Shown here in pieces: positions 1 through 64,000 of a stretch of 64,000 nucleotides of DNA; positions within the stretch are counted from its first letter, which is position 1, and every line of letters begins with the position of its first letter. The notes beneath the pieces were generated by a model. That model was not told the origin of the DNA. It made no database searches and worked only from the letters and a program-made list of their open reading frames with translations. The stretch lies in contig NC_083229.1 of the NCBI RefSeq assembly GCF_032191835.1, positions 43,524,001 to 43,588,000 on the forward strand, given 5' to 3'. A program made the position numbers and the translations under genes. The DNA is from Heteronotia binoei. Lineage: Eukaryota.

Positions 1-270
1 TTCCGTGAGATCCAGTGAGGTGAGGTGAGGAACTCTCCTGGTTGTAAGACCTCTGTGATATTCTATGGCATTGATCTCTAAGAGATGTGTGATGGCCTTG
101 TTCATTATAGATCTTTTTGTAGAGTTCTTCTGGATCGGGGACACCAGAAAACGTTCCGGTGGAATGCTTTTGAATTCTATTGCATACCCGCATGATACGA
201 TTTCTAATGTCCAGCAATCTATTTGGAAAGCCTCCCAAGCGTCTTGAAAATATTGAAGTCTTCCCCCTAC
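1..270 (-). pseudogene. DIRS reverse transcriptase N-terminal fragment
   Basis: Manual translation gives VGGRLQYFQDAWEAFQIDCWTLEIVSCGYAIEFKSIPPERF...HLLEINAIE, then jumps to ITEVLQPGEFLTS/LDLTE (RT motif region) across a deletion and a cctca duplication. Confidence 0.8.
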
Positions 271-286
271 CGGAGTTGAAGTCCAA

Positions 287-1809
287 TCAAGCCTTGTTGT
301 ATTTTGGCTCCCGGTCCTGCTTGTCTCTACGCTCTGGATTCTGCTTGTTGAATCTAGGATTATTGAACCCTTTTCTGAAGGGTTGTCTTGGTTGGTTCCA
401 GGATGATCTCTTGTTATCTGCATAGGATCTTGATCTGGCCAATGTGTGTGAGGAATGTAAGGACTGAGAATAGAAGCTTCTTCTGTCAGTTCTGCAAATG
501 TTCCTTGGCATGGCTTTCTTTTTGTCTTTGGTTTCCACTAAGATCTTATCTAAGGCACTACCAAAGAGCTTTTCTCCTTGAAACGGATACGATATCACGA
601 TTTGTTTGGAATGGTTGTCTGCAGGCCATGCTCTAAGCCAGATGCCTCTTCTGCCTACTGCCCCTGACGCCAGATCTCTGGAACAGAAGGTGAGGGCATC
701 TAGAGAAGCGTTGGCCGTGAACTCTGCTGCTTTAAGTAGTCTGGTGGTTCCCTCCATCAATTTCTTAATATTTTCTGGTAGCAATTGAGAGAGTCTCCTA
801 GCCGAGACTATGGCTGCTCTAGATAGACGATGCAGTACATGCCTTAATTACCACCTCGTGTGATCTTTTTAGGGCTAGGTCAATTTTCTTGTCCCAATTA
901 TCTCTAATGGAACTGTGCCTGTCTTCTGACACCAAACCCGGATTTTGAAGAGCCATCACTGGTGCATCCAGTGGTGCATCCAGTGGTGCATCCTGCATGC
1001 ACTGGTGCATCCTGCAACATTTCGTTTGCAAAAACAGGCAAATCATATAACTTTTTTACAAAGGCAGGAAACTGCCGATTAGAGTTAGGTTTTCCCCATT
1101 CAGCTTTTAATTGTCTCTCAAAGAATTGTGGAAATGGAAAAACCTTGGTAGTGGTGTGTGAGCCTGGGAAAAACTCCCTATCCCCAGTAGTTTTATTCCT
1201 GGGATTGGTATCAGTATTGCGATTCTCCTCCCCAGAGGCAGAATCTTGGAGCGCCAGTGCTGCCATGACCCTGGTTAACAAATACTGATAGTCATCAGCT
1301 TTAAAGCAGCGAACTGACTGCTCTGGGACACAGACATCCTCCACCTCCTCATCTGAAATAAAACTCTCTTGATCTTTGGATTGTGACTCTACATCCGGCT
1401 GATTCTCCTCTGAATCGTCCTCTAATAATCTAGAGTTAGAGATCTCTTTTCTGGCTGCCTTAGTTGGCCAGTTGCGCTCTATGGAAAGATTTTTCTCTGG
1501 GCGCTTTGAGGAGGAAGAAGGAGGGGAAGGAGATCTGGATCCCACTGACCCCATGCCCATAGCCCCTGATTGACAGGCATTAAACATTTCTGCTCTAATT
1601 GTTTGCTGGAGCATAGCCATAAATTCAATAGAAAATGGCCCTTTAGGGTACAGTACATTACCACTTTGTTGTATTAGGGCTGGGTCGACCGTGGAGGCGT
1701 GATCCGATAGGGGTTGGCTTCCTGTATTGTCTCCCACCGGGAGATTGGTAACTGTCCCAAGGGGCAAAGCATAAGACTCCTGGCACCTGTCTGGCGAAAC
1801 ACGCGCCAA
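287..1809 (-). pseudogene. DIRS gag-like ORF1, broken by frameshift and stops
   Basis: ORFs 904-1809, 819-1046 and 287-784 contain vertebrate DIRS gag-like motifs (FPFPQFFERQLKAEWGKP, DAPV..LQ..GLVSED, ASLDAL...RRGIWLRAW...YPFQGEKLFG). Confidence 0.8.
958..1013. repeat. 12-bp tandem repeat (a[c/g]tggtgcatcc) inside DIRS gag
   Basis: Four to five copies of ggtgcatcc are directly visible; they encode DAPL/DAPV repeats and coincide with the gag frameshift. Confidence 0.85.
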
Positions 1810-4364
1810 AAATCCTCCTTCAAAATGGCTGCTGTCAGATTCAAGCCTCTAGTGGGGAGGAACTTCAAGCCCTTCTGTTGAAGCCCCTGGACGTTTCACC
1901 CCACGGTGACTGAAGTCACTAAAACGGGCAACGTTGCCGGGAACCACAGCAAGCTGGGAAGACATGCTGGTCCCAGGGTCCACTCCTACAGCCTCAGTGC
2001 AAGGACTTATGGAGGGCGCATCTTCTAGGAACTCGTCCCTGAAATTTTCCATCCGCCGCTCTTTGCCACGCTTTGCAAGTGAAGGCAAGGAAAAAAAGTC
2101 AGCCCCTTTAAAAGCAGCCGCGGCCGCACCGCTCTCCCAACTACTGTGAAGGTGTGAAGGCAGATGGAAAGTGAAAGTAGCTCAGTGTAACAGACTGGAA
2201 CTTAAGAAGATTGTTAGAAAGAGAAGTAAAGTTGGGGGAAAAGGAAGAATTAGATTAGGAATAAAGAATAGGATTAAAATTGCTTCCTATCTTCTAGGAG
2301 CTAAACTAGCTAGTTGCTCTCCCTCTAGAGGCAGGAAAGAAACTGAAGAGATCTGGGTGCTCCAGGGTCAAGGAAGAGGAAGAAGAATTATTCTATTTCC
2401 TGCCTCCCTGACAAGATGGTGGAAAGCACCCAAGATGGCCTCCGACTCAGAGGGAGAATGGACAAGCCAGAGCTATCCAGACCAGGGCCTTGCCCTACCT
2501 AGGAAGGCTATTTTAGACTAGCTTCTGAGCATCTACACAGTGAAAATTAAATATTTATCTTCCCCACCTGTACACTTAAACAAACTATGTGTTGGGAGTG
2601 AAATATCATTTCACTATGCTATTGTTAATCTTCTTTCTACTTGTTTCCATGCTGCAGAATAGTAATGTGTATCACTGGTATACTGCATTTTTTTTTTAAT
2701 GATGGCTCTTGCCACTGGAAATTGTTACTCCTAGCCCAGGATTTTGTACCAGTTGATGAGGCTAATGATGCTTTTCACTTTAAGTTGCAGTATTAGGACT
2801 GGATTGAGCCTCAGTCTTCTGCCTATGCTAAACATATGCTATTTCAGTTTTTGTAATAATTAGCTTCTAGTTGAAACTTTGGTTCTGTTTCCCAGGAGGC
2901 TTTAGGACACTTCAGGTGACATGTCTTTGCTGGTACAGATAATGCTATACATGACATTTGGAATGTTTGCATACTATCAAATTCTGAACAGATAGAGTAT
3001 CAGAACCTAGCTTCCTGGGATTCTTTTAGTCAACCTTGACTCTCTGAGTCAACCTACTTAACTCTGTTTTCCTTGGCCTTCTTGACCCCAAGACATGACA
3101 GAGCTCAGCCCTTTCTCTCTCTGTCAGCTCATCACAGAGTTGATTGACAGTTACATTAGCTCTTATGGATGGGAAAAGGTATTTAATGTGTGAATGTATT
3201 CTTGTTTCTGGTTGTTCTGGTCAACCTCCCTGTGTTAAGGGACTTGGCAGAATAACCAAGATATATCCTTTATAAAGTCCCAGTACACTCTAATTGGATA
3301 TTTAAGTAATTTGATTAATCGTGTATGCTGCATACCAGATTCTTATATGTTTTAATTAATTTACAGCTGAGATTAAATAAATAAGAGGGGGGGTTAGAAC
3401 AGTTCTCTCTCTTTCTCGATGCAAACGGAAAACCAGCTTCTCTCCCTCCTCAAATGAATATAGTGGGGATGGAAATGCATGAAAAGGTTCCTGCACTTTT
3501 CATTTCCCTAACACTTTACATGTACAGCTCTTTTTAGACTTCTAGCAGAACCCCAAAGGCACTGAAGCCCACTGTACCTTTATCTAGGTTGAAACCTGCA
3601 TATCATTAATGAGTCACCATCACATGATTTATTTTTCAAGAGTCCACTTATCAACAGGAGAGCATCCAGAAACCTTATGCTGGTTTATTTCCACCCCCCC
3701 CCCCAAACAAAGAAGCAGGAAGTCATAATCATGAACAATGCACCTCATATATGCTGGGGTTTTTGTTGGTAATCTGTGAAAAATTCAGAGGCTCGAAAAG
3801 ATAGCAGTGAGTGACATAAGGGAATGAATAAAAACCAAAAGTGTGGTAATCGCAAGAAAATACAGGTGCAGCACTTGCTTACCAAAGTGATATTTCTAGC
3901 CTTAGATTAGGAAAGGGCCAGTCATGCATAAAATCATTGCCAAACCCACACAGGGAAAACAATTTTTTTTTTCCATCTTAAGTCTGTCAATCATTTTAAT
4001 CCTGTTTACAAAGGACATTTCTATAATCACCAAATTGATTTTAGCTGAAAATGTAGCTCTTTCCTAAATAGTCATGTGCTAATTATTAAACAAACTAAAA
4101 ATCAGTATGTGCAGCTTCTTTTAACTGATCGTCAGAATCAGTCTGTTGCTTGAATTGCTTCAAATTCTGTCTACTGGTTAGGGCAATGTACAGTGCAATT
4201 CTAAGCAGAGCTGAATTCAGTAGGCTTAGAAGGGTGTAACTTTGCTTAGGATTTCACATAAATTCTCCTTCCTCCACTCCCCGCACCCCAAGTAATTATG
4301 CTTGTGCATACCGGTAATATATTTTTGCAAGGTCCAACTGTATGATATATCTGGATGAGTTGGG

Positions 4365-6108
4365 TAGGGGTATGCAAAAAAAAAAAAATCGGAATTAATC
4401 GAATTCTGAAATATACGGGGCCGAAATATTCCGAATACCATATATTTCTGAATACCGGTATTCGGAATAGCCGTATATATTCGGAATAGCTGTATATACG
4501 GGAGATATACGGCTATTTCCAAATATACGGCCCAATTATACCCTATGGACCATTGAAATCATTGGCAAAATAGGGTACATTGGAAGTCACCTGGAGGGGA
4601 GGGGGGTTGAGGGAGATCCCTCAAATTTGCAGGGGACCCCTACGAACCCCCCAAGTCCCAAAAAGATTGGGCTAGGAGTTCCCATTCCAGGGGAACTCAA
4701 AGAGGGTGCATCTATCCCACCATTATATCCTATGGGCCATTGAAATCAATGGCAACATAGGACATAATCAGAGGCTACTGGGGGGCAGGGGGTTTGAGGG
4801 AGAGCCCCTAAAATTGCAAGGAACCCTTCAACTCCAAAAATAGCTCTATAAAAACATGAAAGTGACCCAACCCCACACAGCCCACACACCAACCCCCTCA
4901 CACCAATCAGAGGTAATTAAAAAAACCCCAAAACATGACAGGAAGAAACTTAACTTTTAACACACACATACTCAAAAAAAAACAGAACCAGGAAAAGGGA
5001 CAACAGGACAGGATGCAAAACCAACAGCAACAGATCCAAACAAATCCGAGAAAAGGCCAACAAGCTCAACTGTTTAAAAACTGAACTTTTTAACAATAAA
5101 AATTAGGCCAAACAGCCCCCCCCCAAAAGAACCAGAACCAGAAGAGAAAAGGAACAACAGCAGCACAACGCAGCAGCAACAAATCAAACACAGAATCCTT
5201 TTTAAACAGTAAAAAACTTGACTTTTAACAATACAGGAACTTAACCAACTCCTCCCCCCAAAAAACCCTTCACCCTAACCCCAAGAAATCCAAGCCATCC
5301 AAATCTGGAAAAGTAAAAGGACACTGAACTTTTAAAAGTCCTCTCACTAAAGTTAGATATAGGCAAATTGGCAACCCCCCACACCTGGCCCCCACCCCCA
5401 GCAGAACCCCCTAACTCTAACCCCAAATAAGCTACCCACCCACCCAAATCTGGATAAGTAAAGGGACTCTGAGTCTTAAAAAGTCCTTCTACTTTTATCC
5501 TAACTAAAATAAAAACAAGAACCCCAAGACTGTCTTACCTTAGATGTCTTCTCCAGGCAGGTCAGGCAAGGCTGAGAGCAGCAGCAGCTGAGGTCAAGGG
5601 CCAGCGCAGCACAATCTTTCTCTCATACCAACACAGAAGCAATGGAATGGAGTTCAGCCAGGCAGACTCCTTAAAAAGGTTCTCTGGCCCTACACAGAGC
5701 AGTTTCAAAAAATACCACTGCTCTGTGATTGGCCAGAGAACAGTGTTTACTTGGATATCCAAGTAAACAAAAGAACAACAATGTTGCTGATGGCTGGGGG
5801 GTTAGGCCAGCCATCAGCTACACAACAGCCCTGCAAAGCATGCATTTGCAATGCATTTTGCAAATGCATGCTTTGGATTGGCTGCTGGGGCTCCTCTCTC
5901 CCTCCCCCTCCCTCCCTGATCCCAGGGAGGCTATGGGAGAGGCAGGAAAAGGCTTCCAAAGGTGGGAAAGGAGGCAAGCAGTTTCCCTGAGGCTGCAGAA
6001 GCTCCTTTCCTGCCTTTTACACTGAGCTCCATATACGGCTCCGTATACTTCCGAATCAGGGGTATTTGGTGGTCTATTCGGTTCAGCCAAACCGAATGCA
6101 CACCCCTA
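4365..6108. mobile_element. hAT-family non-autonomous DNA transposon (1.74 kb)
   Basis: TIRs TAGGGGTATGCA / TGCACACCCCTA. 8-bp flanks GAGTTGGG (4357-4364) and GAATTGGG (6109-6116), 7/8 match. Subterminal TATTC[C/G]GAATA and ATATACGG repeats. Internal direct duplication at about 4535-4690 / 4725-4850. Confidence 0.85.
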
Positions 6109-6337
6109 GAATTGGGTTGGGAATTCCCTGACCTGACTCGTATTTCTCACAGACAGATGGCAGCTGTGGGCAACTTATTTCTTAAGTGCCTCAGGGCCCA
6201 ATTTGGATCAGAAGGGTGGCACAGTAGGGAGAACAGGCTTCAGCCTCTACCCACTGTTTTCCTGACCAAAGTCATGTCTAAACATATCATGTAATCTGGA
6301 ACTTTGTGATAGGAACTGCAATAGGAGTGCTTCCAGT

Positions 6338-6978
6338 CAGCGGCGTCACTAGGGCGGGGCCAAGGGGGCCATCGGCCCTCCCCCAGAGCATTCTCATTGG
6401 CCCCAGGCACTGACCCATGACCCCCCCCAACAGGAAGGGGCTGGCCCTGGGACTAGAACGCTGCTGCTGTGTGGGCTGGCCGGGATTCTGAAACCGGGGC
6501 CGCGCTGCCGCCTCTACCACAAGGGGATCAGCATTCTGTTCAGCGGGGGTGAGTGGGCGGGCTGGCTGATCTTCCCAGCTCACGCTGCCGACGCGTTGCT
6601 TGCTTTCTGTGCATGGAGGGGGGGGGCTGGGCTTCCAAAACTCCAACGGTGCCTCTGGTGAGTGAGTCCTGCATGTTTTCTGTGTGCCTGGGGGTTGGGG
6701 GGCGGAGGGGCTTCCCAAGCCGGTGCCGTGTTGCTTGCTTTCTGTGCATGGGGGGGTGGGCTTCCAAAACTCCAACGGGGTTGGATTACGGGGGCTGGTC
6801 ACGTCACCAGAGGGGGCTGGTCATGTGAACAGAGGGTGGATGAGGGAGGAGCCATGTGAAGTGGGCGGGGTTGTGTGCAGAGGGGGTGACGCAGCCCTCC
6901 AAAAGGGGTGATGCCCAATGGGGGGGTGACTTGAATCAGTTACACCCCAGGGTGCAACCCACCCTAGTGACGCCTCTG
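6338..6978. mobile_element. hAT-type MITE (641 bp)
   Basis: TIRs CAGCGGCGTCACTAGGG / CCCTAGTGACGCCTCTG. Perfect 8-bp TSD CTTCCAGT. Internal duplicated G-rich block at about 6595-6655 / 6728-6785. Confidence 0.9.
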
Positions 6979-7326
6979 CTTCCAGTGGAAGCTGACCTTG
7001 TACCACCCTATTAGGCATCTTCTTCTCTGATGGTGGTGGAAAGTGTATCAAGTCACAGTTGACCCATAGAGGTCTCATAGGTTTTTCAAGGCAAAAGATG
7101 TTTAGAGTTGGCTTGCCATTGCGTATTTCTGTGTTGTGACCTTGGACTACCTTTAGTGGTGTAGCAAGGGGGCGGGGAGGGTCCATCCCATGTGCAGCTC
7201 AAAGAAGACTCTTGAAAGGGATCCTCAAAGCCAGCCACATGCTTCTATCTGATCGTTTCCCCCCTTTTATTTTAAAGTGCAGTTCTGACTGCAGCCACTA
7301 GGGGTACAGAGAAGTCTGACCATAAA

Positions 7327-7606
7327 ATAAAGTAAAGTTGTCCCCTGTGCAAGCACCAGTCATTTTTTCAACTCTGCTTTCATAACGTTTTCACGGCAGA
7401 CTTTTTACGGTGTGGTTTGCCATTGCCTTCCCCAGTCATCTACACTTTTCCCCCAGCGAGCTGGGTACTCATTTTACCGATGTTGGAAGGACGGAAGGCT
7501 GAATCAACCTGGAGTCGACTACCTAAACCAGCTTCCGCTGGGATTGAACTCAGGTCGTGAGCAGAGGGCTCTGACTGCAGTACTGCAGCTTTACCACTCT
7601 GCGCCA
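7327..7606 (-). mobile_element. Sauria (Squam1)-type tRNA-derived SINE
   Basis: The reverse complement starts TGGCGCAGAGTGG (A box) ... GAGTTCAATCC (B box) and ends in an ACTTT/ACCTTT-type tail. Same family at 23519, 28041 and 42266. Confidence 0.85.
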
Positions 7607-7731
7607 GTCTGAGCATAGCTAGGACTTCCCATTCTTCAAGACTGAAGTAAATTTGCTTAACAACTCAGCCAGCACATTGAAAGCTGCTACAGAAATTGGC
7701 AGCCTGGAGATCATTTTCCCCAGTTGTTGTA

Positions 7732-8414
7732 TGTCACCCTGACAGCTAGCCTGACTGAATAAATGACCAGCCTGATAAAGAAACCTCCTCCAGAGAGGAA
7801 AATGAAAACTCAGCTGAGATAAAGCCCATCAGTCTTCAAGCACAGAAGATGCAGGCTCTTGACAACACACTGACTGTAGCCAATCCGCCTCCTCCAGCTG
7901 CAACTAATTTTCTAGCATCCAGACCAGACATGGAAGGAGAGGCTGGGCCCACTGCTCTTCCAACAGCACCGGTGTGGAGATAGGACCTGAGAACCCATCA
8001 TAGTGAGTATCTGATGACTCACAGACACCTGTCACCAGATGAAGCAGGAGATGAGTACTTGCAGGGATATGTGCCAGAATTAGCAGTGGCTAGCAGCCCA
8101 GGGAGAGCCAGCTATAAATCCAGGCAAGGGGAAGCTGCTAATTATGGATGCAACTTGTACCATGGCTGCATAACCACCGACCCTATAGATTGGAACCTCT
8201 GTTGCTCTGAACATAGACTGGACCCTGGCCAACCTGACTTCTGGACCCCTGAACCTTGGACTGCCTGATGATTCCGCTTCTGGAATCCTGAACCTTTCTC
8301 TTGACCACTCTCCTGCCTGAACCCTTGCTTTGAGTGACTACTCGGTGCTCACTGCCTGCTTGTCCCATGGATCTTTCACCTGCTGCCAGCACCAGACTCA
8401 CTGGGGTCAGTACA
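7732..8414 (+). mobile_element. possible solo LTR (Gypsy-like)
   Basis: TG...CA ends, a TATAAA at about 8113 and repeated gacttctggac/ccttggactgcctga-type motifs. No TSD found. Confidence 0.35.
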
Positions 8415-9144
8415 CCAATAGTCTAGCCTTTCTCTCTTCCCTTCCTTCCACCCAGCTCAGCCACATTGTGCAAAGCAGAAGTTAGAGTGTTGCGTAGGTT
8501 TACCAGATGCCCTCTTTTTAGAGGACACATCCTCTTTTTCTGATGTCCTTCTTTTGGGCTCTTTTTTTAAAAAAAAATGATTAAATGTCCTCTTTTTGTG
8601 TTGAGGGGCTGAGCCTGTTTTGCCCTATAGTCTCCCAGTGAACAGGGCCGGGCCATCCATTAGGCAAACTAGACATCTGCCTAGAGTGCCAGCAGGGCAG
8701 GGAAATTCAGCTCTCCCTCCCCATGCCCTAGGCAAATCCCTCATTTGACTAAGCGCTTCACTCCCCAGCCTCCTCCTCCCTCCCTTCTCCACACCATTTC
8801 AATGTGGGAAGGAAGAAAAAAGATAAATGACAATATAATATTATAGTGCTTTAACACTATGATGCTATAGCAATTACTGAATTTTTTTTTTAAGAATAAG
8901 CTTTCAAAAAAGCCTACTGGTGATGTGGCATGAAAAAATACTGTAAAAATTGTACCCATGAAAGGCTGATGGCAGGAAAGTTGCAGTAATGTGTATGGAA
9001 TCTTTGCAGCACAGCACAATGCAAACCATTCTTTCTAGATAGTGTATTAATTTGTTTGGACTGTGTTTGGGAAGGATTGTACTGAGGATGGGAAACCTTG
9101 GAAACAGAACAGTTACAAAAATCTCCAAAAATCACTCCAATGTG

Positions 9145-10725
9145 AGGAGGAATAGGGACGTCCATGTTAAATCAAGATTTGATGAGGAGATAAGTCCCAC
9201 CTTCCTGGCTCCCTCCCGGCTCCCCCCTCCCAACTACCAGGGACTGTCAAGGGTGGAGCCATCCCCCAGGGCCTGGAGAGGGGGCTGCTGGGAAGGAGGA
9301 GGAGGCAATATGGCTACTGTTGTTTTTTTATTAGGTGAAAAATTATTTGGTGCAAACTTTATTTTTGGGGGGAGCTGTGCTTTTGTACAGGAGGGGTTTT
9401 GGAAAGTGTGCTTTTGTACGTTGTGGGGAAAATGCTTGGGTGCTTTGAAAACTGTATTTGAAAAGGACTGAAATAACAAATTCCTGGAGATTCTCCTGGT
9501 CTCTCCTGGAGAATGTTTTGCCAGGAGTTCTCTCTTCCTGCAAGTCCCAGGGCTTTCCTCACAAGGAACAGTGCCCTTTTTAAAAAGCAAAGCAGCTGCA
9601 TGTTTTTTTCTGTGATAGAGTTCTCTTTTTGCAAGGAACAGACACCATTTATTTTTAAAGCCTGCACAAAAGCTGAGAGAGACAGCTTTTACCAAGAGAA
9701 ATCCCCCACCCCCTTCCCACTGCCAGCCACAGTCAGCAAACTTTAATCATGCAAGCTCACGTTTCCCTCACACAAGCAGCCCCGAAGACTGCGAAGCCCA
9801 AGAGCAAAAAGTTTTCAGCATGCAAACAGAGTTTTAAGCAATAAAACAAAGTTTAACCATTCTAAACATGCTAAGACAGAGAGAGAGAGGAAAATGATTT
9901 TAGCATACAGTGTTTCAAGTCCCTTTAGAACAGAAGTCCCTTCTGTTAGAACAGAGGGAGAAAGAGACAGAGAGACATCCCCATTGCCCCTACAGCCAGC
10001 CATAGATTGCTAGAGTCATTTTAAAATACAGACACAGACACACAGTTTCCTTCAGAGCTTTAGCACATCCCAGGAAAAAAGCCCCTTCAGCTTCCTAAAG
10101 CAGCAGACCTACTTCCCTGAAAGAGAGAGAGCCCCAGAGAAAGACACACACACACACAGAATGCAATTGCTTACTAACCACAGCTTTTAAAAAGCAAAAA
10201 TGGCTTTTAAAACACAGCCACATTTTTTCCTCCTTGAGATGTGTATTGGAAGGCAGGCAGTGAGCTACTGACTAACAGAGTCAGTTGAACAGCAAATGCC
10301 AGCTGAGGATGGGACTAGACAAGCGGGGCTCCAATCAACAGCTTGCCAGACAGAATTTACCCTGGCTGGAAAGATGGTTCTAGCCATTCAGGAAGTAGGA
10401 AATCACATGGTCCTTTTCAGCCAATGGCAGCTACATCCTTCAGCCAGCATTTCTAATGCTGAAGAGGAATCCTCCCCCTCTCCCTTCATTTGCTGCTGTC
10501 TCTGACTTGTTAAAATAAAAAGCACACAAACTTTATAAATAATAATAAGACAATGGATTTGTATTCTGCCCAACACACAGCTCACAGTCTCCTATAGCGT
10601 CCTCCCATACAACAAACATTCTGTGAGGCAGGTGGGTGTGAGAGAACTCTTTTAAAAGCAGTGCTTTCAAGGACAAGCTCTGTGATAGCCACGACAGCCC
10701 TGACAGGTAGGCTTAGGGGGAGGAG
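9145..10725 (+). repeat. Maverick left terminal inverted repeat (about 1.6 kb)
   Basis: Aligns by eye in blocks with the reverse complement of 20284-21730, e.g. 9560-9690 vs 21190-21320 and 10490-10725 vs 20284-20535. The inner boundary is approximate. Confidence 0.88.
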
Positions 10726-10755
10726 TTGGGGAATCAAACCAAAAATGGGCTCTGA
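10535..10755 (-). mobile_element. Squam3-like SINE remnant embedded in left TIR
   Basis: cccatacaacaaacattctgtgaggcaggtggg...tttcaaggacaagctct...ggggaatcaaacc matches the free SINE copies at 24730-25012 and 59985-60237. Confidence 0.75.
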
Positions 10756-11009
10756 ATGAAACAATTAAAAAAACACACGTTTCACAATTTTAAAAGTTTG
10801 CATAGTGGCTGCTAGGGTGCTTTTTAAAAATAAAAATTAAAGTCTGCATAGAGCTGTGTGGAAAACAGAGCAGGCACAGGGCCGTCTTGGACTGCATAGA
10901 TAAGAATGGGGGGGGGGGGGCAACCACGAGGCTAAAAGGGGGCTTTCAGACAGTTGCATTTTAAACAAGCCTGCAGTTTTCCAGGATTTCTGTGCAACAA
11001 AATTTCAGC

Positions 11010-11761
11010 ATGGATCCCCCAAAGCAGCAGCTCTTTAAGGTGGGTGTCATGCCCATGTTTCAAAATTTTAAATGCAAATGGGTGCCAGATTTCTTTTATT
11101 TCTCAGTCCACTTATATTTTCTGTCTACAGAAAATCACATTGTCTATGCCACAGGACCATTCCTGCTCTCTGCAGAAGACCTATACGTCGCTGAGAATGA
11201 GAGTATGTGCAATGTTGCCATCTTCCAGGCAGAATCAGGAGATCTCCAGTTTTCCTGGAGAAAAAGGGTAGACTTTATGGCATAGGGTTTTTTGATGAGT
11301 TCAAAGGATTAATTTCCTTTCTTTTAACAGTTGAAATGCCAATTTCAGTAGACAGTGCCAGTACCCAGCACGTGGCTTCTATACCTGGCACAGCTGACCA
11401 GCAAGTGACTGTCTGGCCTATTCCAGAACCAGCTGTGAAACATGGTAAGATTCTTAAACAGTTTGGCCATTGTGGGGGTAAAGCCTCATAGGTTATTTTT
11501 AACACAATTGTGGCACTTTTATGCAGAGGTGTTTTTTTTTTTTAAATGAGGAGAATGGGACAAGCAGGGACCTCTAGGCAGACCCTGGAGATCTCCAGTT
11601 TCTCTGGAGAAAAAGGGTAGACTCTATCGCTTTGGGTTCAAAGGATTAATTTCCTTTCTTTTTAACAGTGGAAATGTCAATTTCAGGGTGTAGTGGCAGT
11701 CCCCAGCAATTGGCTTCTATTGTGACAGCCTGGTCTGTTCCAGAACCAGCTGTGGAACCTG
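11010..11761 (+). other. putative spliced gene of unknown function inside the Maverick (exons about 11009-11039/43, 11131-11202, 11331-11444, 11669-11761), truncated by copia
   Basis: Three internal exons have polypyrimidine-ag acceptors and gtatgt/gtaaga donors. Their lengths are 72, 114 and 93 nt, all multiples of 3 and all open in phase 1. Exons 3 and 4 are tandem duplicates. Confidence 0.6.
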
Positions 11762-12164
11762 GTAAGATTTTTAAAAGTTCTTAAACATTTTGGCCATGTT
11801 TTGGGTAAATAGCCAATTTTTAACACAATTCTTGTACTTTTATGTTCTTGTGTGTCTGGTGCAACCTAAGGAGTCAGCCAAAATGCAGGGGGCAAAAATG
11901 CAGGAGAGGAATAAATTAATTTTAGTTAAGAACAGATATGCTGGATGAGGCCTGCATTCTATGTCACATAGTGGGGCCAGGATACTGGCTCCAGAGCAAA
12001 CTCCACATGTTTCTACAATCCCCTTTTGAAGCCTGCCACCACCTCCTGCAGCAGTGAATTCCACAGGTCATTGACTTCTTGTGAGAATGGGAAAAAAGTA
12101 CGTCTTTCTACATCCTGCCACCCCCAGGCTGCGTTTATCCAAGTTATAAAGTCTTTTTTTCATG

Positions 12165-14760
12165 GTGTGATGACTAGGCATCTGGGGCATGCGAGTTTCA
12201 ACACAATAAATAAGACCTTGGCTATCCTAACAGGGGAGATACATATTTCGATTGTAAGATATGCGAACAAGCTAAGTCTAAAGCCTATCCTGTAGCAAAA
12301 AGGAGTAACAGGCTCTCTGAGAGGCCATTGCAGTTAATACACGCAGATGTTATTGGCCCCTACCCCCCTAGCATGTCTAAAAATAAGTTTGCCTTAATAC
12401 TGGTCGACGATAAAAGTCGTTTTGCATGGGTATATGCTATGAAAAATAAATCTGAGGTGTTTACCACATTTAAATACTGGGCAAACAGAGTGCAAAAGCA
12501 TCTGAATTGCAAAATTGGTGCTTTGCAAACCGACATTGGGGCGGGGGGGGGGGATTTATTGGACATCAGTTCAAGTCCTGGCTGAGTGAACAGGGGATTG
12601 AGCATAGAATTGCAAATGTGTCAGCACCAGCTGAAAATGGGGTGGCTGAACGAAAAGGGGGCATACTTCAAACTATGCTCCATGCTATGCTCAAGGATAG
12701 TGACCTGAAAATCACATACTGGTGTGAGGCACTAAAAACCTCATGCTTTGTTGTAAACAGACTATGGACACAGGCCATAAATGAGATACCCTATAAAGTG
12801 TTATATGGTAAAAATCCAAGTCTAGAGTTCTTGAGAATTTTTGGCACAAAAGCCTAGGTCAACATACTGGTGAATAAAAGGAGAAAGGGTGGAGCCAGAG
12901 CTAAGAAATTATTATTTCTGAGCTACCAGAACAGTATGAAATCTTATAGGTTTGCAGACAAGCATAACATGCTAAGCTTTAGTAGCTCTGCATCGTTTTG
13001 TGAGGATCAAAATTGGCAAAGGGTTCATGCGAATGAAATGCCTACAACTGCAGTGTTACCTCTATCTCAGCAGGTTGAGGAGGGGAGTGTAACTATAAAG
13101 CAAGAAGCATCCTCACCAAGAGCAAGACAGAGGTCACAGTCCTCTGAAAGTTCAGAGAGTGCAAAACAGGAAATAAGAGTGTCTAGCAGAGTCAATAAAG
13201 GCGTGCCTCCAGAGAGGAACGGGTTTAGTACGGCTATAAACTATGTGTATTCTAAAGAGCCACAAAACTATGAAGAAGTGCTAGCTTTAGACCGTGAGGA
13301 ACAGGATGGTTGGCTGAGTGCAATGCAGAAAGAATCTGACTCACTGAAAGAAAACAATGTATTCACACCTGCGGTTCTACCAGTGGGTAAAACAGTCATC
13401 AGCTGTAAGTGGCTGTATAAACTGAAACGACTGACTGATGGGTCTTTACAGAAAAAGGCGAGGCTGGTAGCTAGAGGGTTTACAAAGCTAGAGGGCAGAG
13501 ATTTTGACGAAAGTTTTGCACCTACTGTAAGAATTGAAACACTGAAAGCAACGCTGTGTAAAGCAGGTGTGAGTGGCATGACAGTACATCATTTTGATGT
13601 TACAACCGCATATTTAAATGCCACCATAAAGGAGGAATTATATCTACAGCCAATTCCTGGGTTCCTTAATACAAATGATTTGCCTGTCCTAAAAATAAAC
13701 AGAGCCTTGTATGGTCTTAGGCAGTCAGCAAATGAATGGAACAAATGTTTAAGTAAAGCACTGGAGAGTATAGGATTTAATCAAAGTGTGGCTGACCTTT
13801 GTTTATTCAGTCATGAAGTATATGGACAAGAATGTTACATTTTATTCCATGTAGATAATTTGTGTTTCCTATGTAAAAGCAATAAGCAACTTGAGTGGTT
13901 TGTGAAAGAAGCTCAAGCTCTGTTTAAAATCAAACACTTGGGGGAGATACAGCACTATCTCGGCATGGAGATTATTAAGAGTGCAGAAGGCCATTACCAA
14001 TTAAGCCAGGAAGAGAAAATTCAAAAGCTCTTAAAAAATGTATGGGATGTCTGAGTCAAAGGTCGTGCAGAGACCTATGACAACTGGTTATATAAAAGAA
14101 GAGGATGATACTGTTCTAGAAAATAAACAAATGTATCAGTCCTTAGTGGGATCACTATTATATTTGGCATGCTGGACCAGACCCGATATTTGTATGGCCA
14201 TACATCTGCTAAGTCAAAAATGTGCAGAGCCAAGGCAAGGGGACTGGATTGCAGCCAAACGGGTCCTTAGGTACCTGAAAGGTACAGCAGGACACAAATT
14301 AATGAGCACTGACAGTGAACAAGTGCTAATGGCTGACAGTGATGCAAGTTGGGGGGAAAGACCAGACGGGAGGTCTACCTCTGGAAGTGCAATATTCATG
14401 TATGGTGCACTAATTAGTTGGAAAGCGCTGAAACAAACGCATATTTCAATGAGTAGCTGTGAAGCAGAATACTCTGCAATAAGTGATACTATCATCCAAA
14501 TTGAATGGTTAAGACAGCTAATGAGGGATCTGGGAATACAAGTTCCAACACCGGTGGAGGTGTATTGTGATAGCACGGCTGCTCAGCATCTAGCAGTTGA
14601 CAGTGGAATAAAAAGCAGGAGTAAGCACATAAATATCCATTACCAAAATGTTAGAGAAGCTGTAAATAAATCTTGTGGTAATGTGGCAGATGTATTTACA
14701 AAGAATGTAGCAGTGGACAGATTCTTAAAGCTGAGAGAAATGTTGAAGCTAGTGGTCTGA
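12165..14760 (+). pseudogene. copia pol (integrase-RT-RNase H), frameshifted
   Basis: LIHADVIGP...LVDDKSRF, ENGVAERK, KWLYKLK...KARLVARGF, HHFDVTTAYLNA, ALYGLRQSANEW, HVDN (canonical YVDD altered), RPDI, DSDASW...STSG, SSCEAEY, YCDSTAA, RSKHINI. Confidence 0.93.
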
Positions 14761-14774
14761 GACATGAGGAGGGG

Positions 14775-15133
14775 TGTCAGAGTATACAGTCATCAGACCA
14801 CAGCTAGAGCTGCAATGATCTACATGACAGTAGATGATCTAACTGACAGTGGACAGCTGGCAGTCCTCCAGATTGCATCAGCTAGGATGATGTAAGGGGA
14901 AAGAGTATAATGACTCAGCACTAAGCTGATTGGATAATGAACTGTGCTGAACTGTATAAATGTAATGTAGCCCAGTGCTACATGTGGTGGATGGATGGTG
15001 GTTGTATATGCGGAGCACTTTGTTAGTCTGTGTAAATATCTGTAAATAAATAGTGTATATAGTTTGCCTAACCGCAGCTGTGTGCAGACTTTATTCCTTC
15101 AAGTCTCAAGCGACCACACACTAAACACCAACA
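14775..15133 (+). repeat. copia 3' LTR (359 bp) preceded by polypurine tract GAGGAGGGG (14766-14774)
   Basis: TGTCAG start immediately after the PPT and CCAACA end. TATAAA and an AATAAA-like signal lie inside. Confidence 0.8.
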
Positions 15134-17940
15134 ATAAACAGTCACACAGAGGAGGGTGACTATGTTCAATTGAGGCTTGAGGGAGGAGGACTACAAAATC
15201 CCATATTTTCATTTTAAAAAAGAAAAAATCCGCTAATTGCTTCTGAGTTTCTGGACTTTGTAGTTATTATGCTCCAAAGTAACAGGGAGGTTCTGAACAA
15301 TGATACTCTGTGTTTAATCGTGACCATATCCAAATCTCCCAGGGGTGGTGCACATCAGAAAATGTCTAAAACCACCATGAAAAAGTCTATTCCTTACAGT
15401 TTAATCATTGAAAAAAAGAGGCGCTTTCTGGTAGATTATACCTATTATGACAACAACCTCTGTTTTGCGGCGGGGCTCATGGGTGTTATGAAAAGAGGAG
15501 AAAGTCCTACTGATGCAGAAGTCTTAGAGGCCACTAAGAAATTACACGCTGATCAGAAACAAGTGGGTCTCAATGACATATCAGTTGTTGAGGAGCATTT
15601 AAAAGTGAACATCCGGGTGGTGCTGTGTTCAGAGAATGGGTGGAACATATTTAAAACACAGTCCCTGAAATATCCTGAGACCCATTTTATGCTTTTGTAT
15701 CAAGATCATTATCTCGGCGTATTGAATGTTAAGTCTTTTACAGGATCTAGGGGTTTTTACAGGAATTGGCACACCCTGTACAATCATAAGCACAATTGTT
15801 CTTTATTTTGCAGAATGTGTGGAACCTCTGAATGTAAAAACATCAGCGGTACCCCTCAGAAATGTCCCAACTGCTATTTCTACTGTAGCAAAGAATTTTG
15901 CTTAAAACTACACGGGAAGCTGGCAGCCAAGGATGAAATTCCCTGTCCCTCCAGGGTTTGATGTAAAAAATGCTAGTCTTATGTCAACATGAACCACCAA
16001 TATAGAGTGCAGGAAGAGGGTCTGCAGACAATGTTGTGGGGCGCTGGAGGAAGGTGAAGATTTTCATGACATGTGTTACTTAGAGCCTCTGAAAGAGCCA
16101 CCTGTTTCAGCAAAGTACATATTTTATGATTTTGAATGTACTCAAGATGGTGGAGAGCATAAGCCCAACTATGTTTTTGCTAAAGCTTTTGACCAAGACA
16201 AAGAATAGCACATAGCCGGTCAAAGTTGGGAATTTAAGGGTGAAACGTGTGTGTATGAGTTTGTGAAGACAATTACTTCCATGAAGCAGTTTAGAGAAAC
16301 GACGTTTATTATTCATAACTCCAAGGCCTACAATTCTTTATCGTTAAGCAGCTGATTGAAGAGAGGATGGATCCCAAGCTAGTTGCCATAGGGGGAAAGC
16401 TGATGTGTGTGAGTATAAAAACCCTGGACATAAAGTTCATCGACTCTCTGAACCACCTCCCCATGGCCCTCTTTAAGCTACCGAAAGCGCTAGGATTTTC
16501 CCAGAGTAAAGGGTATTTTCCTCATTTTTTCAACACTGAGGAAAATCAGGCTTATGTGGGACCTTTACCAGAGCCCAAATACTATGGGGTAGACCAGATG
16601 ATGCCCAAAGAAAGGGAAGATTTCTTAAAATGGCATGAGGAAAACTGCTTTAATATCCTTGATCTCCAAAAAGAACCAGCTTTTTATTGCCAGCAAGATG
16701 TGAACATTTTGGAACAAGCTTGCACTTTATACCGTTCTGAGATTATGAACATGACATCTCAGGACACTCTCTCCATAGATCCCCTATAATATCTTACGCT
16801 AGCGGGGGTCTGTTTAGCCATGTACAGGTTTAATTTTCTGCAGCCTCTCTCTGTGGCCATTCCCCCTCCTGATGGTTATGACAGGCAAACCAAGAGGTTT
16901 TCATCTTCTTCAATTCAGTGGCTCTGCTACTTAGAGCACTCTGAAAAGATCCATATTCACCATGCACTGAAGGGGGGTGAGTTTAAGGTGGGGAAGTATT
17001 CCCTAGATGGGTATGCAGTGGTGGATGGTAAAAGAACAGCCTTCAAATTTATCGGTTGCTTCTGGCATGACTGCACCCAATGCTATGATCCTTTCAAAAT
17101 CAACAGGGCAACTGGGAAACCATTTCAATACCTTTACTCCACCACCAGGCAGAGGAGTAATGACCTTAAAAGAATGGGGTTTGAAGTCAGGAGCATCTGG
17201 GAACATGAGTGGAATCACCTAAAAAACACAGATGAGTCTGTGAAAACCTTTCTTAAATTAGCTCAGTTTCCTGAGCCTCTGGTTCCTAGAGATGCCCTGT
17301 TTGGGGGGCGCACTAACACCATTACCCTCTACTACAAAGTGGAGGAAGGGGAGGAGATCCACTACTACGATTTCACCAGCCTGTACCCCTTTGTGAATGC
17401 TAGGAAAACATACCCTCTAGGCCACTCCGAGATCATCCAGAATAATTTTGCGCCTCTGACAGAATATTTTAGATTGGCTAACATCAAAGTCTATCCCCCG
17501 AGAGGACTTTTCTACCCAGTGTTGCCTTCCAAAGTGGATGGGAAACTGTTTTTTACATTGTGCAGGACCTGTGCCGAAACAAAACAGCAGGAAACCTGCA
17601 CCCATACCGATGAGGAGAGGTCTCTAGTGGGCACGTGGGTTACAGCAGAATTGCAGAGGGCGGTGGACAGAGGTTATCCAATTGTGAAAATCTTCAAGGT
17701 CTGGCATTTCAAGAACAAATCCAATCAGTTGTTTGTGAAATACATTAAAAGACATTTTAGACAGAAACAGGAATCTTCAGGATACCCTGACTGGTGTGTG
17801 ACAGAGGCTAATAAAGAGCAATACATTGCAGATTTTTATAAAGGGGGGGGGGTTTCCTTCTCCGCCCGAGCATGTACACCCCCACTCGCAAAGCGTCAGA
17901 TCGCTAAACTGTTTCTCAATTCTCTGTGGAGTAAATTTGA
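15134..17940 (+). pseudogene. Maverick protein-primed DNA polymerase B (pPolB), disrupted and truncated at both ends
   Basis: N-terminal LQSN...PRGG region, Cys-rich segment, ExoI FYDFEC, IHNSKAY, KFIDSLNHLPMAL, KGYFPHFFN, ExoIII YCQQDVNIL, Vsr-like FIGCFWH..IWEHEW, PRDALFGGRT, motif A YDFTSLYP, motif B KLFLNSLW. Motif C (YxDTDS) is absent. Confidence 0.93.
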
Positions 17941-18023
17941 AATCCAGGGAGAGCATAACCAGCCTGAGAATGGTAATAACTTCTAAACATTGCGGGGTCC
18001 TCATAATCTTTCACAATCACCAT
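17937..18023 (-). pseudogene. N-terminal stub of small Maverick core-protein-like ORF
   Basis: MVIVKDYEDPAMFRSYYHSQAGYALPGFQ has the YYxxQxG..G motif of the small ORF that follows penton in Mavericks/adintoviruses. It is cut by the deletion junction. Confidence 0.55.
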
Positions 18024-18711
18024 TTTTTCCACGGTCGTAAGTGCAACCTTACGATGACCTTGCCGTAATGGAATGACACGTGTTGGTTCTGTGCAGATCG
18101 TTTCAATATGCTGCTTGTTGACGGGAATGTGGTGGGGCTCATCATAGATGACTGTGATAAAATCGTGAGTTTTCCCTCTTATTGGGACACAGTGCAGAAG
18201 GGGCGCTGCAGTGTCCCCTACCAGCTGGTGTTCTATGATATCCATATATAGGTACAGAGAATTAAATCCTTTGGTAATATCCGTGGCATGGTGAATGTTT
18301 TTGAGTGGGGTGTTAAGGGGCGTCCCCAGCAGCAGCGCTACTTGGTCACGCATAATGAAGTGTGTAACATTCAGGCTGACAAATCTAGTTTTCCCTGATG
18401 TTTGGTCATAAAGGAAACGCACATCGAGTGGTGTATCGGGATGTTTCCGTACAGCTGTGTGCATGGTATCTAATATATGGCAAACGTCTTCATAATAACC
18501 ATGCTTCACTTGGAATTCATTTCTAGTAGTCTTGGTGCAGATTTGGAAATCTGAGGCTTACTGATAGTGTACCAGGTGTAGGGGTACTGAATTTCCACCA
18601 ACCCCACTTCCCCTTCAAATCCAAAGGTTTAAACAAGCACACTGTGAAAGCTGAACTGGTATTTTCAGGAAATAGGTCCTTAGAAGCGTTGTAAAACCCA
18701 TCATCATCCAT
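18017..18711 (-). pseudogene. Maverick PZ / minor capsid (penton)-like gene, frameshifted
   Basis: MDDDGFY..NASKDLFPENTSSAFTV.L.KPLDLKGKW / LVEIQYPYTW / KHGYY / SLYLYMDIIEHQLVGDTAAPLL / VSFHYGKVIVRLHLRP, joined across frames. Confidence 0.8.
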
Positions 18712-19830
18712 CCCGTCCACTAATGTCTTCAGCGGGAACCCAGCTGTTAAATTTGGGTGGCCACCCCCTCCACTTCACTAAGAACTGCTTCTGTTTCTTG
18801 TTTGTTCGGGTTTTTATAATTTTCTCTATTTTGTATGTTCTGTCTTTCCAGCGAGTCACTTTTTGCAACGCCTCTGGATAAAACCCTCCCAGGATCGGTT
18901 CACCATCAAAATCTGCCAGGTGGTGCATGGGCCTCTTGCCCCTTCCGCCCACCTTTTCTATAATAAAGATTTCTTTGGTGAAATTCTGTTCATAACCTTT
19001 CTCAAAAGTTCCCTTTGTTCTAGAAACCCTCACACGGTCCCCTTTTCTAAATAAAACTCTTGTTTCTTTTTTGGGGGGGCCCCAGGACTGCACCGTACAC
19101 CCGTCTCCACACAGTAAGCATGTTAGAGGGCTTGACATCAACAGGCCGTGCCTGAATAGTTTTGTGATAGCTGTGGTTATAGCTCTTGACCAGGTCCTGC
19201 AACACATCCATATACTTAAAAGTGTTATTGGCGGTAAAAATACCTCCACATCTTGGTCTTTAAAGTTCTGTTAAATCTCTCCACCACAGAGGCCTTAACT
19301 TCATTGTTGGTGACAAAATGGTGAACTCTATGCTGTTTTAACAGGGCAGCCATTTTTTTTCAGAAACTCTTTGCCCCTGTCCATTTGTAGCTTTTGAGGG
19401 ACCCTCTCTGACCCCCTAAAAATGCTTTTAAAAGCGGATGCCACCTCTGCCCCTCCTTTACTTTTAGAGGCACAGCCCATGTGTATTTAGACAGGATGTC
19501 TATCACCGTTAGAATGTATTTGTAGCCCCTGTTGTACTTGGAATACTCCTTCATATCAACGAGGTCCCCTTGCCATTGTTCATCAAAATCACCCACAATT
19601 ACCTTGTTTCTTTTGAAATGCACCCTGGCCGGTTTATGCAGGGCATAAGCATCTTGATCATTCAGCCACTCTTTCACCTCTCTTCTGCTCAAACTGTGCC
19701 CCCTCTTAGAGGCGGCCTGAAAGAGAGCTTCGATGCCCCCAAAGCTTCCAGCCTCTCCAGGGGTATAATAAATCTCATTTAAAATATCCCAGGTGTGAGC
19801 TATGACACTTTGGTCTCTTTTGCTACAATG
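18704..19830 (-). pseudogene. Maverick retroviral-like c-integrase with C-terminal chromodomain, frameshifted
   Basis: EIYY..G.AGSFGG, QDAYALHKPAR, QWQGDLVDM...YKYILTVIDILSKY.WAVPLK, FRKGDRVRVS...FEKGYEQNFT.EIF, YKIEKII...FLVKWRGWPPKFNSWVPAEDI. Confidence 0.92.
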
Positions 19831-19887
19831 AGAGTATTTTTATTAGAATGTCAATATACAGATAACAGAGAAACCCCCCCCCCCCCT

Positions 19888-20120
19888 TCACTCTGGCTTT
19901 TTCTGGTTTTCATCCTCTGACTCCTTTGCCTGCACAGACTGTATTTCTTCATGACCTTTCACGACCGTGGGCCCATCTGTCTCCACAGGGATCATTTTTT
20001 CACCAACTGCTTCTTCTATGCACAGAACCCAACAGCAATAGAAGAGCTGAACACTTTCCTCTTTCATTTTTACCGGGGGCTGCAGATTCATTGGCACACT
20101 TAAATGTTTCTGGGACACTC
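19888..20120 (-). other. possible acidic ORF / terminal exon(s) between right TIR and integrase
   Basis: The open frame ends EEAVGEK...QAKESEDENQKKPE*. Acceptor ttctgtgcatag at 20016. AATAAA on the minus strand at 19839-19844. Confidence 0.4.
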
Positions 20121-20283
20121 CTGAGAAGACCAGGTGCACCTAGGTCTATCTTGCAGGGTCTGACCCCAAAGATTTTTTTTACTGAATTTTAAAAACATGC
20201 TGTTTTTCATTAAGCCCCACACAACTGTGAGTTTTCAGGTTTGGGGATACCCCCCAGCACCCTAAAAACAATACCACAAGGTT

Positions 20284-20490
20284 CTTCTCCCCCTGAGCCT
20301 ACCTGCCAGGGTTGTTGTGGCTATCATAGAGCTTGTCCTTGAAAGGACTGCTTTTAGGAGAGCTCTCTCACACCCACCTGCCTCACAGAGTGTTTGTTGT
20401 GGGGGAAGACACTATGGGAGACTGTGAGCCACTCTTAGACTCTGTGTGGTGGGCACAATATAAATCCATTGTCTTATTATTGTTTATAAA
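20284..20490 (+). mobile_element. Squam3-like SINE remnant embedded in right TIR
   Basis: Mirror image of 10535-10725 (ttgtccttgaaaggactgc...cccacctgcctcacagagtgtttgttgtggggg...tataaatcca). Confidence 0.75.
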
Positions 20491-21730
20491 GTTTGTGTGC
20501 TTTTTATTTTAACAAGTCAGAGACAGCAGCAAACAAAGGGGGTGGGGTTCTATGCAAGAAAAATGCAGGCTGAAGGGTAGCTCCCATAGGGTGAAAAGGA
20601 TCATGTGATTCCCTGCTTTCTGATTGGCTAAAGCTTCTTTCCAGTTGTTAGATGTGAGTAAAGTCCGTCTGGTAAGCAACTCTGATTGGCCCCTGGCTTC
20701 ATAGTCACCTCCATGGCTGTAGCGGGGTGTTCAACTTACTCTGTTAGAGTCAGTAGCTCCCTGCCTGCCTGGGATATGCATTGCTCAAAGGAAATTCATT
20801 TAGGAAAAAAGTGTCTGTTTTGAAAGTTGTTTTGTTTTTTAAAAGTGGGCCTGGTAAATTTCTCTACTTTTAGGAACGGGACATGCTTAATGCTTAAACT
20901 TTGCTCTGTCTGTGAGAGGGGGGAAGAGAGGATCTCTCTCCCCCTGCTTTTAGGAAGCTGAAGCGGAACAGCGGGGCTTTGGGTGGACTTTCAGCTTTCC
21001 TGGTGTGCATAGCTCATTCTCTGAAGGAAACCGTGTGTCTATGTCTCTGCTTAAACTGCATGGCTGCTGCTTAAACTTTTAAAAGGACACTCTTCCTTAC
21101 AAGGGTTTATGGATTATTTTCTTACCCATCTGTGTCTGCTTGCTGGGGGCTTGTTTTTGCTGTCTGTGGCTGGCAGTGGGAAGGGGGGGGTAAAAGCTGT
21201 CTCTCTCAGCTTTTGTGCAGGCTTTAAAAAATAAATGGTGTCTGTTCCTTGCAAAAAAAGAACTCTCCCACAGGAAAACATGCATCTGCTTTGCTTTTTA
21301 AAAATGATACTGTTCCTTGTGGAAGAACCGCTTATCATGGCTGCTGGAAGCCCCTGCAAATTTTCTCCAGGTGAAGCCTGGAGAATCTCCAGGAATTTGT
21401 GGTTTCAGCTCCCTCCTTTTCAAATAGTACTGCAAAAATATTTCAAAAGCACAAGTCTGCACCCAAGCATTTCCCCTGTATAATAAACCTTTTCATTTTC
21501 CAATGCCCCACTGTACAAATGCACAGCATATAAAAAAATACAGTTTGCACCAAACAATTTCTGTATTAAAAACAACAGTAGCCATATTGCCTTCTTCCCA
21601 GAAGTCCAGCCCCAGGGGGATGGCTCCACCCCTGACAGTTCCAGGTGGGAAGGGGGAGCCAGGAAGGCGGGACTTCCAGTCAGACCCATCAAATCTTTGA
21701 TTTGACATGTGGTAGCCCCCTATTCCTCCT
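20284..21730 (-). repeat. Maverick right terminal inverted repeat (about 1.45 kb)
   Basis: Reverse complement of the left TIR, with substitutions and indels. Confidence 0.88.
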
Positions 21731-23103
21731 AGTGTGGAACCCAAGGCAAAGAAAAATCTTGGTGCAGAAGCAGCCATTTGCAGATTTCATCTATGTCTTC
21801 AAAAGGCCTTGCTATATTTCTGGAAGGCCTCTGGCCTGTGACTCTGAATTAGTCTTACTAAGTGCAACAATGTTGCTCCAAATAACTGGGTCTGAGCTTT
21901 GCAGCCTAATTTTGAGCCCTGAAACAATCCATTCACTGCATTCAATTATTTGGCAGTGGCAGAACTGAAAGGCATCTATCTGTAAATAGTTATCTTGAAT
22001 CAAAAAGACGGCAATCTAGAGAGGACCATTTTTAAAAAATACAAAGGAAAACAGAGAGTGGGGAATTTGTCTAAAGCCCCTAAAGTAACAGTATCCTTGG
22101 AGTATTAGGTTTGGGGAATGTATGACTATTTGTCCTAGGTTGAGGATGCTATAGGCTTTTAAGGACTCTGATGACTTTGGAGCTAAAAGGGCATCAGAAC
22201 CTTATTCATTACCCCCATTTGAACTCTGGTATCATGCAGTAAGTAACATTAGGATTGAGAAGCATAGCCAAATACTTCTTTCCGGTGCTATACCATTCTG
22301 ATACAAGGCAACATAGGCAACTTCCTGCTCCTCTAGTTCTGAGGCCCGTAATTGCACTGCAGCACTAGACTTATTTCTGAGGTTCAGAGGTAAGGAAACA
22401 GGGAACTACTGGTCATCTAGTCCAAAATCTCAGAAGAATCTTATTACTGAACCACTTATCCTGTTTATTTTATTTATTTCAGTTTGCTAGGCTGCCCTTC
22501 CCTGCAAGCTTCCCTGCAAGCAGCACATCAAAACCAAATGCATACACATAAAATTAAAATAACATTAAATACCTTACAATAACTCATCCAAACAAACAAT
22601 ATTAAATCCTATATTCAAGATGACAGTTATATCAGTATCCTGTCCATGCAATTCCTTGTGGGTCTCTACTTGTTATTACTGCTACCATTTCTTTTATACA
22701 CTGTTAAATTGTGAATGTGACAACCATTTCAACTTGTTTTTTTAAAATCTTTTACACCCTTATAGATTCAATATAAAGTCTGTACATATTTTTGTAACAT
22801 ATTAAAATATCTAGCAACTGGGGTGGGATACAAGTCTTTGTAAATAAATAACAGCAAAAGAAATGACACACTCCTAGATTTTTAGTATAGTTCCGGGTGC
22901 CTGTCCATCTGCCCAACATATGTTAGGGAAATTAAGTGCCCCACCTGATAGGGTTACACTTCCAATGACAAGGACTGAAAGCACTGCCTTGAAATCTCTA
23001 ATCTTCAGATAAGGTATCTTGATGACACAGTGCTGCAAGCATCTGTCTAATTGCTGTCCAGGGGAAAAAATGCAAAAGGACAGCCCCAAGGCTCCCAGAG
23101 GGC

Positions 23104-23196
23104 TACAGTGCAGTTCTAAGCAGAGGTACCTCTTTCTAAGTCAATTGAAGTCAGCAGGCTTAGAAGATTGTAACTCTGTTTAGGATGGCACTGTCA
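23104..23196. repeat. about 90-bp palindromic MITE-like repeat
   Basis: acagtgcagttctaagcagag...ctctgtttaggatggcactgt is self-complementary. Related copies at about 4190-4255, 24160-24242 and 49700-49765. Confidence 0.6.
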
Positions 23197-23518
23197 TGAT
23201 GAGTCCTGTTCTTTGAAGCTTTTCTGACATCAGGAGAACAATGTAACCTTAAATGATGTGGATTAGAATGTTTCCAAGGGCACTGGCCTGCAGAATGGGA
23301 CCACTGCACTCCTATCTCCACACACCCCCAATACAAAAGGTTCCACACACACAGTGTGGTTTCTCCAACAATGCTGCTGCGGTTGGAATTAAACTGCCAA
23401 CTTTCTTCTTCAGACCTATAATTACATTGATATTTTAAAAATACTTAATTGAATATTAAAACTTAATTGAATAAAGGAAACAAGTAGCCTTGCTGCATTG
23501 TATAATTGTGTGAAACCC

Positions 23519-23834
23519 AAAGGAAAGGAAAGGTCTTCTGTGCAAGCACCAGTTGTTTCCAACTCTGGGGTGATGTTGCTTTCACAATGTTTTGACGGCA
23601 GACTTTTTATGGGGTGGTTTGCCATTGCCTTCCCCAGTCATCTACACTCCCCCCCCCCCCCCCCGCCCAGCAAGTTGGGTACTCATTTTACTGACCTCGG
23701 AAGGATGGAAGGCTGAGGCAACCTCAAGCTGGCTATCCGAAAACAACCCAGCTTCCACTGGAAATCGAACTCAGGTCGTGAGCAGAGCTTTGGACTGCAG
23801 TACTGCAGCTTTAACACTCTGTTCCATGGGGCTC
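23519..23834 (-). mobile_element. Sauria (Squam1)-type SINE
   Basis: Same family as 7327-7606. Confidence 0.85.
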
Positions 23835-24534
23835 ATGAGAAACCCAAAAGAGCTTGTCAAATAACTGAAATATTAACTGAATTGGGATATTTTCCTACAA
23901 CCCAGAAAGTATATTTTTGTTGACATGAATCTGTAAATTTCTTCTGCAAGTGAAAACTGTGTGTCAAAATACTACATTTTTACACTTTCAACTTTTCCAT
24001 ACACTCTAGTAGATTTGTGGGATATGGTTACTTAGTACCAGAGAAAAAGACAGTAGCATAAAGCCAAGCAGGAATACCTGAAAAAGACTAAGCACAAATT
24101 CACAACAGGCTCCAGCCAAAATGTGCTTAAACTTAATTGATTTTTCAGTAGGTAAAATCTACAGTGTGGCAGAGTTACACCCTTCAAAGACCAATCACAT
24201 CAATGAACTTGGAAGAATATGACTCTGTCTAGCATTGCACAGCTAAATATTTAACGCTCCCTCTGAAATCAATGGGCCATACAGCCCATTCATTAAAAAA
24301 ATATCCTCCTTAATGAGGTTTATTCCCAATAAGTACAGCCTTAGTACTCACATTCTGTGGTCAAGGCAAGCACCTGCAACCAGTGTGCACAACCATGCAC
24401 TGGAAAACTAGGTGCTGATCATGAAATAGGGTTCAGAAATGCTAGATGCAGGGTAAAGCAAGCCCTGGCCTGGATAGATCCAGGCAAGCTGGATCTTGTC
24501 AGATCTTAGAAGCTAGAAGGTTGGCCCTGGTCTT

Positions 24535-24728
24535 ATCGGGCTGTCAGCCTCTGCGTCAGGTGGGGCCTGGAGATCTCCTGCATTTACAACTGATCTCCAG
24601 CTGGCAAAGATCAACTCCCCTGGAGAGAATGGCCGCTTTGTACCATGCTGAGGCCCCTCCCCAAGCTCCACCCTCTCCTGGATCTACCCCCAAAACCTCC
24701 AGATGTTTTCCAAAACAGACCTGGCAAC
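24535..24728. mobile_element. hAT-type MITE (TAGGGTTGCCA family), partial
   Basis: ggagatctcc...acaactgatctccag...cccctggagagaatggc...ctggcaac end. Related copies at about 28418-28600 and 32720-33190. Confidence 0.65.
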
Positions 24729-24729
24729 A

Positions 24730-25012
24730 AAGAAGAAGATGATGATATTGGATTTATATCCCGCCCTGCACTCCGAAGAGTCTCAGAGCGGCTCACAATC
24801 TCCTTTACCTTCCTCCCCCACAACAGACACCCTGTGAGGTGGGTGGGGCTGGAGAGGGCTCTCACAGCAGCTGCCCTTTCAAGGACAACCTCTGCCAGAG
24901 CTATGGCTGACCCAAGGCCATGCAAGCAGGTGCAAGTGGAGGAGTGGGGAATCAAACCCAGTTCTACCCAGATAAGAGTCCGCACATTTAACCACTACTC
25001 CAAACTGGCTCT
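24730..25012 (-). mobile_element. Squam3-like tRNA-derived SINE, full length
   Basis: The reverse complement begins AGAGCCAGTTTGGAGTAGTGG...GGTTTGATTCCC and ends in a tct/tca microsatellite tail. Confidence 0.85.
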
Positions 25013-25489
25013 TCAGGAATATTAGTGCCGTGACCCAGAGGCAGGCAATGGCAAACTAATTCCAACTCTGAACTCTCTTGCCTTGAAAACCCCAGGGGGT
25101 CGCCATAAGTCAGCTATGGCTTGACAGCACTTCCCGCCACCACCAGGGCAAGGGAAATCTCAGAGCCCTTCAGCAGAGAGCGGACCCTTGTTTCTCAAAG
25201 ATCTCCTCAACGAGGGCCATATTGTAAGAACCCTAAGATACCGATGCCTTAGGTGTGTCAGAGCATTAGCCATGTTTTTTGCAGTTGTGGCGCGTCTCTT
25301 TCTGCAAAGCTACACTATTTTAATATTAAATGAGGAAAGTTCCTTGAAATACAGAACAGGTGGCAAGCCGAGGAATAGCAGACACTGTACAAGGCCGAAG
25401 GATTGCAAATACTATTCCAGCTCACTGAGTGCATATGTAATTATATTATTCTCTCTCTCCCGCTCCACAATATTTACTGTATACCAATA

Positions 25490-26480
25490 TAGCGCATTCC
25501 TCCCTCCCCCGCCTTCGGCTCAACTTTTCAGAGACGGAGCCGAGCAGGAAGCACTTCCTCCGCGCCCCTCCCCCTCTCCATTGATCAACTTGTACCTTGG
25601 AGATAGCCTTGGCGAGCCTTTCCCTCCCCCCCCCCACCCCCGGCTGCCGCCAGCTTCTCTCGCCTCTTTCCTCCGTTTGTCCCTCTCCCCTCCCCCCCTC
25701 GCCACTGCCTTGTGACACGCACATTGTGGGAGTGTGTGTGTGGATAGGGGGCTCTTCGCTTGCCAGCTTCTGGCTGCTCCCTACTGCAGTAGTCATGGCT
25801 GCGGATGGGGTGGATGAACGCTCCCCTTTGCTGTCAGCCCCCGGCTCGGGCAATGTCACGCCTACCGCACCGCCGTATTTTCCAGAAAGCAGCCCTAGAG
25901 GTAAGAGTAGGGAAGCGGCCCCCTCCCCCCCAACACCCGCTGCCCCTGGAAGCTTCTCCCCAGCGACCCTCCTTTTTGCTGGTATCGCCTCTTGGCTTTC
26001 GTTTCTAACTTAAGGAGGACGGATGGCGGGGAGAAGGGCGTATTGTTGATGCCTTGTCGGTAGCCACGTTAGAGGATTTTATGCCATTGCAGGGGTTTCC
26101 CCGGCGTCTCAGTAAGAGGAGAAAGTGTTTGTGTGGGCGGGGGAGTTTGCAGTGTGTGTCTCCCCCCCCCCCCCCGTGTGCATTGTTAATGGCAGGGAAA
26201 GAATCGATCGTGCAATCTATCACACTTCTTGTTCTTCGGGGTGTGTGTGTCCGGCTTTGGCGAAAATTTGAGGGGGGGGAGGGCGAGCATTTCCTGAGCA
26301 CATGGCTCTCGTGTCCTTGAAGGAAGGGTTGAGCTCTGGGGATTTAACTCTGCATTGCTTCTCATTTTTCCCCTCCCCCAATTCTGCTGAATCAGGGGGC
26401 TTTCTGGGAGGGGGGGGAGACTTAGTCCCTCCGACGCCCTAACACACACGCGGGGGGGGGGGCGGCGTGCATATCTTCTG
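25490..26480 (+). promoter_or_regulatory. CpG/GC-rich promoter and first-exon region of PIP4P2
   Basis: CpG density is visibly higher than in the flanks. GC boxes and opposed ETS cores (caggaagcacttcctcc, about 25544-25561) lie upstream of the ATG. Confidence 0.7.
25795..25900 (+). CDS. PIP4P2: PIP4P2 (TMEM55A) coding exon 1
   Basis: gtcATGG start; [35 protein letters not shown]; donor gtaaga; 106 nt. Confidence 0.97.
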
Positions 26481-28040
26481 TGCATTTCAGGCAGCGGCTT
26501 TCTCCTTGTTCTTAGTTAAAAATCCATCTTGCGGCTGGGTAGGGATGCAGGGTTGGTTTGAACTGCACATGAAATGCAAAATTGACTGTAAAGTCTAACA
26601 TTTATGCTAGTGCTTACCAAGAAGGCAGGATGAATTTCTAAATAAGACTCGACAAGGCTCAGATTGCCTTCTTGCTGACCTGGAAGCACCCCCGTTCCTA
26701 GATGCCTGTGGGTTGGTTGATTCTGGTTGGAAGGCACTCTGCATGTGCTCCAATAAACTTTAGTTTATTAGTGTCTCATATGATCCAAACAGCTTTTGGT
26801 GTAAGGGTGATTGTCCCTTTTCATTCTGGCCTGGTGCTTGCCCCTGTGAATGATGCATCTTACTGTCCTCGAGATGTAAATCTACTTTGCCTTTTGCTGA
26901 AACTTTGTGGTTGGCTATCAAAGTCAATTTGGGTGGTAAAAGACTAGGACAGGCTCAGTCCTCCCTGTAATATGGGATAAGAAGGGTCTGAATGCCTGGT
27001 GGATTCTTAGGCCTCTTGACAAGCCAGGCCTAATATTAGCTGCAATTTAGACAAACCTCTTTGAGGTTCCAAAATAGTAGATCGTGATAAGAAGGGTCAT
27101 GCTACTGGCAATTGTGTTGAGGCTCTGATTTGAACAGAAGTTAAAAAAAATTAGTAAAGTGTTTTGAAACTGTCAAGCAGACTTGAAACAGCCAACTCAT
27201 AATGTTCAATTAACATGTTAGGACTCAAAAGGTAATTTGCTGTTTCAATTAGAAGTTATGTTAAATCCAGTTGTGGTTAAACTCAAGTTGTGTTAAAGGA
27301 AGCAGAGTGGATTGATTTTTTAAAAAAGTGGTTTAAATCCTTGATTTGCATCAATTTTTCCATCTTTGAAGTGACGCAGACTGTTTCAGGGGGATAGCTG
27401 TCTTAGTTTATAGTAGCAGAACAAAATTCAAGACCAGTAGTAGTACTTACAGACCAATAACGTTTTTCAGGGGATAAGCTTTCCTGAGTTTCATTACAGT
27501 ACTCAGGTTAATCTAAGCACTAACTCATGTTCATCCTACAACTAAATAAAGCAGTTACACTACCTAGGTGGGTATACAGCTTTCCAGTGTTGCTTTATGA
27601 TAGATTCTGCTCCGTGTCTTATATTAATCTCTTTTCCAGATTCCTCCCCAGAAACATGAAGTAACTAAAAACCTAAAATTTTTGCTCATTGCAGCTGACG
27701 AGCCTTTCTTTGTACATGTCTTTGTTTAGAGATAACTCAGGGCACAGGACTTTCAAGAACAAGGACTGGTTGTTTATTTTCACAGGATAAAAGGAAAATG
27801 TCCTAGAGAGTAAATCCGAAGCTGGAGAATGAAACAAGCAGCAAAGTTCAGGTTCTCAGTGTGAAAATGTGAGGGCAAAAGATCACCAAAGTCAGTAGAG
27901 GAAACAAGCATAATAAACAGGATGGTATCTGGAGACAGAGCCCAGCCCCTAGTGCCAGTCATGACTTACCAACCCTTAACCCCGAGTATCAGACCCATCA
28001 TGAAAATACAGACCATGAACAATTGTGCTACATGTAATAA

Positions 28041-28160
28041 TAAAGGTAAAGGTAGTCCCCTGTGCAAGCACCAGTTGGTTTCGACTCTGGGGTGACGTTG
28101 CTTTCACAACGTTTTCACGGCAGACTTTTTACAGGGTGGTTTGCCATTGCCTACCCCAGT
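28041..28160 (-). mobile_element. Sauria-type SINE, 5'-truncated
   Basis: taaaggtaaaggtagtcccctgtgcaagcacc tail and body. Confidence 0.8.
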
Positions 28161-31100
28161 AATAATACTTGACCTCTAAACAGTATTTTCCCCAAGGATC
28201 TTTATTCTCTTTAGAAGCAGACTTTCAGTGTGTTTGACAGGGCATTGCTAATTTGGTTTTGAGAGATTATATGTGTTTCTGCATCTCCTATTCTGATTTA
28301 ATTTTAACCAGGTTACTTAAAATGATAGCAATTTATTTAAAATTTTAGTTTATATTTTAAAATGTTATGGGGTGGTTACTTCTGCCACTTCCCCCTTGTT
28401 TGTAGCTATCCTGCTTCAGGTTGCCAACTACAGCTTGGGAAATGTCTGGAGATTTGGGGGTGGAGCCCTGGTGACAGTGGGGTTTGGTGATGGGAGGGAC
28501 CTCAGTGAGGTATAATGCCATAGTGTCCACCCTCCAAAACAACCATTTCCTCCAAAAGAACTGATCTCTGTAGTCTGGAGATCAGGTGATCCAGAGGAGT
28601 TAGCTACCATGTATCAGACAAAGAGAGCTGTGTTTCACAAAAGCTTATGCTATAATAAAATTTGATAGTCTTAAAGGTGCTACACTCTTTACTGTTTTGG
28701 AGATCAGCTGTGATTCTGTCCAGGGTCCACCTGGAGACTGGCAATGCTAATTCCTGTTGGTATGTATTAGGACACAGAGGGAACCTGTGGCCTGCAACAG
28801 AACTCCAGCTGAGGGAAATGAAGTTACCCATACAACCTTCAACCAATGAAGATGAACAAAACCATTTTAGGCCTTTAGTAAGAGATGGATATAGAAAATA
28901 AATATTGGCTGTGCAAGCCAGCAAAATTTAAGTACTTTTAAATTCTTTTAAACTCAGTGAGGGAGAGTTGGATATATGCTTAAAGCTTTCCGATTGAAAT
29001 ATGTGAGACTTAAAAGTACTTAACTTTGGTTGGGATCTTGGTAATTTGACAGGTCAAATAATCAAAAGCTTTATTATTTATTATGGAAGCAATGAACCAA
29101 CTTAATTTTAAGTCGAAAGTGCATAAAATTTAGGCACACAAAGTATACACAAAATGAGTAAAGAGTATCTGTGAAATGAGATATCAGCTGTACGAAACAG
29201 TGATGACAGTCCTCCAGGGATAGTAACTTCTTTGTACACATAGCCATGCTGATCTAGCAGATTCATGTGTAATGAGTGTGCAGTGCACAGAAGGCCTTCC
29301 CAACTCATGTCAATAGGAGAGATGTTTTGCATAGTCAGGTGAACATGCTGCTCTGGCAGACAAGTAGGGAAACCTGAGCAAATGTGAATTCCTTAGAGGC
29401 AGCAAAGCTTTGCAAATTGAGTTAGCTTTGTGTGCACAGTTGCACAACCACAGATTGGCAAACTCTGGTTTGTGGGTTCCCCTTTGAACTATTCTAATCC
29501 AGTTTCAAACCATGGTTAGCTGGTTTTGATGTAACAGCAAATTTATGGTTTGTGTGAAGCTGGAAGAAGAACATACATGCAAGTGGATTAGTGTTGTGTC
29601 TGAACCATCCCTGCAGCTGGCCAGGGTCATCCCATGAGGTTTGTGGGAAAGCACAGATTTGATTCAAAGCCTGGCTACTCCCAAGCTCACCATCTCTACA
29701 CTGGGTGGGACTGTTTTCTAGCTCTCCTGGTTTAACACTAACTCCAGGACTGGAGTTGTTCTGCTTTCAGTTGCCTGATGTAACTCCTGCCTGAAGGCCT
29801 TATGAGTGAGCTGACTTTATGTGCAACTTTCAGCCTGTATGGTTTTCCAACAGTCCTGAAAATAGAAGCTGTTTTCTTGCTAGACAATAGCCTCTTTGTA
29901 CATTTTGGAAATATTAAATTATTGATCTACATTGCTAATTATATACAAAATAAAAACTCTGAAATGTGTTACTAGTGACCACAGGTTTGTTTAGATTTTT
30001 TGCTTTTACAAAAACTCAAAATGAAACAAATGAAGCTTTTAGAAATTTCTGCTCACCCATACCGAAGCTCTGTGATCAAGGCCACATTTTCTGTAGTAAT
30101 TTCAAATTCTCTAAGTCGTGAATGTTTCCAGTGGCCTTGATTGCAGAAGTCTTCTCTTTGTGCGCCCCAGTAATGAGATTGCTAATTACTTTAATGGATG
30201 TGTGTTGGTGTCTGCATACAGATGCCAATCTGGGTTCAGTCAAGTATCCTTTTCTAGTGCTGCAGTTAGTGTAATGGGGTTTGTCTTGTCATAAGAAAGG
30301 GCTTGTCTGAATGTGTGTTTTATGCAGACAAAGAGACCACTGAAAATCATGCATCTTCCTGCATTTTAGTGTTCCTTTGTATGTTATGAGGTAAGATAAT
30401 AAATGGATAGGGGCTGACTTTTAACCAGTGGTACTCACTTCATGAGTCCCAGACAGCCCTATTTGCAGTTATCATCATCCAAACTTCCATCCTTGCCAAG
30501 AGGCCTGCACCTCAGACAAGTTCACACTTCACCCATTCCTTTGGAAGTGCCTGTTTCAAGGTGAGAACTACTAGCTTACCAAGCAAGGGTCCTGCCCATT
30601 TTCCTGAAACATGGCGGCAGGTGCCACAATGGGGAGCAGTGTTCAGAAGAGCCACAACTACATGTCCAAGAGTCACATGCAACTCCCAAGCAACTGAGTA
30701 TCATTGCTCTTAACTATCCACAGCTGCAGCAAGTGGCAGAGAATGGAAACTGTACCTTCATGTGATAATGGTTTCAGTACATTAGTAAATTATATTAAAA
30801 ATGATTCAGCAATATCCAGCTAAGATACAAGAATCTACAAAGCATACAGGATTGTGAAGAACAGCTGAGCCCCTACAAGGAAAGTTATCAAATATTTATA
30901 TAGAGTGTAAATAATAGTTCTGCATAAAAAATGTAAAGTTTAATATTAAAGAAACTGTGAAATTATGAGGGCAATAGGAGATTATTTTACTTCTGTGGAA
31001 GAGGTAAAACTACAGGGTATACTGGTCTCTAGGCAGCCTGCCAAGCAGTGGAGCTGATGCTTATTTACAATTGCCGAATTGAGTGATTTTCTTGGTTTTC

Positions 31101-31334
31101 AGAGAGCATCTAATTTATATGGGACAGATGGGTTAAAAATGCATCACTTCTGATTAGGATTGCTAGCCCCATCCCCCAGCAGCAGATCCCCTGCCTCTTC
31201 TTCCAAACACTGCTCCAAGCAGCAGTGGGAGACCATCAGGGAAAACCTGAAAGTGACATCAGTTGGCTTTTGGAATCTCTGGAAAGTCATGATTGTACCA
31301 GAGAGTTCCTGTCATTTCCTAGAGAGGTGTGATG

Positions 31335-31450
31335 TCATAGAATCACAGAATTATAGAATTGGGACTGTCAGGGTCATCTAGCCCAACCCCCTGCACAATG
31401 TAGGAATCTCACAAATACCTCCCCGTAAGTTCATAGAATCAGCATTGCAG
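31335..31450 (-). mobile_element. CR1 LINE 3' remnant
   Basis: catagaatca...ggtcatctagcccaaccccctgc; reverse complement of the ATTCTATG-type tail. Confidence 0.6.
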
Positions 31451-34186
31451 TAAAGTTTGGCAAAGATTGGATTTAGAGTGTCTTGAGTTATAGCTCCCCA
31501 AAGCAGGTGCCCCCAGGAAAGCTTAGCTTCAGTTCTCATTAACAACTCTTCAGGCTGCAGATTGGGAGCTCTGTGACTGGCTCCTGGAGATGCCAATCAA
31601 GCTATGGGCAACTGCTATGGGTATTTCTAGGGGTCCCAGAAGTCCATCCCCACTGTTGCCTAGCAATTGACTGAATCAGCGCCAGGATGTCTGGGAAAAT
31701 GAACTGCAAAAATGAAACAAAGCACCATGGTCAGAAGTTCAAAATGATCCACAAATTGGCACAGTTTGCAGACGAATTGCAAATTTGTGGTTTGGTTCAT
31801 GCCCATGCCTACTGTGGAACTCTAACAAGTCCTGCAGGGCCCTGATCTCAGACAGGAATTCATTCCACCAGGGATAAGAGAAGGACAAAAAGGATAGCTG
31901 AGGGTAACATGGAAAAACAGGTAGGGAGGCTTAGATGAAGAAGCGTTTGGTAGTAGGGCTGCTGAGAAGGAACAAAAATATATGGAGACCCCTATGACTA
32001 GCCACCTTAAGAGTTATTTTGTTAAGTCTGCAAGTATAATTAGTTTATTTATTATACTAACGTTATTAACAATTGTACTAATTATTTATTGAACTACCAA
32101 TTATGAGTAAAAAAGGTAATTTTACTTTTTCAGTAGTAAAGGGTGGCACCTGTTGACTTTTATGTATGTATGGACAACTCACAAGCTACATGATTTCAGC
32201 AGCTTTTTCCACACTGGGGAAGATGAAAAGTTTTCAAAGTTTGGGATCAGTACTTAGACTTTGCACAAAGAAGCCAATGAATTCTTCCATGTGCTTTCTT
32301 TCAGTGCAGGTGCCCATGTGATAAAACAGATTTTAAAAGATTGTTTTAGAACTTGTTAATTTGATTCAGCATTTGTTTGTTTACAGGGGCAGGGGATTTC
32401 CCGTTCCTTGTGCTGTAGTATTGTCAGCCACTGTAGACACATTCAAATATGTAGTTCAGTTTCATTTTAAAAAATTACATGGTTGTGTCCTTGAACTGGA
32501 CACTTTTCTCTTCTCCCCTTGCTGGATACTTGGGACACTTTTTTCTTCTCTCCTTGCTAACCTAGAGGCAGATGAGACATGAAAAAAATGTCATGTGGCT
32601 GCAGAACTTACTGTCAGCTGCTTTGGGTGCTAAGCATCAAGATACTATCCAACCACCTCTCATTCACAGAAGAAACAGATCAGAAGACTGGTGTACTCTT
32701 AAAAAAAACCAGTCATGACTAGAGTTGCCAGGTCCAACTCAGGAAATATCTGGGAACTTTGGGGGTGGAGCCAGGATACTTTGGGGGTGGAGCTAGGCTG
32801 TGACAAGCAGGATTGATTTTCAAAGAGAGTTTTGGCCATCGTATTTAAAGAGACTTTCTTTTAAATGCTTTCCCTCTATTGGAAATAGAGGATGGTAGGA
32901 CCTTCTTTTGAGGCTCAAACAATTTAATCCCCGGTCCAATCATTTTGAAACTGGGGGGGGGGGGGGGGGGGTTGAGGAGAGGCACCAGATGCTATGCTGC
33001 AAATTAGGTGCCTCTACCTTAAAAAATAGCGCCCCCCCCTCGGAGTCCCAGATAACCACAGATCAATTCTCTATTTTAGGGTGCCCAGCAGACATTCCCT
33101 CCCCCCCCCCGCTTTCACATAACCATGACCCCGGGGGTGGGGGGAGGGCCTTCAAACCAGGGAATCCTTCCTCCAACTGGAGATTAAGCAACTTTATGAC
33201 CTAACGTCACACTGCTTCTGTGTAAACCTTGCAGAATCTGCCTGCATCTTCCCTTCTCAGAGTGCTTCAGACCATCACAAGAGAATAGTTACTTGACCGT
33301 AGGAAGCACTACACAGCTTGAGGTGCCCCTGTATGACCTCAAAATGAACATAATCCTGCTTGGATGTTAACAGCATGTGCTCCTGTTCCTAAAAGGTGTG
33401 ACTGTTAATGGAAGTAAGATACAACTTCCCAAATAACCACAACAAAAATACTAGTTTGTTTATTTTATTATGAAAGTGGTCAGGCTGCTCATGCTTAAAT
33501 GGATGTTGGCTATGAATTCTTGCTTCCTACCCCAAGGCCAGCTATTCAAATGTAAAAATAGAGATAAGGCACTGTCAAGTTTGTTAAATGTTCAGTGTTT
33601 TTAACTGCTTAGGCACAATCTCGGCACATGGAACTGCATTGAAGGCATAACAAGAGATGATTGCTAGTTAACCATATTCTGTTTTTAATCTGCTTACATC
33701 TTGTTTAAGAAGAGGGCAATGTTTTTGACACACAGTGGCAGTCCCAGCATTTCAGGCAAGTAGTACAATTGAACAGAACTAAATGATGCTATTTGTTTCG
33801 ATTTTCCAAAGTAATCTTGAGTTTAAACTTGAGCTGACATTCAGATATGGAAGGAGGTGGAGAAACTACAGCAAGGATGTCCATTCTTTTTGAGTCTGTG
33901 GGCAATTTCTGGATTTTGAGAACAGATGGGTTCTCATAAAATGATGGTCAAGATGAGGTTGAGGCATGGCCAACCTTAGAATGATTGCCATGAAGCCTAA
34001 AGGTACTCATAAAATGTTGGGAGTTTCCAATCAAAGCATTTTCCTTTGAATGAGGGAGTTGTTTCCAAATAAAAGTTCCTTGCAGACATAAATGTGACAC
34101 CTGGTAGATTCTTCTGAAAAATCTCTTTTGAGGCAGACCAAAGCAAGAATTGACTCCTTGCTTGGGTGAAAAGGAAGTAGATGCCA

Positions 34187-34402
34187 AGAGCCAGTGTGGT
34201 ATAGCAGTTAGACTGTTGGAGACTCTAAGTCAAAAACTCTGCTCTGTTGTGGAAGCTCACTGGGTGACCAGCCACACACTCTCAGCCTAATCTACTTGAC
34301 AGGGTTGTTGTGAAGATAAAATGGAAGAAAAAGAAATGATGTAAGTTGCTTTGAGTCCCCATTGGGGGAAAAAAAGCACAATATAAATGAAGTAAATAAA
34401 TA
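34187..34402 (+). mobile_element. Squam3-like SINE (older subfamily)
   Basis: agagccagtgtggtatagcagttag...tctcagcctaatctac...cagggttgttgtg...aataaata tail. Confidence 0.7.
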
Positions 34403-36019
34403 TGTTCCATATCCAGGTAGTAAGGTGGCAAGTCTACCTTTTTCTGTCACAAAGCAAGGTTACATTTGCTATGTCCATGTCATAGCTTAGCTAGCTTAGA
34501 CAAGACACTGGAGATCTATGATTTGAGTGGCCTTCCTCTTCTATAAACAATAACCATTGGAGGGGATTTGTGCAGGTACCACAGCACTGGACAAAGAGAG
34601 GGCTAAAATCCATATACTCTTATTTCCCTTTGTGTGCAAATTACAAAATTGGCACTACTATTTGTAGAGAGTGTGTCAGGTGATGGGCTTGGGGGACAAA
34701 AAGGTTATCCCATTCCCAACAAGCTTTGCGATTCCAATACAAATACCACCTTCTGTAGCTACTCTTTTTGGAGGTGTAAGGAGATGGAAGTTCTGATCTG
34801 CTTAGGCCCTTAGAAATTTTGAGTAAATGACGAGGGCTCTGACGAATAAAGCTGTGTGTAACGGGAATATTTTTTGAGATACACTTTTGATTTTTCTAAA
34901 CATGAAGCAAAGAATAGAATGTTTTGCAAAAACATGGTTCTGCCCTTATTGTCCCTTGCGTCATTCATTCCTGACCATGTAGGGAAAAACCTACCCATAG
35001 TTTGGTTGAATCTAGGCTACATGGCAGAGGAGGTTCTGTTTGTTCTATCCTATTTTGGTGATTGGCACTGAGAAATAGCTATAAATCTTTATAAACATTA
35101 GTGTCAAGAGCATGAATCAAACTTATTATCCCAAAGGTGCTGAAAGTCCTTGAAGCTTGTAAAACTGAAGCTTACTGGAAATGGCTAGAAGGCAGGAATA
35201 AAAGTCCTATTTCTATTAACTTTTATAGCTGCCTGCAGATTGTCAAGTAATATATTTACCTACCTATCATTCACTTCAGGCCATTGGCAAATCTTGGTTT
35301 ATGCTGTTTGAAAAGATGTTAAGTTTTATAAAGATTGGCAGGATCATTCACTTACCCAAGAGTATATCTTCCTCTTTGTACCTCCCAATAAATTACTCTG
35401 AGATGTTGCTAACTTGACACTGGAGCCTTTCCAAATGCATATTTTACTATGTCAATGTCCCAGAATTCCTTTCAAGCTTTAACTGGCCTTTCTACCCAAC
35501 TGAGAACCTGCCTTGCTTGACTAAGCTCATAGTCTTCAGCATCACTCAAAAATGGCCAGGGTTTTGTGAAGTGAGAAAACAAGGGAGTAAAGTGAAGAAC
35601 ACCCAGTGTAACACCTGCCCTGCCAAAACTTTGTGGAGGAGCCAGGGCCGGGTCCTTCCTCTCCACAACCAACCTTTCCTTCACATCACTACAGAGTCTG
35701 CAGTATCTTTCTGTTCATGCCACAAAATTGCCAGTTTTAAGTAGAAGGGTTTTGTTGGGTCTCCTGCAATGTTCCCTCTAATCTGCGGAGTCTTGTGAGC
35801 CAAAAGACCTACTAGGATTAAAGCTGTGAACAAGCTTACATTTTTAGAAATAAATAATTTTCACAATCTGTGATTAGTTTAATGCACAACATGAATTGTG
35901 CATATGTGTGGGGTAGGTGAAGGCAGGCAGTGGGTCCAAATTATCTGTACCTTTGATCACATCTTAAATTGAGAGCTAGTGATGGGTTGGTACCAAGGGT
36001 AATAGCAGCAGCCATAATG

Positions 36020-36425
36020 ACATCTACATCTCGGCTTGACTTCGCGGACGAAGATTTAAGAAAGGTGCAATAGTCCACATCTGCTGCAGGCTCGCTGGTG
36101 GCTGACAAGACCAAGGCAGGTCCAGCCACAGTGGCTGCAGGGAAAAGTCTGATTTGGGGTTGGTGCTGTAGCAGTACGATTCTTCCTCAATCTCCTTTTG
36201 TCCTCAATACCAGCTATGCGTGCGTTCTCAAAGGAAGAGACAGCCTGGTGGATGGTGTGCCTCCATGCTTTGCGATCTGAGGCTAGGTCAGACCACTGGT
36301 GATAGTTAATGCAACAGGTGCCAAGGGATTTCTTCAAGGAGTCCTTGTACCTCTTCTTTGGTGTCCCTCTATTTTGATGGCCGGTGGAAAGTTCGCCATA
36401 CAGGGCATCTACATAGGACATTCAC
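36020..36425 (-). mobile_element. RTE-clade LINE 3' fragment (ORF2 C-terminus)
   Basis: LYGELSTG..NRGTPKKRYKDSLKKSL...LASDRKAWR...FPCSHCG..C..LVSHQRAC. Confidence 0.85.
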
Positions 36426-36713
36426 ATAGGAAAACAGGAATTAAATTCCTCCTGACTCACCTTGCAGGGTTGTAGTCAGCTTAAAATGGGATGATTTGCA
36501 CTCTTTACAGGAAAGCAGAAGATGCAAACCTGAGAGTCCAAGGGCAGGAAGAGACATAAGCAACAGTAAAACCAAGAGAATCAAAAGGCTCCCTGGCTAT
36601 TAATTACCCAAGCACATTCAAATTGCTTCCTGGAAGCTTCAGGGCAGTCATTTAAAGCTGACTCAAGTGTCAGAAGGTCCTCCGAATGTACCAAATCTCC
36701 TGTTATGGCTGCT

Positions 36714-36952
36714 CAGAGTCTGGTGTAGTGGTTAAGTATGCAGACTCTTACCTGGGAGAAGCGGATTTGATTCCCCACTCCTCCACTTGCAGCTGCTGAA
36801 ATGGCCTTGGGTCAGCCATAGCTCTGACAGAGGCTGTCCTTGAAAGAGCAGTTACTGTGAGAGCTCTCTCAGCCCCACCTACCTCACAGGGTGTTGTGGG
36901 GGAGGAAGATAAAGAGTGAAGGGCTGGGGTATAAATCCAATATCATTATCAT
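36714..36952 (+). mobile_element. Squam3-like SINE
   Basis: tggtgtagtggttaag...ggatttgattccccactcctcc...tataaatccaatatc. Confidence 0.85.
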
Positions 36953-38829
36953 AGAGAGATTCTTGAGCAACTAGGAGACAGCACTTTTAAGTTCATTGCT
37001 CTGCCCTTTCCAACAGCATATTTATTCTCTCTCCAAAGGTTTTCAGAAAGCCACATACTCTTTTCTAACCTCTTCAGTGTCAGTTCCTGTCTCCAAACTC
37101 AGAGAAATCCAAACCCCCTCATTTTTTGTAGAATGACACCCCACACACACCTGGCTGTTGCACATCCTACATGAAGCAGGGTGATTTAGCAAACACAAAC
37201 CAATATTCTTGGTTTGTATGCACCTATTCACACAGCAGAACCAGAGCTTCCAATTTTAGCACTGGGGCTATTTTAGCAAGGGAGAGAGGAGGTAGAAAGA
37301 AAGCAAGGGAGAGAGGGAGAGGGGGAAAGATAGGGAGAGAGGAGTGAAAGAAAGGGCCCCTGCAACCCACACATGCAGGTTTTTATTATTATTTTTTTAA
37401 TGGTGGAAGCTGTTTTGCAAACCACCCTTCCTTTTGATGGTGAGAAACCAAGATGTAAATATTTAAATAAATGAACACAAAAGCACACATCTGAATGGAA
37501 ACCTATTCACTGTTTTATTAATAAGAGGTGTGATTAGCTATTGATTATATGACCCTTCATTGCAACAATAAGTCTGTGTAGGGCCACATTATAGATTGAG
37601 CCGATATTTTCAGAGACAGACTAATACAGAGCCATTCAGTTACTTCAGGCCCATTTTCTGCGTCACAGGCCCAGCTCCTAATGCAGGGATGAGCAACCAG
37701 CTATCTGTCCTGGAATCTATATGATCCAGTTCTGAAGAACTCTTGAAGAGACTGCTTTTGAAATATATTTCAGTATACTTGTAGCAGGAAAATAACGAAG
37801 CCCCACACAAGTAGAACTTGTCGGCATAAGCCCAAAATGACTAAGTTAAAATCATTAGCCTTCTGACCGTTTTTATTCACAACTCAAAACAAGCAGACAA
37901 GCCCACAGCCTTATATATTCAAATACCCCACCTCCTGCTTTCCTTCCAGTAATTTCTTGTAGTTTTCCACTGCTCTGTCCCTCTGTGTTATCAGCAAGAA
38001 GCTCCTTCTCTGCGAGGCCCATCTGTTATCTATTTTACAACCTTGGATTTCACCCTTAGCCTGTCTGGTTTTAAAAGTTACATCTGCTTCAAATATTGCA
38101 TCAGACATTCTATACTGAAGGCACAAAAACCATATTTTCATTTATTATTATAGGGGTGTTCATAATTATTCTGGGATCCCTCTTCATTCCCCCCTTTCAG
38201 TCTTCTGAAAGTTTTTTTTTATTATTTTAAAATCTGAAGGAGACTGACCATCATCATCATTAAACAAATCAATTCTGTACGCCCACTCAAGAAGGGCAGC
38301 TAGGTGACAATTTGGTTTTCGGCATTCCCAAGAAAGACTGAAATAACACTACAATGGGGTAATGATATAGTATATTGACGGAGATGGGGTATAGATGGGT
38401 CACGGGAGGAGAGAGACAGTGATGGGATTATCCATTCACACTGGCACATCCCAGTATTTTCCATCTAGAGAAGGTGTGTGTGTGTGTGTGTGTGGAAGAA
38501 GGTCACTCAGAGGCATGCCTTGGCTATGCAGCCCAGCCTTCCAATATAGAGTTTTCCTGGTCTCCATTATGGGGCCTTTCTGGGCACACAGACTAGCTTG
38601 AGAGGCACCCCCCCCCTTGTCTTTTAAGGCTACCCTCTTTATTTGGCAGCACTCTGGTATCAATTCCTCCTCTTTGGCGCTGTCCAGTCCTTGGAGGGTG
38701 TGTGCCACATTTCATGGTGTACTGCTGATCGGACTTCAAACAACCAGGGTTGTGACACAGTTGGGACAAAGAGAAAGGTTTAGGAATGTCAACTACCAAA
38801 AATAGGCTATGCCTGAGTTAAAAAAAAAA

Positions 38830-41420
38830 TCCATTCATGGTATATGCATTGAATAATTACACATGTCCAGTCTAAATTTGTGAATATAGATCTTGGAAGG
38901 ATCCTAGAGAACTTATTTCTTTATCAATAAGGCATTACTAGTTATGATGCAAGAATACAAGAACTCATCTCATTTTCTAAAACACATAAGGGACATATGC
39001 AAGTGACATGCTACAAACTGAATCAACTCATGTGCCTTTATGGCAGACACCTTGTATCCTAGGTGATTAAGATACACACATTCAGACATACTTGGAAACA
39101 TTGGCAGCCGTGGGCAGTCCATACCTGGCCACATTATTACAATACAAAAACCATTTCCTGACTAATTCTTTGTTTCCCTTCTCCGTTAGTCTAACAAAAG
39201 GTCTTCTTTCTTGAGTTCATGGACAACTCTATACATGACAATCTATACATGACAATCTTTTCACGGGGAAATCTGTTTCTATTGCAGCCAAAAGGAATTC
39301 CTTTTCCTGGAAGCACAACTTGGAAGTGGCAGTGGGCTGCTGTTATGATCAGCTAGGGCAACCAGCCTTTTGCTAGGCAGAGGAATTTCCCTGGAAATAA
39401 GTTTTCTCCACAACTCAATTTGAATAGGGTTCTCTGGGAGGCCTTCCTTCCAACATCAATGAGGCATAACCAGGCAAATTTCAGGACCTCTAGGTAGATA
39501 TGGAAGAGCCTGGAAAACATACTTGAAGAAACAAACAAATAAAACAGCAATAATAGGTGCTTTTTCCCTTTAAAGCTTTCCTTGGCTGTCCACAAATTAC
39601 CATAACTTGAGTCCAACCCTTTTGAGATAGGGTTGCATACATTAGCTAAATTACCATACTTGCTTTGGACAGGAAACTTCCTCCTTCTCACATGGTGTTT
39701 CAGTTTGACAAGGCCTCTACCCCTTCCAATGTTAAAGGACAGATTCATTCACCATACATTATACAAAACACAAATTCACAATATAAACCTATGCATCACT
39801 TCTCATGATTCAGGCTAGTGCATTTCCATATAGAAAATGAGCACCTAGTGGTTCATGAGAAGCCTTTTATTTTTGTTGCAACAGATATGAATCTTAAACA
39901 TGAAAACATGAAATTGTGCACAAAATTTGGAGCTCCAAAAAGAGATTACCAGAGTTGAAGTTACCCCTGGATTATGAAAATGATCACAAAAAGGGAAGAA
40001 AAACTTCAAAAACAAACACAAAACAAAACTGAGGCCTCAACAGAACAATGCCAGCTTTAACATACATGTATGCGACGGATCAGACCCAAAATGACTAGAG
40101 AAATGGATTAGAGAATTTAAACCATTGGACATCAGTGGGGTGTTCAAGTCCCACTGAACCCCATCTTCCTCCGTGTCAGCTCATCCAAAATTTGTTCTGT
40201 GGGTCTCACATAGGTGTGAGAGTGGGTTTCAACAAACTTTAACAACAAAAATCCTAAAAAGCAAATAATAGTTAATCCTTAAACAAACAATTCTTAGCAG
40301 ACATACCAGTAATTCTTAAAATTACTATATAATAATGAGCATGCTCTAAACTTGATTGCAGATCCTAATTTTCTTCATATATATAACAAAACAATCCTGG
40401 AAGGCAAATTCTGGTTAATACACCTTGACAAAGAAGGTTGAAATAACAGAGGGGGAGGAACTTAAAACAATTAAATGGAAATGTGTTATCCAGTAGCAAG
40501 CCTGGCCAGGACTGAACAAAACACTCAGAAAAGTCATGCTCTAACAAAATGATATAGTCGGAGGCATAAAATATGATAGATGAGCATATAGATGCCTCTT
40601 TCCACAAGTAAGAGGTTCACACTATATCTGAATAGGAAGATTGATATGCACAGTTCATAGATGGATCATAACTATAAATGACATCAAGAGAACAAATGAA
40701 GATTGTTTCTTTTGAGGAATGCAGAACAGTATTAAAGTCCAGATTTCCAATGAAGACCAAGAGTTTTCAGGAATCCTGCCTACTAAATTACTAACAAATC
40801 TAGAAAGGGTATTTCCATAGGAAACATAACACTGAGAATAATTGGCTCGCTGGTAAAGCAAAGTATTAGTTTCTCAAGACTTAAGAGAGAAGATGTGCAG
40901 TGAGAGGGCAGTTCCACCCAAGGAAGGGCACAGATGTTTCTCTATAACATGTTATAACTTCAAATGGAAAGAGGTCTTGTAGAAACCAAAATTTATGAGG
41001 CAGACCTTCAAAACACTGCTCTAAACAAAAACTCAGTACCTACCATTCAAAAGGAACCCTCAGATTCAAATGAATGAAAAATTGGAAAGCAACCCAAAGA
41101 AAGACAGAAAAACTGCCAGATGCAACACCTGAAGACCACATGTTTCTGGTATGAGATGTTCTTAACAAAAATCCCAAAAGAATAAAATTTCCAAAAGGTT
41201 GGATACTGTATTTAGCAGAATAGATGCTCCATATAAACCCAAGATTACAAATATAAACTTCCACCCCATTGTCCCAGATCAAAAAACTTAACAAAAGATC
41301 TGTTAGGTGCACCATTTCTTTAAAACAAAGGAGATCACAAGCTAAATATTTTATAAATATTCCTCTTAAAATTAAAGTTACATAATCTAAGTACAAGGGA
41401 AACTGATAATGGTCACTAGA
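38830..41420 (-). mobile_element. highly decayed L1/Tx1-like LINE ORF2 remnant
   Basis: Minus-strand fragments resemble the endonuclease region (...IWSIYSA) and the RT region (LCLAKGWLP, near RQGCPLSP). A-rich composition. Boundaries approximate. Confidence 0.5.
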
Positions 41421-42265
41421 AGAATATTCTCAGACTCAAAAAGCAAAAAGAAATAAATTATCAGAGGAATAGCTTCTAATTCAGCAGAACTCTTAGCCTC
41501 ACAGCATTTTACAGGCAGGGTCTTTTCTCTAGCAGAGAAAGATTAGCTGTAAGTGGAATTTTGGGATGCCAGCTGGAGATTTCTGAATCTCTGAATCAAA
41601 TTTGAAGATTACAAGACATGCAGTTCACCCTCCTGGACACTAGCCTTAATGTTCTGGGCATTACATTATATTTTTGGGAGTGATCTCCAGGTTCTACCTG
41701 GAGACTGGCAAACTTGCAAACAGTAGTGTTTTGAGCAAGCCAAGGAGCTTTTAAACTGACTTGCTTTTTTTTTTAACATATACACATCTTCCTTCCAGGC
41801 ATAGAGAACTATTCATTTTGTTTATGGAGACATCCTTGCATAATTTCAAAAGTTTGAATTTGTATCCTTAGACCCCAAATCAGGAGAATATGAGAATTCA
41901 GAAAAAATATGAATTCTCAATTGTGTCTCCCCCCTTTGATACCATGGGTCATATATACAAACACAAGATGGGGGAAGGTGATGAGATAACTGCCTGGTGG
42001 GGGTTCAGATTTTACACTTCATATTTCTACAATTAAGACTAAATTTGGCTAAGTGCCTTTTCTTAACAGCTAAAGATTGTCTGCAAAAGTTTTCCTAGCC
42101 AAAATCCAGTTAAAGTTGCTAGGACATAAATTCCTTGCAAAAGAGAAAACTTTGACTCTTTGCAAAGATGCTGGCAATTTACTTTTCCTTTCTGGTTCTG
42201 TTAAAGATTTCAGATTGAGTAAAGAGAAGAGGATTAGCATTCCTGCCTTGTGGGGGAAGGGGCAG

Positions 42266-42553
42266 GAAGGGAAAAGTCCCCTGTGCAAGCACCAGTTGTT
42301 GCCAACTCTGGGGTGACATTGCTTTCACAACTTCACATTTTTATGGCAGACTTTTTACGGGGTGGTTTGCCACTGTCTTCCCCAGTCATCTACACTTTCC
42401 CCCAGCAAAGCTGTGTACTCATTTTACCAACCTCAGAAGGATGAAAGACTGAGTCAACATGGAGCCGACTACCTGAAAACCCTGCTTCCACTGGGGATAG
42501 AACTCAGGTCGTGAGCAGAGTTTAGGACTGAAATACTGCAGCTCTAACACTAT
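42266..42553 (-). mobile_element. Sauria-type SINE
   Basis: Same family as 7327-7606. Confidence 0.85.
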
Positions 42554-43219
42554 GGGCTTTTTCACACAGTCTATGTATTCCGGTATGGAAGCTGGTCAGT
42601 TACTGAACAGTAACGGGTTTCTGCTGGCATTTCAGACAGACCCAATTCAGTAACTGGCTGCTACCGGAATACTCTCACCTTTCCACACACTCCCGCGGCT
42701 GTCCTGGTAGTGAGGCGTGCCTGAGTCGTTACAAACAAAGAGCAGCTTCTTCCACTTTTCAACCCCTCCTTCCAGGTTGAAATCGCTATGGGGTGCTGTG
42801 TGAAATGTCCAGTATCTAACCCGGGAGCAGTTTTCGCACCCTTTTTCGCCCGCCGGCGCGCGCGATCTCCGGCTTTTTTGGGGGGAACGTCGGGCTAAGA
42901 TCACTATAGTGACGTATCACAACAGCATCACCATAGGGATGCCTGGGCTCCATTAAGATGCCAGATATCACCACCGCTGAAACCTGGTAACTTATCTCAA
43001 TAGAGCCTAGCCATCTCTATGGTGTTGCTGTTGTGATACGTCGCTATAGCGATCTTAGCCCGACGTTCCCAAAAAAAAAAAAAATAAGCTGGAGATCGCG
43101 AGCCGGCAGGCAAAAACGGCTGGCACTGGTGGAAGCGAGATAAGAGCGGAACAGTGTGAAATGGCTCGCTTCAATCACGGAACCCTACCGGGAAAAAAAA
43201 CATGTGTCTGAAAACTCCC
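42554..43219. mobile_element. non-autonomous DNA element (Harbinger-like ends) with a long internal hairpin
   Basis: Ends gggctttttcacaca / tgtgtctgaaaactccc. Internal inverted arms 42842-42964 and 42984-43116. CpG-rich. TSD not resolved. Confidence 0.55.
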
Positions 43220-46200
43220 ATCCCTGTCTCGGATTACTGCAAGCGGTACAATACCGACTCCCTTCCGGTTTCCACTGGTAAGTGTGAAAAGGGCCTATGT
43301 GCCATAGTGTTCTTGTGGGGGAAGGGCAAGGGGACTGCAAATTTGCAATCTTTAATTTCCCTAAACCAGGCTCCAATTTGGGGCTGATTTAGGCACACTC
43401 TGTACATGCTCAGAGGCCTTTCCTTGAGCCTGAAATTTATAGAACTAAAGCAGTAAATATTTAACAAAACTAGTTTAATCTCTCTTTCTCAGAGGTATTT
43501 GGTTCTGGCATTTTAAAGGTGAAAATAAAGGTACAACTCTCTAAATCTCTCTCTCAATCATGACAATAAATTGTATTTATTTAATTTGCATCCTGACTGC
43601 ATTTTAAAGGAGCTGAACCTAAGTTCTTTTGGGCTAACTGTAATGCAGCAGCCATGCACCAACTGAATTTTAGTGCTAAGATAGCTGAATAGCCTTAACT
43701 GGATATACCATGAGGGTCTGGGAGGCATAAAAATAATATAATAAGTACATTTCTTTGCCTAGCCTAACCTAGACTAGAGCCTATTATGCTGAACAGCCTC
43801 CTGATGTAATTCCATTCGGGGAAACCCTTGGATTCCATCTGGACACTTGAACTCTGTATGATAATATCTAGCTCTCTGAATTTGTACCCAGTTAGCTAGT
43901 TACATTGAACAACTCACTAAAACCAGTGCTTTCAGCGCCACCACAATCTGAGCCAAACTTATCCACTAGCCTTTGGGAACACCTGCTATCAATTTGTGAA
44001 AACTGACTTGGGGAATCCATTGCTGCAGTGGTGTGGCTTAGTTTTCTCTAGAGTTTTCCTAATAGGCAGAGGCTTGACTAGGGCCTCTGTGCTAAAGGAT
44101 TTATCCAGTCTGGTGGCAACCTACCTTCCTGGTGTTTCTGGGGGAAATACCAGACTTTGGACCTGTGTTGGACTATCAGTTGGCAAGTCTGCTGACCCAC
44201 CTTGGCCAGACAGGTGGCAGACTTTGTCACACCAACAGAGATCTCATCTTTTGGGCAAGGCCACATTCTCTGCAGTTAGTTTTATTTTCTGAATGGGGTT
44301 GCCATATCCAGACAGGACAGGTTGCTAGAGATCTAAAAGTCTAAAGAAAGATGATATCTCAAGGGAACCAGGCTCTGAGCTCTCACACCAAACTTCCATT
44401 ACCCTGCAGAGAAAACTAAGTCTGCAGCCTGGAACTTTGTGCTGTGATTCCAGGAGATCTCCAGGCCTCCCCCTGAGAACTGGCCTCATCTAATTTTAGT
44501 CCAAGTCATTGCTCTTCTGTTCTTTATTTTATTAAGGAGAGAGAGGTCTTTGTTACCTTACAAAGCCAGGTCTCTCCATTCTAAAAGACATTCAAATCCA
44601 AAAGTTAGATTTTTCTTGAAGGGGAGGTTTAGGGACAAAGGAGCCTTGCCTAACCACATGGAACTACCATTCTCTAACATTTCCCAGAATTCTGGCTTCT
44701 AAGTTCCCCATGGCACCAAACATTTAGACAAGACACTTCTAGGGAAAACAGAAGAAAAAGAATAAGACATTAGATTTATATTCTACCCTTCACTCAAGTT
44801 ACAGCTGCTTCAAATATTGCATCAGACATTCTCTTCTGAAGGCACAAAAACCATAGTTTCATTTATTATTATAGGGATGTTCATAATTATTCAGGGGTCC
44901 CTCTTCATACTCAAGGGCTTTTGAATGCATTCTGACAAATTCTAGCACTCACTGGTATTTTACAAGACTTACAGTATGTCATAACTTTGTGAACTGCTTT
45001 GGATTTTATTACTCTCATAAGTTACACAGGTAACCACTCTGTATTTCTAGTAAACATTTTTATTGTTCTGTTTCATAGAAAGGTGCTGTTGGGAATAGGC
45101 TGCCAGATGAAAAGTATTATGTGACTGCAAGGCAGTTTTCAAGTCAAATTTATTTATTTACTTAAAACATTTTTGTGCCACCTTTCCACTCTATCAGGGG
45201 TCTCCAGGGTGGTGGACATGAAAATGTTTGAACAATTGAAACCAGTGTTCAAAATTACAAAACAATTCAATACACACAGACATACAGTACCAAAACTGTG
45301 GAGGAGGGCCATTAACCATTAGTGGGGGGTATGCCCAATGAAACACAAAAGTCTTCACCCACTGGCAATAGACACTGATAGAAGGACACAGACAAATGTT
45401 CCTGGGGAAGGAGTTCCAAATTAAGTTTCCTGAGAAAATTGCAGTGCAATCCAGTACATCCTTCTATATCCATTGAAATCAGTGTTGACTACCTCGCCCA
45501 CTGAGATGGAACTGTGGCACAGTAATAAAATACATACTTTGCTTTCTCAGTCTTCTGTTCTTTCCAGTGAGAGTGATGGGATTAAGGTGGGCTATGCCTG
45601 ATTCTGTTCTCTCTCTGCTGGCTCTTGGACTTTGTCTTGGGGGGTGTTCTGATGCTCATGTCTGGGCATCATGTGAGAAAGAGAAACCGCTATTGGCACA
45701 AATATGGAGGAATATGCCAAAATAGTCCTCCCACAGTGTTTCAGAATGTAGATGTAAAACTGTTTCCTTCAATATTAAAGTAGGCTAGCGTATTGGTCAA
45801 AATAGTTTTGCAAATACTTTTATAAGTACTGTCAGAAGCCCATTTTAAAAAGCTTTATCTTGAACAAGATTATTTGATTTGCTATTTAGTTGCAGGGCTA
45901 AAAGGAGAGAACAATATGGAATCCAGCTGAATTGACTTTATCAGGAGTGTGATACTTGCAGCCCTGTTGTGGGATGTCACTAGCTCTGGGCACTTTCACA
46001 TACACTAAACAACACACTTCCAATCCACTTTGCAATTGGAGTTTATGGTGTGAAATGGCAAACTGCACTTGCAAACAGTTGCTGAGGTGGATTGAAACTG
46101 CATTATTTGGCATGTATGAAAGCACCCAAAGTCTTTGATCTGGCTAAGACTGCTTGCATTTTGTTCCCACTTTCTTTTGCAGACACTGCAGGGAAACTGG

Positions 46201-46506
46201 GTGTATCAAGCCAGGACCAAAGGATTAGTCGCTGTTCCACCTTAGTTCAAATGCATTAGACTGAGGAAATAATTCTGTAACAGGAAGACTTGAGTTCTGG
46301 GGATGGCCTGTGCTTGCCCAGAAGTAACTCATCATTGACAGTTAAGCTAACTTGCAGGCTGTATTAGGAGTTAGGTTAGTATTTTTCCCCATGTGAATAG
46401 CTTACTTATGGATGCTTTTTCTTTAACTACTCTTTCAACTAGAAAATTTTCCACAATTCACATGCATTCCCCCCAATGCAATTTACTCTTCATTCTTTCT
46501 TCACAG

Positions 46507-46655
46507 CCGAACTGCCACCTCCATATACCGCCATTGCCAGTCCAGATGCCAGTGGTGTTCCTGTAATCAATTGCCGTGTGTGCCATTCGCTAATCAACTT
46601 GGAAGGGAAGCTTCACCAGCATGTTGTCAAATGCACAGATTGCAACGAAGCTACG
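46507..46655 (+). CDS. PIP4P2: PIP4P2 coding exon 2
   Basis: tcacag acceptor; AELPPPYTAIASPDASGVPVINCRVCHSLINLEGKLHQHVVKCTDCNEAT; gtaaat donor; 149 nt. Confidence 0.97.
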
Positions 46656-47194
46656 GTAAATGGTTTTATAGGCTGTCTGCTTGGTGACATGCTTTAAGTC
46701 CTTTCTCTCTGGAGAGTGGTAAGGTGCTCAATAGAGGAAGATTACTGTGGCAAGAAAATCCACTGGTAAATTTGTGACTGAAAACAGATAACCATTTAGT
46801 GTTGATAGTTGTTTAGGCTTCCACACTTAAAGTATTTTCAGATGCCAGAAACTGGTTTTGGGAAAGACACTGGAGAGCTACTGCCAGTCAGTATTTATTA
46901 TTCATTTATAAATAAAAGTATTTATATTCTACTTTTCCTTGTAGCTCACCAATCGTAATTAAAACCACTCCCATTTTAAATAAAACTCCAAATAACCCAG
47001 AAGATACCTACAGTTTATACCCCATTAAAAGCCCCAGTAACTGCAATTGTCTTGCAGTGTCTTCTTAAAAATATCTCAACAGTTCCCTTCCCTACCCTTA
47101 CAGAATTTGTTGGAACAACAGTCTGACTCAGCACAAGGTACTTCATATGTTGTAAAGAGAATTCAAGATGAGATGAACAGAAGTGATTCTTCTA

Positions 47195-47316
47195 TCTATC
47201 TCTACACAACACCTCTGGCTACATGGGTGATCTCCCATCTAAGTACTAACTGGGACCAACCCTGCTTGGCTTCTGAATTTGACAAAATTTGGTTAACCTG
47301 GGTAATCCAGGCTCTT
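47195..47316 (-). mobile_element. 5S rRNA-derived SINE head / 5S pseudogene
   Basis: The reverse complement contains cagaagccaagcagggttggtcccagttagtacttagatgggaga (5S A/IE/C box region, diverged). Confidence 0.65.
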
Positions 47317-47906
47317 ACAGTTGTATGTGTGTGGGAAAATAGTGAAAATCACTACGCTTGTGTTCAGCTCCCTACCTCACAAAATATTTTTTTTAAGATC
47401 TGAAGAGCTTGAGCTAGTATTACGGGGTAGATGCATAAAAGGGCTTTGGAGAGCAGAGAGAAAAAATAATTCAGGGTAGATAAAAGTCTGTTTGACATCA
47501 ATGTTTTAATAGGAAATTAATTTTGAAAGGGAAAATGTACGGTAAGTAAAATACTTCCAGTATATTTGAGGTAAAGAAATGATGGTTAGTTTTGGTTGTT
47601 TCATAGAACATATGATCCTTGATGATCACATTTATTTATTCATTTTAAATTATTTTATCTGTCAGTCAAAGGCTTTCCAGACAGCTAATATTGACTCTTA
47701 GCATGGCAAAAAGCATTAAAGTTGAAAGAAAAACTAATAGTAAAGCTGGATAAAAATGTAGTTGTAAAACCACTCAAGCATGTCCTGTCTACAGCCTTGA
47801 GTTGCTTTATCATTTTATCTGCTTCATTGTTCAAATACTTCAGAATTTTTATTCTTTTACCAACAGTACAATTATATATGAAATTTGTTTTTCTTGTTTT
47901 ATGCAG

Positions 47907-48013
47907 CCAATCAAAAACCCTCCTTCAGGGAAAAAGTACGTTAGATGCCCATGTAATTGTCTTCTTATCTGTAAGGATACATCACGGAGAATAGGATGTC
48001 CAAGACCCAACTG
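47907..48013 (+). CDS. PIP4P2: PIP4P2 coding exon 3 (CX5R catalytic motif CKDTSRR)
   Basis: [35 protein letters not shown]; 107 nt; canonical splice sites. Confidence 0.97.
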
Positions 48014-49454
48014 GTAAGGGTTGTAGAAGTTACATCTTATTTGTTTCCCTTAATCATAAAAAATATGTAATGAATGGTACAAGACTGGCTCTTTTTAAAA
48101 TCAGTTTTGCATAAACTGTGTCTTCTAGCCTATGCATATTCAAATCAGTCCTTTTAGGGAAGAAAAAATATTGCTGCCATGTTCGCATTCAAATTAGAAG
48201 AATATTTATTGTACAGGAGGGGGTCCACAAGAAACTTGCAGGAAGGGTGCATCCATTTCCCCACCTTCCTTCCCTTTTTTCCTTTCTAGTTCCATTTTAC
48301 CCTCACTTTCTCCCCCCTTATCTTTCTCCACACTTTCCCTTCTCTGAGGAACTTACCCCATTCTCTTTCTCTGCAGTCTTACCCCCCTCCCCTTCTGTCA
48401 GTATTCCCCCATCTATCTTTCTCCCCTCTCCCTTCCATACCTTGGTCTTTTCTTCAGCTACTGGGGCTGTCCTTACTCAGACAACTGCAGTGGTGGCTCC
48501 CAGGCCCCCTGGCAGCAGGCAGGACCCCTGAGAGCCATTGTATTGGCAGCTGAGGTAAGTCATCTGCATGTGCACAGATAATGGTTTGGGGAAGGTTAAA
48601 ACCCCAATATAATTTTTGTAAGTTTTATTTTTTTTTCTGTGAACCTGGGTTTCCCCCAAGTTTGGAAAAAAACCATCTTTCTGTCAGTGTGGGCCCGATC
48701 TGCAGATTTAGATACCTAATAACTGCGCTGACTTTTTTTTTTTTTTAAAGAACCCTTTAATTTCTGAGAAAGATTATGCCCAATGTATTACAAACAACAG
48801 GACATCCTTGGAAACCTGGTCACAATTTTATTACAGCATTGTTATTACCCAAGAATTTGGAACAATTCATCATGTTTCTCTTTTCTCAGTCTTTACACAA
48901 ACACTTCTTGGTTACTGAAGTTTTGATCTGTTCATTTTATTCTTCAACTTGTTCTATAAAAGTTAAAGAACCATTTGTTAAAAACACACTAACAGTGCAA
49001 TTCTATGCTGACATACTGTACCCTAAATACATAAGCTTTGATCAGCTTGGAACAAAGTAACTGCATAGAATTGCACTGTGACACTTATAGATATTTAATG
49101 CAATAAATCAAAATGAGTAAAAAGTCATTTGGTATTGTAATATATCCAAGTAAAAGAATTATGTACAAAATTTTATATATACACACACTGTCATTAGTCA
49201 ATTCTATACTATATTAATAAAGAAACAAAAGAAGGATTGTGTGCTGGGTTTCCATCCATTTTGTTCCTATAGTGGTAGCCTATCATTTTATTGAGGCACT
49301 GAGGTACAACTCTGTTGATTGTAGGATTCCCCCAACCAATACCCTGGAGAGCCGCTGCCAGTCTGAGAAGACAATACTGACTTTGATGGACCAAGGGTCT
49401 GATTCAGTATAAGGCAGCTTCATATGGTCATTAACTACTGGCCATGATGGTACC

Positions 49455-49625
49455 CAGGGGTGGAATTCTAGCAGGAGCTCCTTTGCATATTAGGCCACAC
49501 ATCCCTGATGTAGCCAATCCTCCAAGAGCTTACAAAAAAGAGCCCTGTAAGCTCTTGGAGGACTGGTTACATCAGGGGTGTATGGCCTAATATGCAAAGG
49601 AGCTCCTGCTAGAATTCCACCCAAG
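49455..49625. mobile_element. palindromic hAT-type MITE (171 bp)
   Basis: Near-perfect self-complementarity. 8-bp TSD ATGGTACC at 49447-49454 and 49626-49633. Confidence 0.9.
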
Positions 49626-50576
49626 ATGGTACCCAATAATGGGGGGTGGGATTCATGCTAGAGCAGAATGTAGATTTATGTAGCAAGCGCAACAGAGTTG
49701 TGGTACTATCCAAAGCAGCAATTGAAATCAGTGGGCTTAGAAGGGTATAAGTCTGCTTAGGATGGCAATGTTTGAGATGTAGAGCAAACGTTGCCATTGT
49801 AGCTTGTGTAGCAACTGAAATTACAAGCCTGGAGGACTGCCAGGAACATAATGGGACTTCTAGAATTTATAGTCAGTCTGGGTATCATAAAGATAGTTGG
49901 TTCCACTCTGGACTGAAGCTAGGAAAAGATTTACATCTTTTTTGGACTGTGACAGTTTCATTCTGTGCAAGCTTTTAAATAACTCTAAATTTCTGTTGTT
50001 TGAAAATATACATACACTTACATCAGGGGTCCCCTTTAAGGTCCTCAAGGACACCATGCCACCCTCTGACATCTTTGCTGGTGCCCATCAAGTGTTTCTA
50101 GAAAGTGGGTGGAACATTTACCCAGTAGGATTCCTGACTGGTTACTAGAGATCTGATTGGCCAGGCAGATTAAAATATTTCAGCAGTAGCTGCCACCACA
50201 ATGTTGGTTTTATTCTCTCTCACACAAGTGTTTATTTTTTAAAACTGTCCCTCTCCCTGCCCTGCACGTAGGCTTCCTCTTTGTGTGTGGCTGCACTTCC
50301 TGCGGCAACAATTTTGTGGCTATGCCTACCATTCTATGTTAGAATTCCAAAAGTGCCTGTGGGCTCAAAAAATTATCAACAGTTGTCAAATGAAACTGTC
50401 TGTATTACTTTACCCATTTTTTGTCTTGAAATGTTGCTGTTCAAATGTTGTTGTTCAAGTGGTCCTTCTTCAAGTGGGCCAAATTGGAATGATCTTTGCA
50501 GAAGATATTTAGCTACAGAGAAATTAATTAGGATATTGCGTACAGAATGGCATAAGCTTTTTTCATCTTCCTACAG

Positions 50577-50700
50577 TAGACGCATCATTAATCTTGGTCC
50601 AGTTATGCTGATTCCAGAGGAGCAACCAGCACAACCGGCAATACCTGTTCAGCCAGAAGGCACTAGAGTGGTGTGTGGACACTGTGGAAATACATTCTTG
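50577..50700 (+). CDS. PIP4P2: PIP4P2 coding exon 4
   Basis: RRIINLGPVMLIPEEQPAQPAIPVQPEGTRVVCGHCGNTFL; 124 nt. Confidence 0.97.
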
Positions 50701-52309
50701 GTAAGAATAGCCAACAGGCTCCATGCAAAGGACCAAACTTCCTCCTTTTCTAAATGAGCCCTGCAGCTATTGAAAAGTCAGAAATAGCTATGAAGAGGCA
50801 TTTGTGTGGGCCAGAGCTCTTCTCTCAAGTACTAGCTTTGAGTTCCTAAGATATTCAATCCAGGTTTCAGTTTTCTTTTTTAAATAATCACTTCCAGAGT
50901 TGGTCCTGAGGTACAGAGTTGCTCACGCCACATACGTTTGGTCCAAGTTTATAATAAAAATGTGTTTCGTCTAAGAATCTGGGTTTTGTCTGACACAGTT
51001 CACATGATAGTTAAGATTCCATTTGTTTCCCTAAAATTATCCCATGCTTTTATAGTTTCTGATAACCTTCTTCAGTCATTGAGGCTAATCTCTTGGAAAA
51101 GTACAACAGACAAGACGGGTCTGATGGGATGATCTTGATAAAGGAACTGCAGGTCTGGTTTCAACCAGAAACTGTGCTTTCCTTATCTTATAACTGACCT
51201 CATAGTTTCAGTGGGAAATTAAATAAACTGTTGTCAAGCCAAGAAACTAAAAAGAGATGGGCAAGAAAGTGGATAAAGGGCTTAGTGTAAATGAAGTTGA
51301 AGATGAGAAACTCTTAATTCTAATGGGTACCTCAATATTTATGCAGCTCATCAAAGTTCTCCTTACCCCAAATATGAAAGATATGATCACTTCCTCTTCA
51401 TATATTCCAGTTTAACTGTAGTAGAAAAAAATTATATAATTACAATATACAAGACTGATAACTGACCCGTGTTTTCTGAATTTCGCTGAGTCTTATGTCT
51501 TTATTTAGATTTTTCCCATTTAAAAATCTATATGGAGTTATGAATTTTGGCTATTGAACACAGTTTGTTTCACCAGCTTGTCTGGACAGCTCCATTGTTG
51601 CATTTCATACAAAGGTTTATGTCTGCTGATACTTACAGTATTTCCCTTGGAGTCTGTGGGATTGTTCTGGATAAGAGTTTTAAGGACTGAAGCCCAGTAT
51701 GGCCAGATGGGGCTATTTCAATTTAGTGAGCCACCTCCCTCTCCATAAGAGCAAAGCCAAGAAGAGCCTTCTTATGCAGCCCAACATGGATGGATCTGAG
51801 GCAGCACTGTGGCAAAAAAAAGTGGAGCCAAGATGGTGCTGGTGTACTCTTGGCACTGTTATGGATGCAGATTTATACCCAAGCTTTTTTGATCTGACTC
51901 ATTCTTTCTTCCCTTCCTGTCCCTCCTCTCTTTCCCAAAGATAACAACCGCTGTTCTCAGTTTATCTTAATTAAACCAGCTCTATCATCACAGGGATACG
52001 TTGACTAGGAGTACTGCTGAATATTATGTATCTGTGGGGCAGGATCTAAAGAGGTGCATCCAAAAGACTAGTACAAATGGAATATTTTAGTTTTTCTTTG
52101 AGCAGCATGTCCATGCCCAAAACACCTTTTGTGTTTTGAAAATCCAAATGTGAAACCTGCTTGGATACATAAAACCTGATTATGAACCAGATGGGATGGG
52201 GTAAAAAGCAAGAAATTCAAGCTAATCCTTTCAAGTAGTAAATTAGCTTAGAAATAGTCTTGATATTACCAAGACCCTGCATATGAATTGAAGGAAATTC
52301 AGTCAATCT

Positions 52310-52830
52310 GGCTACATAATCATACATTTGGAAGGAACCATACAGGCCATCTAGTCTAACCCCATCCTCAGTGCAGGATCAGCCTAAAGCATCCCTGCCA
52401 AGTGTTTGTCCAGCTGCTGCTTGAGAACTGCCAATGAAAGGGATCTCACCACCCCCTTGTCAGCCAGTTCCACTGCTGAACTAGTCTTACTTTAGACATT
52501 TTTTCCTGATTTCCCTCCCTAGTACCTTTCTGCCTGTAATTTAAACCCATTATTGTGAGTCCGATCCTCTGCCGTCAACACGAACAGCTCTCTGCCCTTC
52601 TCTGGCAGCCTTTCAAATACTTAAAGAGAACAATCATGTCCCCCTTCAACCTTCTCTTCTCTAGACTGAACATTCCCAAGTTCCTCAACCTTTCCTTGTA
52701 GAGCTTGGTCTCTGGACCGATCATCCTTGTTACTCTCTTCTGTACCCAGTCCATTCTGTCCATATCCTATTCAAAGTGAGGCCTCCAGAATGGCACACAG
52801 TACTCCAGGCATGACCTGACCAACGTGGAC
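52310..52830 (-). mobile_element. CR1 LINE 3' fragment
   Basis: VQKRVTRMI..PETKLYKERLRNLGMFSLEKRRLKGDMIVLFKYLKG plus the CR1 3' UTR. Confidence 0.9.
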
Positions 52831-54039
52831 ATATTTTAGGAAAAGCAAGAAGGAACAATCTCTTCCCTCCCATTATTTACAACCACATGAGATTATGCCT
52901 CCGGAATATCAATATGGCAGGTAACTCACTGGTTCTACATGTCTACTGGCTATTTTCATTTTTAATTTTATTTATGTTATTTATAGTCTGCCTTTCTCAC
53001 TAACACTCAAGGCAGATTGAACAGTGTGAGCCAATGCAGTCAACAGGATGAGACATCCAGTAAGCGATCTAATAGAATTAGGATTGTGGAAATCTAAAAC
53101 CATGTAAAAATCTAAACGAAACAAAGCAAAAACATGGTAATGCAGAAATTACATAACAAAATAATACAAACATCAACAGATTCCTTGGTTACAGTTCTCT
53201 TACAAAGCAATTTCAAAGGGAGATTAGAAAAAAGAAACTGCTGAATTGCAACTGATAATGAAGCTCAAGACAATGCATCCTCCTGGACTGAATCGAAACC
53301 TAAATTCCCAGTCTCATTACCAATGCTGATTTCTCCATGCCTACTACCCCTCTGCACATCACACCTAATCCAATCATGCCTACTATTGTCATTTGGCATC
53401 TGAAATCACTCCACTCTCCTAAGGATAGATGGATTCACATTCTACCCGTATCTAAAGAAGTGAGTAGTGACTTACAAAAGCTGATACTGTGTCACAAATT
53501 TTGTTAGTCTTTAAGGTGCTACTGGACTCTTGCTCTTTTTTTACTAGTCTAAAAAAATACAGGGAAATACCAGACAAACATAGCATTCCCCCCTCCCACC
53601 ATTGAAATCTGAAAGAGTCTGAATGTATATTTTAAACTTATCTCCATACTAATGATAAACTTCGTTTCTAGCCAAAAATAAGGAACAGACCAGTTACCAA
53701 CAATGCATTTAGTCACTGATCTTACCTCATTTTAAAATTAGGACAATAGCCATATAAATGACATCAAATTGCTGCTGCTGCCATTTATAACCATAGTTTG
53801 TATTATTTCAGATAGTCTTGTAATTTGTAAATCATGGGAAATTGTTTTATAGGGAAATCCCAACCCGTAAAGTATGGTGGGTGATACTGTGTTCAAAAGG
53901 GCATCCCAATGACGGAAGAAAATGAGAATCAAAATATTTTGCTGTGATCCCCTGTGACATCTAACATGAAGTAAAATATTCACACTGGCATTTTTTTCAA
54001 CTTTCTCTCTCTACCCCCACCTATGTTTTTTCTTTACAG

Positions 54040-54092
54040 TGGATGGAACTAAGGTTTAACACTTTGGCAAAGTGCCCACATTGCAAAAAAAT
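54040..54092 (+). CDS. PIP4P2: PIP4P2 coding exon 5
   Basis: WMELRFNTLAKCPHCKK; ttacag / gtaagt; 53 nt. Confidence 0.96.
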
Positions 54093-57000
54093 GTAAGTTT
54101 GAAAAATGCTGCTGCTGATGCGTGTATTTTTAGGAATACATTAAATTCACTCATTAGGTCTCTCTGTTGGGCAGCTAGATGTTTTCTACATCTGAAAAAT
54201 ATTGATAATGAAAGTCATCTGACCTTTCTTTCTGCTTTCCTCTGGTTCCCAAGGCAAGAGCTTTTGAAAATTCTTGCCTGATTGCAGCTGCTTGGATTAT
54301 CATTAAAAGGAAAGGAAAGCTGAAATTAACAAAGCCCGGATTGTAAACTATTTTATTGTATTATATTAAGTAGATATATTTTCAGACATAGTAATATCTT
54401 AAAAGTAAGGGAAACATGAGATGGCATTAGATGGCTGAACATCACAGAGGTGTGTGCAGCTCTTAGAACATTTGTAGCATTTGCTGGTTCAGATAAATCC
54501 ATGGGTACTGGAGGAGGATGGTATATATATTCTATGGAAAGCAACAAAAAAGCAAGGTGTTGGGGGAAGGGTATAGCAGCAGACCTGCAGCCTACATGAA
54601 AATATTTTTTTGTGAGAGGGGTGAATGCTGCAGCTCTTTCCACATTTCTGAAGCCATTAGGGGGAAACAGACAAAAAGAAAGCAGGAAACTGGCATACTA
54701 ACTAAATTCTAGTAGCTATGTTTACTTCAGTTCTTTCTGCATCTAGTACAGAATCTTAACCAAGTTTAGAGACACCCCATTAAATTCACTATTTCCAAGT
54801 ATGTCAGGAGATCAGCACAATTAAAGAACTTTTAGTCATTCAGTAATGAGCTGAAGTTGATTTTTAAAACATCTGGGAGTTGATACAGGTGTGCCATCTG
54901 AATTCTTTTTGAACGTCAACTTGAGTTGCTGTAGGGGGACATTTGTTCCCAGTGAAGCCTAAAATTTCAAGCACACTTGTCAGCAGATGTTTGTATTTGT
55001 ACTTCATCTTTCCTCCAAGGAGATCATGTGATATACATGGAATCCCTTACTTCCATTTTATGCTCCCAACAATCCTACAAAGTAACTCAACTTGCCCAGG
55101 TGCACCTAGTGAGCTTTGTGGGTGAACATAAATCTGAGAATTTTGATTCTAAGGCCAAATATTCCATCTACTGCAATTCTTTATTTAAGGTATCCAGCTG
55201 AATCCTTCATTTTTTATTTTTATTTTTTTGTGTTGGCTGAGTAAATGAGTTTAAACCAAGTACGTGGTGTTGTCTGTATTAAAGAAACATGACATTCAGA
55301 CATATGCACATAAAGATGTACTACTATGGTAAATGTTATCTGACAGTTGTCTTTTTGTGACTATTGGTGTGGCCTGTAACTAAATGCAGCTCACACTGTG
55401 ATGTACAGTTCTTAGATTTAATTCATTTGCATTTTAATCCCACCCTTCTTCTAATCAGCTCAGTATGACGTGGCTCTTCTTTCCTCATTTTATCCTCACA
55501 ACAAGCTTGTAGGGTAGGAGAGGCAGAAAGAATAATGACTAGCCCCAGATACCCCAGGAAACTTCATGGCAGCTTGGGAGTTTGAACTCAGGTCCTGGGC
55601 CAGCACTTGTAACCCCAATACCACAATGGCTATTAAACCGCTTTGCACCTCAAACATAAATTAAGTTTGGTAACACATTTAAGAGAAAAGAAACTTCACT
55701 GAACTAGTGTTTAGCATGCAGCACTTGGTTTGACATCAGTAAGATGAGTGAACTGTAATCCTTTCAGCTGAATGGGTTTGTTTGATACAAATGCATGGTC
55801 TGGGGTTAGGGAAGGGAGTAAAATATTCATTCTTATGTGTCAATAGTATAATATATATTCACATTTTCCTACATAGAAATGATCATTTCCTTGAAAACAA
55901 AAAATTACATGTAAAACAGCTTTAAATACCTGTGGAATTCTCAGATCATGCTTTTGACAGAACTTTCTTAATTGCTGTGATGTCTGGACCAGTAGAAAGC
56001 TTTGAACATCAGTCTGAAAACCTCAATAAGCAGTGCTCAACTGAGTTTGTCGTTGCCTTTTCAGTTTGAATACTTGGGAATTCTTTATTGTAGTAAAGCT
56101 CCTTAGGTCAGTCAATCTGAAGGTATTCCAGTAAGATTTTTCCCCCTAGTCACACGCTAGTCATGTGGACTCTTTCTGAACTTTTAGTTAATTTAGGCCT
56201 TAGCATTTCTGGTTTGATCACATGGTAGTTTAGTGGTTTCTTTGTTCTATTCTGAATTTTATTTGGACATATATAACTAATATCATTAAATAAATGACTA
56301 CAGTTGTCTCTCTCTGTGTCTTGGCTTGTATGGCCCTCAGTGTGGCATAAAGCTCACTCCTTGAAATACAAACTGTGTTTAGCTTTGGCAAGCTTACATT
56401 GCTGTTATGTACTCAGAATTGTTGGGGAAACAGAGGAGAGTACACCTTTCAATTATTTTCTTCCTGCTTTAGGCCATGCATTTTGTCAGATACTAAGGAT
56501 CCACATCTTCTTTTCACACACACTTCAGCTGATAGTGTTCAATGAAAGGAGCCACTTCGGCTGAATATTTTCCTTTTATGACTTATGATAGACTTTCTTC
56601 AACTTATAGAATAATGACACGCAGCGTCTCTTATTTCAGATATTAATACACTTCATGTATTGCTAGTTTGCTTTGTCAAAGTACAAAGTGCTATTAAAAG
56701 CAACAAATGAATAAAATAACACCTGTACATTCTAATAGCTACTCTTTCTATCCCTCGGCTACTAATGTCTAGTCGCTTTACCAGAAGCTGATCCCAAAAT
56801 ATCTTGTAAAATACTGATGAATGAGGCTTCTGACTCTGAGCTTCAGCAAGTCTCCAGGGACACTTTTGTGGTGCCACTTCTCTGTACTCTTGCTGGTATA
56901 TGGTAAACATAGGGGGTATTCTTTCAAGTGCTTCTAAACAGAAGTCACTAATGACCAGTGGTGTGTGCTCACTGCTGGGCCACACAAAATGTAAAACTGG

Positions 57001-58610
57001 ACAAAATTGTTATGTTCTGTTTTTTAAAAATTCAGTCAAAATTCTGTATTAAGTGAAATTTAATTCTGTAATTCTATTAATGTATGAAAATTATCTTGCC
57101 TTTTTCTGTTTTTTAAAATGGTCTAGAACCAACATAATAAAGTGAAAACTGATTTCTGCACCAGATACCGCATTCTGCTTGATATGAAATAGCAGAACGC
57201 ATATAGACTTAGTAACAGCTTTCCCTTACAGCCATTGTTTCCATTTCAGGATAATAAAAAGTAGTATGAGAAATTGATTCAAAGGCTGTTCTTCTATTAT
57301 GACCAATCCTTCCTTTCTTCCAGTTTGATATATGGGAGGTAACATTTACCCACTATTTGTTATTTGTTGTGCATACTAAAGGCCAAGTTCAGTACTCTAA
57401 GTTAAGGATAAACTAATCAGTGTGCATTTTTTCAGACTAAATACCATGAAATGTTGTCTTGAACCCAGGGTGGGGAGGGGGTTTGGGAAGCCAGCTTGGT
57501 ATTGACAGCAAATGATAGTACAGTGAAGGTAGGGAATGAATAGCTTTGCTAACATAGGCATCTTCCAGGCATTGACTCAGAAATTAGTGTGTTTGTTATT
57601 GACCTCTAGGTGCCAGTCAGGCTCTAACATGTGCAGAGGATATCCTAGAAAGTGTTTTGGGTTGGAGGTTTACAAGATCATTCAGAATGTGCACTGCCAC
57701 TTTGTTTAAGGGAACGGGTAACAGGATGCTACTGTTGACATATTAGCGTTGAGGCACCGCAAGATGAAAGGAAAAGATGCGACATGAGTACTCTTGCTCC
57801 ATCTTGTCAGGGTGCCAGTTCAGTTTTCCTCCAGTTAATGTGTATTAATGTCATATCAGTAGTAAACAAAACAGCTACTGTTCATGCTGTGCTCAAGGAT
57901 GAGCCAGTTGGCCTCGCTTGTATCACTGTTTAGTGACTGCGGTGGGAGTTGCGTTGGCCTGACTCCACTGTATAATTCTGGAATCTATCAACCTATTAGA
58001 ATCAGGAGATGGTTAAGGTGAGGGAGGGTTGCCCTTGTAGAAAAGATCTGTATAATGTAGTGGCTGAGCTAAAAGGCCATGTGTGTTCCTAAGTAGGTAG
58101 CAAGAAAAAACTGCAGGTTCTGCCTCCCCATTGTGGCCCCAAATGCTATTATTCAGAGGCAAATTTCTGAGCACAGCAGTTCTATTTAGTCATAGTGGCT
58201 AATAACTACTGATGTGTCCTCCATGAATTTTTTCTAATCCCCTTTTAAAGCAAACTAAGCTAGCTAGAGATTGTTATCACATTCCTGCAGCAGTGAATTC
58301 CATAAACTAATTACTCTTTGAATGGAAAAAGTACCTTTTTTGTTCTGACCTGAATCTGCTGCTCATCAACTTCAGTGGGTGCCTGCAAATCCTAGTATTT
58401 TGGAAGAGAAATAAAAATTCCCCTCTATATTCTCCACCAGTGAAAATGAATGCAAAGAACTCATTCAGTTTCACTGCAATTTTCCTTAGCAATCTTTCAT
58501 CCATTTGCCATCCAAGTACCCATTTCCTCTTTCTGATATTAAAGAAATGTTTCTGAATTCCATGTCAAACCTGTATTTAATTTTTGTCTTGCTTTACTGT
58601 TTGTTTTCAG

Positions 58611-58701
58611 CTCTTCTGTTGGATGTGCACTCCCACGAAGACGCTGTTGTGCATACATTACCATTGGAATGATATTTATCTTCATTGGAGTTGGATTAAC
58701 T
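58611..58701 (+). CDS. PIP4P2: PIP4P2 coding exon 6 (first TM helix)
   Basis: SSVGCALPRRRCCAYITIGMIFIFIGVGLT; tttcag / gtgagt; 91 nt. Confidence 0.96.
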
Positions 58702-59744
58702 GTGAGTGGTATGATTAATTGCATGCTGCAGTTGCACAAAGCCAGCAGTATTTTTGTAGCTAGCCAGTTATCTTTAAACTTCTGGGAATCTGCAATGTAC
58801 TAATAAAGTATCCTAAATATAAAGAATTTTTAAGCAAATACCCATTCAAAAATATATTTTAAAAATACTTCGCTACCTTCAGATTCTTTAGCTTATCCTG
58901 CAGAAACAATCTTTAAGAGTAACTATGGACAAAAACAGCAATTCTGTGTTGATGTGAAACACCTCTTCCCATGGTCCAAACATGGCAGCTGACCAGTATC
59001 TTTATTTATTTATTTTTATTTATTTATTTAGAATTTATATCCCACCCTTCCCACAAGTGGCTCAGGGCAGCTTCCAACATTAGATCCAACATAAATTAAA
59101 CAATATTTAAACATGTAAGGGAATTACTTTAAAACAGATAAAACCATAAAAATTGATAAATATTCCAATATATACAGAGATCTTTAGATATGGGTCTGCC
59201 CCAATCATATCCCCAATCAGGAGAAGGGGTGCAATTTGAAGTGTTCATAGTGTATGGGGCTCTTCAGGTACATGCAGCCACTTCCCCATGTGCCTTTCTC
59301 CCACTGAAGAGTGTAAGGGTATGAGTAAGGGGGGGGGGGGAGAGGTTCCCCTATCCCCCATGCCCTTCATGTAAAAACTCCATCATGACTAAATACATGA
59401 TATGGTGATTTCATCCTCTTCCCCCCATCACACACAGGGATTCCCTCCCCCCTTTCCCTCCTTTCTTGCTAAGCAGCCACTTTATCTCTTTTCTTCTTCT
59501 TTCTCTATGGCTGCCCCCCTCCCCGGTTGCTTTATTGTATTTATTTTAATGCTGGCACAGTCCAGGGAACTGAAAGAGACAAAATTGCCTTATATACTAC
59601 TTCTGAAATGGCACACAAGAGGCTTTTGAAAGCTCCAAATAAACAAAACGTTTTATTTAACTTAGAGGAGCAAAGGTCAGGTGGAATCAGATGTAGGATG
59701 TATGAGGTGAACAGACATAAAAACTTATGTAACTTTGTTATTTC

Positions 59745-59880
59745 AGTAGCCGTGTTGGTCTGAAGCAACAGAACAAAATTCAAGTCCAGTGGCATCTTTA
59801 AGACCAACAAAGCTGCATGCACACAAAATATTATATCTTGAATAAAATTTTGTTGGTCTTAAAGATGCCACTGATCTCTG
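59745..59880. repeat. Penelope-like inverted terminal remnant
   Basis: cagtggcatctttaagaccaacaaa ... tttgttggtcttaaagatgccactg inverted pair. Related remnants at about 27385-27495, 28605-28710 and 53435-53540. Confidence 0.55.
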
Positions 59881-59984
59881 ATTTTATTTTATTATTGCAC
59901 TAACCCCAAATAATTTGTTGCCAACAAATGACAGGCTTTCTTTCCAGTTTCTGCTTAAACACTCAAGCATATATTTTGAAGAAT

Positions 59985-60237
59985 TGCAGATTAATACCCC
60001 ACCCTTCTCTCTCAATCAGAGACTCAGAGTGGCTTACAATCTCCTATATCTTCTCCCTCCCCACAACAGACACCCTGTGAGGTGGGTGGGGCTGAGAAGG
60101 CTCTCACAAGGACAACTCCTGCGATAGCTATGGCTAACCCAAGGCCATTCCAGCAGGTGGAAGTGGAGGAATGGGGAATCAAACCCAGTTCTCCCAGATA
60201 AGAGTCTGTGCTCTTAACCACTATACCAAACTGGCTC
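59985..60237 (-). mobile_element. Squam3-like SINE
   Basis: Same family as 24730-25012. Confidence 0.85.
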
Positions 60238-60926
60238 CCTTGGAGTTTCACTGACTCTTAAAGTCTAGAAGGCAAGGACCAAGTTCCCAAAATCCTTCTA
60301 TAAACAGACTAGGGATCACTCCTCCCCCCCCCCCCCCAAAGAGATATTTCCCTATACTTCTCTTCCATTTTTGGCTTGAATGGGGAACCTCTATACACTC
60401 ACTCCTTCTGCCCCTTTTCCAGTCCACAGTCAGGGCTAAACTGTCTCTTCAGCTGTCAGTTCCCAACAGTTGTTCCATTTGAAAAGCCTGACACCCAAAA
60501 GGTTATTTATTTATTTAATCAAATTTATATCCCGCCCTCCCCCAAAGGTTCTCAAGACTTTTTAGGCATTAACTCTTGACAGACTTATCAGTCTAGTTTC
60601 TGCTACAACCCCCCCACCCCACCCCCTGGCCACAATTCCCTTTGTGCCACTAAGAGCTTTATGAGATTTTTTGAAAACTGGGAATGGCATATTGCTATAG
60701 CATTACATAGTTATAATGATATAACATCTCTAAATTCCCAGCTTTCATCTGTAAAAAAGTTTCTGATTCCATGTGAAGATATAATGGGAAAATTAGGAGA
60801 TGTTGTATGCATGTTCCATAAAACCCACTCATTTGAATATGAAACTGGAGCAAAATCTCCATGATATAGCTGCCTCTCTTGCCCTTGCTGATATCAACTG
60901 TAGCAAAGGAAGTAGCATGCTGGCAC

Positions 60927-61097
60927 CAGGGCCAGCCCTAGACTGTCTGGCATCCTAGGAGAGGCTAACTTCTGGCGCCCCCTCCCCCTCCCGCACTGAT
61001 GATGTCATCTAGTCACATGGGGTCACCCAATTCAGCATCCCCAAAAAGCCATGCCCTAGGCAATTGTCTATTTTGCATAGTGTTAGGGCTGGCCTTG
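60927..61097. mobile_element. hAT-type MITE (171 bp)
   Basis: TIRs CAGGGCCAGCCCT / AGGGCTGGCCTTG; perfect 8-bp TSD GCTGGCAC. Confidence 0.88.
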
Positions 61098-61764
61098 GCT
61101 GGCACATGGGGGAAAAATGCAAGTCCTAATTTCCTGAACTTTCCCTAAGATCCTGAGGATCCTGAACAGTCACACAGATTTATCTCTGTATATTTTAATT
61201 TGTCTTCAACAGCAGTAGGAACATGCTGCTGTCATTTAGACCACTGTCCCATGCACTTATCTGTTAGTAAATACAGCTGAATTCTGTGCATACAATCATG
61301 TGATTGGTTTGCAAATACATTACTTACTGGTGGGAAAAGCAATGTTTATTGATATTAGTAATTATAGTTATACAATGAAGACATTCTGTCACCTTGAATA
61401 TTTTAGCTTTTGTTCCTCTTAAGACAAACATAGCAAGGCTAGGAAAATTCCTCAGAAAACAGTTGGAATGTTACAGTGGAAGATATTTTTTCCCACAGAG
61501 ACTTAATATCAGAGCAACTACAAGTGGGGACCTGCAAGGGCTTGTGGCCCTCTCCCACTATTTGACTTCCCTGAAAGCCTCCATACCCTCTCCCCATTTG
61601 CTGCTTCCTTCCCACCCATCCACGAGCCCTACCTTTATCACACCCCATCTTCAGTTTTCCCTCCTTCTGGCAGCCTCTCCCTGGACCAGTTGTGCAGTGC
61701 TGGCTACTGTGCCCAGTTGCATGGTGGGAATTCATGACTTGCATAGGGCACCACATTTCCCCCA

Positions 61765-61982
61765 TATGAACATGAACATATGAAGCTGCCTTATACTGAA
61801 TCAGACCCTTGGTCCATCAAAGTCAGTATTGTCTTCTCAGACTGGCAGCGGCTCTCCAGGGTCTCAAGCTGAGGTTTTTCACACCTATTTGCCTGGACTC
61901 TTTTTTGGAGATGCCAGGGATTGAACCTGGGACCTTCTGCTTACCAAGCAGATGCTCTACCACTGAGCCACCGTCCCTCCCC
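61765..61982 (-). mobile_element. tRNA-derived SINE with LINE-like 3' tail (Squam2-like)
   Basis: The reverse complement has the head GGTGGCTCAGTGGTAGAGC...GGTTCAATCCC and a tail ending gcagcttcatatgttcatg. An 85-nt tail copy lies at 49342-49426. Confidence 0.8.
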
Positions 61983-63336
61983 TTCCTTACACTTATTTCC
62001 CTGTTTTCCTTCTCCTTGCACCCTTCATATTCTGACATTTCCCTTTCTTCTCTGAGCCAGTCTATCTTTTTTCTATCCCCTCATCTTCAATTATATTTAT
62101 TCACTCAATTTATATCCCACCCTCCTTCTCAATGGGGACCCAAAGCAGCTTAGTCGCTTTTCTGATCCTCCATTTTATACTCACTCCAATCCTGTGATTG
62201 GTATATTAGACTGACTGGCCCAAGATCACCCAGTGAGCTTCTGTGGAAGACCAGAGATCTGATCTTAGTTCTCTAGTATCCTAGTATGAAACTCTAGCCA
62301 ATACACAACACTGGCCTTTGTGGGGTGGGTGCTGTTGCATAGGCTTGGGTGAGTAATGTAAGTTGGGTGGTTGCAAGTCACATAGTGTCTGCTGTTGAAC
62401 TTGACCCAATAAGCCATTCCCTCAAAGCCAAACTAGCTCTGGAAAGGGCCCTGCCCTTCCCTGTGCCTTATACTGACACAACGAAGGCTTAAACTGGCAG
62501 TACTGTTAGAGATGCTAGAAAGGGCCACTAAGTACATTTTTTTTGTTAAACCTGCACATGTGCTTATATTATTTGGAGGGACTCCCCCCACCACCATGTG
62601 TGTGTTTTAGATTTTTTTGCAAACCTGGAGACTTGTCTCGCCTTGTAGAAAGGTCTCTCTTGTTTGTTCCTGCCTCCAGTCTCTAGATTTAAGTGTTCAC
62701 AGATTGACCACATTGAGAATTATTTATGTATTGATGATGATTATGTATTACCGCAATAAATGTAAAGGGTATAATAAAATTTTTCAAAAATTAATGCCCA
62801 TATTTACCCATTTATCTCATAGCCCCAAATAAAGTGTAGTTTCACTGGGGATTTTTATTGGTGCATTCTTTAAGAGCACCTTATACAGAACTAGACACTT
62901 TGGATTTTCTTTCATAGTTCAGGATACCGTATTTGTTTCTCTATCATAGAAAAGCAAGTTTCTAGAGTGCAGAGTGACTAAGTTGCCTAGATAGCAACAG
63001 TTTCTGAGCCAAAGTAGACAATATTATGTCCCTGAATCCACAACTTGGCTCTTGTGGGAGCATGTGTGGGAGTGGAGGCAGGAGCTCATCAATCCCCTCC
63101 CCCCACACCACAGTTGGGGAGTTGGAATGCAGAATCATATAGTTTGGCCCTCATAAGGCAGGACTGCCTCTGAGCAGCCCCAATGAATTTGTGCACTAAT
63201 GTGTTGTGTATTGATCCAATGCTCCATAGCAATTATTTTTCATTTTTGGTATGAATCTTAATTTATATAAAACATCTGAAGTCTTAAAATCAAAGTCTTA
63301 ATTAATCTTGCTTTTCTTGTTCTTCTTTTTATATAG

Positions 63337-63480
63337 GTCGGTACACAAGATTTTGCCAGAAATTTTCATGCCACATATGTTTCTTGGGCTATTGCTTATC
63401 TCTTAGGATTGGTCTGCCTAATTCGAGCTTGTTATTGGGGAGCCATAAAAGTCAGTTATCCAGAACACAGTTTTGCATAG
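63337..63480 (+). CDS. PIP4P2: PIP4P2 coding exon 7 (second TM helix, stop)
   Basis: VGTQDFARNFHATYVSWAIAYLLGLVCLIRACYWGAIKVSYPEHSFA*. The exons sum to 774 nt = 257 aa plus stop, with consistent phases. Confidence 0.97.
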   Translation, partial: VGTQDFARNFHATYVSWAIAYLLGLVCLIRACYWGAIKVSYPEHSFA

Positions 63481-64000
63481 TCTCCTTAATGGTAGGTTAT
63501 AGAAAGTGGGAATCTCTAGAATTCTGATAATATGAGCAGAATAATTTAAACTTTTCCTTTAATGTTTCCATTCTGTTACAAGTAGTTTTTAAGACTGGGC
63601 ATCCTTTAATAACAAATGTTAATTGCACTACATTATATGCAAATCATTTGTTTTGCTGCTAGATTCCCAAGCTCTGAATACTAAAGCTTTGTTTACACAA
63701 TCATACATCTGTCTTAAAAGTACTGCTATATTGAATTCCATCCTACAGTATTCTTTTTCTGTATAAAACATTGGTCTGTGCCATTTGGGTATGTGTATGC
63801 AGAAGCAAGAAGTGTTTATAGGCGTTTCTACAACTGCTTCACATTTGTAAGTACACTTTAAAAACAATCAAAGTGGCTTGCTTTAAACTTTAAGCAATAA
63901 GCATTTTGCTTGGACTGCTTACTGTAACTTTTGCCTAAGATCAGAGTGGCTACTGAATGTACATCATTTTTGGAGAGTGGAGCTTTTGTTAGAGAGACAC

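Follow-up and report, generated by a model that had tools for sequence, protein, structure and literature searches.

Both terminal inverted repeats (TIRs) of a degraded Maverick/Polinton in the gecko Heteronotia binoei carry, at their inner edge, a remnant of one and the same host SINE insertion, and that SINE was probably already present when this copy of the element integrated. The element lies in a window of 64,000 nt, the whole stretch of DNA that was analyzed. As a whole, the observations are, on balance, probably best explained by a single capture of the SINE, long residence in the Maverick lineage, local exchange between the arms, and then integration. The element and its genes were delimited as follows:

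9139..9144, plus strand: left 6-bp target-site duplication (TSD), 5 of 6 bases as in the right copy
9145..21730, no strand: internally deleted Maverick/Polinton copy, a single integration with shared 13-bp ends, TSD, and pPolB and integrase inside
9145..10725, plus strand: left inverted arm, an imperfect TIR with mosaic identity to the right arm
15134..17938, plus strand: pPolB (DNA_pol_B_2), broken by 5 stops and 2 frameshifts, N- and C-terminus missing
18050..18700, minus strand: minor-capsid-like gene (atlas features, P0125), broken, next to the deletion junction that separates it from pPolB
18707..19803, minus strand: rve-chromo integrase, broken by 4 frameshifts (Pfam Chromo E 1e-14, rve weak)
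20284..21730, minus strand: right inverted arm
21731..21736, plus strand: right copy of the 6-bp TSD, 5 of 6 bases as in the left copy

The element ends read AGGAGG//CCTCCT, with 13 identical bases at 9145 (plus) and 21730 (minus), and the probability of a five-of-six match between the flanking 6-mers by chance was 0.005. The arms, each about 1.5 kb long (1447-1581 bp), are inverted and bounded inwardly by the SINE remnant. Their identification as Maverick TIRs is supported by the shared 13-base ends, the matching 6-mer flanks, and the enclosed pPolB and chromo-integrase; the locus represents a single integration of one element. A protein-primed DNA polymerase B (broken), a chromodomain integrase, imperfect TIRs with a short-repeat AG end, and a 6-bp TSD place it among Mavericks/Polintons. 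In place of the eight unbroken core ORFs of an intact Maverick there were 5 stops, 6 frameshifts, a copia insertion, and an internal deletion.

The pPolB matched Paroedura picta proteins P0002 and P0003 (gecko Maverick-type pPolB) at 70-71%, and the integrase matched the rve+chromo protein P0121 at 62-75%. Atlas feature matches of 0.95 connected the minor-capsid-like gene to Sputnik minor capsid V18/19 clusters, and P0125 matched at 54%. The order integrase then minor capsid agrees with that given in the available text on vertebrate Mavericks (PMC8097293). The pPolB adjoins the minus-strand module at approximately 17940, leaving no space between them for a major capsid, protease, or ATPase gene.

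The SINE-related features of the arms, and the free host copies used as comparators, were:

10475..10534, plus strand: mirrored non-SINE flank adjoining the SINE tail, paired with 20488-20547 (56/60 identical, no gap)
10535..10753, minus strand: left Squam3B3-type SINE remnant with ATT tail, body, box B, and probable head remnant (blastn, profile, and by-eye consensus comparison)
10691..10725, minus strand: rearranged block after box B, unlike host B3-type copies and resembling the CORE stretch of Squam3A-type copies; common to the right arm at 20284-20318
20284..20487, plus strand: right Squam3B3-type SINE remnant, beginning within the SINE, without box A and box B (blastn, profile)
24737..25012, minus strand: free host Squam3B3-type SINE outside the element; others at 36715-36950 (plus) and 59975-60240 (minus)

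When the window's 30 inverted pairs were ranked by length, 10580-10725/20284-20429 (146 nt at 89%) came first and 10475-10580/20442-20547 (106 nt at 92%) fourth. A profile built from the three free host SINEs listed above matched 20318-20474 (plus, E 4e-29) and 10740-10549 (minus, E 1e-26), and blastn identity to host SINE was 77% and 70% for the two arm matches. The first-pass annotation had reported a SINE remnant at the inner end of both TIRs and a mirrored flank beside it, and both observations held: 46 nt of flank sequence had a single exact occurrence per strand, 10489-10534 on one and 20488-20533 on the other. The inverted homology ended within the SINE at 10725/20284. A continuation of arm homology further inward was rejected, as 86-187 of 300 shuffles scored as well; in the wider inward region, a signal reached by 9-20 of 300 shuffles corresponded to a 16-bp stretch at a G-run.

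Host copies and arm remnants fit the gekkotan Squam3B/B3 consensuses in box B and the B3-type insert, by eye and against a published supplement showing the insert only in part (PMC7983390, supplement 1). Aligned to the three window copies, the remnants have a B-type box B context and a B3-type insert before the CORE stretch, followed by an L2-derived 3' end and a simple-repeat tail of ATT type, not CTT. In the left remnant, box B lies at 10728-10740 and a possible head remnant at 10741-10753; box A is deleted and there is a private 13-bp deletion. The right-arm version of the CORE-like block matched best to the A-type copy at 34292-34311, a score reached by 0 of 60 shuffles; the left version alone was not significant (37 of 60 shuffles). 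A Squam3-derived satellite (sSat3) was rejected: the arms held no tandem repeat and only one short CORE-like duplicate. No TSD of the SINE was seen by eye at the arm remnants; Squam3 rarely has one. By eye, an ORF through the antisense SINE meets an early stop in both arms, and Rfam and ARAGORN gave no match in the arms.

The two remnants descend from a single insertion, as indicated by the same 3' junction, the same rearranged block, and shared derived sites. Of 112 informative body columns, 16 (one of CpG type) were common to both arms against the host copies, whereas 7 and 4 states were private to one arm; independent change would give 1.4-2.5 shared states (p<=4e-9). Shared substitutions of this kind had been proposed as the check on the annotation's claim of one capture, and they bear it out. 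An independent insertion in each arm is close to refuted by this excess together with the common junction and block, although the 5' ends are unlike, the left remnant reaching 10753 and the right beginning at 20284.

With a comparison base of one Maverick locus and three full host SINE copies, a tree united the arms by a stem of 0.235, with terminal branches of 0.075 and 0.029. K2P distances were 0.27-0.40 between arms and host copies, 0.09-0.18 among host copies, and 0.12 between the arms. Transitions and transversions on the stem (10:10 vs 131:64, p 0.14) gave no significant sign of a distinct mutational regime. An unsampled SINE sub-subfamily could account for part of the stem. The host fragment at 44755-44808 has several 3'-end states in common with the arms, and a by-eye comparison finds two of the shared states, CACAGA and TGTTTGT, in the lacertid Squam3B consensus.

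Timing was set by the decay of the genes. Five stops and six frameshifts in 3933 coding bp corresponded to 2.9-3.3% (0.9-7.8%) per lineage; the stop clock counts only five events, assumes no selection after integration, and includes two stops that directly precede a frameshift. The probability of five or fewer stops was 0.009 at 8% decay and 0.001 at 10%. The genes permit a difference of 2-16% between the arms and no more than 3.3 frameshifts per kb in each lineage. Because the remnants stand 27-40% (K2P) from host copies against a gene decay of about 3% (1-8%), the SINE was probably resident before integration, which supports the annotation's view that replication continued after its acquisition. 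An older element in which the SINE block alone was converted later is disfavored by the stop count.

It is unlikely that a SINE from an unsampled divergent sub-subfamily instead inserted after integration and reached the other arm through gene conversion in the chromosome, the element itself never having replicated with it. The fragment at 44755-44808 carries tail-side states of the arms, gecko Squam3 is described as structurally diverse in the available text of PMC10702118, arrival after integration is the usual case elsewhere, as for dinoflagellate introners (PMC11957031, in the part consulted), and the copia insertion shows that this copy collected transposable elements. A decay of at most about 8%, however, demands a source gene 15-20% from the host copies of the window, most of the shared arm states were missing by eye from the published B/B3 consensuses where visible, and promoter loss, block replacement, and conversion would all be squeezed into a short time.

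Residence before integration leaves the question of how the arms became alike, and here their identity was mosaic. Two blocks framed the comparison:

9560..9740, plus strand: second well-matched arm block, paired with 21156-21321 (6.1% mismatch, 3 gaps in 165 columns)
10251..10474, plus strand: diverged block directly outside the SINE, paired with 20548-20770 (19-23% mismatch, 7-9 gaps)

The SINE and flank block had 24 mismatches in 251 columns (9.6%; ts:tv 19:5) and one gap, as two initially identical copies decaying after integration would show. The block at 10251-10474 differed significantly from it (Fisher p 0.003-0.0002). Blocks between the SINE and the terminus were 15-26% different with many indels, and 9741-10250 was barely alignable. 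Outer blocks A and C held 39 of the 40 gaps (p 2e-4); the gap count of block A is inflated by its many homopolymers (0.20), and block C is homopolymer-poor (0.04) and still 19-23% diverged. Mismatch in blocks A1 and A3 was not significantly different from the SINE block, and A2 was significant under one of two gap settings.

The SINE block is among the best-matching arm parts, and closer to the ends the difference rises to as much as 15-26%, a pattern that points to exchange in patches between the arms. In adenovirus, panhandle repair copies outward to the terminus. A review (PMC9863843), in the part available, contains no statement on such outward copying. As a panhandle would equalize everything from the SINE outward, yet the adjoining block is at 19-23% against 9.6%, it was probably not the last equalizing step. 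The annotation had offered panhandle/strand-displacement replication or TIR homogenization as copying routes; the second fits, provided that it was patch-wise, and the first is not supported as the final step. Regeneration of the whole arm, with arms identical at integration and all differences due to later decay, is improbable: the termini are identical over 13 bp and the two well-matched blocks are consistent with neutral decay, but blocks between the SINE and the terminus show 15-26% difference with many indels, against the 2-16% that the genes permit. Patch conversion may, however, have come after an early panhandle copy.

The patchy conservation also resembles selection, and a rather unlikely alternative builds on this: a recombinant of two Maverick subfamilies, one per arm, with the SINE from an older capture and the SINE block kept alike not by recent conversion but by purifying selection, having been exapted in both gene modules as 5' UTR or first exon. 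Both arms contain, in inward order, CCAAT boxes, TATAAA at the SINE junction (10534/20488), donor-like sites, and exon-like units. CCAAT motifs reading inward at 10331 and 10421 (right-arm counterparts 20689 and 20627) may give the block at 10251-10474 a promoter role, and donor-like sites in the antisense SINE matched 8/9 at 10629/20380 and 7/9 at 10704/20305. Gene swaps between Polinton lineages are also reported (PMC10748475). Such a recombinant nevertheless requires near-zero pre-integration divergence across 250 bp of SINE that had already drifted 23%, and 7/9 donor-like sites occur at the same place in host SINE copies, with 1.6-1.8 such sites per kb in the window. About equally unlikely is a whole gecko Maverick family that replicated long with the captured SINE in both ends, the arms being alike only in patches, where the antisense SINE directly downstream of CCAAT/TATA would provide the two inward modules with a common first exon and splice donor. 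If true, this would amount to domestication of a host retroposon by a virus-like element, with Maverick TIRs kept by local conversion, not regenerated from the terminus.

Under the favored account of single capture and local exchange, an ancestral Maverick still capable of replication would have received a Squam3B3-type SINE a single time, into the inner edge of one of its arms, perhaps through L2-driven retrotransposition or within captured host DNA. The entry arm was probably the left, where box B and the head remnant are kept, suggesting a left-to-right direction. The fragment would then have evolved long inside the Maverick lineage, losing its pol III promoter and gaining the rearranged block. 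A local exchange of about 250 bp ending inside the SINE, by gene conversion or template switch, could have made the ends alike shortly before or around integration, the remaining arm sequence not being equalized then. Integration with the 6-bp TSD would have been followed by neutral decay of about 3-5%, and the copia insertion and internal deletions would belong somewhere in this history. Box A has been lost from both arms and box B persists in the left only, so that the annotation's notion of SINEs as cargo applies to a dead fragment and not to a functional, transposition-competent SINE. With non-functional cargo, SINE transfer between hosts is not demonstrated.

To our knowledge, copying of vertebrate Maverick ends has never been observed directly, and a host SINE of bounded age in both arms provides a natural tracer of it. 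The tracer indicates that the Maverick lineage replicated after the gecko-specific SINE arose, and the mosaic arm identity provides a test of terminus regeneration against patch conversion of TIRs. With a single locus, this is a lead and not a general rule. Poxvirus replication starts from hairpin ends, and the ITRs stay identical; the Maverick carrier, in contrast, is integrating and protein-primed, with non-identical arms and fossil evidence. A host retroposon in a linear dsDNA virus is common to both, the poxvirus case being a SINE in taterapox virus, and poxvirus ITR inserts become duplicated at the other end (PMC9578705, in the part available). A SINE captured in a Maverick is a variant of known themes, namely the taterapox SINE, retroelements in virophages, and poxvirus ITR duplication, and it adds Mavericks to the poxviruses and cut-and-paste transposons as SINE carriers.

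Compared with the accessible text on vertebrate Mavericks/Polintons (Barreat and Katzourakis 2021, PMC8097293), the element is alike in its inward-pointing pPolB and integrase modules on opposite strands, integrase then minor capsid, TIRs, 6-bp TSD, and degradation (96% of loci there). Its end motif, (AGG)2//(CCT)2, differs from the three motifs given, its arms are at or above the maximum of 1447 bp, and they have mosaic identity and a host SINE at the inner edge, the word SINE being absent from the main text of that paper. In the portion of Vassetzky et al. (2021, PMC7983390) on Squam3B3 of Gekkonidae, box B context, B3-type insert, CORE-derived stretch, L2-type 3' end, and lack of TSD resemble the arm remnants, which differ in the lost box A, ATT for CTT tail, and extra CORE-like block; their 27-40% distance from free copies compares with a mean similarity within B3 of 74-81%. 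Ngaro in EMALEs (PMC8547959) and introners in dinoflagellate Maverick-like elements (PMC11957031), most of which arrived after integration, are likewise host elements nested in Polinton-like proposed vehicles; as described in the available sections, they are internal insertions, without mirrored TIR copies to show that replication continued once the capture had happened. Anolis hobo/hAT and Helitron families (Novick et al. 2010, PMC3014272, in part) are squamate DNA transposons that went on transposing with SINE pieces, but belong to other classes with the SINE internal rather than in both TIRs, and Anolis Polintons are described there without such cargo.

Among the matches listed by literature searches, with most subscription papers and Repbase/Dfam outside their scope, there was no report of a SINE in both Maverick TIRs or of TIR conversion. 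Viral contigs yielded 0 loci for the pPolB piece and 0 for the SINE-arm pattern, and blastn found an arm match in 0 of 85 relative loci from viral and metagenome contigs. Remote relatives numbered five in viral contigs (28-36%) and 268 in metagenome contigs (80 of 268 kept, best 41%).

Two further features lie inside the element:

11131..11761, plus strand: putative exon-like units of the left accessory region, with splice-like motifs
12160..15133, plus strand: Ty1/copia retrotransposon remnant inside pPolB (RVT_2 E 1e-50, rve weak; left edge approximate)

The copia remnant ends in a 3' LTR at approximately 14775-15133 (LTR ends), and its 5' part and the pPolB N-terminus were lost together. 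An age from the copia LTRs was dropped, as a single LTR remains. The left accessory region contains two diverged tandem copies, 11224-11523 and 11573-11844, as a direct repeat at 71%.

A defective Maverick of gecko type carries, in each of its two arms, the remnant of a SINE that was captured once. The element (9145-21730) is a Maverick by its pPolB, integrase, TIRs and TSD; it is not intact. The inverted homology of its arms extends outward to 9145 and 21730. The first 13 bases (AGGAGG...) are identical at both ends and the flanking 6-mers agree at five of six positions (chance 0.005), so both arms belong to one integration.

Features of the element
9145-9150 and 21725-21730: end motif (AGG)2//(CCT)2, absent from the three vertebrate Maverick motifs in the available text of PMC8097293
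11131-11844, plus strand: left accessory DNA, exon-like units with splice-like borders
about 12160-15133: copia element inserted in pPolB, 5'-truncated, 3' LTR kept
15134-17938, plus strand: pPolB
between pPolB and integrase, minus strand: minor-capsid-like gene
18707-19803, minus strand: rve-chromo integrase
about 19888-20120, minus strand: right accessory region, exon-like units with splice-like borders

The left accessory region contained a 300-bp unit in tandem duplicate (71% identity), and the exon-like units are possibly spliced accessory genes. One deletion took the 5' part of copia together with the pPolB N-terminus. The two inward-pointing modules of vertebrate Mavericks (PMC8097293, available text) were shared by the element, but its centre was deleted; its arms (1581 and 1447 bp) were at or beyond the longest TIR given there. 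The nearest named pPolB relatives were from Paroedura picta (70-71%). The closest pPolB, P0001 (70%), sits on an ENA contig of 16,744 bp, a length close to that of a complete Maverick.

The SINE remnants (10535-10753, minus; 20284-20487, plus) lie at the inner arm edges. Repeat comparison within the window gave two ungapped inverted pairs, 10580-10725/20284-20429 (89% identity) and 10475-10580/20442-20547 (92%), and the sole break between them was the loss of 13 bp from the left arm. A profile built from three full free copies (24737-25012, 36715-36950 and 59975-60240) matched both remnants (E 4e-29 and 1e-26). The mirrored SINE copies of the first-pass annotation were thus confirmed, and the 46-nt non-SINE flank that it described was present exactly in both arms. 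Its Squam3-like assignment also held: by eye, the free copies resembled the gekkotan Squam3B/B3 consensuses in the available part of PMC7983390 supplement 1. B3 is the major variant in both Gekkonidae studied in that paper, as far as its available text goes. This variant and the Paroedura picta pPolB relatives point to a gekkotan host. By sequence likeness, the remnant is Squam3B3-derived; it is not an sSat3 array of the kind described in the available text of PMC10702118.

A single capture had been proposed, and the remnants bear this out. Their 3' junctions fell at the same nucleotide. Of the 112 SINE-body columns at which the host copies (free SINEs of the window) were concordant, 16 carried the same deviating base in both arms, one being CpG-type; seven deviations were left-only and four right-only. 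Two independent insertions are highly improbable, as independent decay predicts 1.4-2.5 common columns (p<=4e-9). With the tail included the count was 20 of 122; tail columns were left out of the main count because a host SINE 3' fragment (44755-44808, minus) has several of the same 3'-end states. This fragment adjoins a 113-bp direct repeat, 94% identical to 38075-38187. In both arms, about 35 bp after box B were replaced by a block resembling a Squam3A CORE stretch; the right version outscored 60 of 60 shuffles, and the left version alone was not significant (37 of 60 shuffles reached its score). The suggested check for shared substitutions, run against the host copies, thus gave a common 3' junction and common states, but the 5' ends differed.

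The left remnant retains box B (10728-10740), box A was excised, and 10741-10753 is probably a remnant of the SINE head. The right remnant begins inside the SINE, exactly where the inverted homology stops; since this homology ends within the SINE, the SINE is the inner edge of the inverted repeat. Copying probably ran from the left arm, as donor, to the right.

K2P distances were 0.27-0.40 between arm and host copies, 0.09-0.18 among host copies and 0.12 between arms, and a tree assigned 0.235 to the stem common to both arms. Across 3933 aligned bp the element genes had accumulated 5 stops and 6 frameshifts, which corresponds to a decay of about 3% (0.9-7.8%) per lineage; the stop count was unlikely at 8% decay (P 0.009) and at 10% (0.001). 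Large arm-host distance with low gene decay places most SINE divergence before integration, a timing that rests on five stop events and three host SINE comparators. The SINE block with its flank (10475-10725 and its mirror) differed between arms at 24 of 251 positions (ts:tv 19:5, one gap), as expected from copies alike at integration. Replication after capture, as first proposed, is therefore probable at this one locus, the fragment having travelled with the replicating lineage. Insertions were mostly post-integration in an introner study (PMC11957031, available text); here, insertion after integration followed by chromosomal conversion between the arms is unlikely. Two common states were, by eye, lacertid consensus states, and an unsampled SINE subfamily could underlie part of the arm-specific states. 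The mutation spectrum on the arm stem showed no significant difference (p 0.14).

The arms were compared block by block under two gap settings.

Left-right arm comparison
9145-9320: 8.5-13.5% mismatch, 8-10 gaps
9321-9559: 15-26% mismatch, 8-15 gaps
9560-9740 (pairs with 21156-21321): 6.1% mismatch, 3 gaps, includes a 42-bp exact match
9741-10250: barely alignable
10251-10474: 19-23% mismatch, 7-9 gaps
10475-10725 (SINE block): 9.6% mismatch, 1 gap

With these settings, five pairs of host repeats gave 11-16% and 3-9 gaps; a second SINE-like family provided neutral controls (7326-7604, 23519-23821, 28039-28163 and 42264-42557). For block 10251-10474, which is homopolymer-poor, the difference from the SINE block was significant (p 0.003 and 0.0002). 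The mismatch rates of 9145-9320 and 9560-9740 did not differ from that of the SINE block, and that of 9321-9559 did so under the stricter gap setting only.

In adenovirus panhandle repair, copying starts at an internal match and proceeds out to the terminus; the outer arms should therefore match each other no less well than the SINE copies do. The opposite was found, which disfavours the panhandle mechanism put forward earlier and leaves strict panhandle copying improbable. A SINE block better matched than the neighbouring outer arm makes a local equalising step more likely. We favour, with some confidence, a last step in which about 250 bp over the SINE block were locally converted or copied by template switch, with another such patch at 9560-9740; that patch may have arisen by conversion or may instead be functional. 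An early panhandle copy may have preceded patch conversion. A chimera of two Maverick subfamilies with a selected SINE block is a less likely source of the mosaic.

Of the proposed SINE cargo, the fragment is aboard in both arms, but as a dead piece: with box A missing, pol III transcription is not expected and this is not a competent SINE. From the outside in, CCAAT motifs come first in each arm, then TATAAA at the junction with the SINE, donor-like sites in antisense SINE, and finally exon-like units. Host copies carry similar donor-like sites (background 1.6-1.8 per kb), so exaptation as a first exon would be a hypothesis, and a doubtful one.

A search of open-access literature turned up no description of a SINE mirrored between the TIRs of a Maverick. 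In the available texts, retroelements are already known within Polinton-like viruses (PMC8547959, PMC11957031), Anolis hAT and Helitron families carry SINEs as this Maverick does (PMC3014272), and poxvirus ITRs duplicate captured inserts to the other ITR (PMC9578705), as with the arm SINE.

Elsewhere, the window contained short palindromic MITE-like elements (42837-43122, 49458-49622 and 59787-59873), a 91-bp inverted pair (61772-61862/49341-49431, 99%), a Pfam LAP2alpha match (287-844, minus, E 3e-7) and a Tmemb_55A match (50272-50754, plus, E 2e-10) that is probably a host-gene exon. A tRNA-Thr gene (61906-61978, minus; Rfam 57 bits) had a GGT anticodon, which is unusual for eukaryotes.

What the first reader, a model, noticed from the sequence alone, without database searches (positions are those of the whole stretch)
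9145..21730. Precisely bounded gecko Maverick/Polinton with unusually long (about 1.5 kb) TIRs and 6-bp TSD
Seen: AGGAGGAATAGGG at both termini, flanks AATGTG/AGTGTG, and pPolB (+) converging on integrase-penton-core ORF (-). Established: Mavericks have AG-initiated TIRs, 6-bp TSDs, pPolB and c-integrase, and are known from non-avian reptiles. Inference: a genuine integrase-mediated insertion with both ends intact, about 4 kb upstream of the PIP4P2 start codon. The AGGAGG terminus and TIR length may define a distinct family.
Basis: partly seen in the sequence, partly recalled or inferred. Interest (0 to 1): 0.7.

Follow-up and report, generated by a model that had tools for sequence, protein, structure and literature searches.

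The report
Decayed gecko Maverick with mismatched ends
This is a real but broken virus-like transposon (Maverick/Polinton) in a gecko genome that has lost half its genes and carries a nested retrotransposon; its only unusual traits are a new end signature and a host repeat copied into both of its otherwise mismatched ends.

Summary
Confirmed as a single, precisely bounded group-I vertebrate Maverick insertion at 9145-21730: 13-bp perfect ends AGGAGGAATAGGG, 6-bp target duplication matching 5 of 6, pPolB in a 100/100 clade with Paroedura gecko Mavericks, integrase and a penton-fold gene on the minus strand, 4,065 bp before a Tmemb_55A (PIP4P2-type) ATG. It is a dead fossil. A central deletion fuses pPolB motif B to codon 28 of the ORF after the penton, leaving no room for the pol C-terminus, ATPase, PM, PZ, protease or major capsid gene. 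The arms (1,581/1,447 bp) are at the top of the published range, and about 180 bp of each is a gecko Squam3B3-type SINE. They are only about 80% alike, with far more gaps than the decay of the element's own genes predicts, so they were already unequal at insertion. The SINE block is 90% alike and descends from one SINE insertion. AGGAGG is absent from a 3,511-locus vertebrate survey. Family status and SINE capture before integration could not be tested: no genome or reads were held.

The parts
9139..9144 (+). left target-site duplication AATGTG
9145..10725 (+). left TIR arm, 1,581 bp, starts AGGAGGAATAGGG
10545..10740 (-). 5'-truncated Squam3B3-type SINE piece in the left arm; runs about 15 bp past the end of arm similarity
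   Evidence: compared by eye with the consensus rows in supplement 1 of PMC7983390
11010..11285 (+). 91-codon ORF of unknown status in the accessory region
   Evidence: no Pfam or NCBIfam hit; Atlas best 0.85, lead level only
11224..11844 (+). tandem duplication of a unit of about 330 bp, 83% of gap-free columns
12170..15133 (+). nested 5'-truncated Ty1/Copia retrotransposon: integrase, RT, RNase H-like end, PPT 14766-14774, 3' LTR 14775-15133 (TG...CA, 359 bp); no second LTR found in 10726-12300; left boundary approximate
   Evidence: Pfam RVT_2 E 1e-50, SH3_retrovirus, rve
15134..17938 (+). pPolB pseudogene, residues 239-1174 of 1,399 of the closest intact relative; 5 stops, 2 frameshifts; group-I-type insert of about 130 aa; motif C region absent
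17935..17942 (.). deletion junction joining pPolB motif B to the ORF after the penton; TTG can be read as belonging to either side
17940..18023 (-). first 28 codons of the ORF in the PW position
   Evidence: position after the minor capsid gene in the layout of PMC8097293; no family hit
18020..18711 (-). minor capsid (penton) pseudogene, 3 frameshifts
   Evidence: 66% identity over 221 codons to intact P0135; the P0135 model matches mavirus, Sputnik and adenovirus pentons
18707..19803 (-). c-integrase pseudogene (rve + chromo), 4 frameshifts
   Evidence: 74% identity over 364 codons to intact P0121
20284..20477 (+). same SINE piece in the right arm, forming its inner end
20284..21730 (-). right TIR arm, 1,447 bp, ends CCCTATTCCTCCT
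21731..21736 (+). right target-site duplication AGTGTG
25795..25900 (+). host PIP4P2/TMEM55A-type exon 1 (context, not part of the element)
   Evidence: later exons hit PF09788 at E 7e-23 and 5e-16

Best explanation
A group-I vertebrate Maverick of a gecko lineage was inserted by its own (or a relative's) c-integrase into the intergenic DNA 4 kb upstream of PIP4P2, making a 6-bp duplication, and has decayed neutrally since (about 3-7% per site). Shown: ends, duplication, gene remnants, clade, breaks. Inferred from family knowledge: the parent copied itself as a linear, protein-primed DNA whose AGG-AGG end is a variant of the AGT-AGT repeat thought to allow jump-back priming. Shown: one central deletion removed everything between pPolB motif B and the start of the PW-position ORF, and a Copia inserted at pPolB codon 238, after which its 5' half and the pPolB 5' end were lost. 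Inferred: the two arms were already unequal when the element integrated (a lineage with poorly homogenised long TIRs, or a recombinant of two sublineages). One host Squam3B3-type SINE insertion was later copied from one arm to the other by a local conversion or template switch at about the time of integration. The copy has no coding function now.
For: Ends and duplication. pPolB: 1,175 of 2,879 candidates at E<=1e-20; the top three are 70-71% identical and two are Paroedura picta. In a tree of 46 rows (the window's unbroken ORF plus 45 hand-picked of the 120 listed hits) the window sits with these three at 100/100, inside a lizard set at 99/97. Integrase and penton. Decay clock: 5 stops in about 1,520 codons gives d about 0.03 (95% range 0.01-0.07), and 9 frameshifts in 4,573 nt give 2.0 per kb. 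Inner SINE block: 24 mismatches in 251 columns, 19 transitions to 5 transversions, 1 gap against 1.0 expected. Four outer blocks (poorly alignable middle block 9741-10250 left out): 19 non-triplet gaps against 3.0 expected, P 4e-10, or 0.002 if non-coding DNA is three times as indel-prone. Block identities are heterogeneous, P 2e-9. In 108 columns where three free SINE copies agree, the two arm pieces share 23 differences and have only 6 and 8 of their own; both join the same flank.
Against: The duplication has one mismatch. The empty site and other copies were not seen. The outer arms hold about twice the simple-repeat content of the coding DNA (0.117 v 0.066), which raises their indel rate, though the inner block has the same content (0.112) and one gap. 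One outer block (9560-9740) is also highly alike (94%). Block borders were drawn after looking at the alignment. Some frameshifts lie in homopolymer runs and could be assembly errors. Absence of ATPase, PM, PZ, protease and major capsid rests on lack of room and on a Pfam scan of 16 chosen ORF pieces, not on searches with those proteins.
Confidence: 0.75

Rival explanations
1. The arms were identical at insertion, and all differences are later neutral decay of an old copy, with simple-repeat slippage inflating gaps and later gene conversion re-homogenising two patches (9560-9740 and the SINE block).
For: Higher simple-repeat content in the arms; patchy identity fits conversion tracts; the SINE reaching both arms needs no replication cycle under this reading.
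Against: Arm similarity ends inside the SINE, so a conversion tract had homology on one side only.
Confidence: 0.15
2. The locus is a chimera made in the host chromosome: the left half of one Maverick and the right half of another, joined at the 17938 junction or in the Copia region by a large deletion or ectopic recombination.
For: Explains unequal arms and the central deletion in one step; the junction has a short shared TTG.
Against: The flanks match 5 of 6 in the only register with perfect ends (P about 0.005), which two independent insertions would not give. The SINE block is more alike than the rest of the arms.
Confidence: 0.06
3. The deleted form was itself a mobile non-autonomous family, deleted before insertion and moved in trans by an intact gecko Maverick. 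This can hold together with the best explanation; it changes only the order of events.
For: Both ends are kept, the junction is clean, and intact gecko-clade pPolB and integrase genes exist (P0001, P0002, P0121, P0122).
Against: No second copy seen. Non-autonomous copies were reported absent in Anolis (PMC3014272, passages). Fossils lacking various core genes are the rule, at 96% of loci (PMC8097293).
Confidence: 0.15
4. The arms are a host segmental inverted duplication unrelated to the Maverick genes.
For: The arms contain a host SINE.
Against: Similarity starts exactly at an AG-type end with a 6-bp duplication outside. The outer arms match nothing else in the window. The genes converge between the arms in the standard layout.
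Confidence: 0.02

Closest known systems
Vertebrate group-I Mavericks/Polintons (proposed 'Alphaproteovirus', PMC8097293; beta adintoviruses, 10.1101/697771)
   Same: Two converging modules, pPolB versus int-mCP-PW; 6-bp duplication; AG-initiated repeated end; pPolB insert of group-I size; degraded state like 96% of surveyed loci.
   Different: End motif AGGAGG//CCTCCT: AGGAGG has 0 occurrences in the survey's table of 3,511 loci (1,345 with TIRs); CCTCCT is a 3' motif in 2 rows, each paired with AGTAGG. Arms are at the top of the length range, mosaic, and hold a host SINE. Core genes are deleted.
Paroedura picta Maverick pPolB genes (P0002 = XP_077198782.1, P0003) and the unnamed 16,744-bp ENA contig protein P0001
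   Same: 70-71% pPolB identity, one clade at 100/100.
   Different: Those pPolB genes are full length. The one P. picta locus with mapped TIRs in the survey ends AGTAGT (1 of 3 rows). Whether it is the locus of P0002 or P0003 is unknown.
Tuatara (AGTAGG) and pit-viper (AGTAGA) Maverick end variants
   Same: Lineage-specific changes of the AGTAGT end in lepidosaurs.
   Different: Here both triplets changed, so a perfect (AGG)2 repeat is kept.
Anolis carolinensis Polinton (PMC3014272)
   Same: Lizard host, 6-bp duplication.
   Different: 17.5 kb, eight intact ORFs, 584-bp TIR, AGTAGT ends; pPolB 57% identical.
Ty1/Copia LTR retrotransposons; Squam3B3 SINE (PMC7983390)
   Same: Passengers inside the element: RVT_2, INT-RT order, PPT and TG...CA LTR; SINE with tRNA head, B3-position insert and simple-repeat tail.
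   Different: The Copia lacks its 5' LTR and gag. The SINE pieces in the arms are 5'-truncated and 65-70% identical to three free copies in the window.

Membership tests
Maverick/Polinton | protein-primed DNA polymerase B | tested here: met
   PF03175 above cut-off; 65-71% to intact relatives; present as a truncated pseudogene
Maverick/Polinton | retroviral-like c-integrase with chromodomain | tested here: met
   pseudogene
Maverick/Polinton | long TIRs with a short repeated end motif | tested here: met
   1,581/1,447 bp, imperfect; (AGG)2 at both ends
Maverick/Polinton | 6-bp target-site duplication | tested here: met
   5 of 6 in the only register with perfect ends; empty site not seen
Maverick/Polinton | single jelly-roll minor capsid protein | tested here: met
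   tested on the intact relative P0135 (66% identical): pLDDT 94.7; Foldseek mavirus penton E 1e-10; VIA Z 13.5, rmsd 4.6, 236 aligned to an aviadenovirus capsid chain; Z 12.7, rmsd 6.0, 227 aligned to mavirus penton
Intact (autonomous) vertebrate Maverick | eight unbroken core ORFs including ATPase, protease and major capsid protein | tested here: not met
   pPolB runs directly into the PW-position ORF at 17938; no C-terminal pPolB hit in the window; 5 stops and 9 frameshifts in what remains
Group-I Maverick | VSR-like insert of about 140 aa in pPolB (PMC10328495, passage) | tested here: met
   179 residues where the Pfam profile skips 45; weak RAP hit inside, E 3e-4, below cut-off; nuclease fold not tested
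Vertebrate Maverick PW protein | homology to PW | tested here: inconclusive
   position fits; the 28 residues hit nothing in Pfam or NCBIfam; no PW sequence was on hand
Distinct (AGG)2-ended gecko family | several independent insertions with the same ends | not testable with these tools
   no genome held, no run listed
Ty1/Copia | RVT_2 reverse transcriptase downstream of integrase, PPT and LTR | tested here: met
   5' half missing
Squam3B3 SINE | Squam3B body with the B3 insert | tested here: met
   exact 14- and 15-mers of the free copy occur in the Squam3 alignment; an insert of about 30 nt at the B3 position in the free copy and both arm pieces, judged by eye; only part 1 of 2 of the supplement plus passages seen

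The most novel reading that the evidence does not exclude
This copy belongs to an undescribed gecko Maverick family with (AGG)2 ends and heritable, unequal left and right TIRs, whose progenitor caught a host Squam3B3 SINE while integrated, left the chromosome, copied the SINE into its other arm during protein-primed replication and integrated again here. A host SINE fixed in both arms of many copies would be a genomic record that integrated vertebrate Mavericks re-enter replication, a step that has been proposed but not observed.
Probability: 0.35. Interest if true: 0.6.

Novelty: new variant of a known kind. Interest (0 to 1): 0.35.

Why it matters
The element itself is an ordinary fossil of a class already recorded in geckos. 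Two details have modest value. First, an (AGG)2 end, the same at both termini, keeps the triplet repeat predicted for jump-back priming and would be missed by surveys seeded on AGTAGT/AGAGAG ends; 4 of the 5 gecko loci in the 2021 survey have no mapped TIRs. Second, a gecko-specific SINE shared by both arms gives a cheap genome-only test of whether integrated Mavericks leave the chromosome and replicate again. It also warns that TIR divergence cannot be used to date such insertions.

Tried and rejected
Whole-genome search: no genome held. Sequencing runs for 8500-18400: none was listed, so no reads were laid. IMG/VR scans with P0001, P0121 and a 20-mer conserved in both arms: no confirmed locus. 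JGI metagenome scan: 1 of 63 stretches, a 39-residue weak match, not used. pPolB N-termini of the 40 best relatives against 9145-15133 and 17941-21730: one weak hit (E 0.011) lying inside the Copia, rejected; pPolB C-termini of four relatives: no hit in the window. A second Copia LTR in 10726-12300: score at shuffle level. TIR extension beyond 10725/20284: within shuffle range. ORF 11010-11282: nothing in Pfam, NCBIfam or the Atlas above lead level. Sequence search of PDB with the penton alignment: nothing below E 0.05; the fold search settled it. Rfam at gathering threshold, 8000-26000: 0. A first Pfam test of PIP4P2 exon 1 used a wrong frame; redone, where exon 1 alone has no hit but three later pieces do (two above cut-off). 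Earlier findings: four look-ups empty, one gave six loosely related notes. Literature: eight searches listed no paper on a SINE in Maverick TIRs or an AGGAGG end; most subscription papers and Repbase are not covered, so this is weak evidence of absence. The supplementary figure on TIR sizes in PMC8097293 was not seen, so the species with the 1,447-bp TIR is unknown; its match to the right arm's length is taken as coincidence.
Full report
Observation. The 13-mer AGGAGGAATAGGG starts at 9145 and its reverse complement ends at 21730, each once in the window. The flanks are AATGTG and AGTGTG. Of nine registers tried, only this one gives perfect ends and a 5-of-6 direct repeat; chance is about 0.005. 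The arms span 9145-10725 and 20284-21730, and nothing beyond aligns above shuffles. The host ATG lies at 25795, 4,065 bp to the right, and downstream exons hit Pfam Tmemb_55A; the name PIP4P2 for this family member is recalled.

Genes. The pPolB remnant at 15134-17938 matches residues 239-1174 of a 1,399-residue relative at 65-71%, with 5 stops (15215, 15959, 15974, 16206, 16787) and 2 frameshifts (near 16003 and 16334). It carries about 130 extra residues between the exonuclease and polymerase parts, the mark of group-I Mavericks (PMC10328495, passages). The search found 1,175 of 2,879 candidates at E<=1e-20; the top three are an unnamed ENA protein and two Paroedura picta proteins. A tree of the window's unbroken 383-residue piece and 45 hand-picked of the 120 listed hits puts the window with these three at 100/100. 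On the minus strand are an integrase (19803-18707; 74% over 364 codons to P0121; 4 frameshifts) and a gene 66% identical over 221 codons to P0135 (3 frameshifts). A model of P0135 from a 100-row alignment (pLDDT 94.7) matches mavirus, Sputnik and adenovirus pentons, so the penton label is right. Next come 28 codons of the ORF in the PW position of the published layout (PMC8097293, parts 1-4 of 8 read); its identity rests on position alone.

pPolB stops inside motif B at 17938 and runs straight into the PW-position ORF. No pPolB C-terminus is found in the window, and there is no room for ATPase, PM, PZ, protease or major capsid; these were not searched with their own queries. From about 12170 to 15133 lies a Copia remnant (RVT_2 E 1e-50) with a polypurine tract and a 359-bp 3' LTR that ends one base before pPolB codon 239. 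Its 5' LTR and gag and the first 238 pPolB codons are gone. It has 1 stop in 809 codons, which fits a later arrival. Maverick-derived DNA totals about 9.6 kb, against a mean of 16.9 kb for intact elements.

The arms. Whole-arm identity is 79-84% of gap-free columns with 41-62 gap events, by gap penalty. The element's own genes give a decay clock: d about 0.03 from stops (95% range 0.01-0.07) and 2.0 frameshifts per kb. The innermost block (10475-10725) fits that clock: 90% alike, 19 transitions to 5 transversions, 1 gap against 1.0 expected. The poorly alignable middle block was left out, and one of the four (9560-9740) is itself 94% alike. Block borders were set after seeing the alignment, and the outer arms have twice the simple-repeat content of the genes, but so has the inner block. 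I infer that the arms were already unequal at integration.

The SINE. About 180 bp at the inner end of each arm match three free SINE copies in the window. The free copy shares exact words with the Squam3 alignment and has an insert where Squam3B3 has one; the arm pieces carry it too (judged by eye). [quoted passage not shown] The two arm pieces join the same flank and share 23 differences from the free copies, against 6 and 8 of their own in 108 columns: one insertion, then copied. Their divergence (about 5% per arm) is not lower than the age from stops, so copying happened at, before or soon after integration. Capture by an integrated progenitor that replicated again, and gene conversion at this locus, both remain open. 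Two earlier notes of this scan (e1-7786975, e1-7804408; unchecked, other genomes) describe Maverick-ended elements with long near-identical arms, one thought to arise by end copy-back; they are leads only.

How it works. Shown: an integrase-type insertion, later broken by deletion, Copia insertion, stops and frameshifts; it encodes nothing whole now. From family knowledge: the parent replicated as linear DNA by protein priming, and the repeated end is thought to allow jump-back (PMC8097293). AGG-AGG keeps a perfect triplet repeat and is the same at both ends, so it is more likely a lineage trait than decay. No effect on PIP4P2 was tested.

Comparison. Intact vertebrate Mavericks have TIRs of 46-1,447 bp, mean 402; 100-1,500 bp is the general range (PMC10748475, passages). 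These arms are long but not outside that range, less so without the SINE. In the survey's table of 3,511 loci AGGAGG occurs 0 times, and CCTCCT is a 3' motif in 2 rows paired with AGTAGG. AGTAGG occurs 37 times; the 24 places seen are nearly all tuatara. AGTAGA marks pit-viper copies. The survey was seeded on the two known motifs, and 4 of its 5 gecko rows have no mapped TIRs, so its silence is weak evidence. Eight literature searches listed nothing on a SINE within Maverick TIRs; Repbase and most subscription papers are not covered.

Verdict. A genuine, degraded member of the gecko Maverick clade, and not an intact one. The new end motif and the mosaic, SINE-bearing arms make it a minor new variant. 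Interest 0.35. The boldest open reading, a family that caught a host SINE and then replicated again, has probability about 0.35 and would merit 0.6; it can be tested with the host genome alone.

Noticed in passing
P0001 and P0122: A full-length gecko-clade pPolB and integrase are both listed on an unnamed ENA contig of 16,744 bp, the size of a whole vertebrate Maverick. It may be an intact element; that both lie on the same contig is inferred from the equal length.
   Followed up: partly
window 6338-6978: 641-bp non-coding element with 17-bp inverted ends (16 of 17) and a perfect 8-bp duplication CTTCCAGT; hAT-type by the 8-bp duplication (recalled rule).
   Followed up: partly
window 24749-25012, 36717-36950, 59989-60237: Three free Squam3B3-type SINE copies, 86-89% alike over the compared part; they fit a gekkonid host.
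   Followed up: yes
window 11224-11844: Tandem duplication of a unit of about 330 bp inside the accessory region, 83% alike: like the outer arms, older than the decay of the genes would suggest.
   Followed up: partly
P0003: A Paroedura picta gene model named ephrin type-B receptor 1 carries a whole pPolB; probably a Maverick merged into the host gene by annotation.
   Followed up: no
window 61906-61978: ARAGORN calls a tRNA-Thr(GGT) on the minus strand; may be a SINE head.
   Followed up: no
window 12145-12172: TATAAA followed by two ATGs just before the Copia remnant begins; possibly what is left of the pPolB promoter and start, not tested.
   Followed up: no

Follow-up and report, generated by a model that had tools for sequence, protein, structure and literature searches.

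Vertebrate Mavericks, or Polintons, are described in the available text of Barreat & Katzourakis 2021 (PMC8097293) as elements with TIRs, a 6-bp target duplication and (AGT)2-type ends, in which the protein-primed DNA polymerase (pPolB) and the integrase lie on opposite strands and point inward, accessory regions flank the core, and the core genes are stated to have no introns. As far as the accessible portions of the sources go, the pPolB of alpha adintoviruses and polintons has the domain order TP-vOTU-EXO-PALM (PMC8502044; 10.1101/2024.03.18.585575). Introns are found in nematode Mavericks, where the available text (10.1101/2022.07.12.499685) places them in separate, host-derived cargo (wasp, krma) and calls the core genes intronless, and dinoflagellate polinton-like elements contain introners, according to the part of PMC12166617 that was accessible. 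Adenoviruses make pTP and Ad-pol from spliced E2B mRNAs with short 5' exons, the pTP ORF being derived from two exons (PMC11304566, available text).

In this study, we analysed a window of 64,000 nucleotides from Heteronotia binoei (contig NC_083229.1, positions 43,524,001 to 43,588,000, forward strand; coordinates below refer to the window) that holds a decayed Maverick with a set of small exons. These are very probably the 5' coding exons of this Maverick's pPolB gene, spliced to the long exon that follows. Like the vertebrate Mavericks of PMC8097293, the family has TIRs, a 6-bp target duplication and, outside the window copy, ends of the (AGT)2 type, with pPolB and integrase on opposite, inward-pointing strands; unlike the intronless core ORFs described there, its pPolB is preceded by conserved splice sites, and a spliced pPolB leader conflicts with the 'no introns' statement in the available text of that paper. 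The element shares with nematode Maverick cargo the presence of spliceosomal introns inside a Maverick, beside the TIR, and differs in that the introns lie in a core gene (10.1101/2022.07.12.499685, as available). It is like adenovirus E2B in that a related virus group likewise relies on spliced mRNAs for its replication proteins, whereas in adenovirus TP and polymerase are separate proteins and here a single fused protein has a multi-exon leader of variable copy number; homology between the leaders is not claimed (PMC11304566, available text). We found no description of a spliced pPolB leader in the available texts of the literature searched.

The Maverick in the window

The element spans 9145-21730 and comprises TIRs, pPolB fragments and an integrase. 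The left TIR (9145..10725, + strand) and the right TIR (20284..21730, - strand) match each other at 72-78%. The left side of the 6-bp target duplication lies just outside the left TIR (9139-9144), the flanking hexamers agreeing at 5 of 6 letters, and the end motif AGTAGT occurs at 5 of 10 ends aligned, with a variant at both ends in the window. The long pPolB exon survives as a remnant (15134..17938, + strand) with stops, a frameshift and a cut 3' end, which covers the rest of the TP-like domain, the vOTU-like domain and the exonuclease/polymerase. It matches DNA_pol_B_2 (Pfam E 1e-19 and 3e-8) and residues 303-1238 of gecko pPolB at 61-71%, and the nearest named polymerases are those of a gecko (62-64% over the query). 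On the opposite strand lies a broken integrase with a chromodomain (18704..19839, - strand; Chromo E 1.5e-14), whose rve match (E 5e-4) is under the curated cut-off. Long TIRs, the 6-bp duplication with the end motif, a protein-primed PolB and a retroviral-like integrase, the features of Maverick membership, are present. Capsid proteins, ATPase and protease gave no Pfam match in the 19 of 35 window ORFs scanned, and the window copy is internally deleted. A spliced integrase on this other arm of the Maverick was considered and rejected: the other close copies lack the AG of its apparent acceptor, which the window alone has, and the ORF upstream of it ends in its own stop.

The small exons follow the left TIR on the + strand: a start exon with an ATG (11010..11039, 30 nt), exon 2 (11131..11202, 72 nt) and two units of a repeat exon (11331..11444, 114 nt, and 11669..11761, 93 nt), the last three in phase 1-1. 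The sequence-only reading had proposed these three exons, and the acceptors, donors, lengths and stop-free phase 1 that it gave are all confirmed, as is its candidate start ATG at 11010 with GT at 11040 and 11044. The 30-nt start exon has a strong donor in phase 0 and is thus out of phase, so the window copy is broken at this exon. The direct duplication seen earlier is real, with limits that we refine to 11224-11523 versus 11573-11844 (71% over 311 columns, E 5e-48).

The 5' part of the last leader intron follows (11762..12174, + strand), its 3' end and acceptor missing in the window copy. That the 3' part of the gene was lost at a copia junction holds true, but this junction lies at ~12175 and not at 11840, since family DNA continues to ~12174. 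The copia LTR-retrotransposon remnant (12175..15133, start approximate, + strand; RVT_2 E 1e-50) has a single LTR-like end in the window (14770-15130) and no target duplication, so its 5' part was removed by a deletion that also took Maverick DNA. In other copies, the match to the window extends as far as 12174 and resumes at 15134; in between they carry ~790-1000 nt (intron end, acceptor and start of the long exon) that are absent here. Because the window copy lost the long-exon acceptor at the copia insertion, the link of the small exons to pPolB is hidden in it; the copy is dead and cannot make the leader-pPolB product.

Exon anatomy among family copies

A genome search returned at least 32 matches, from which 20 stretches were fetched. 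The tabulated set consists of 17 other loci and the window (18 in all); three divergent stretches (L038-L040) form a divergent subfamily that was treated apart, outside the exon, acceptor, identity and dN/dS counts, and L030, a near-duplicate of L028, was excluded from the dN/dS and identity figures. A spliced, phase-1, exon-duplicating coding sequence, as postulated from the window alone, is borne out and is carried by the whole Maverick family: the same exon borders and splice sites recur in 13-16 of the 17 other loci, which is more than chance.

The start exon is present in 14 of 18 copies, each time with a GT; it is 40 nt long and in phase 1 in 7 of these 14, and in phase 1 in 9 of 14. Exon 2, likewise present in 14 of 18, measures 72 nt (n=9), 108 nt (n=4) or 88 nt (n=1), a multiple of three in all but one copy, and has its AG in 14, its GT in 13 and a stop-free frame in 12. 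The repeat exon occurs as one or two units per copy; 18 of 23 complete units are multiples of three (93, 96, 114 in 13 cases and 204 in three), and three more units are interrupted. Its sites were located by motif, and AG/GT counts for the repeat exon are therefore biased. Exon 2 and the repeat exon show length changes of 36 and 90 nt that are shared among copies, and intron lengths are spread over all phases. The uniform phase 1 means that exon duplication, in-frame growth (by 36 or 90 nt) and exon skipping can be tolerated. In the divergent subfamily, one copy retains the same borders and phase, with a first exon of 40 nt and, at only 71-74% identity, an open exon 2 of 108 nt.

In three copies (L033, L034 and L036), one and the same internal deletion leaves the sequence into the TP region 125 nt short, and in two of them both TIRs lie within ~8 kb. 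These copies represent a non-autonomous subfamily in which the repeat exon and the acceptor have been retained.

The long pPolB exon and RNA evidence

A further exon does follow in the family. The donor of the repeat exon (that of unit 2 in the window's numbering) faces the acceptor of the long pPolB exon in 13 of the 17 other loci, where the stretch missing from the window contains a pyrimidine tract and an acceptor, with YAG intact in 11 of 13. Past this acceptor the phase-1 frame is the pPolB frame, and in two copies (L024 and L027) it stays open as far as the TP-like domain apart from one or two isolated stops. The exons thus run into the pPolB reading frame, and the earlier statement that their peptide belongs to none of the core genes does not stand. 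Over their whole length, the first 100 residues of the long exon can be aligned to the N-termini of gecko pPolBs (E 0.002 and 0.006) at 17-18% identity. Only 4 of 9 decayed copies preserve an acceptor-to-TP distance divisible by three, and G-runs and repeats account for most of the shifts. Copies L023-L030 carry a variable-number acidic/proline repeat of ~22 codons (long exon codons ~105-190) in the part that links the long helix to the TP-like domain, and its G-runs hold most of the frameshifts. Viral contigs searched with P0005 gave no locus.

A single RNA run (X1) contained words of the region (share 0.04). Its contigs showed no joints on the window itself, as expected of a window that lacks the start of the long exon. 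Compared with L028, a single contig out of 243 (202 nt, depth 2.66) omits exactly the 873 nt that separate the repeat-exon donor at 2639 and the long-exon acceptor at 3513, with GT..AG borders that had been predicted before the RNA comparison; it has 42 nt on its short side, and the sequence between its two sides is not known. This contig differs from L028 at 18 of 134 letters (~87% identical) and so comes from another copy, with one repeat unit or skipping one. Junction evidence was thus obtained for the last intron in the form of one spliced contig, and no X1 joint was seen for introns 1-3; the upstream junctions are inferred. Stretches that the RNA did not cover were given no weight. Several X1 contigs cross exon-intron borders unspliced, and the library may contain DNA; the exact pattern of an intron-less DNA form had no match in G000, which is a weak control. 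Two more L028 joints (CC..AC and AC..AG) are non-canonical and were read as deletions between copies. The conserved splice sites before pPolB and the spliced RNA joint challenge the premise, adopted in the sequence-only reading, that core genes are intronless.

Selection and alternative readings

Values of dN/dS were calculated pairwise among copies and are diluted by post-insertion decay, and the pairs are not independent. For exons 1+2 the ratio is 0.37 (codon bootstrap 0.20-0.71) in the predicted frame, against 0.74 and 1.40 in the other frames; exon 2 alone gives 0.40 and two pPolB controls give 0.40 and 0.49. The constraint on exons 1+2 resembles that on the polymerase core. The expectation of purifying selection holds for these exons and fails for the repeat exon, with a ratio of 0.96 (0.52-1.8), no amino-acid constraint and one non-coding frame lower (0.53). 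In the long exon, the ratio is 0.93 over the first 42 codons and 0.72 (0.49-1.09) over the first 100. DNA identity is 0.86-0.89 in exons and 0.88-0.92 in introns, and exons are not above introns. Together, these figures suggest that the frame and the splice sites are kept while most of the sequence of the tail is free.

A repeat-exon ratio near 1 and exons that are no better conserved than introns would also be expected if the exons were spliced into a mainly untranslated or dispensable 5' leader that is open in phase by accident, the start of pPolB being a Met in the long exon or at the end of the intron. In 8 of 13 copies codon 43 of the long exon is indeed a Met, 4 of 13 have an in-frame ATG in the intron before the acceptor, and the turtle and cavefish adintovirus PolB records (P0162, P0172) start without such a leader, so that a leader may not be universal. 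We nevertheless regard an untranslated leader as improbable: exons 1+2 are constrained in the predicted frame only, exon 2 and the complete repeat exons are multiples of three in 13 of 14 and 18 of 23 cases, the divergent subfamily retains lengths of 40 and 108 together with the phase, and the models of relatives translate their leaders. A separate accessory or captured host gene with its own last exon and stop, lying merely upstream of an intronless pPolB, can draw on the intron-bearing cargo beside the TIR in nematode Mavericks (10.1101/2022.07.12.499685, available text), on the accessory regions that flank the core in vertebrate elements (PMC8097293, available text) and on leader peptides that match no relative's leader, but is highly improbable and largely refuted, as the RNA joint enters the pPolB frame directly, no other terminal exon was seen between repeat exon and long exon among the aligned copies listed, no host homolog was found, none of five leader peptides matched a Pfam family, and the start of the long exon matched none of 14 candidates among longer proteins (a weak test).

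Relatives and protein architecture

The reading of the small exons as the spliced start of pPolB can be compared with relatives, since RefSeq models include pPolBs with long N-terminal extensions. One locus of Paroedura picta gives a pPolB that begins with 9 residues of its own, along with two isoforms that begin with host EphB1 instead, joined at two different points (P0008, P0004 versus P0007); at another, the isoform pair P0006/P0009 lies one residue apart at the start of the long exon. The Hemicordylus pPolB varies among isoforms by the skipping of 17 residues, by a 2-residue variant immediately ahead of the matching point and by an ending that reads through, and the Anolis pPolB has a 109-residue read-through isoform that diverges at one point. 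These isoform differences in gecko, girdled lizard and anole point to exon borders of spliced N-termini, the borders in other lizards being deduced from protein isoforms; the RefSeq records concerned include XP_077198782, XP_077205233-6, XP_053121212-7 and XP_062828202. The small exons had no detectable sequence likeness to the leaders of relatives (best E 0.13); judged from the sequences, the layout of the leader is common to the relatives and its letters are not.

In the three models P0004, P0007 and P0008, the 5' part of host EphB1 is joined to a Maverick pPolB of 1,480 residues that has no interruptions, which suggests that a young element lies within an intron of EphB1. Similar host-pPolB cases may exist in fish, to judge from the model names mcf2lb and Sulf-2.

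Like the alpha adintovirus/polinton pPolB with TP-vOTU-EXO-PALM order (PMC8502044; 10.1101/2024.03.18.585575, available texts), the protein has a PF03175 polymerase after two globular domains. Here these are preceded by an N-terminal extension of 250-300 residues ahead of the TP-like domain, made up of a probably spliced, predicted disordered tail, a basic motif, a long helix and an acidic linker; neither such an extension nor splicing is discussed in the available texts on alpha adintovirus pPolB. The AlphaFold model of the first 509 residues of a gecko relative shows pLDDT <50 at residues 15-103, a helix at 125-191, a linker and two confident globular domains. The top Foldseek matches of the second domain are OTU domains, with probability 0.99 but E 5e-3, and the vOTU positions C406 and H493 are invariant in 30 relatives, with matching motifs visible in the window ORF; by this best fold match and its invariant Cys and His, the second domain may correspond to the vOTU domain of alpha-type OTU-pPolB as described in the available texts. 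The modelled domain order of the gecko relative is in line with the TP-vOTU order of 10.1101/2024.03.18.585575, as far as its available text goes.

In 12 of 13 copies, codons 15-33 of the long exon encode a basic motif, KR-x(10-12)-KK, and a like motif is found in 6 of 11 relatives scanned. It resembles a bipartite nuclear localisation signal, with a putative role in import. In 10 of 13 copies the motif is upstream of the first Met of the long exon, so splicing is likely what brings it into the protein. We propose that transcription would begin within the left TIR or close to it, that the host would splice the transcript to join the ATG exon, exon 2, one or two repeat exons and the long pPolB exon, and that translation from the exon-1 ATG would yield an enzyme with a predicted disordered N-terminal tail ahead of the NLS-like motif. 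The repeat exon would probably serve as a spacer of free length that may be duplicated, lengthened or skipped without a frame shift. In the 4 of 13 copies with an intronic in-frame ATG splicing could be bypassed, and an unspliced start is likewise possible in two copies with a Met before the basic motif.

Implications

The gene model of a key replication enzyme of a virus-like element is corrected by this reading. ORF-based surveys would miss the true pPolB start along with the likely nuclear-import motif, and a criterion that equates intact elements with intronless ORFs may class lizard elements wrongly. A need for the host spliceosome implies nuclear Pol II transcription, and junction reads offer a simple RNA marker of when Mavericks are expressed. 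The findings also show one way in which a viral polymerase is captured by host transcripts. A much more tentative proposal, which we think rather unlikely as a whole, is that the phase-1 modular leader is old and widespread in animal Maverick polymerase genes, that its splicing acts as a switch for a nuclear-targeted TP-vOTU-polymerase, that the same acceptors yield host-polymerase chimeras (EphB1, Paroedura), and that adenovirus E2B, with its spliced start, is prefigured in this arrangement.

Other sequences in the element and the window

A piece of the last leader intron (window ~12025-12075; L028 ~3216-3400) is present family-wide and draws very deep RNA contigs with unrelated flanks; it is likely an abundant host-repeat fragment that an active ancestor acquired and that its intron could tolerate. 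A small, unnamed accessory ORF of ~59 codons (19888-20067, - strand), situated between integrase and right TIR, has a Cys-Cys-Trp stretch and an acidic tail and is recognisable in 8 of 8 aligned sequences, truncated in one of them and with an altered start in one. Elsewhere in the window, 287-847 (- strand) has a Pfam LAP2alpha match (E 3e-7), a domain that often belongs to DIRS-type retroelements, and 50272-50757 (+ strand) matches Tmemb_55A (E 1.5e-10) and is likely an exon of a host PIP4P gene.
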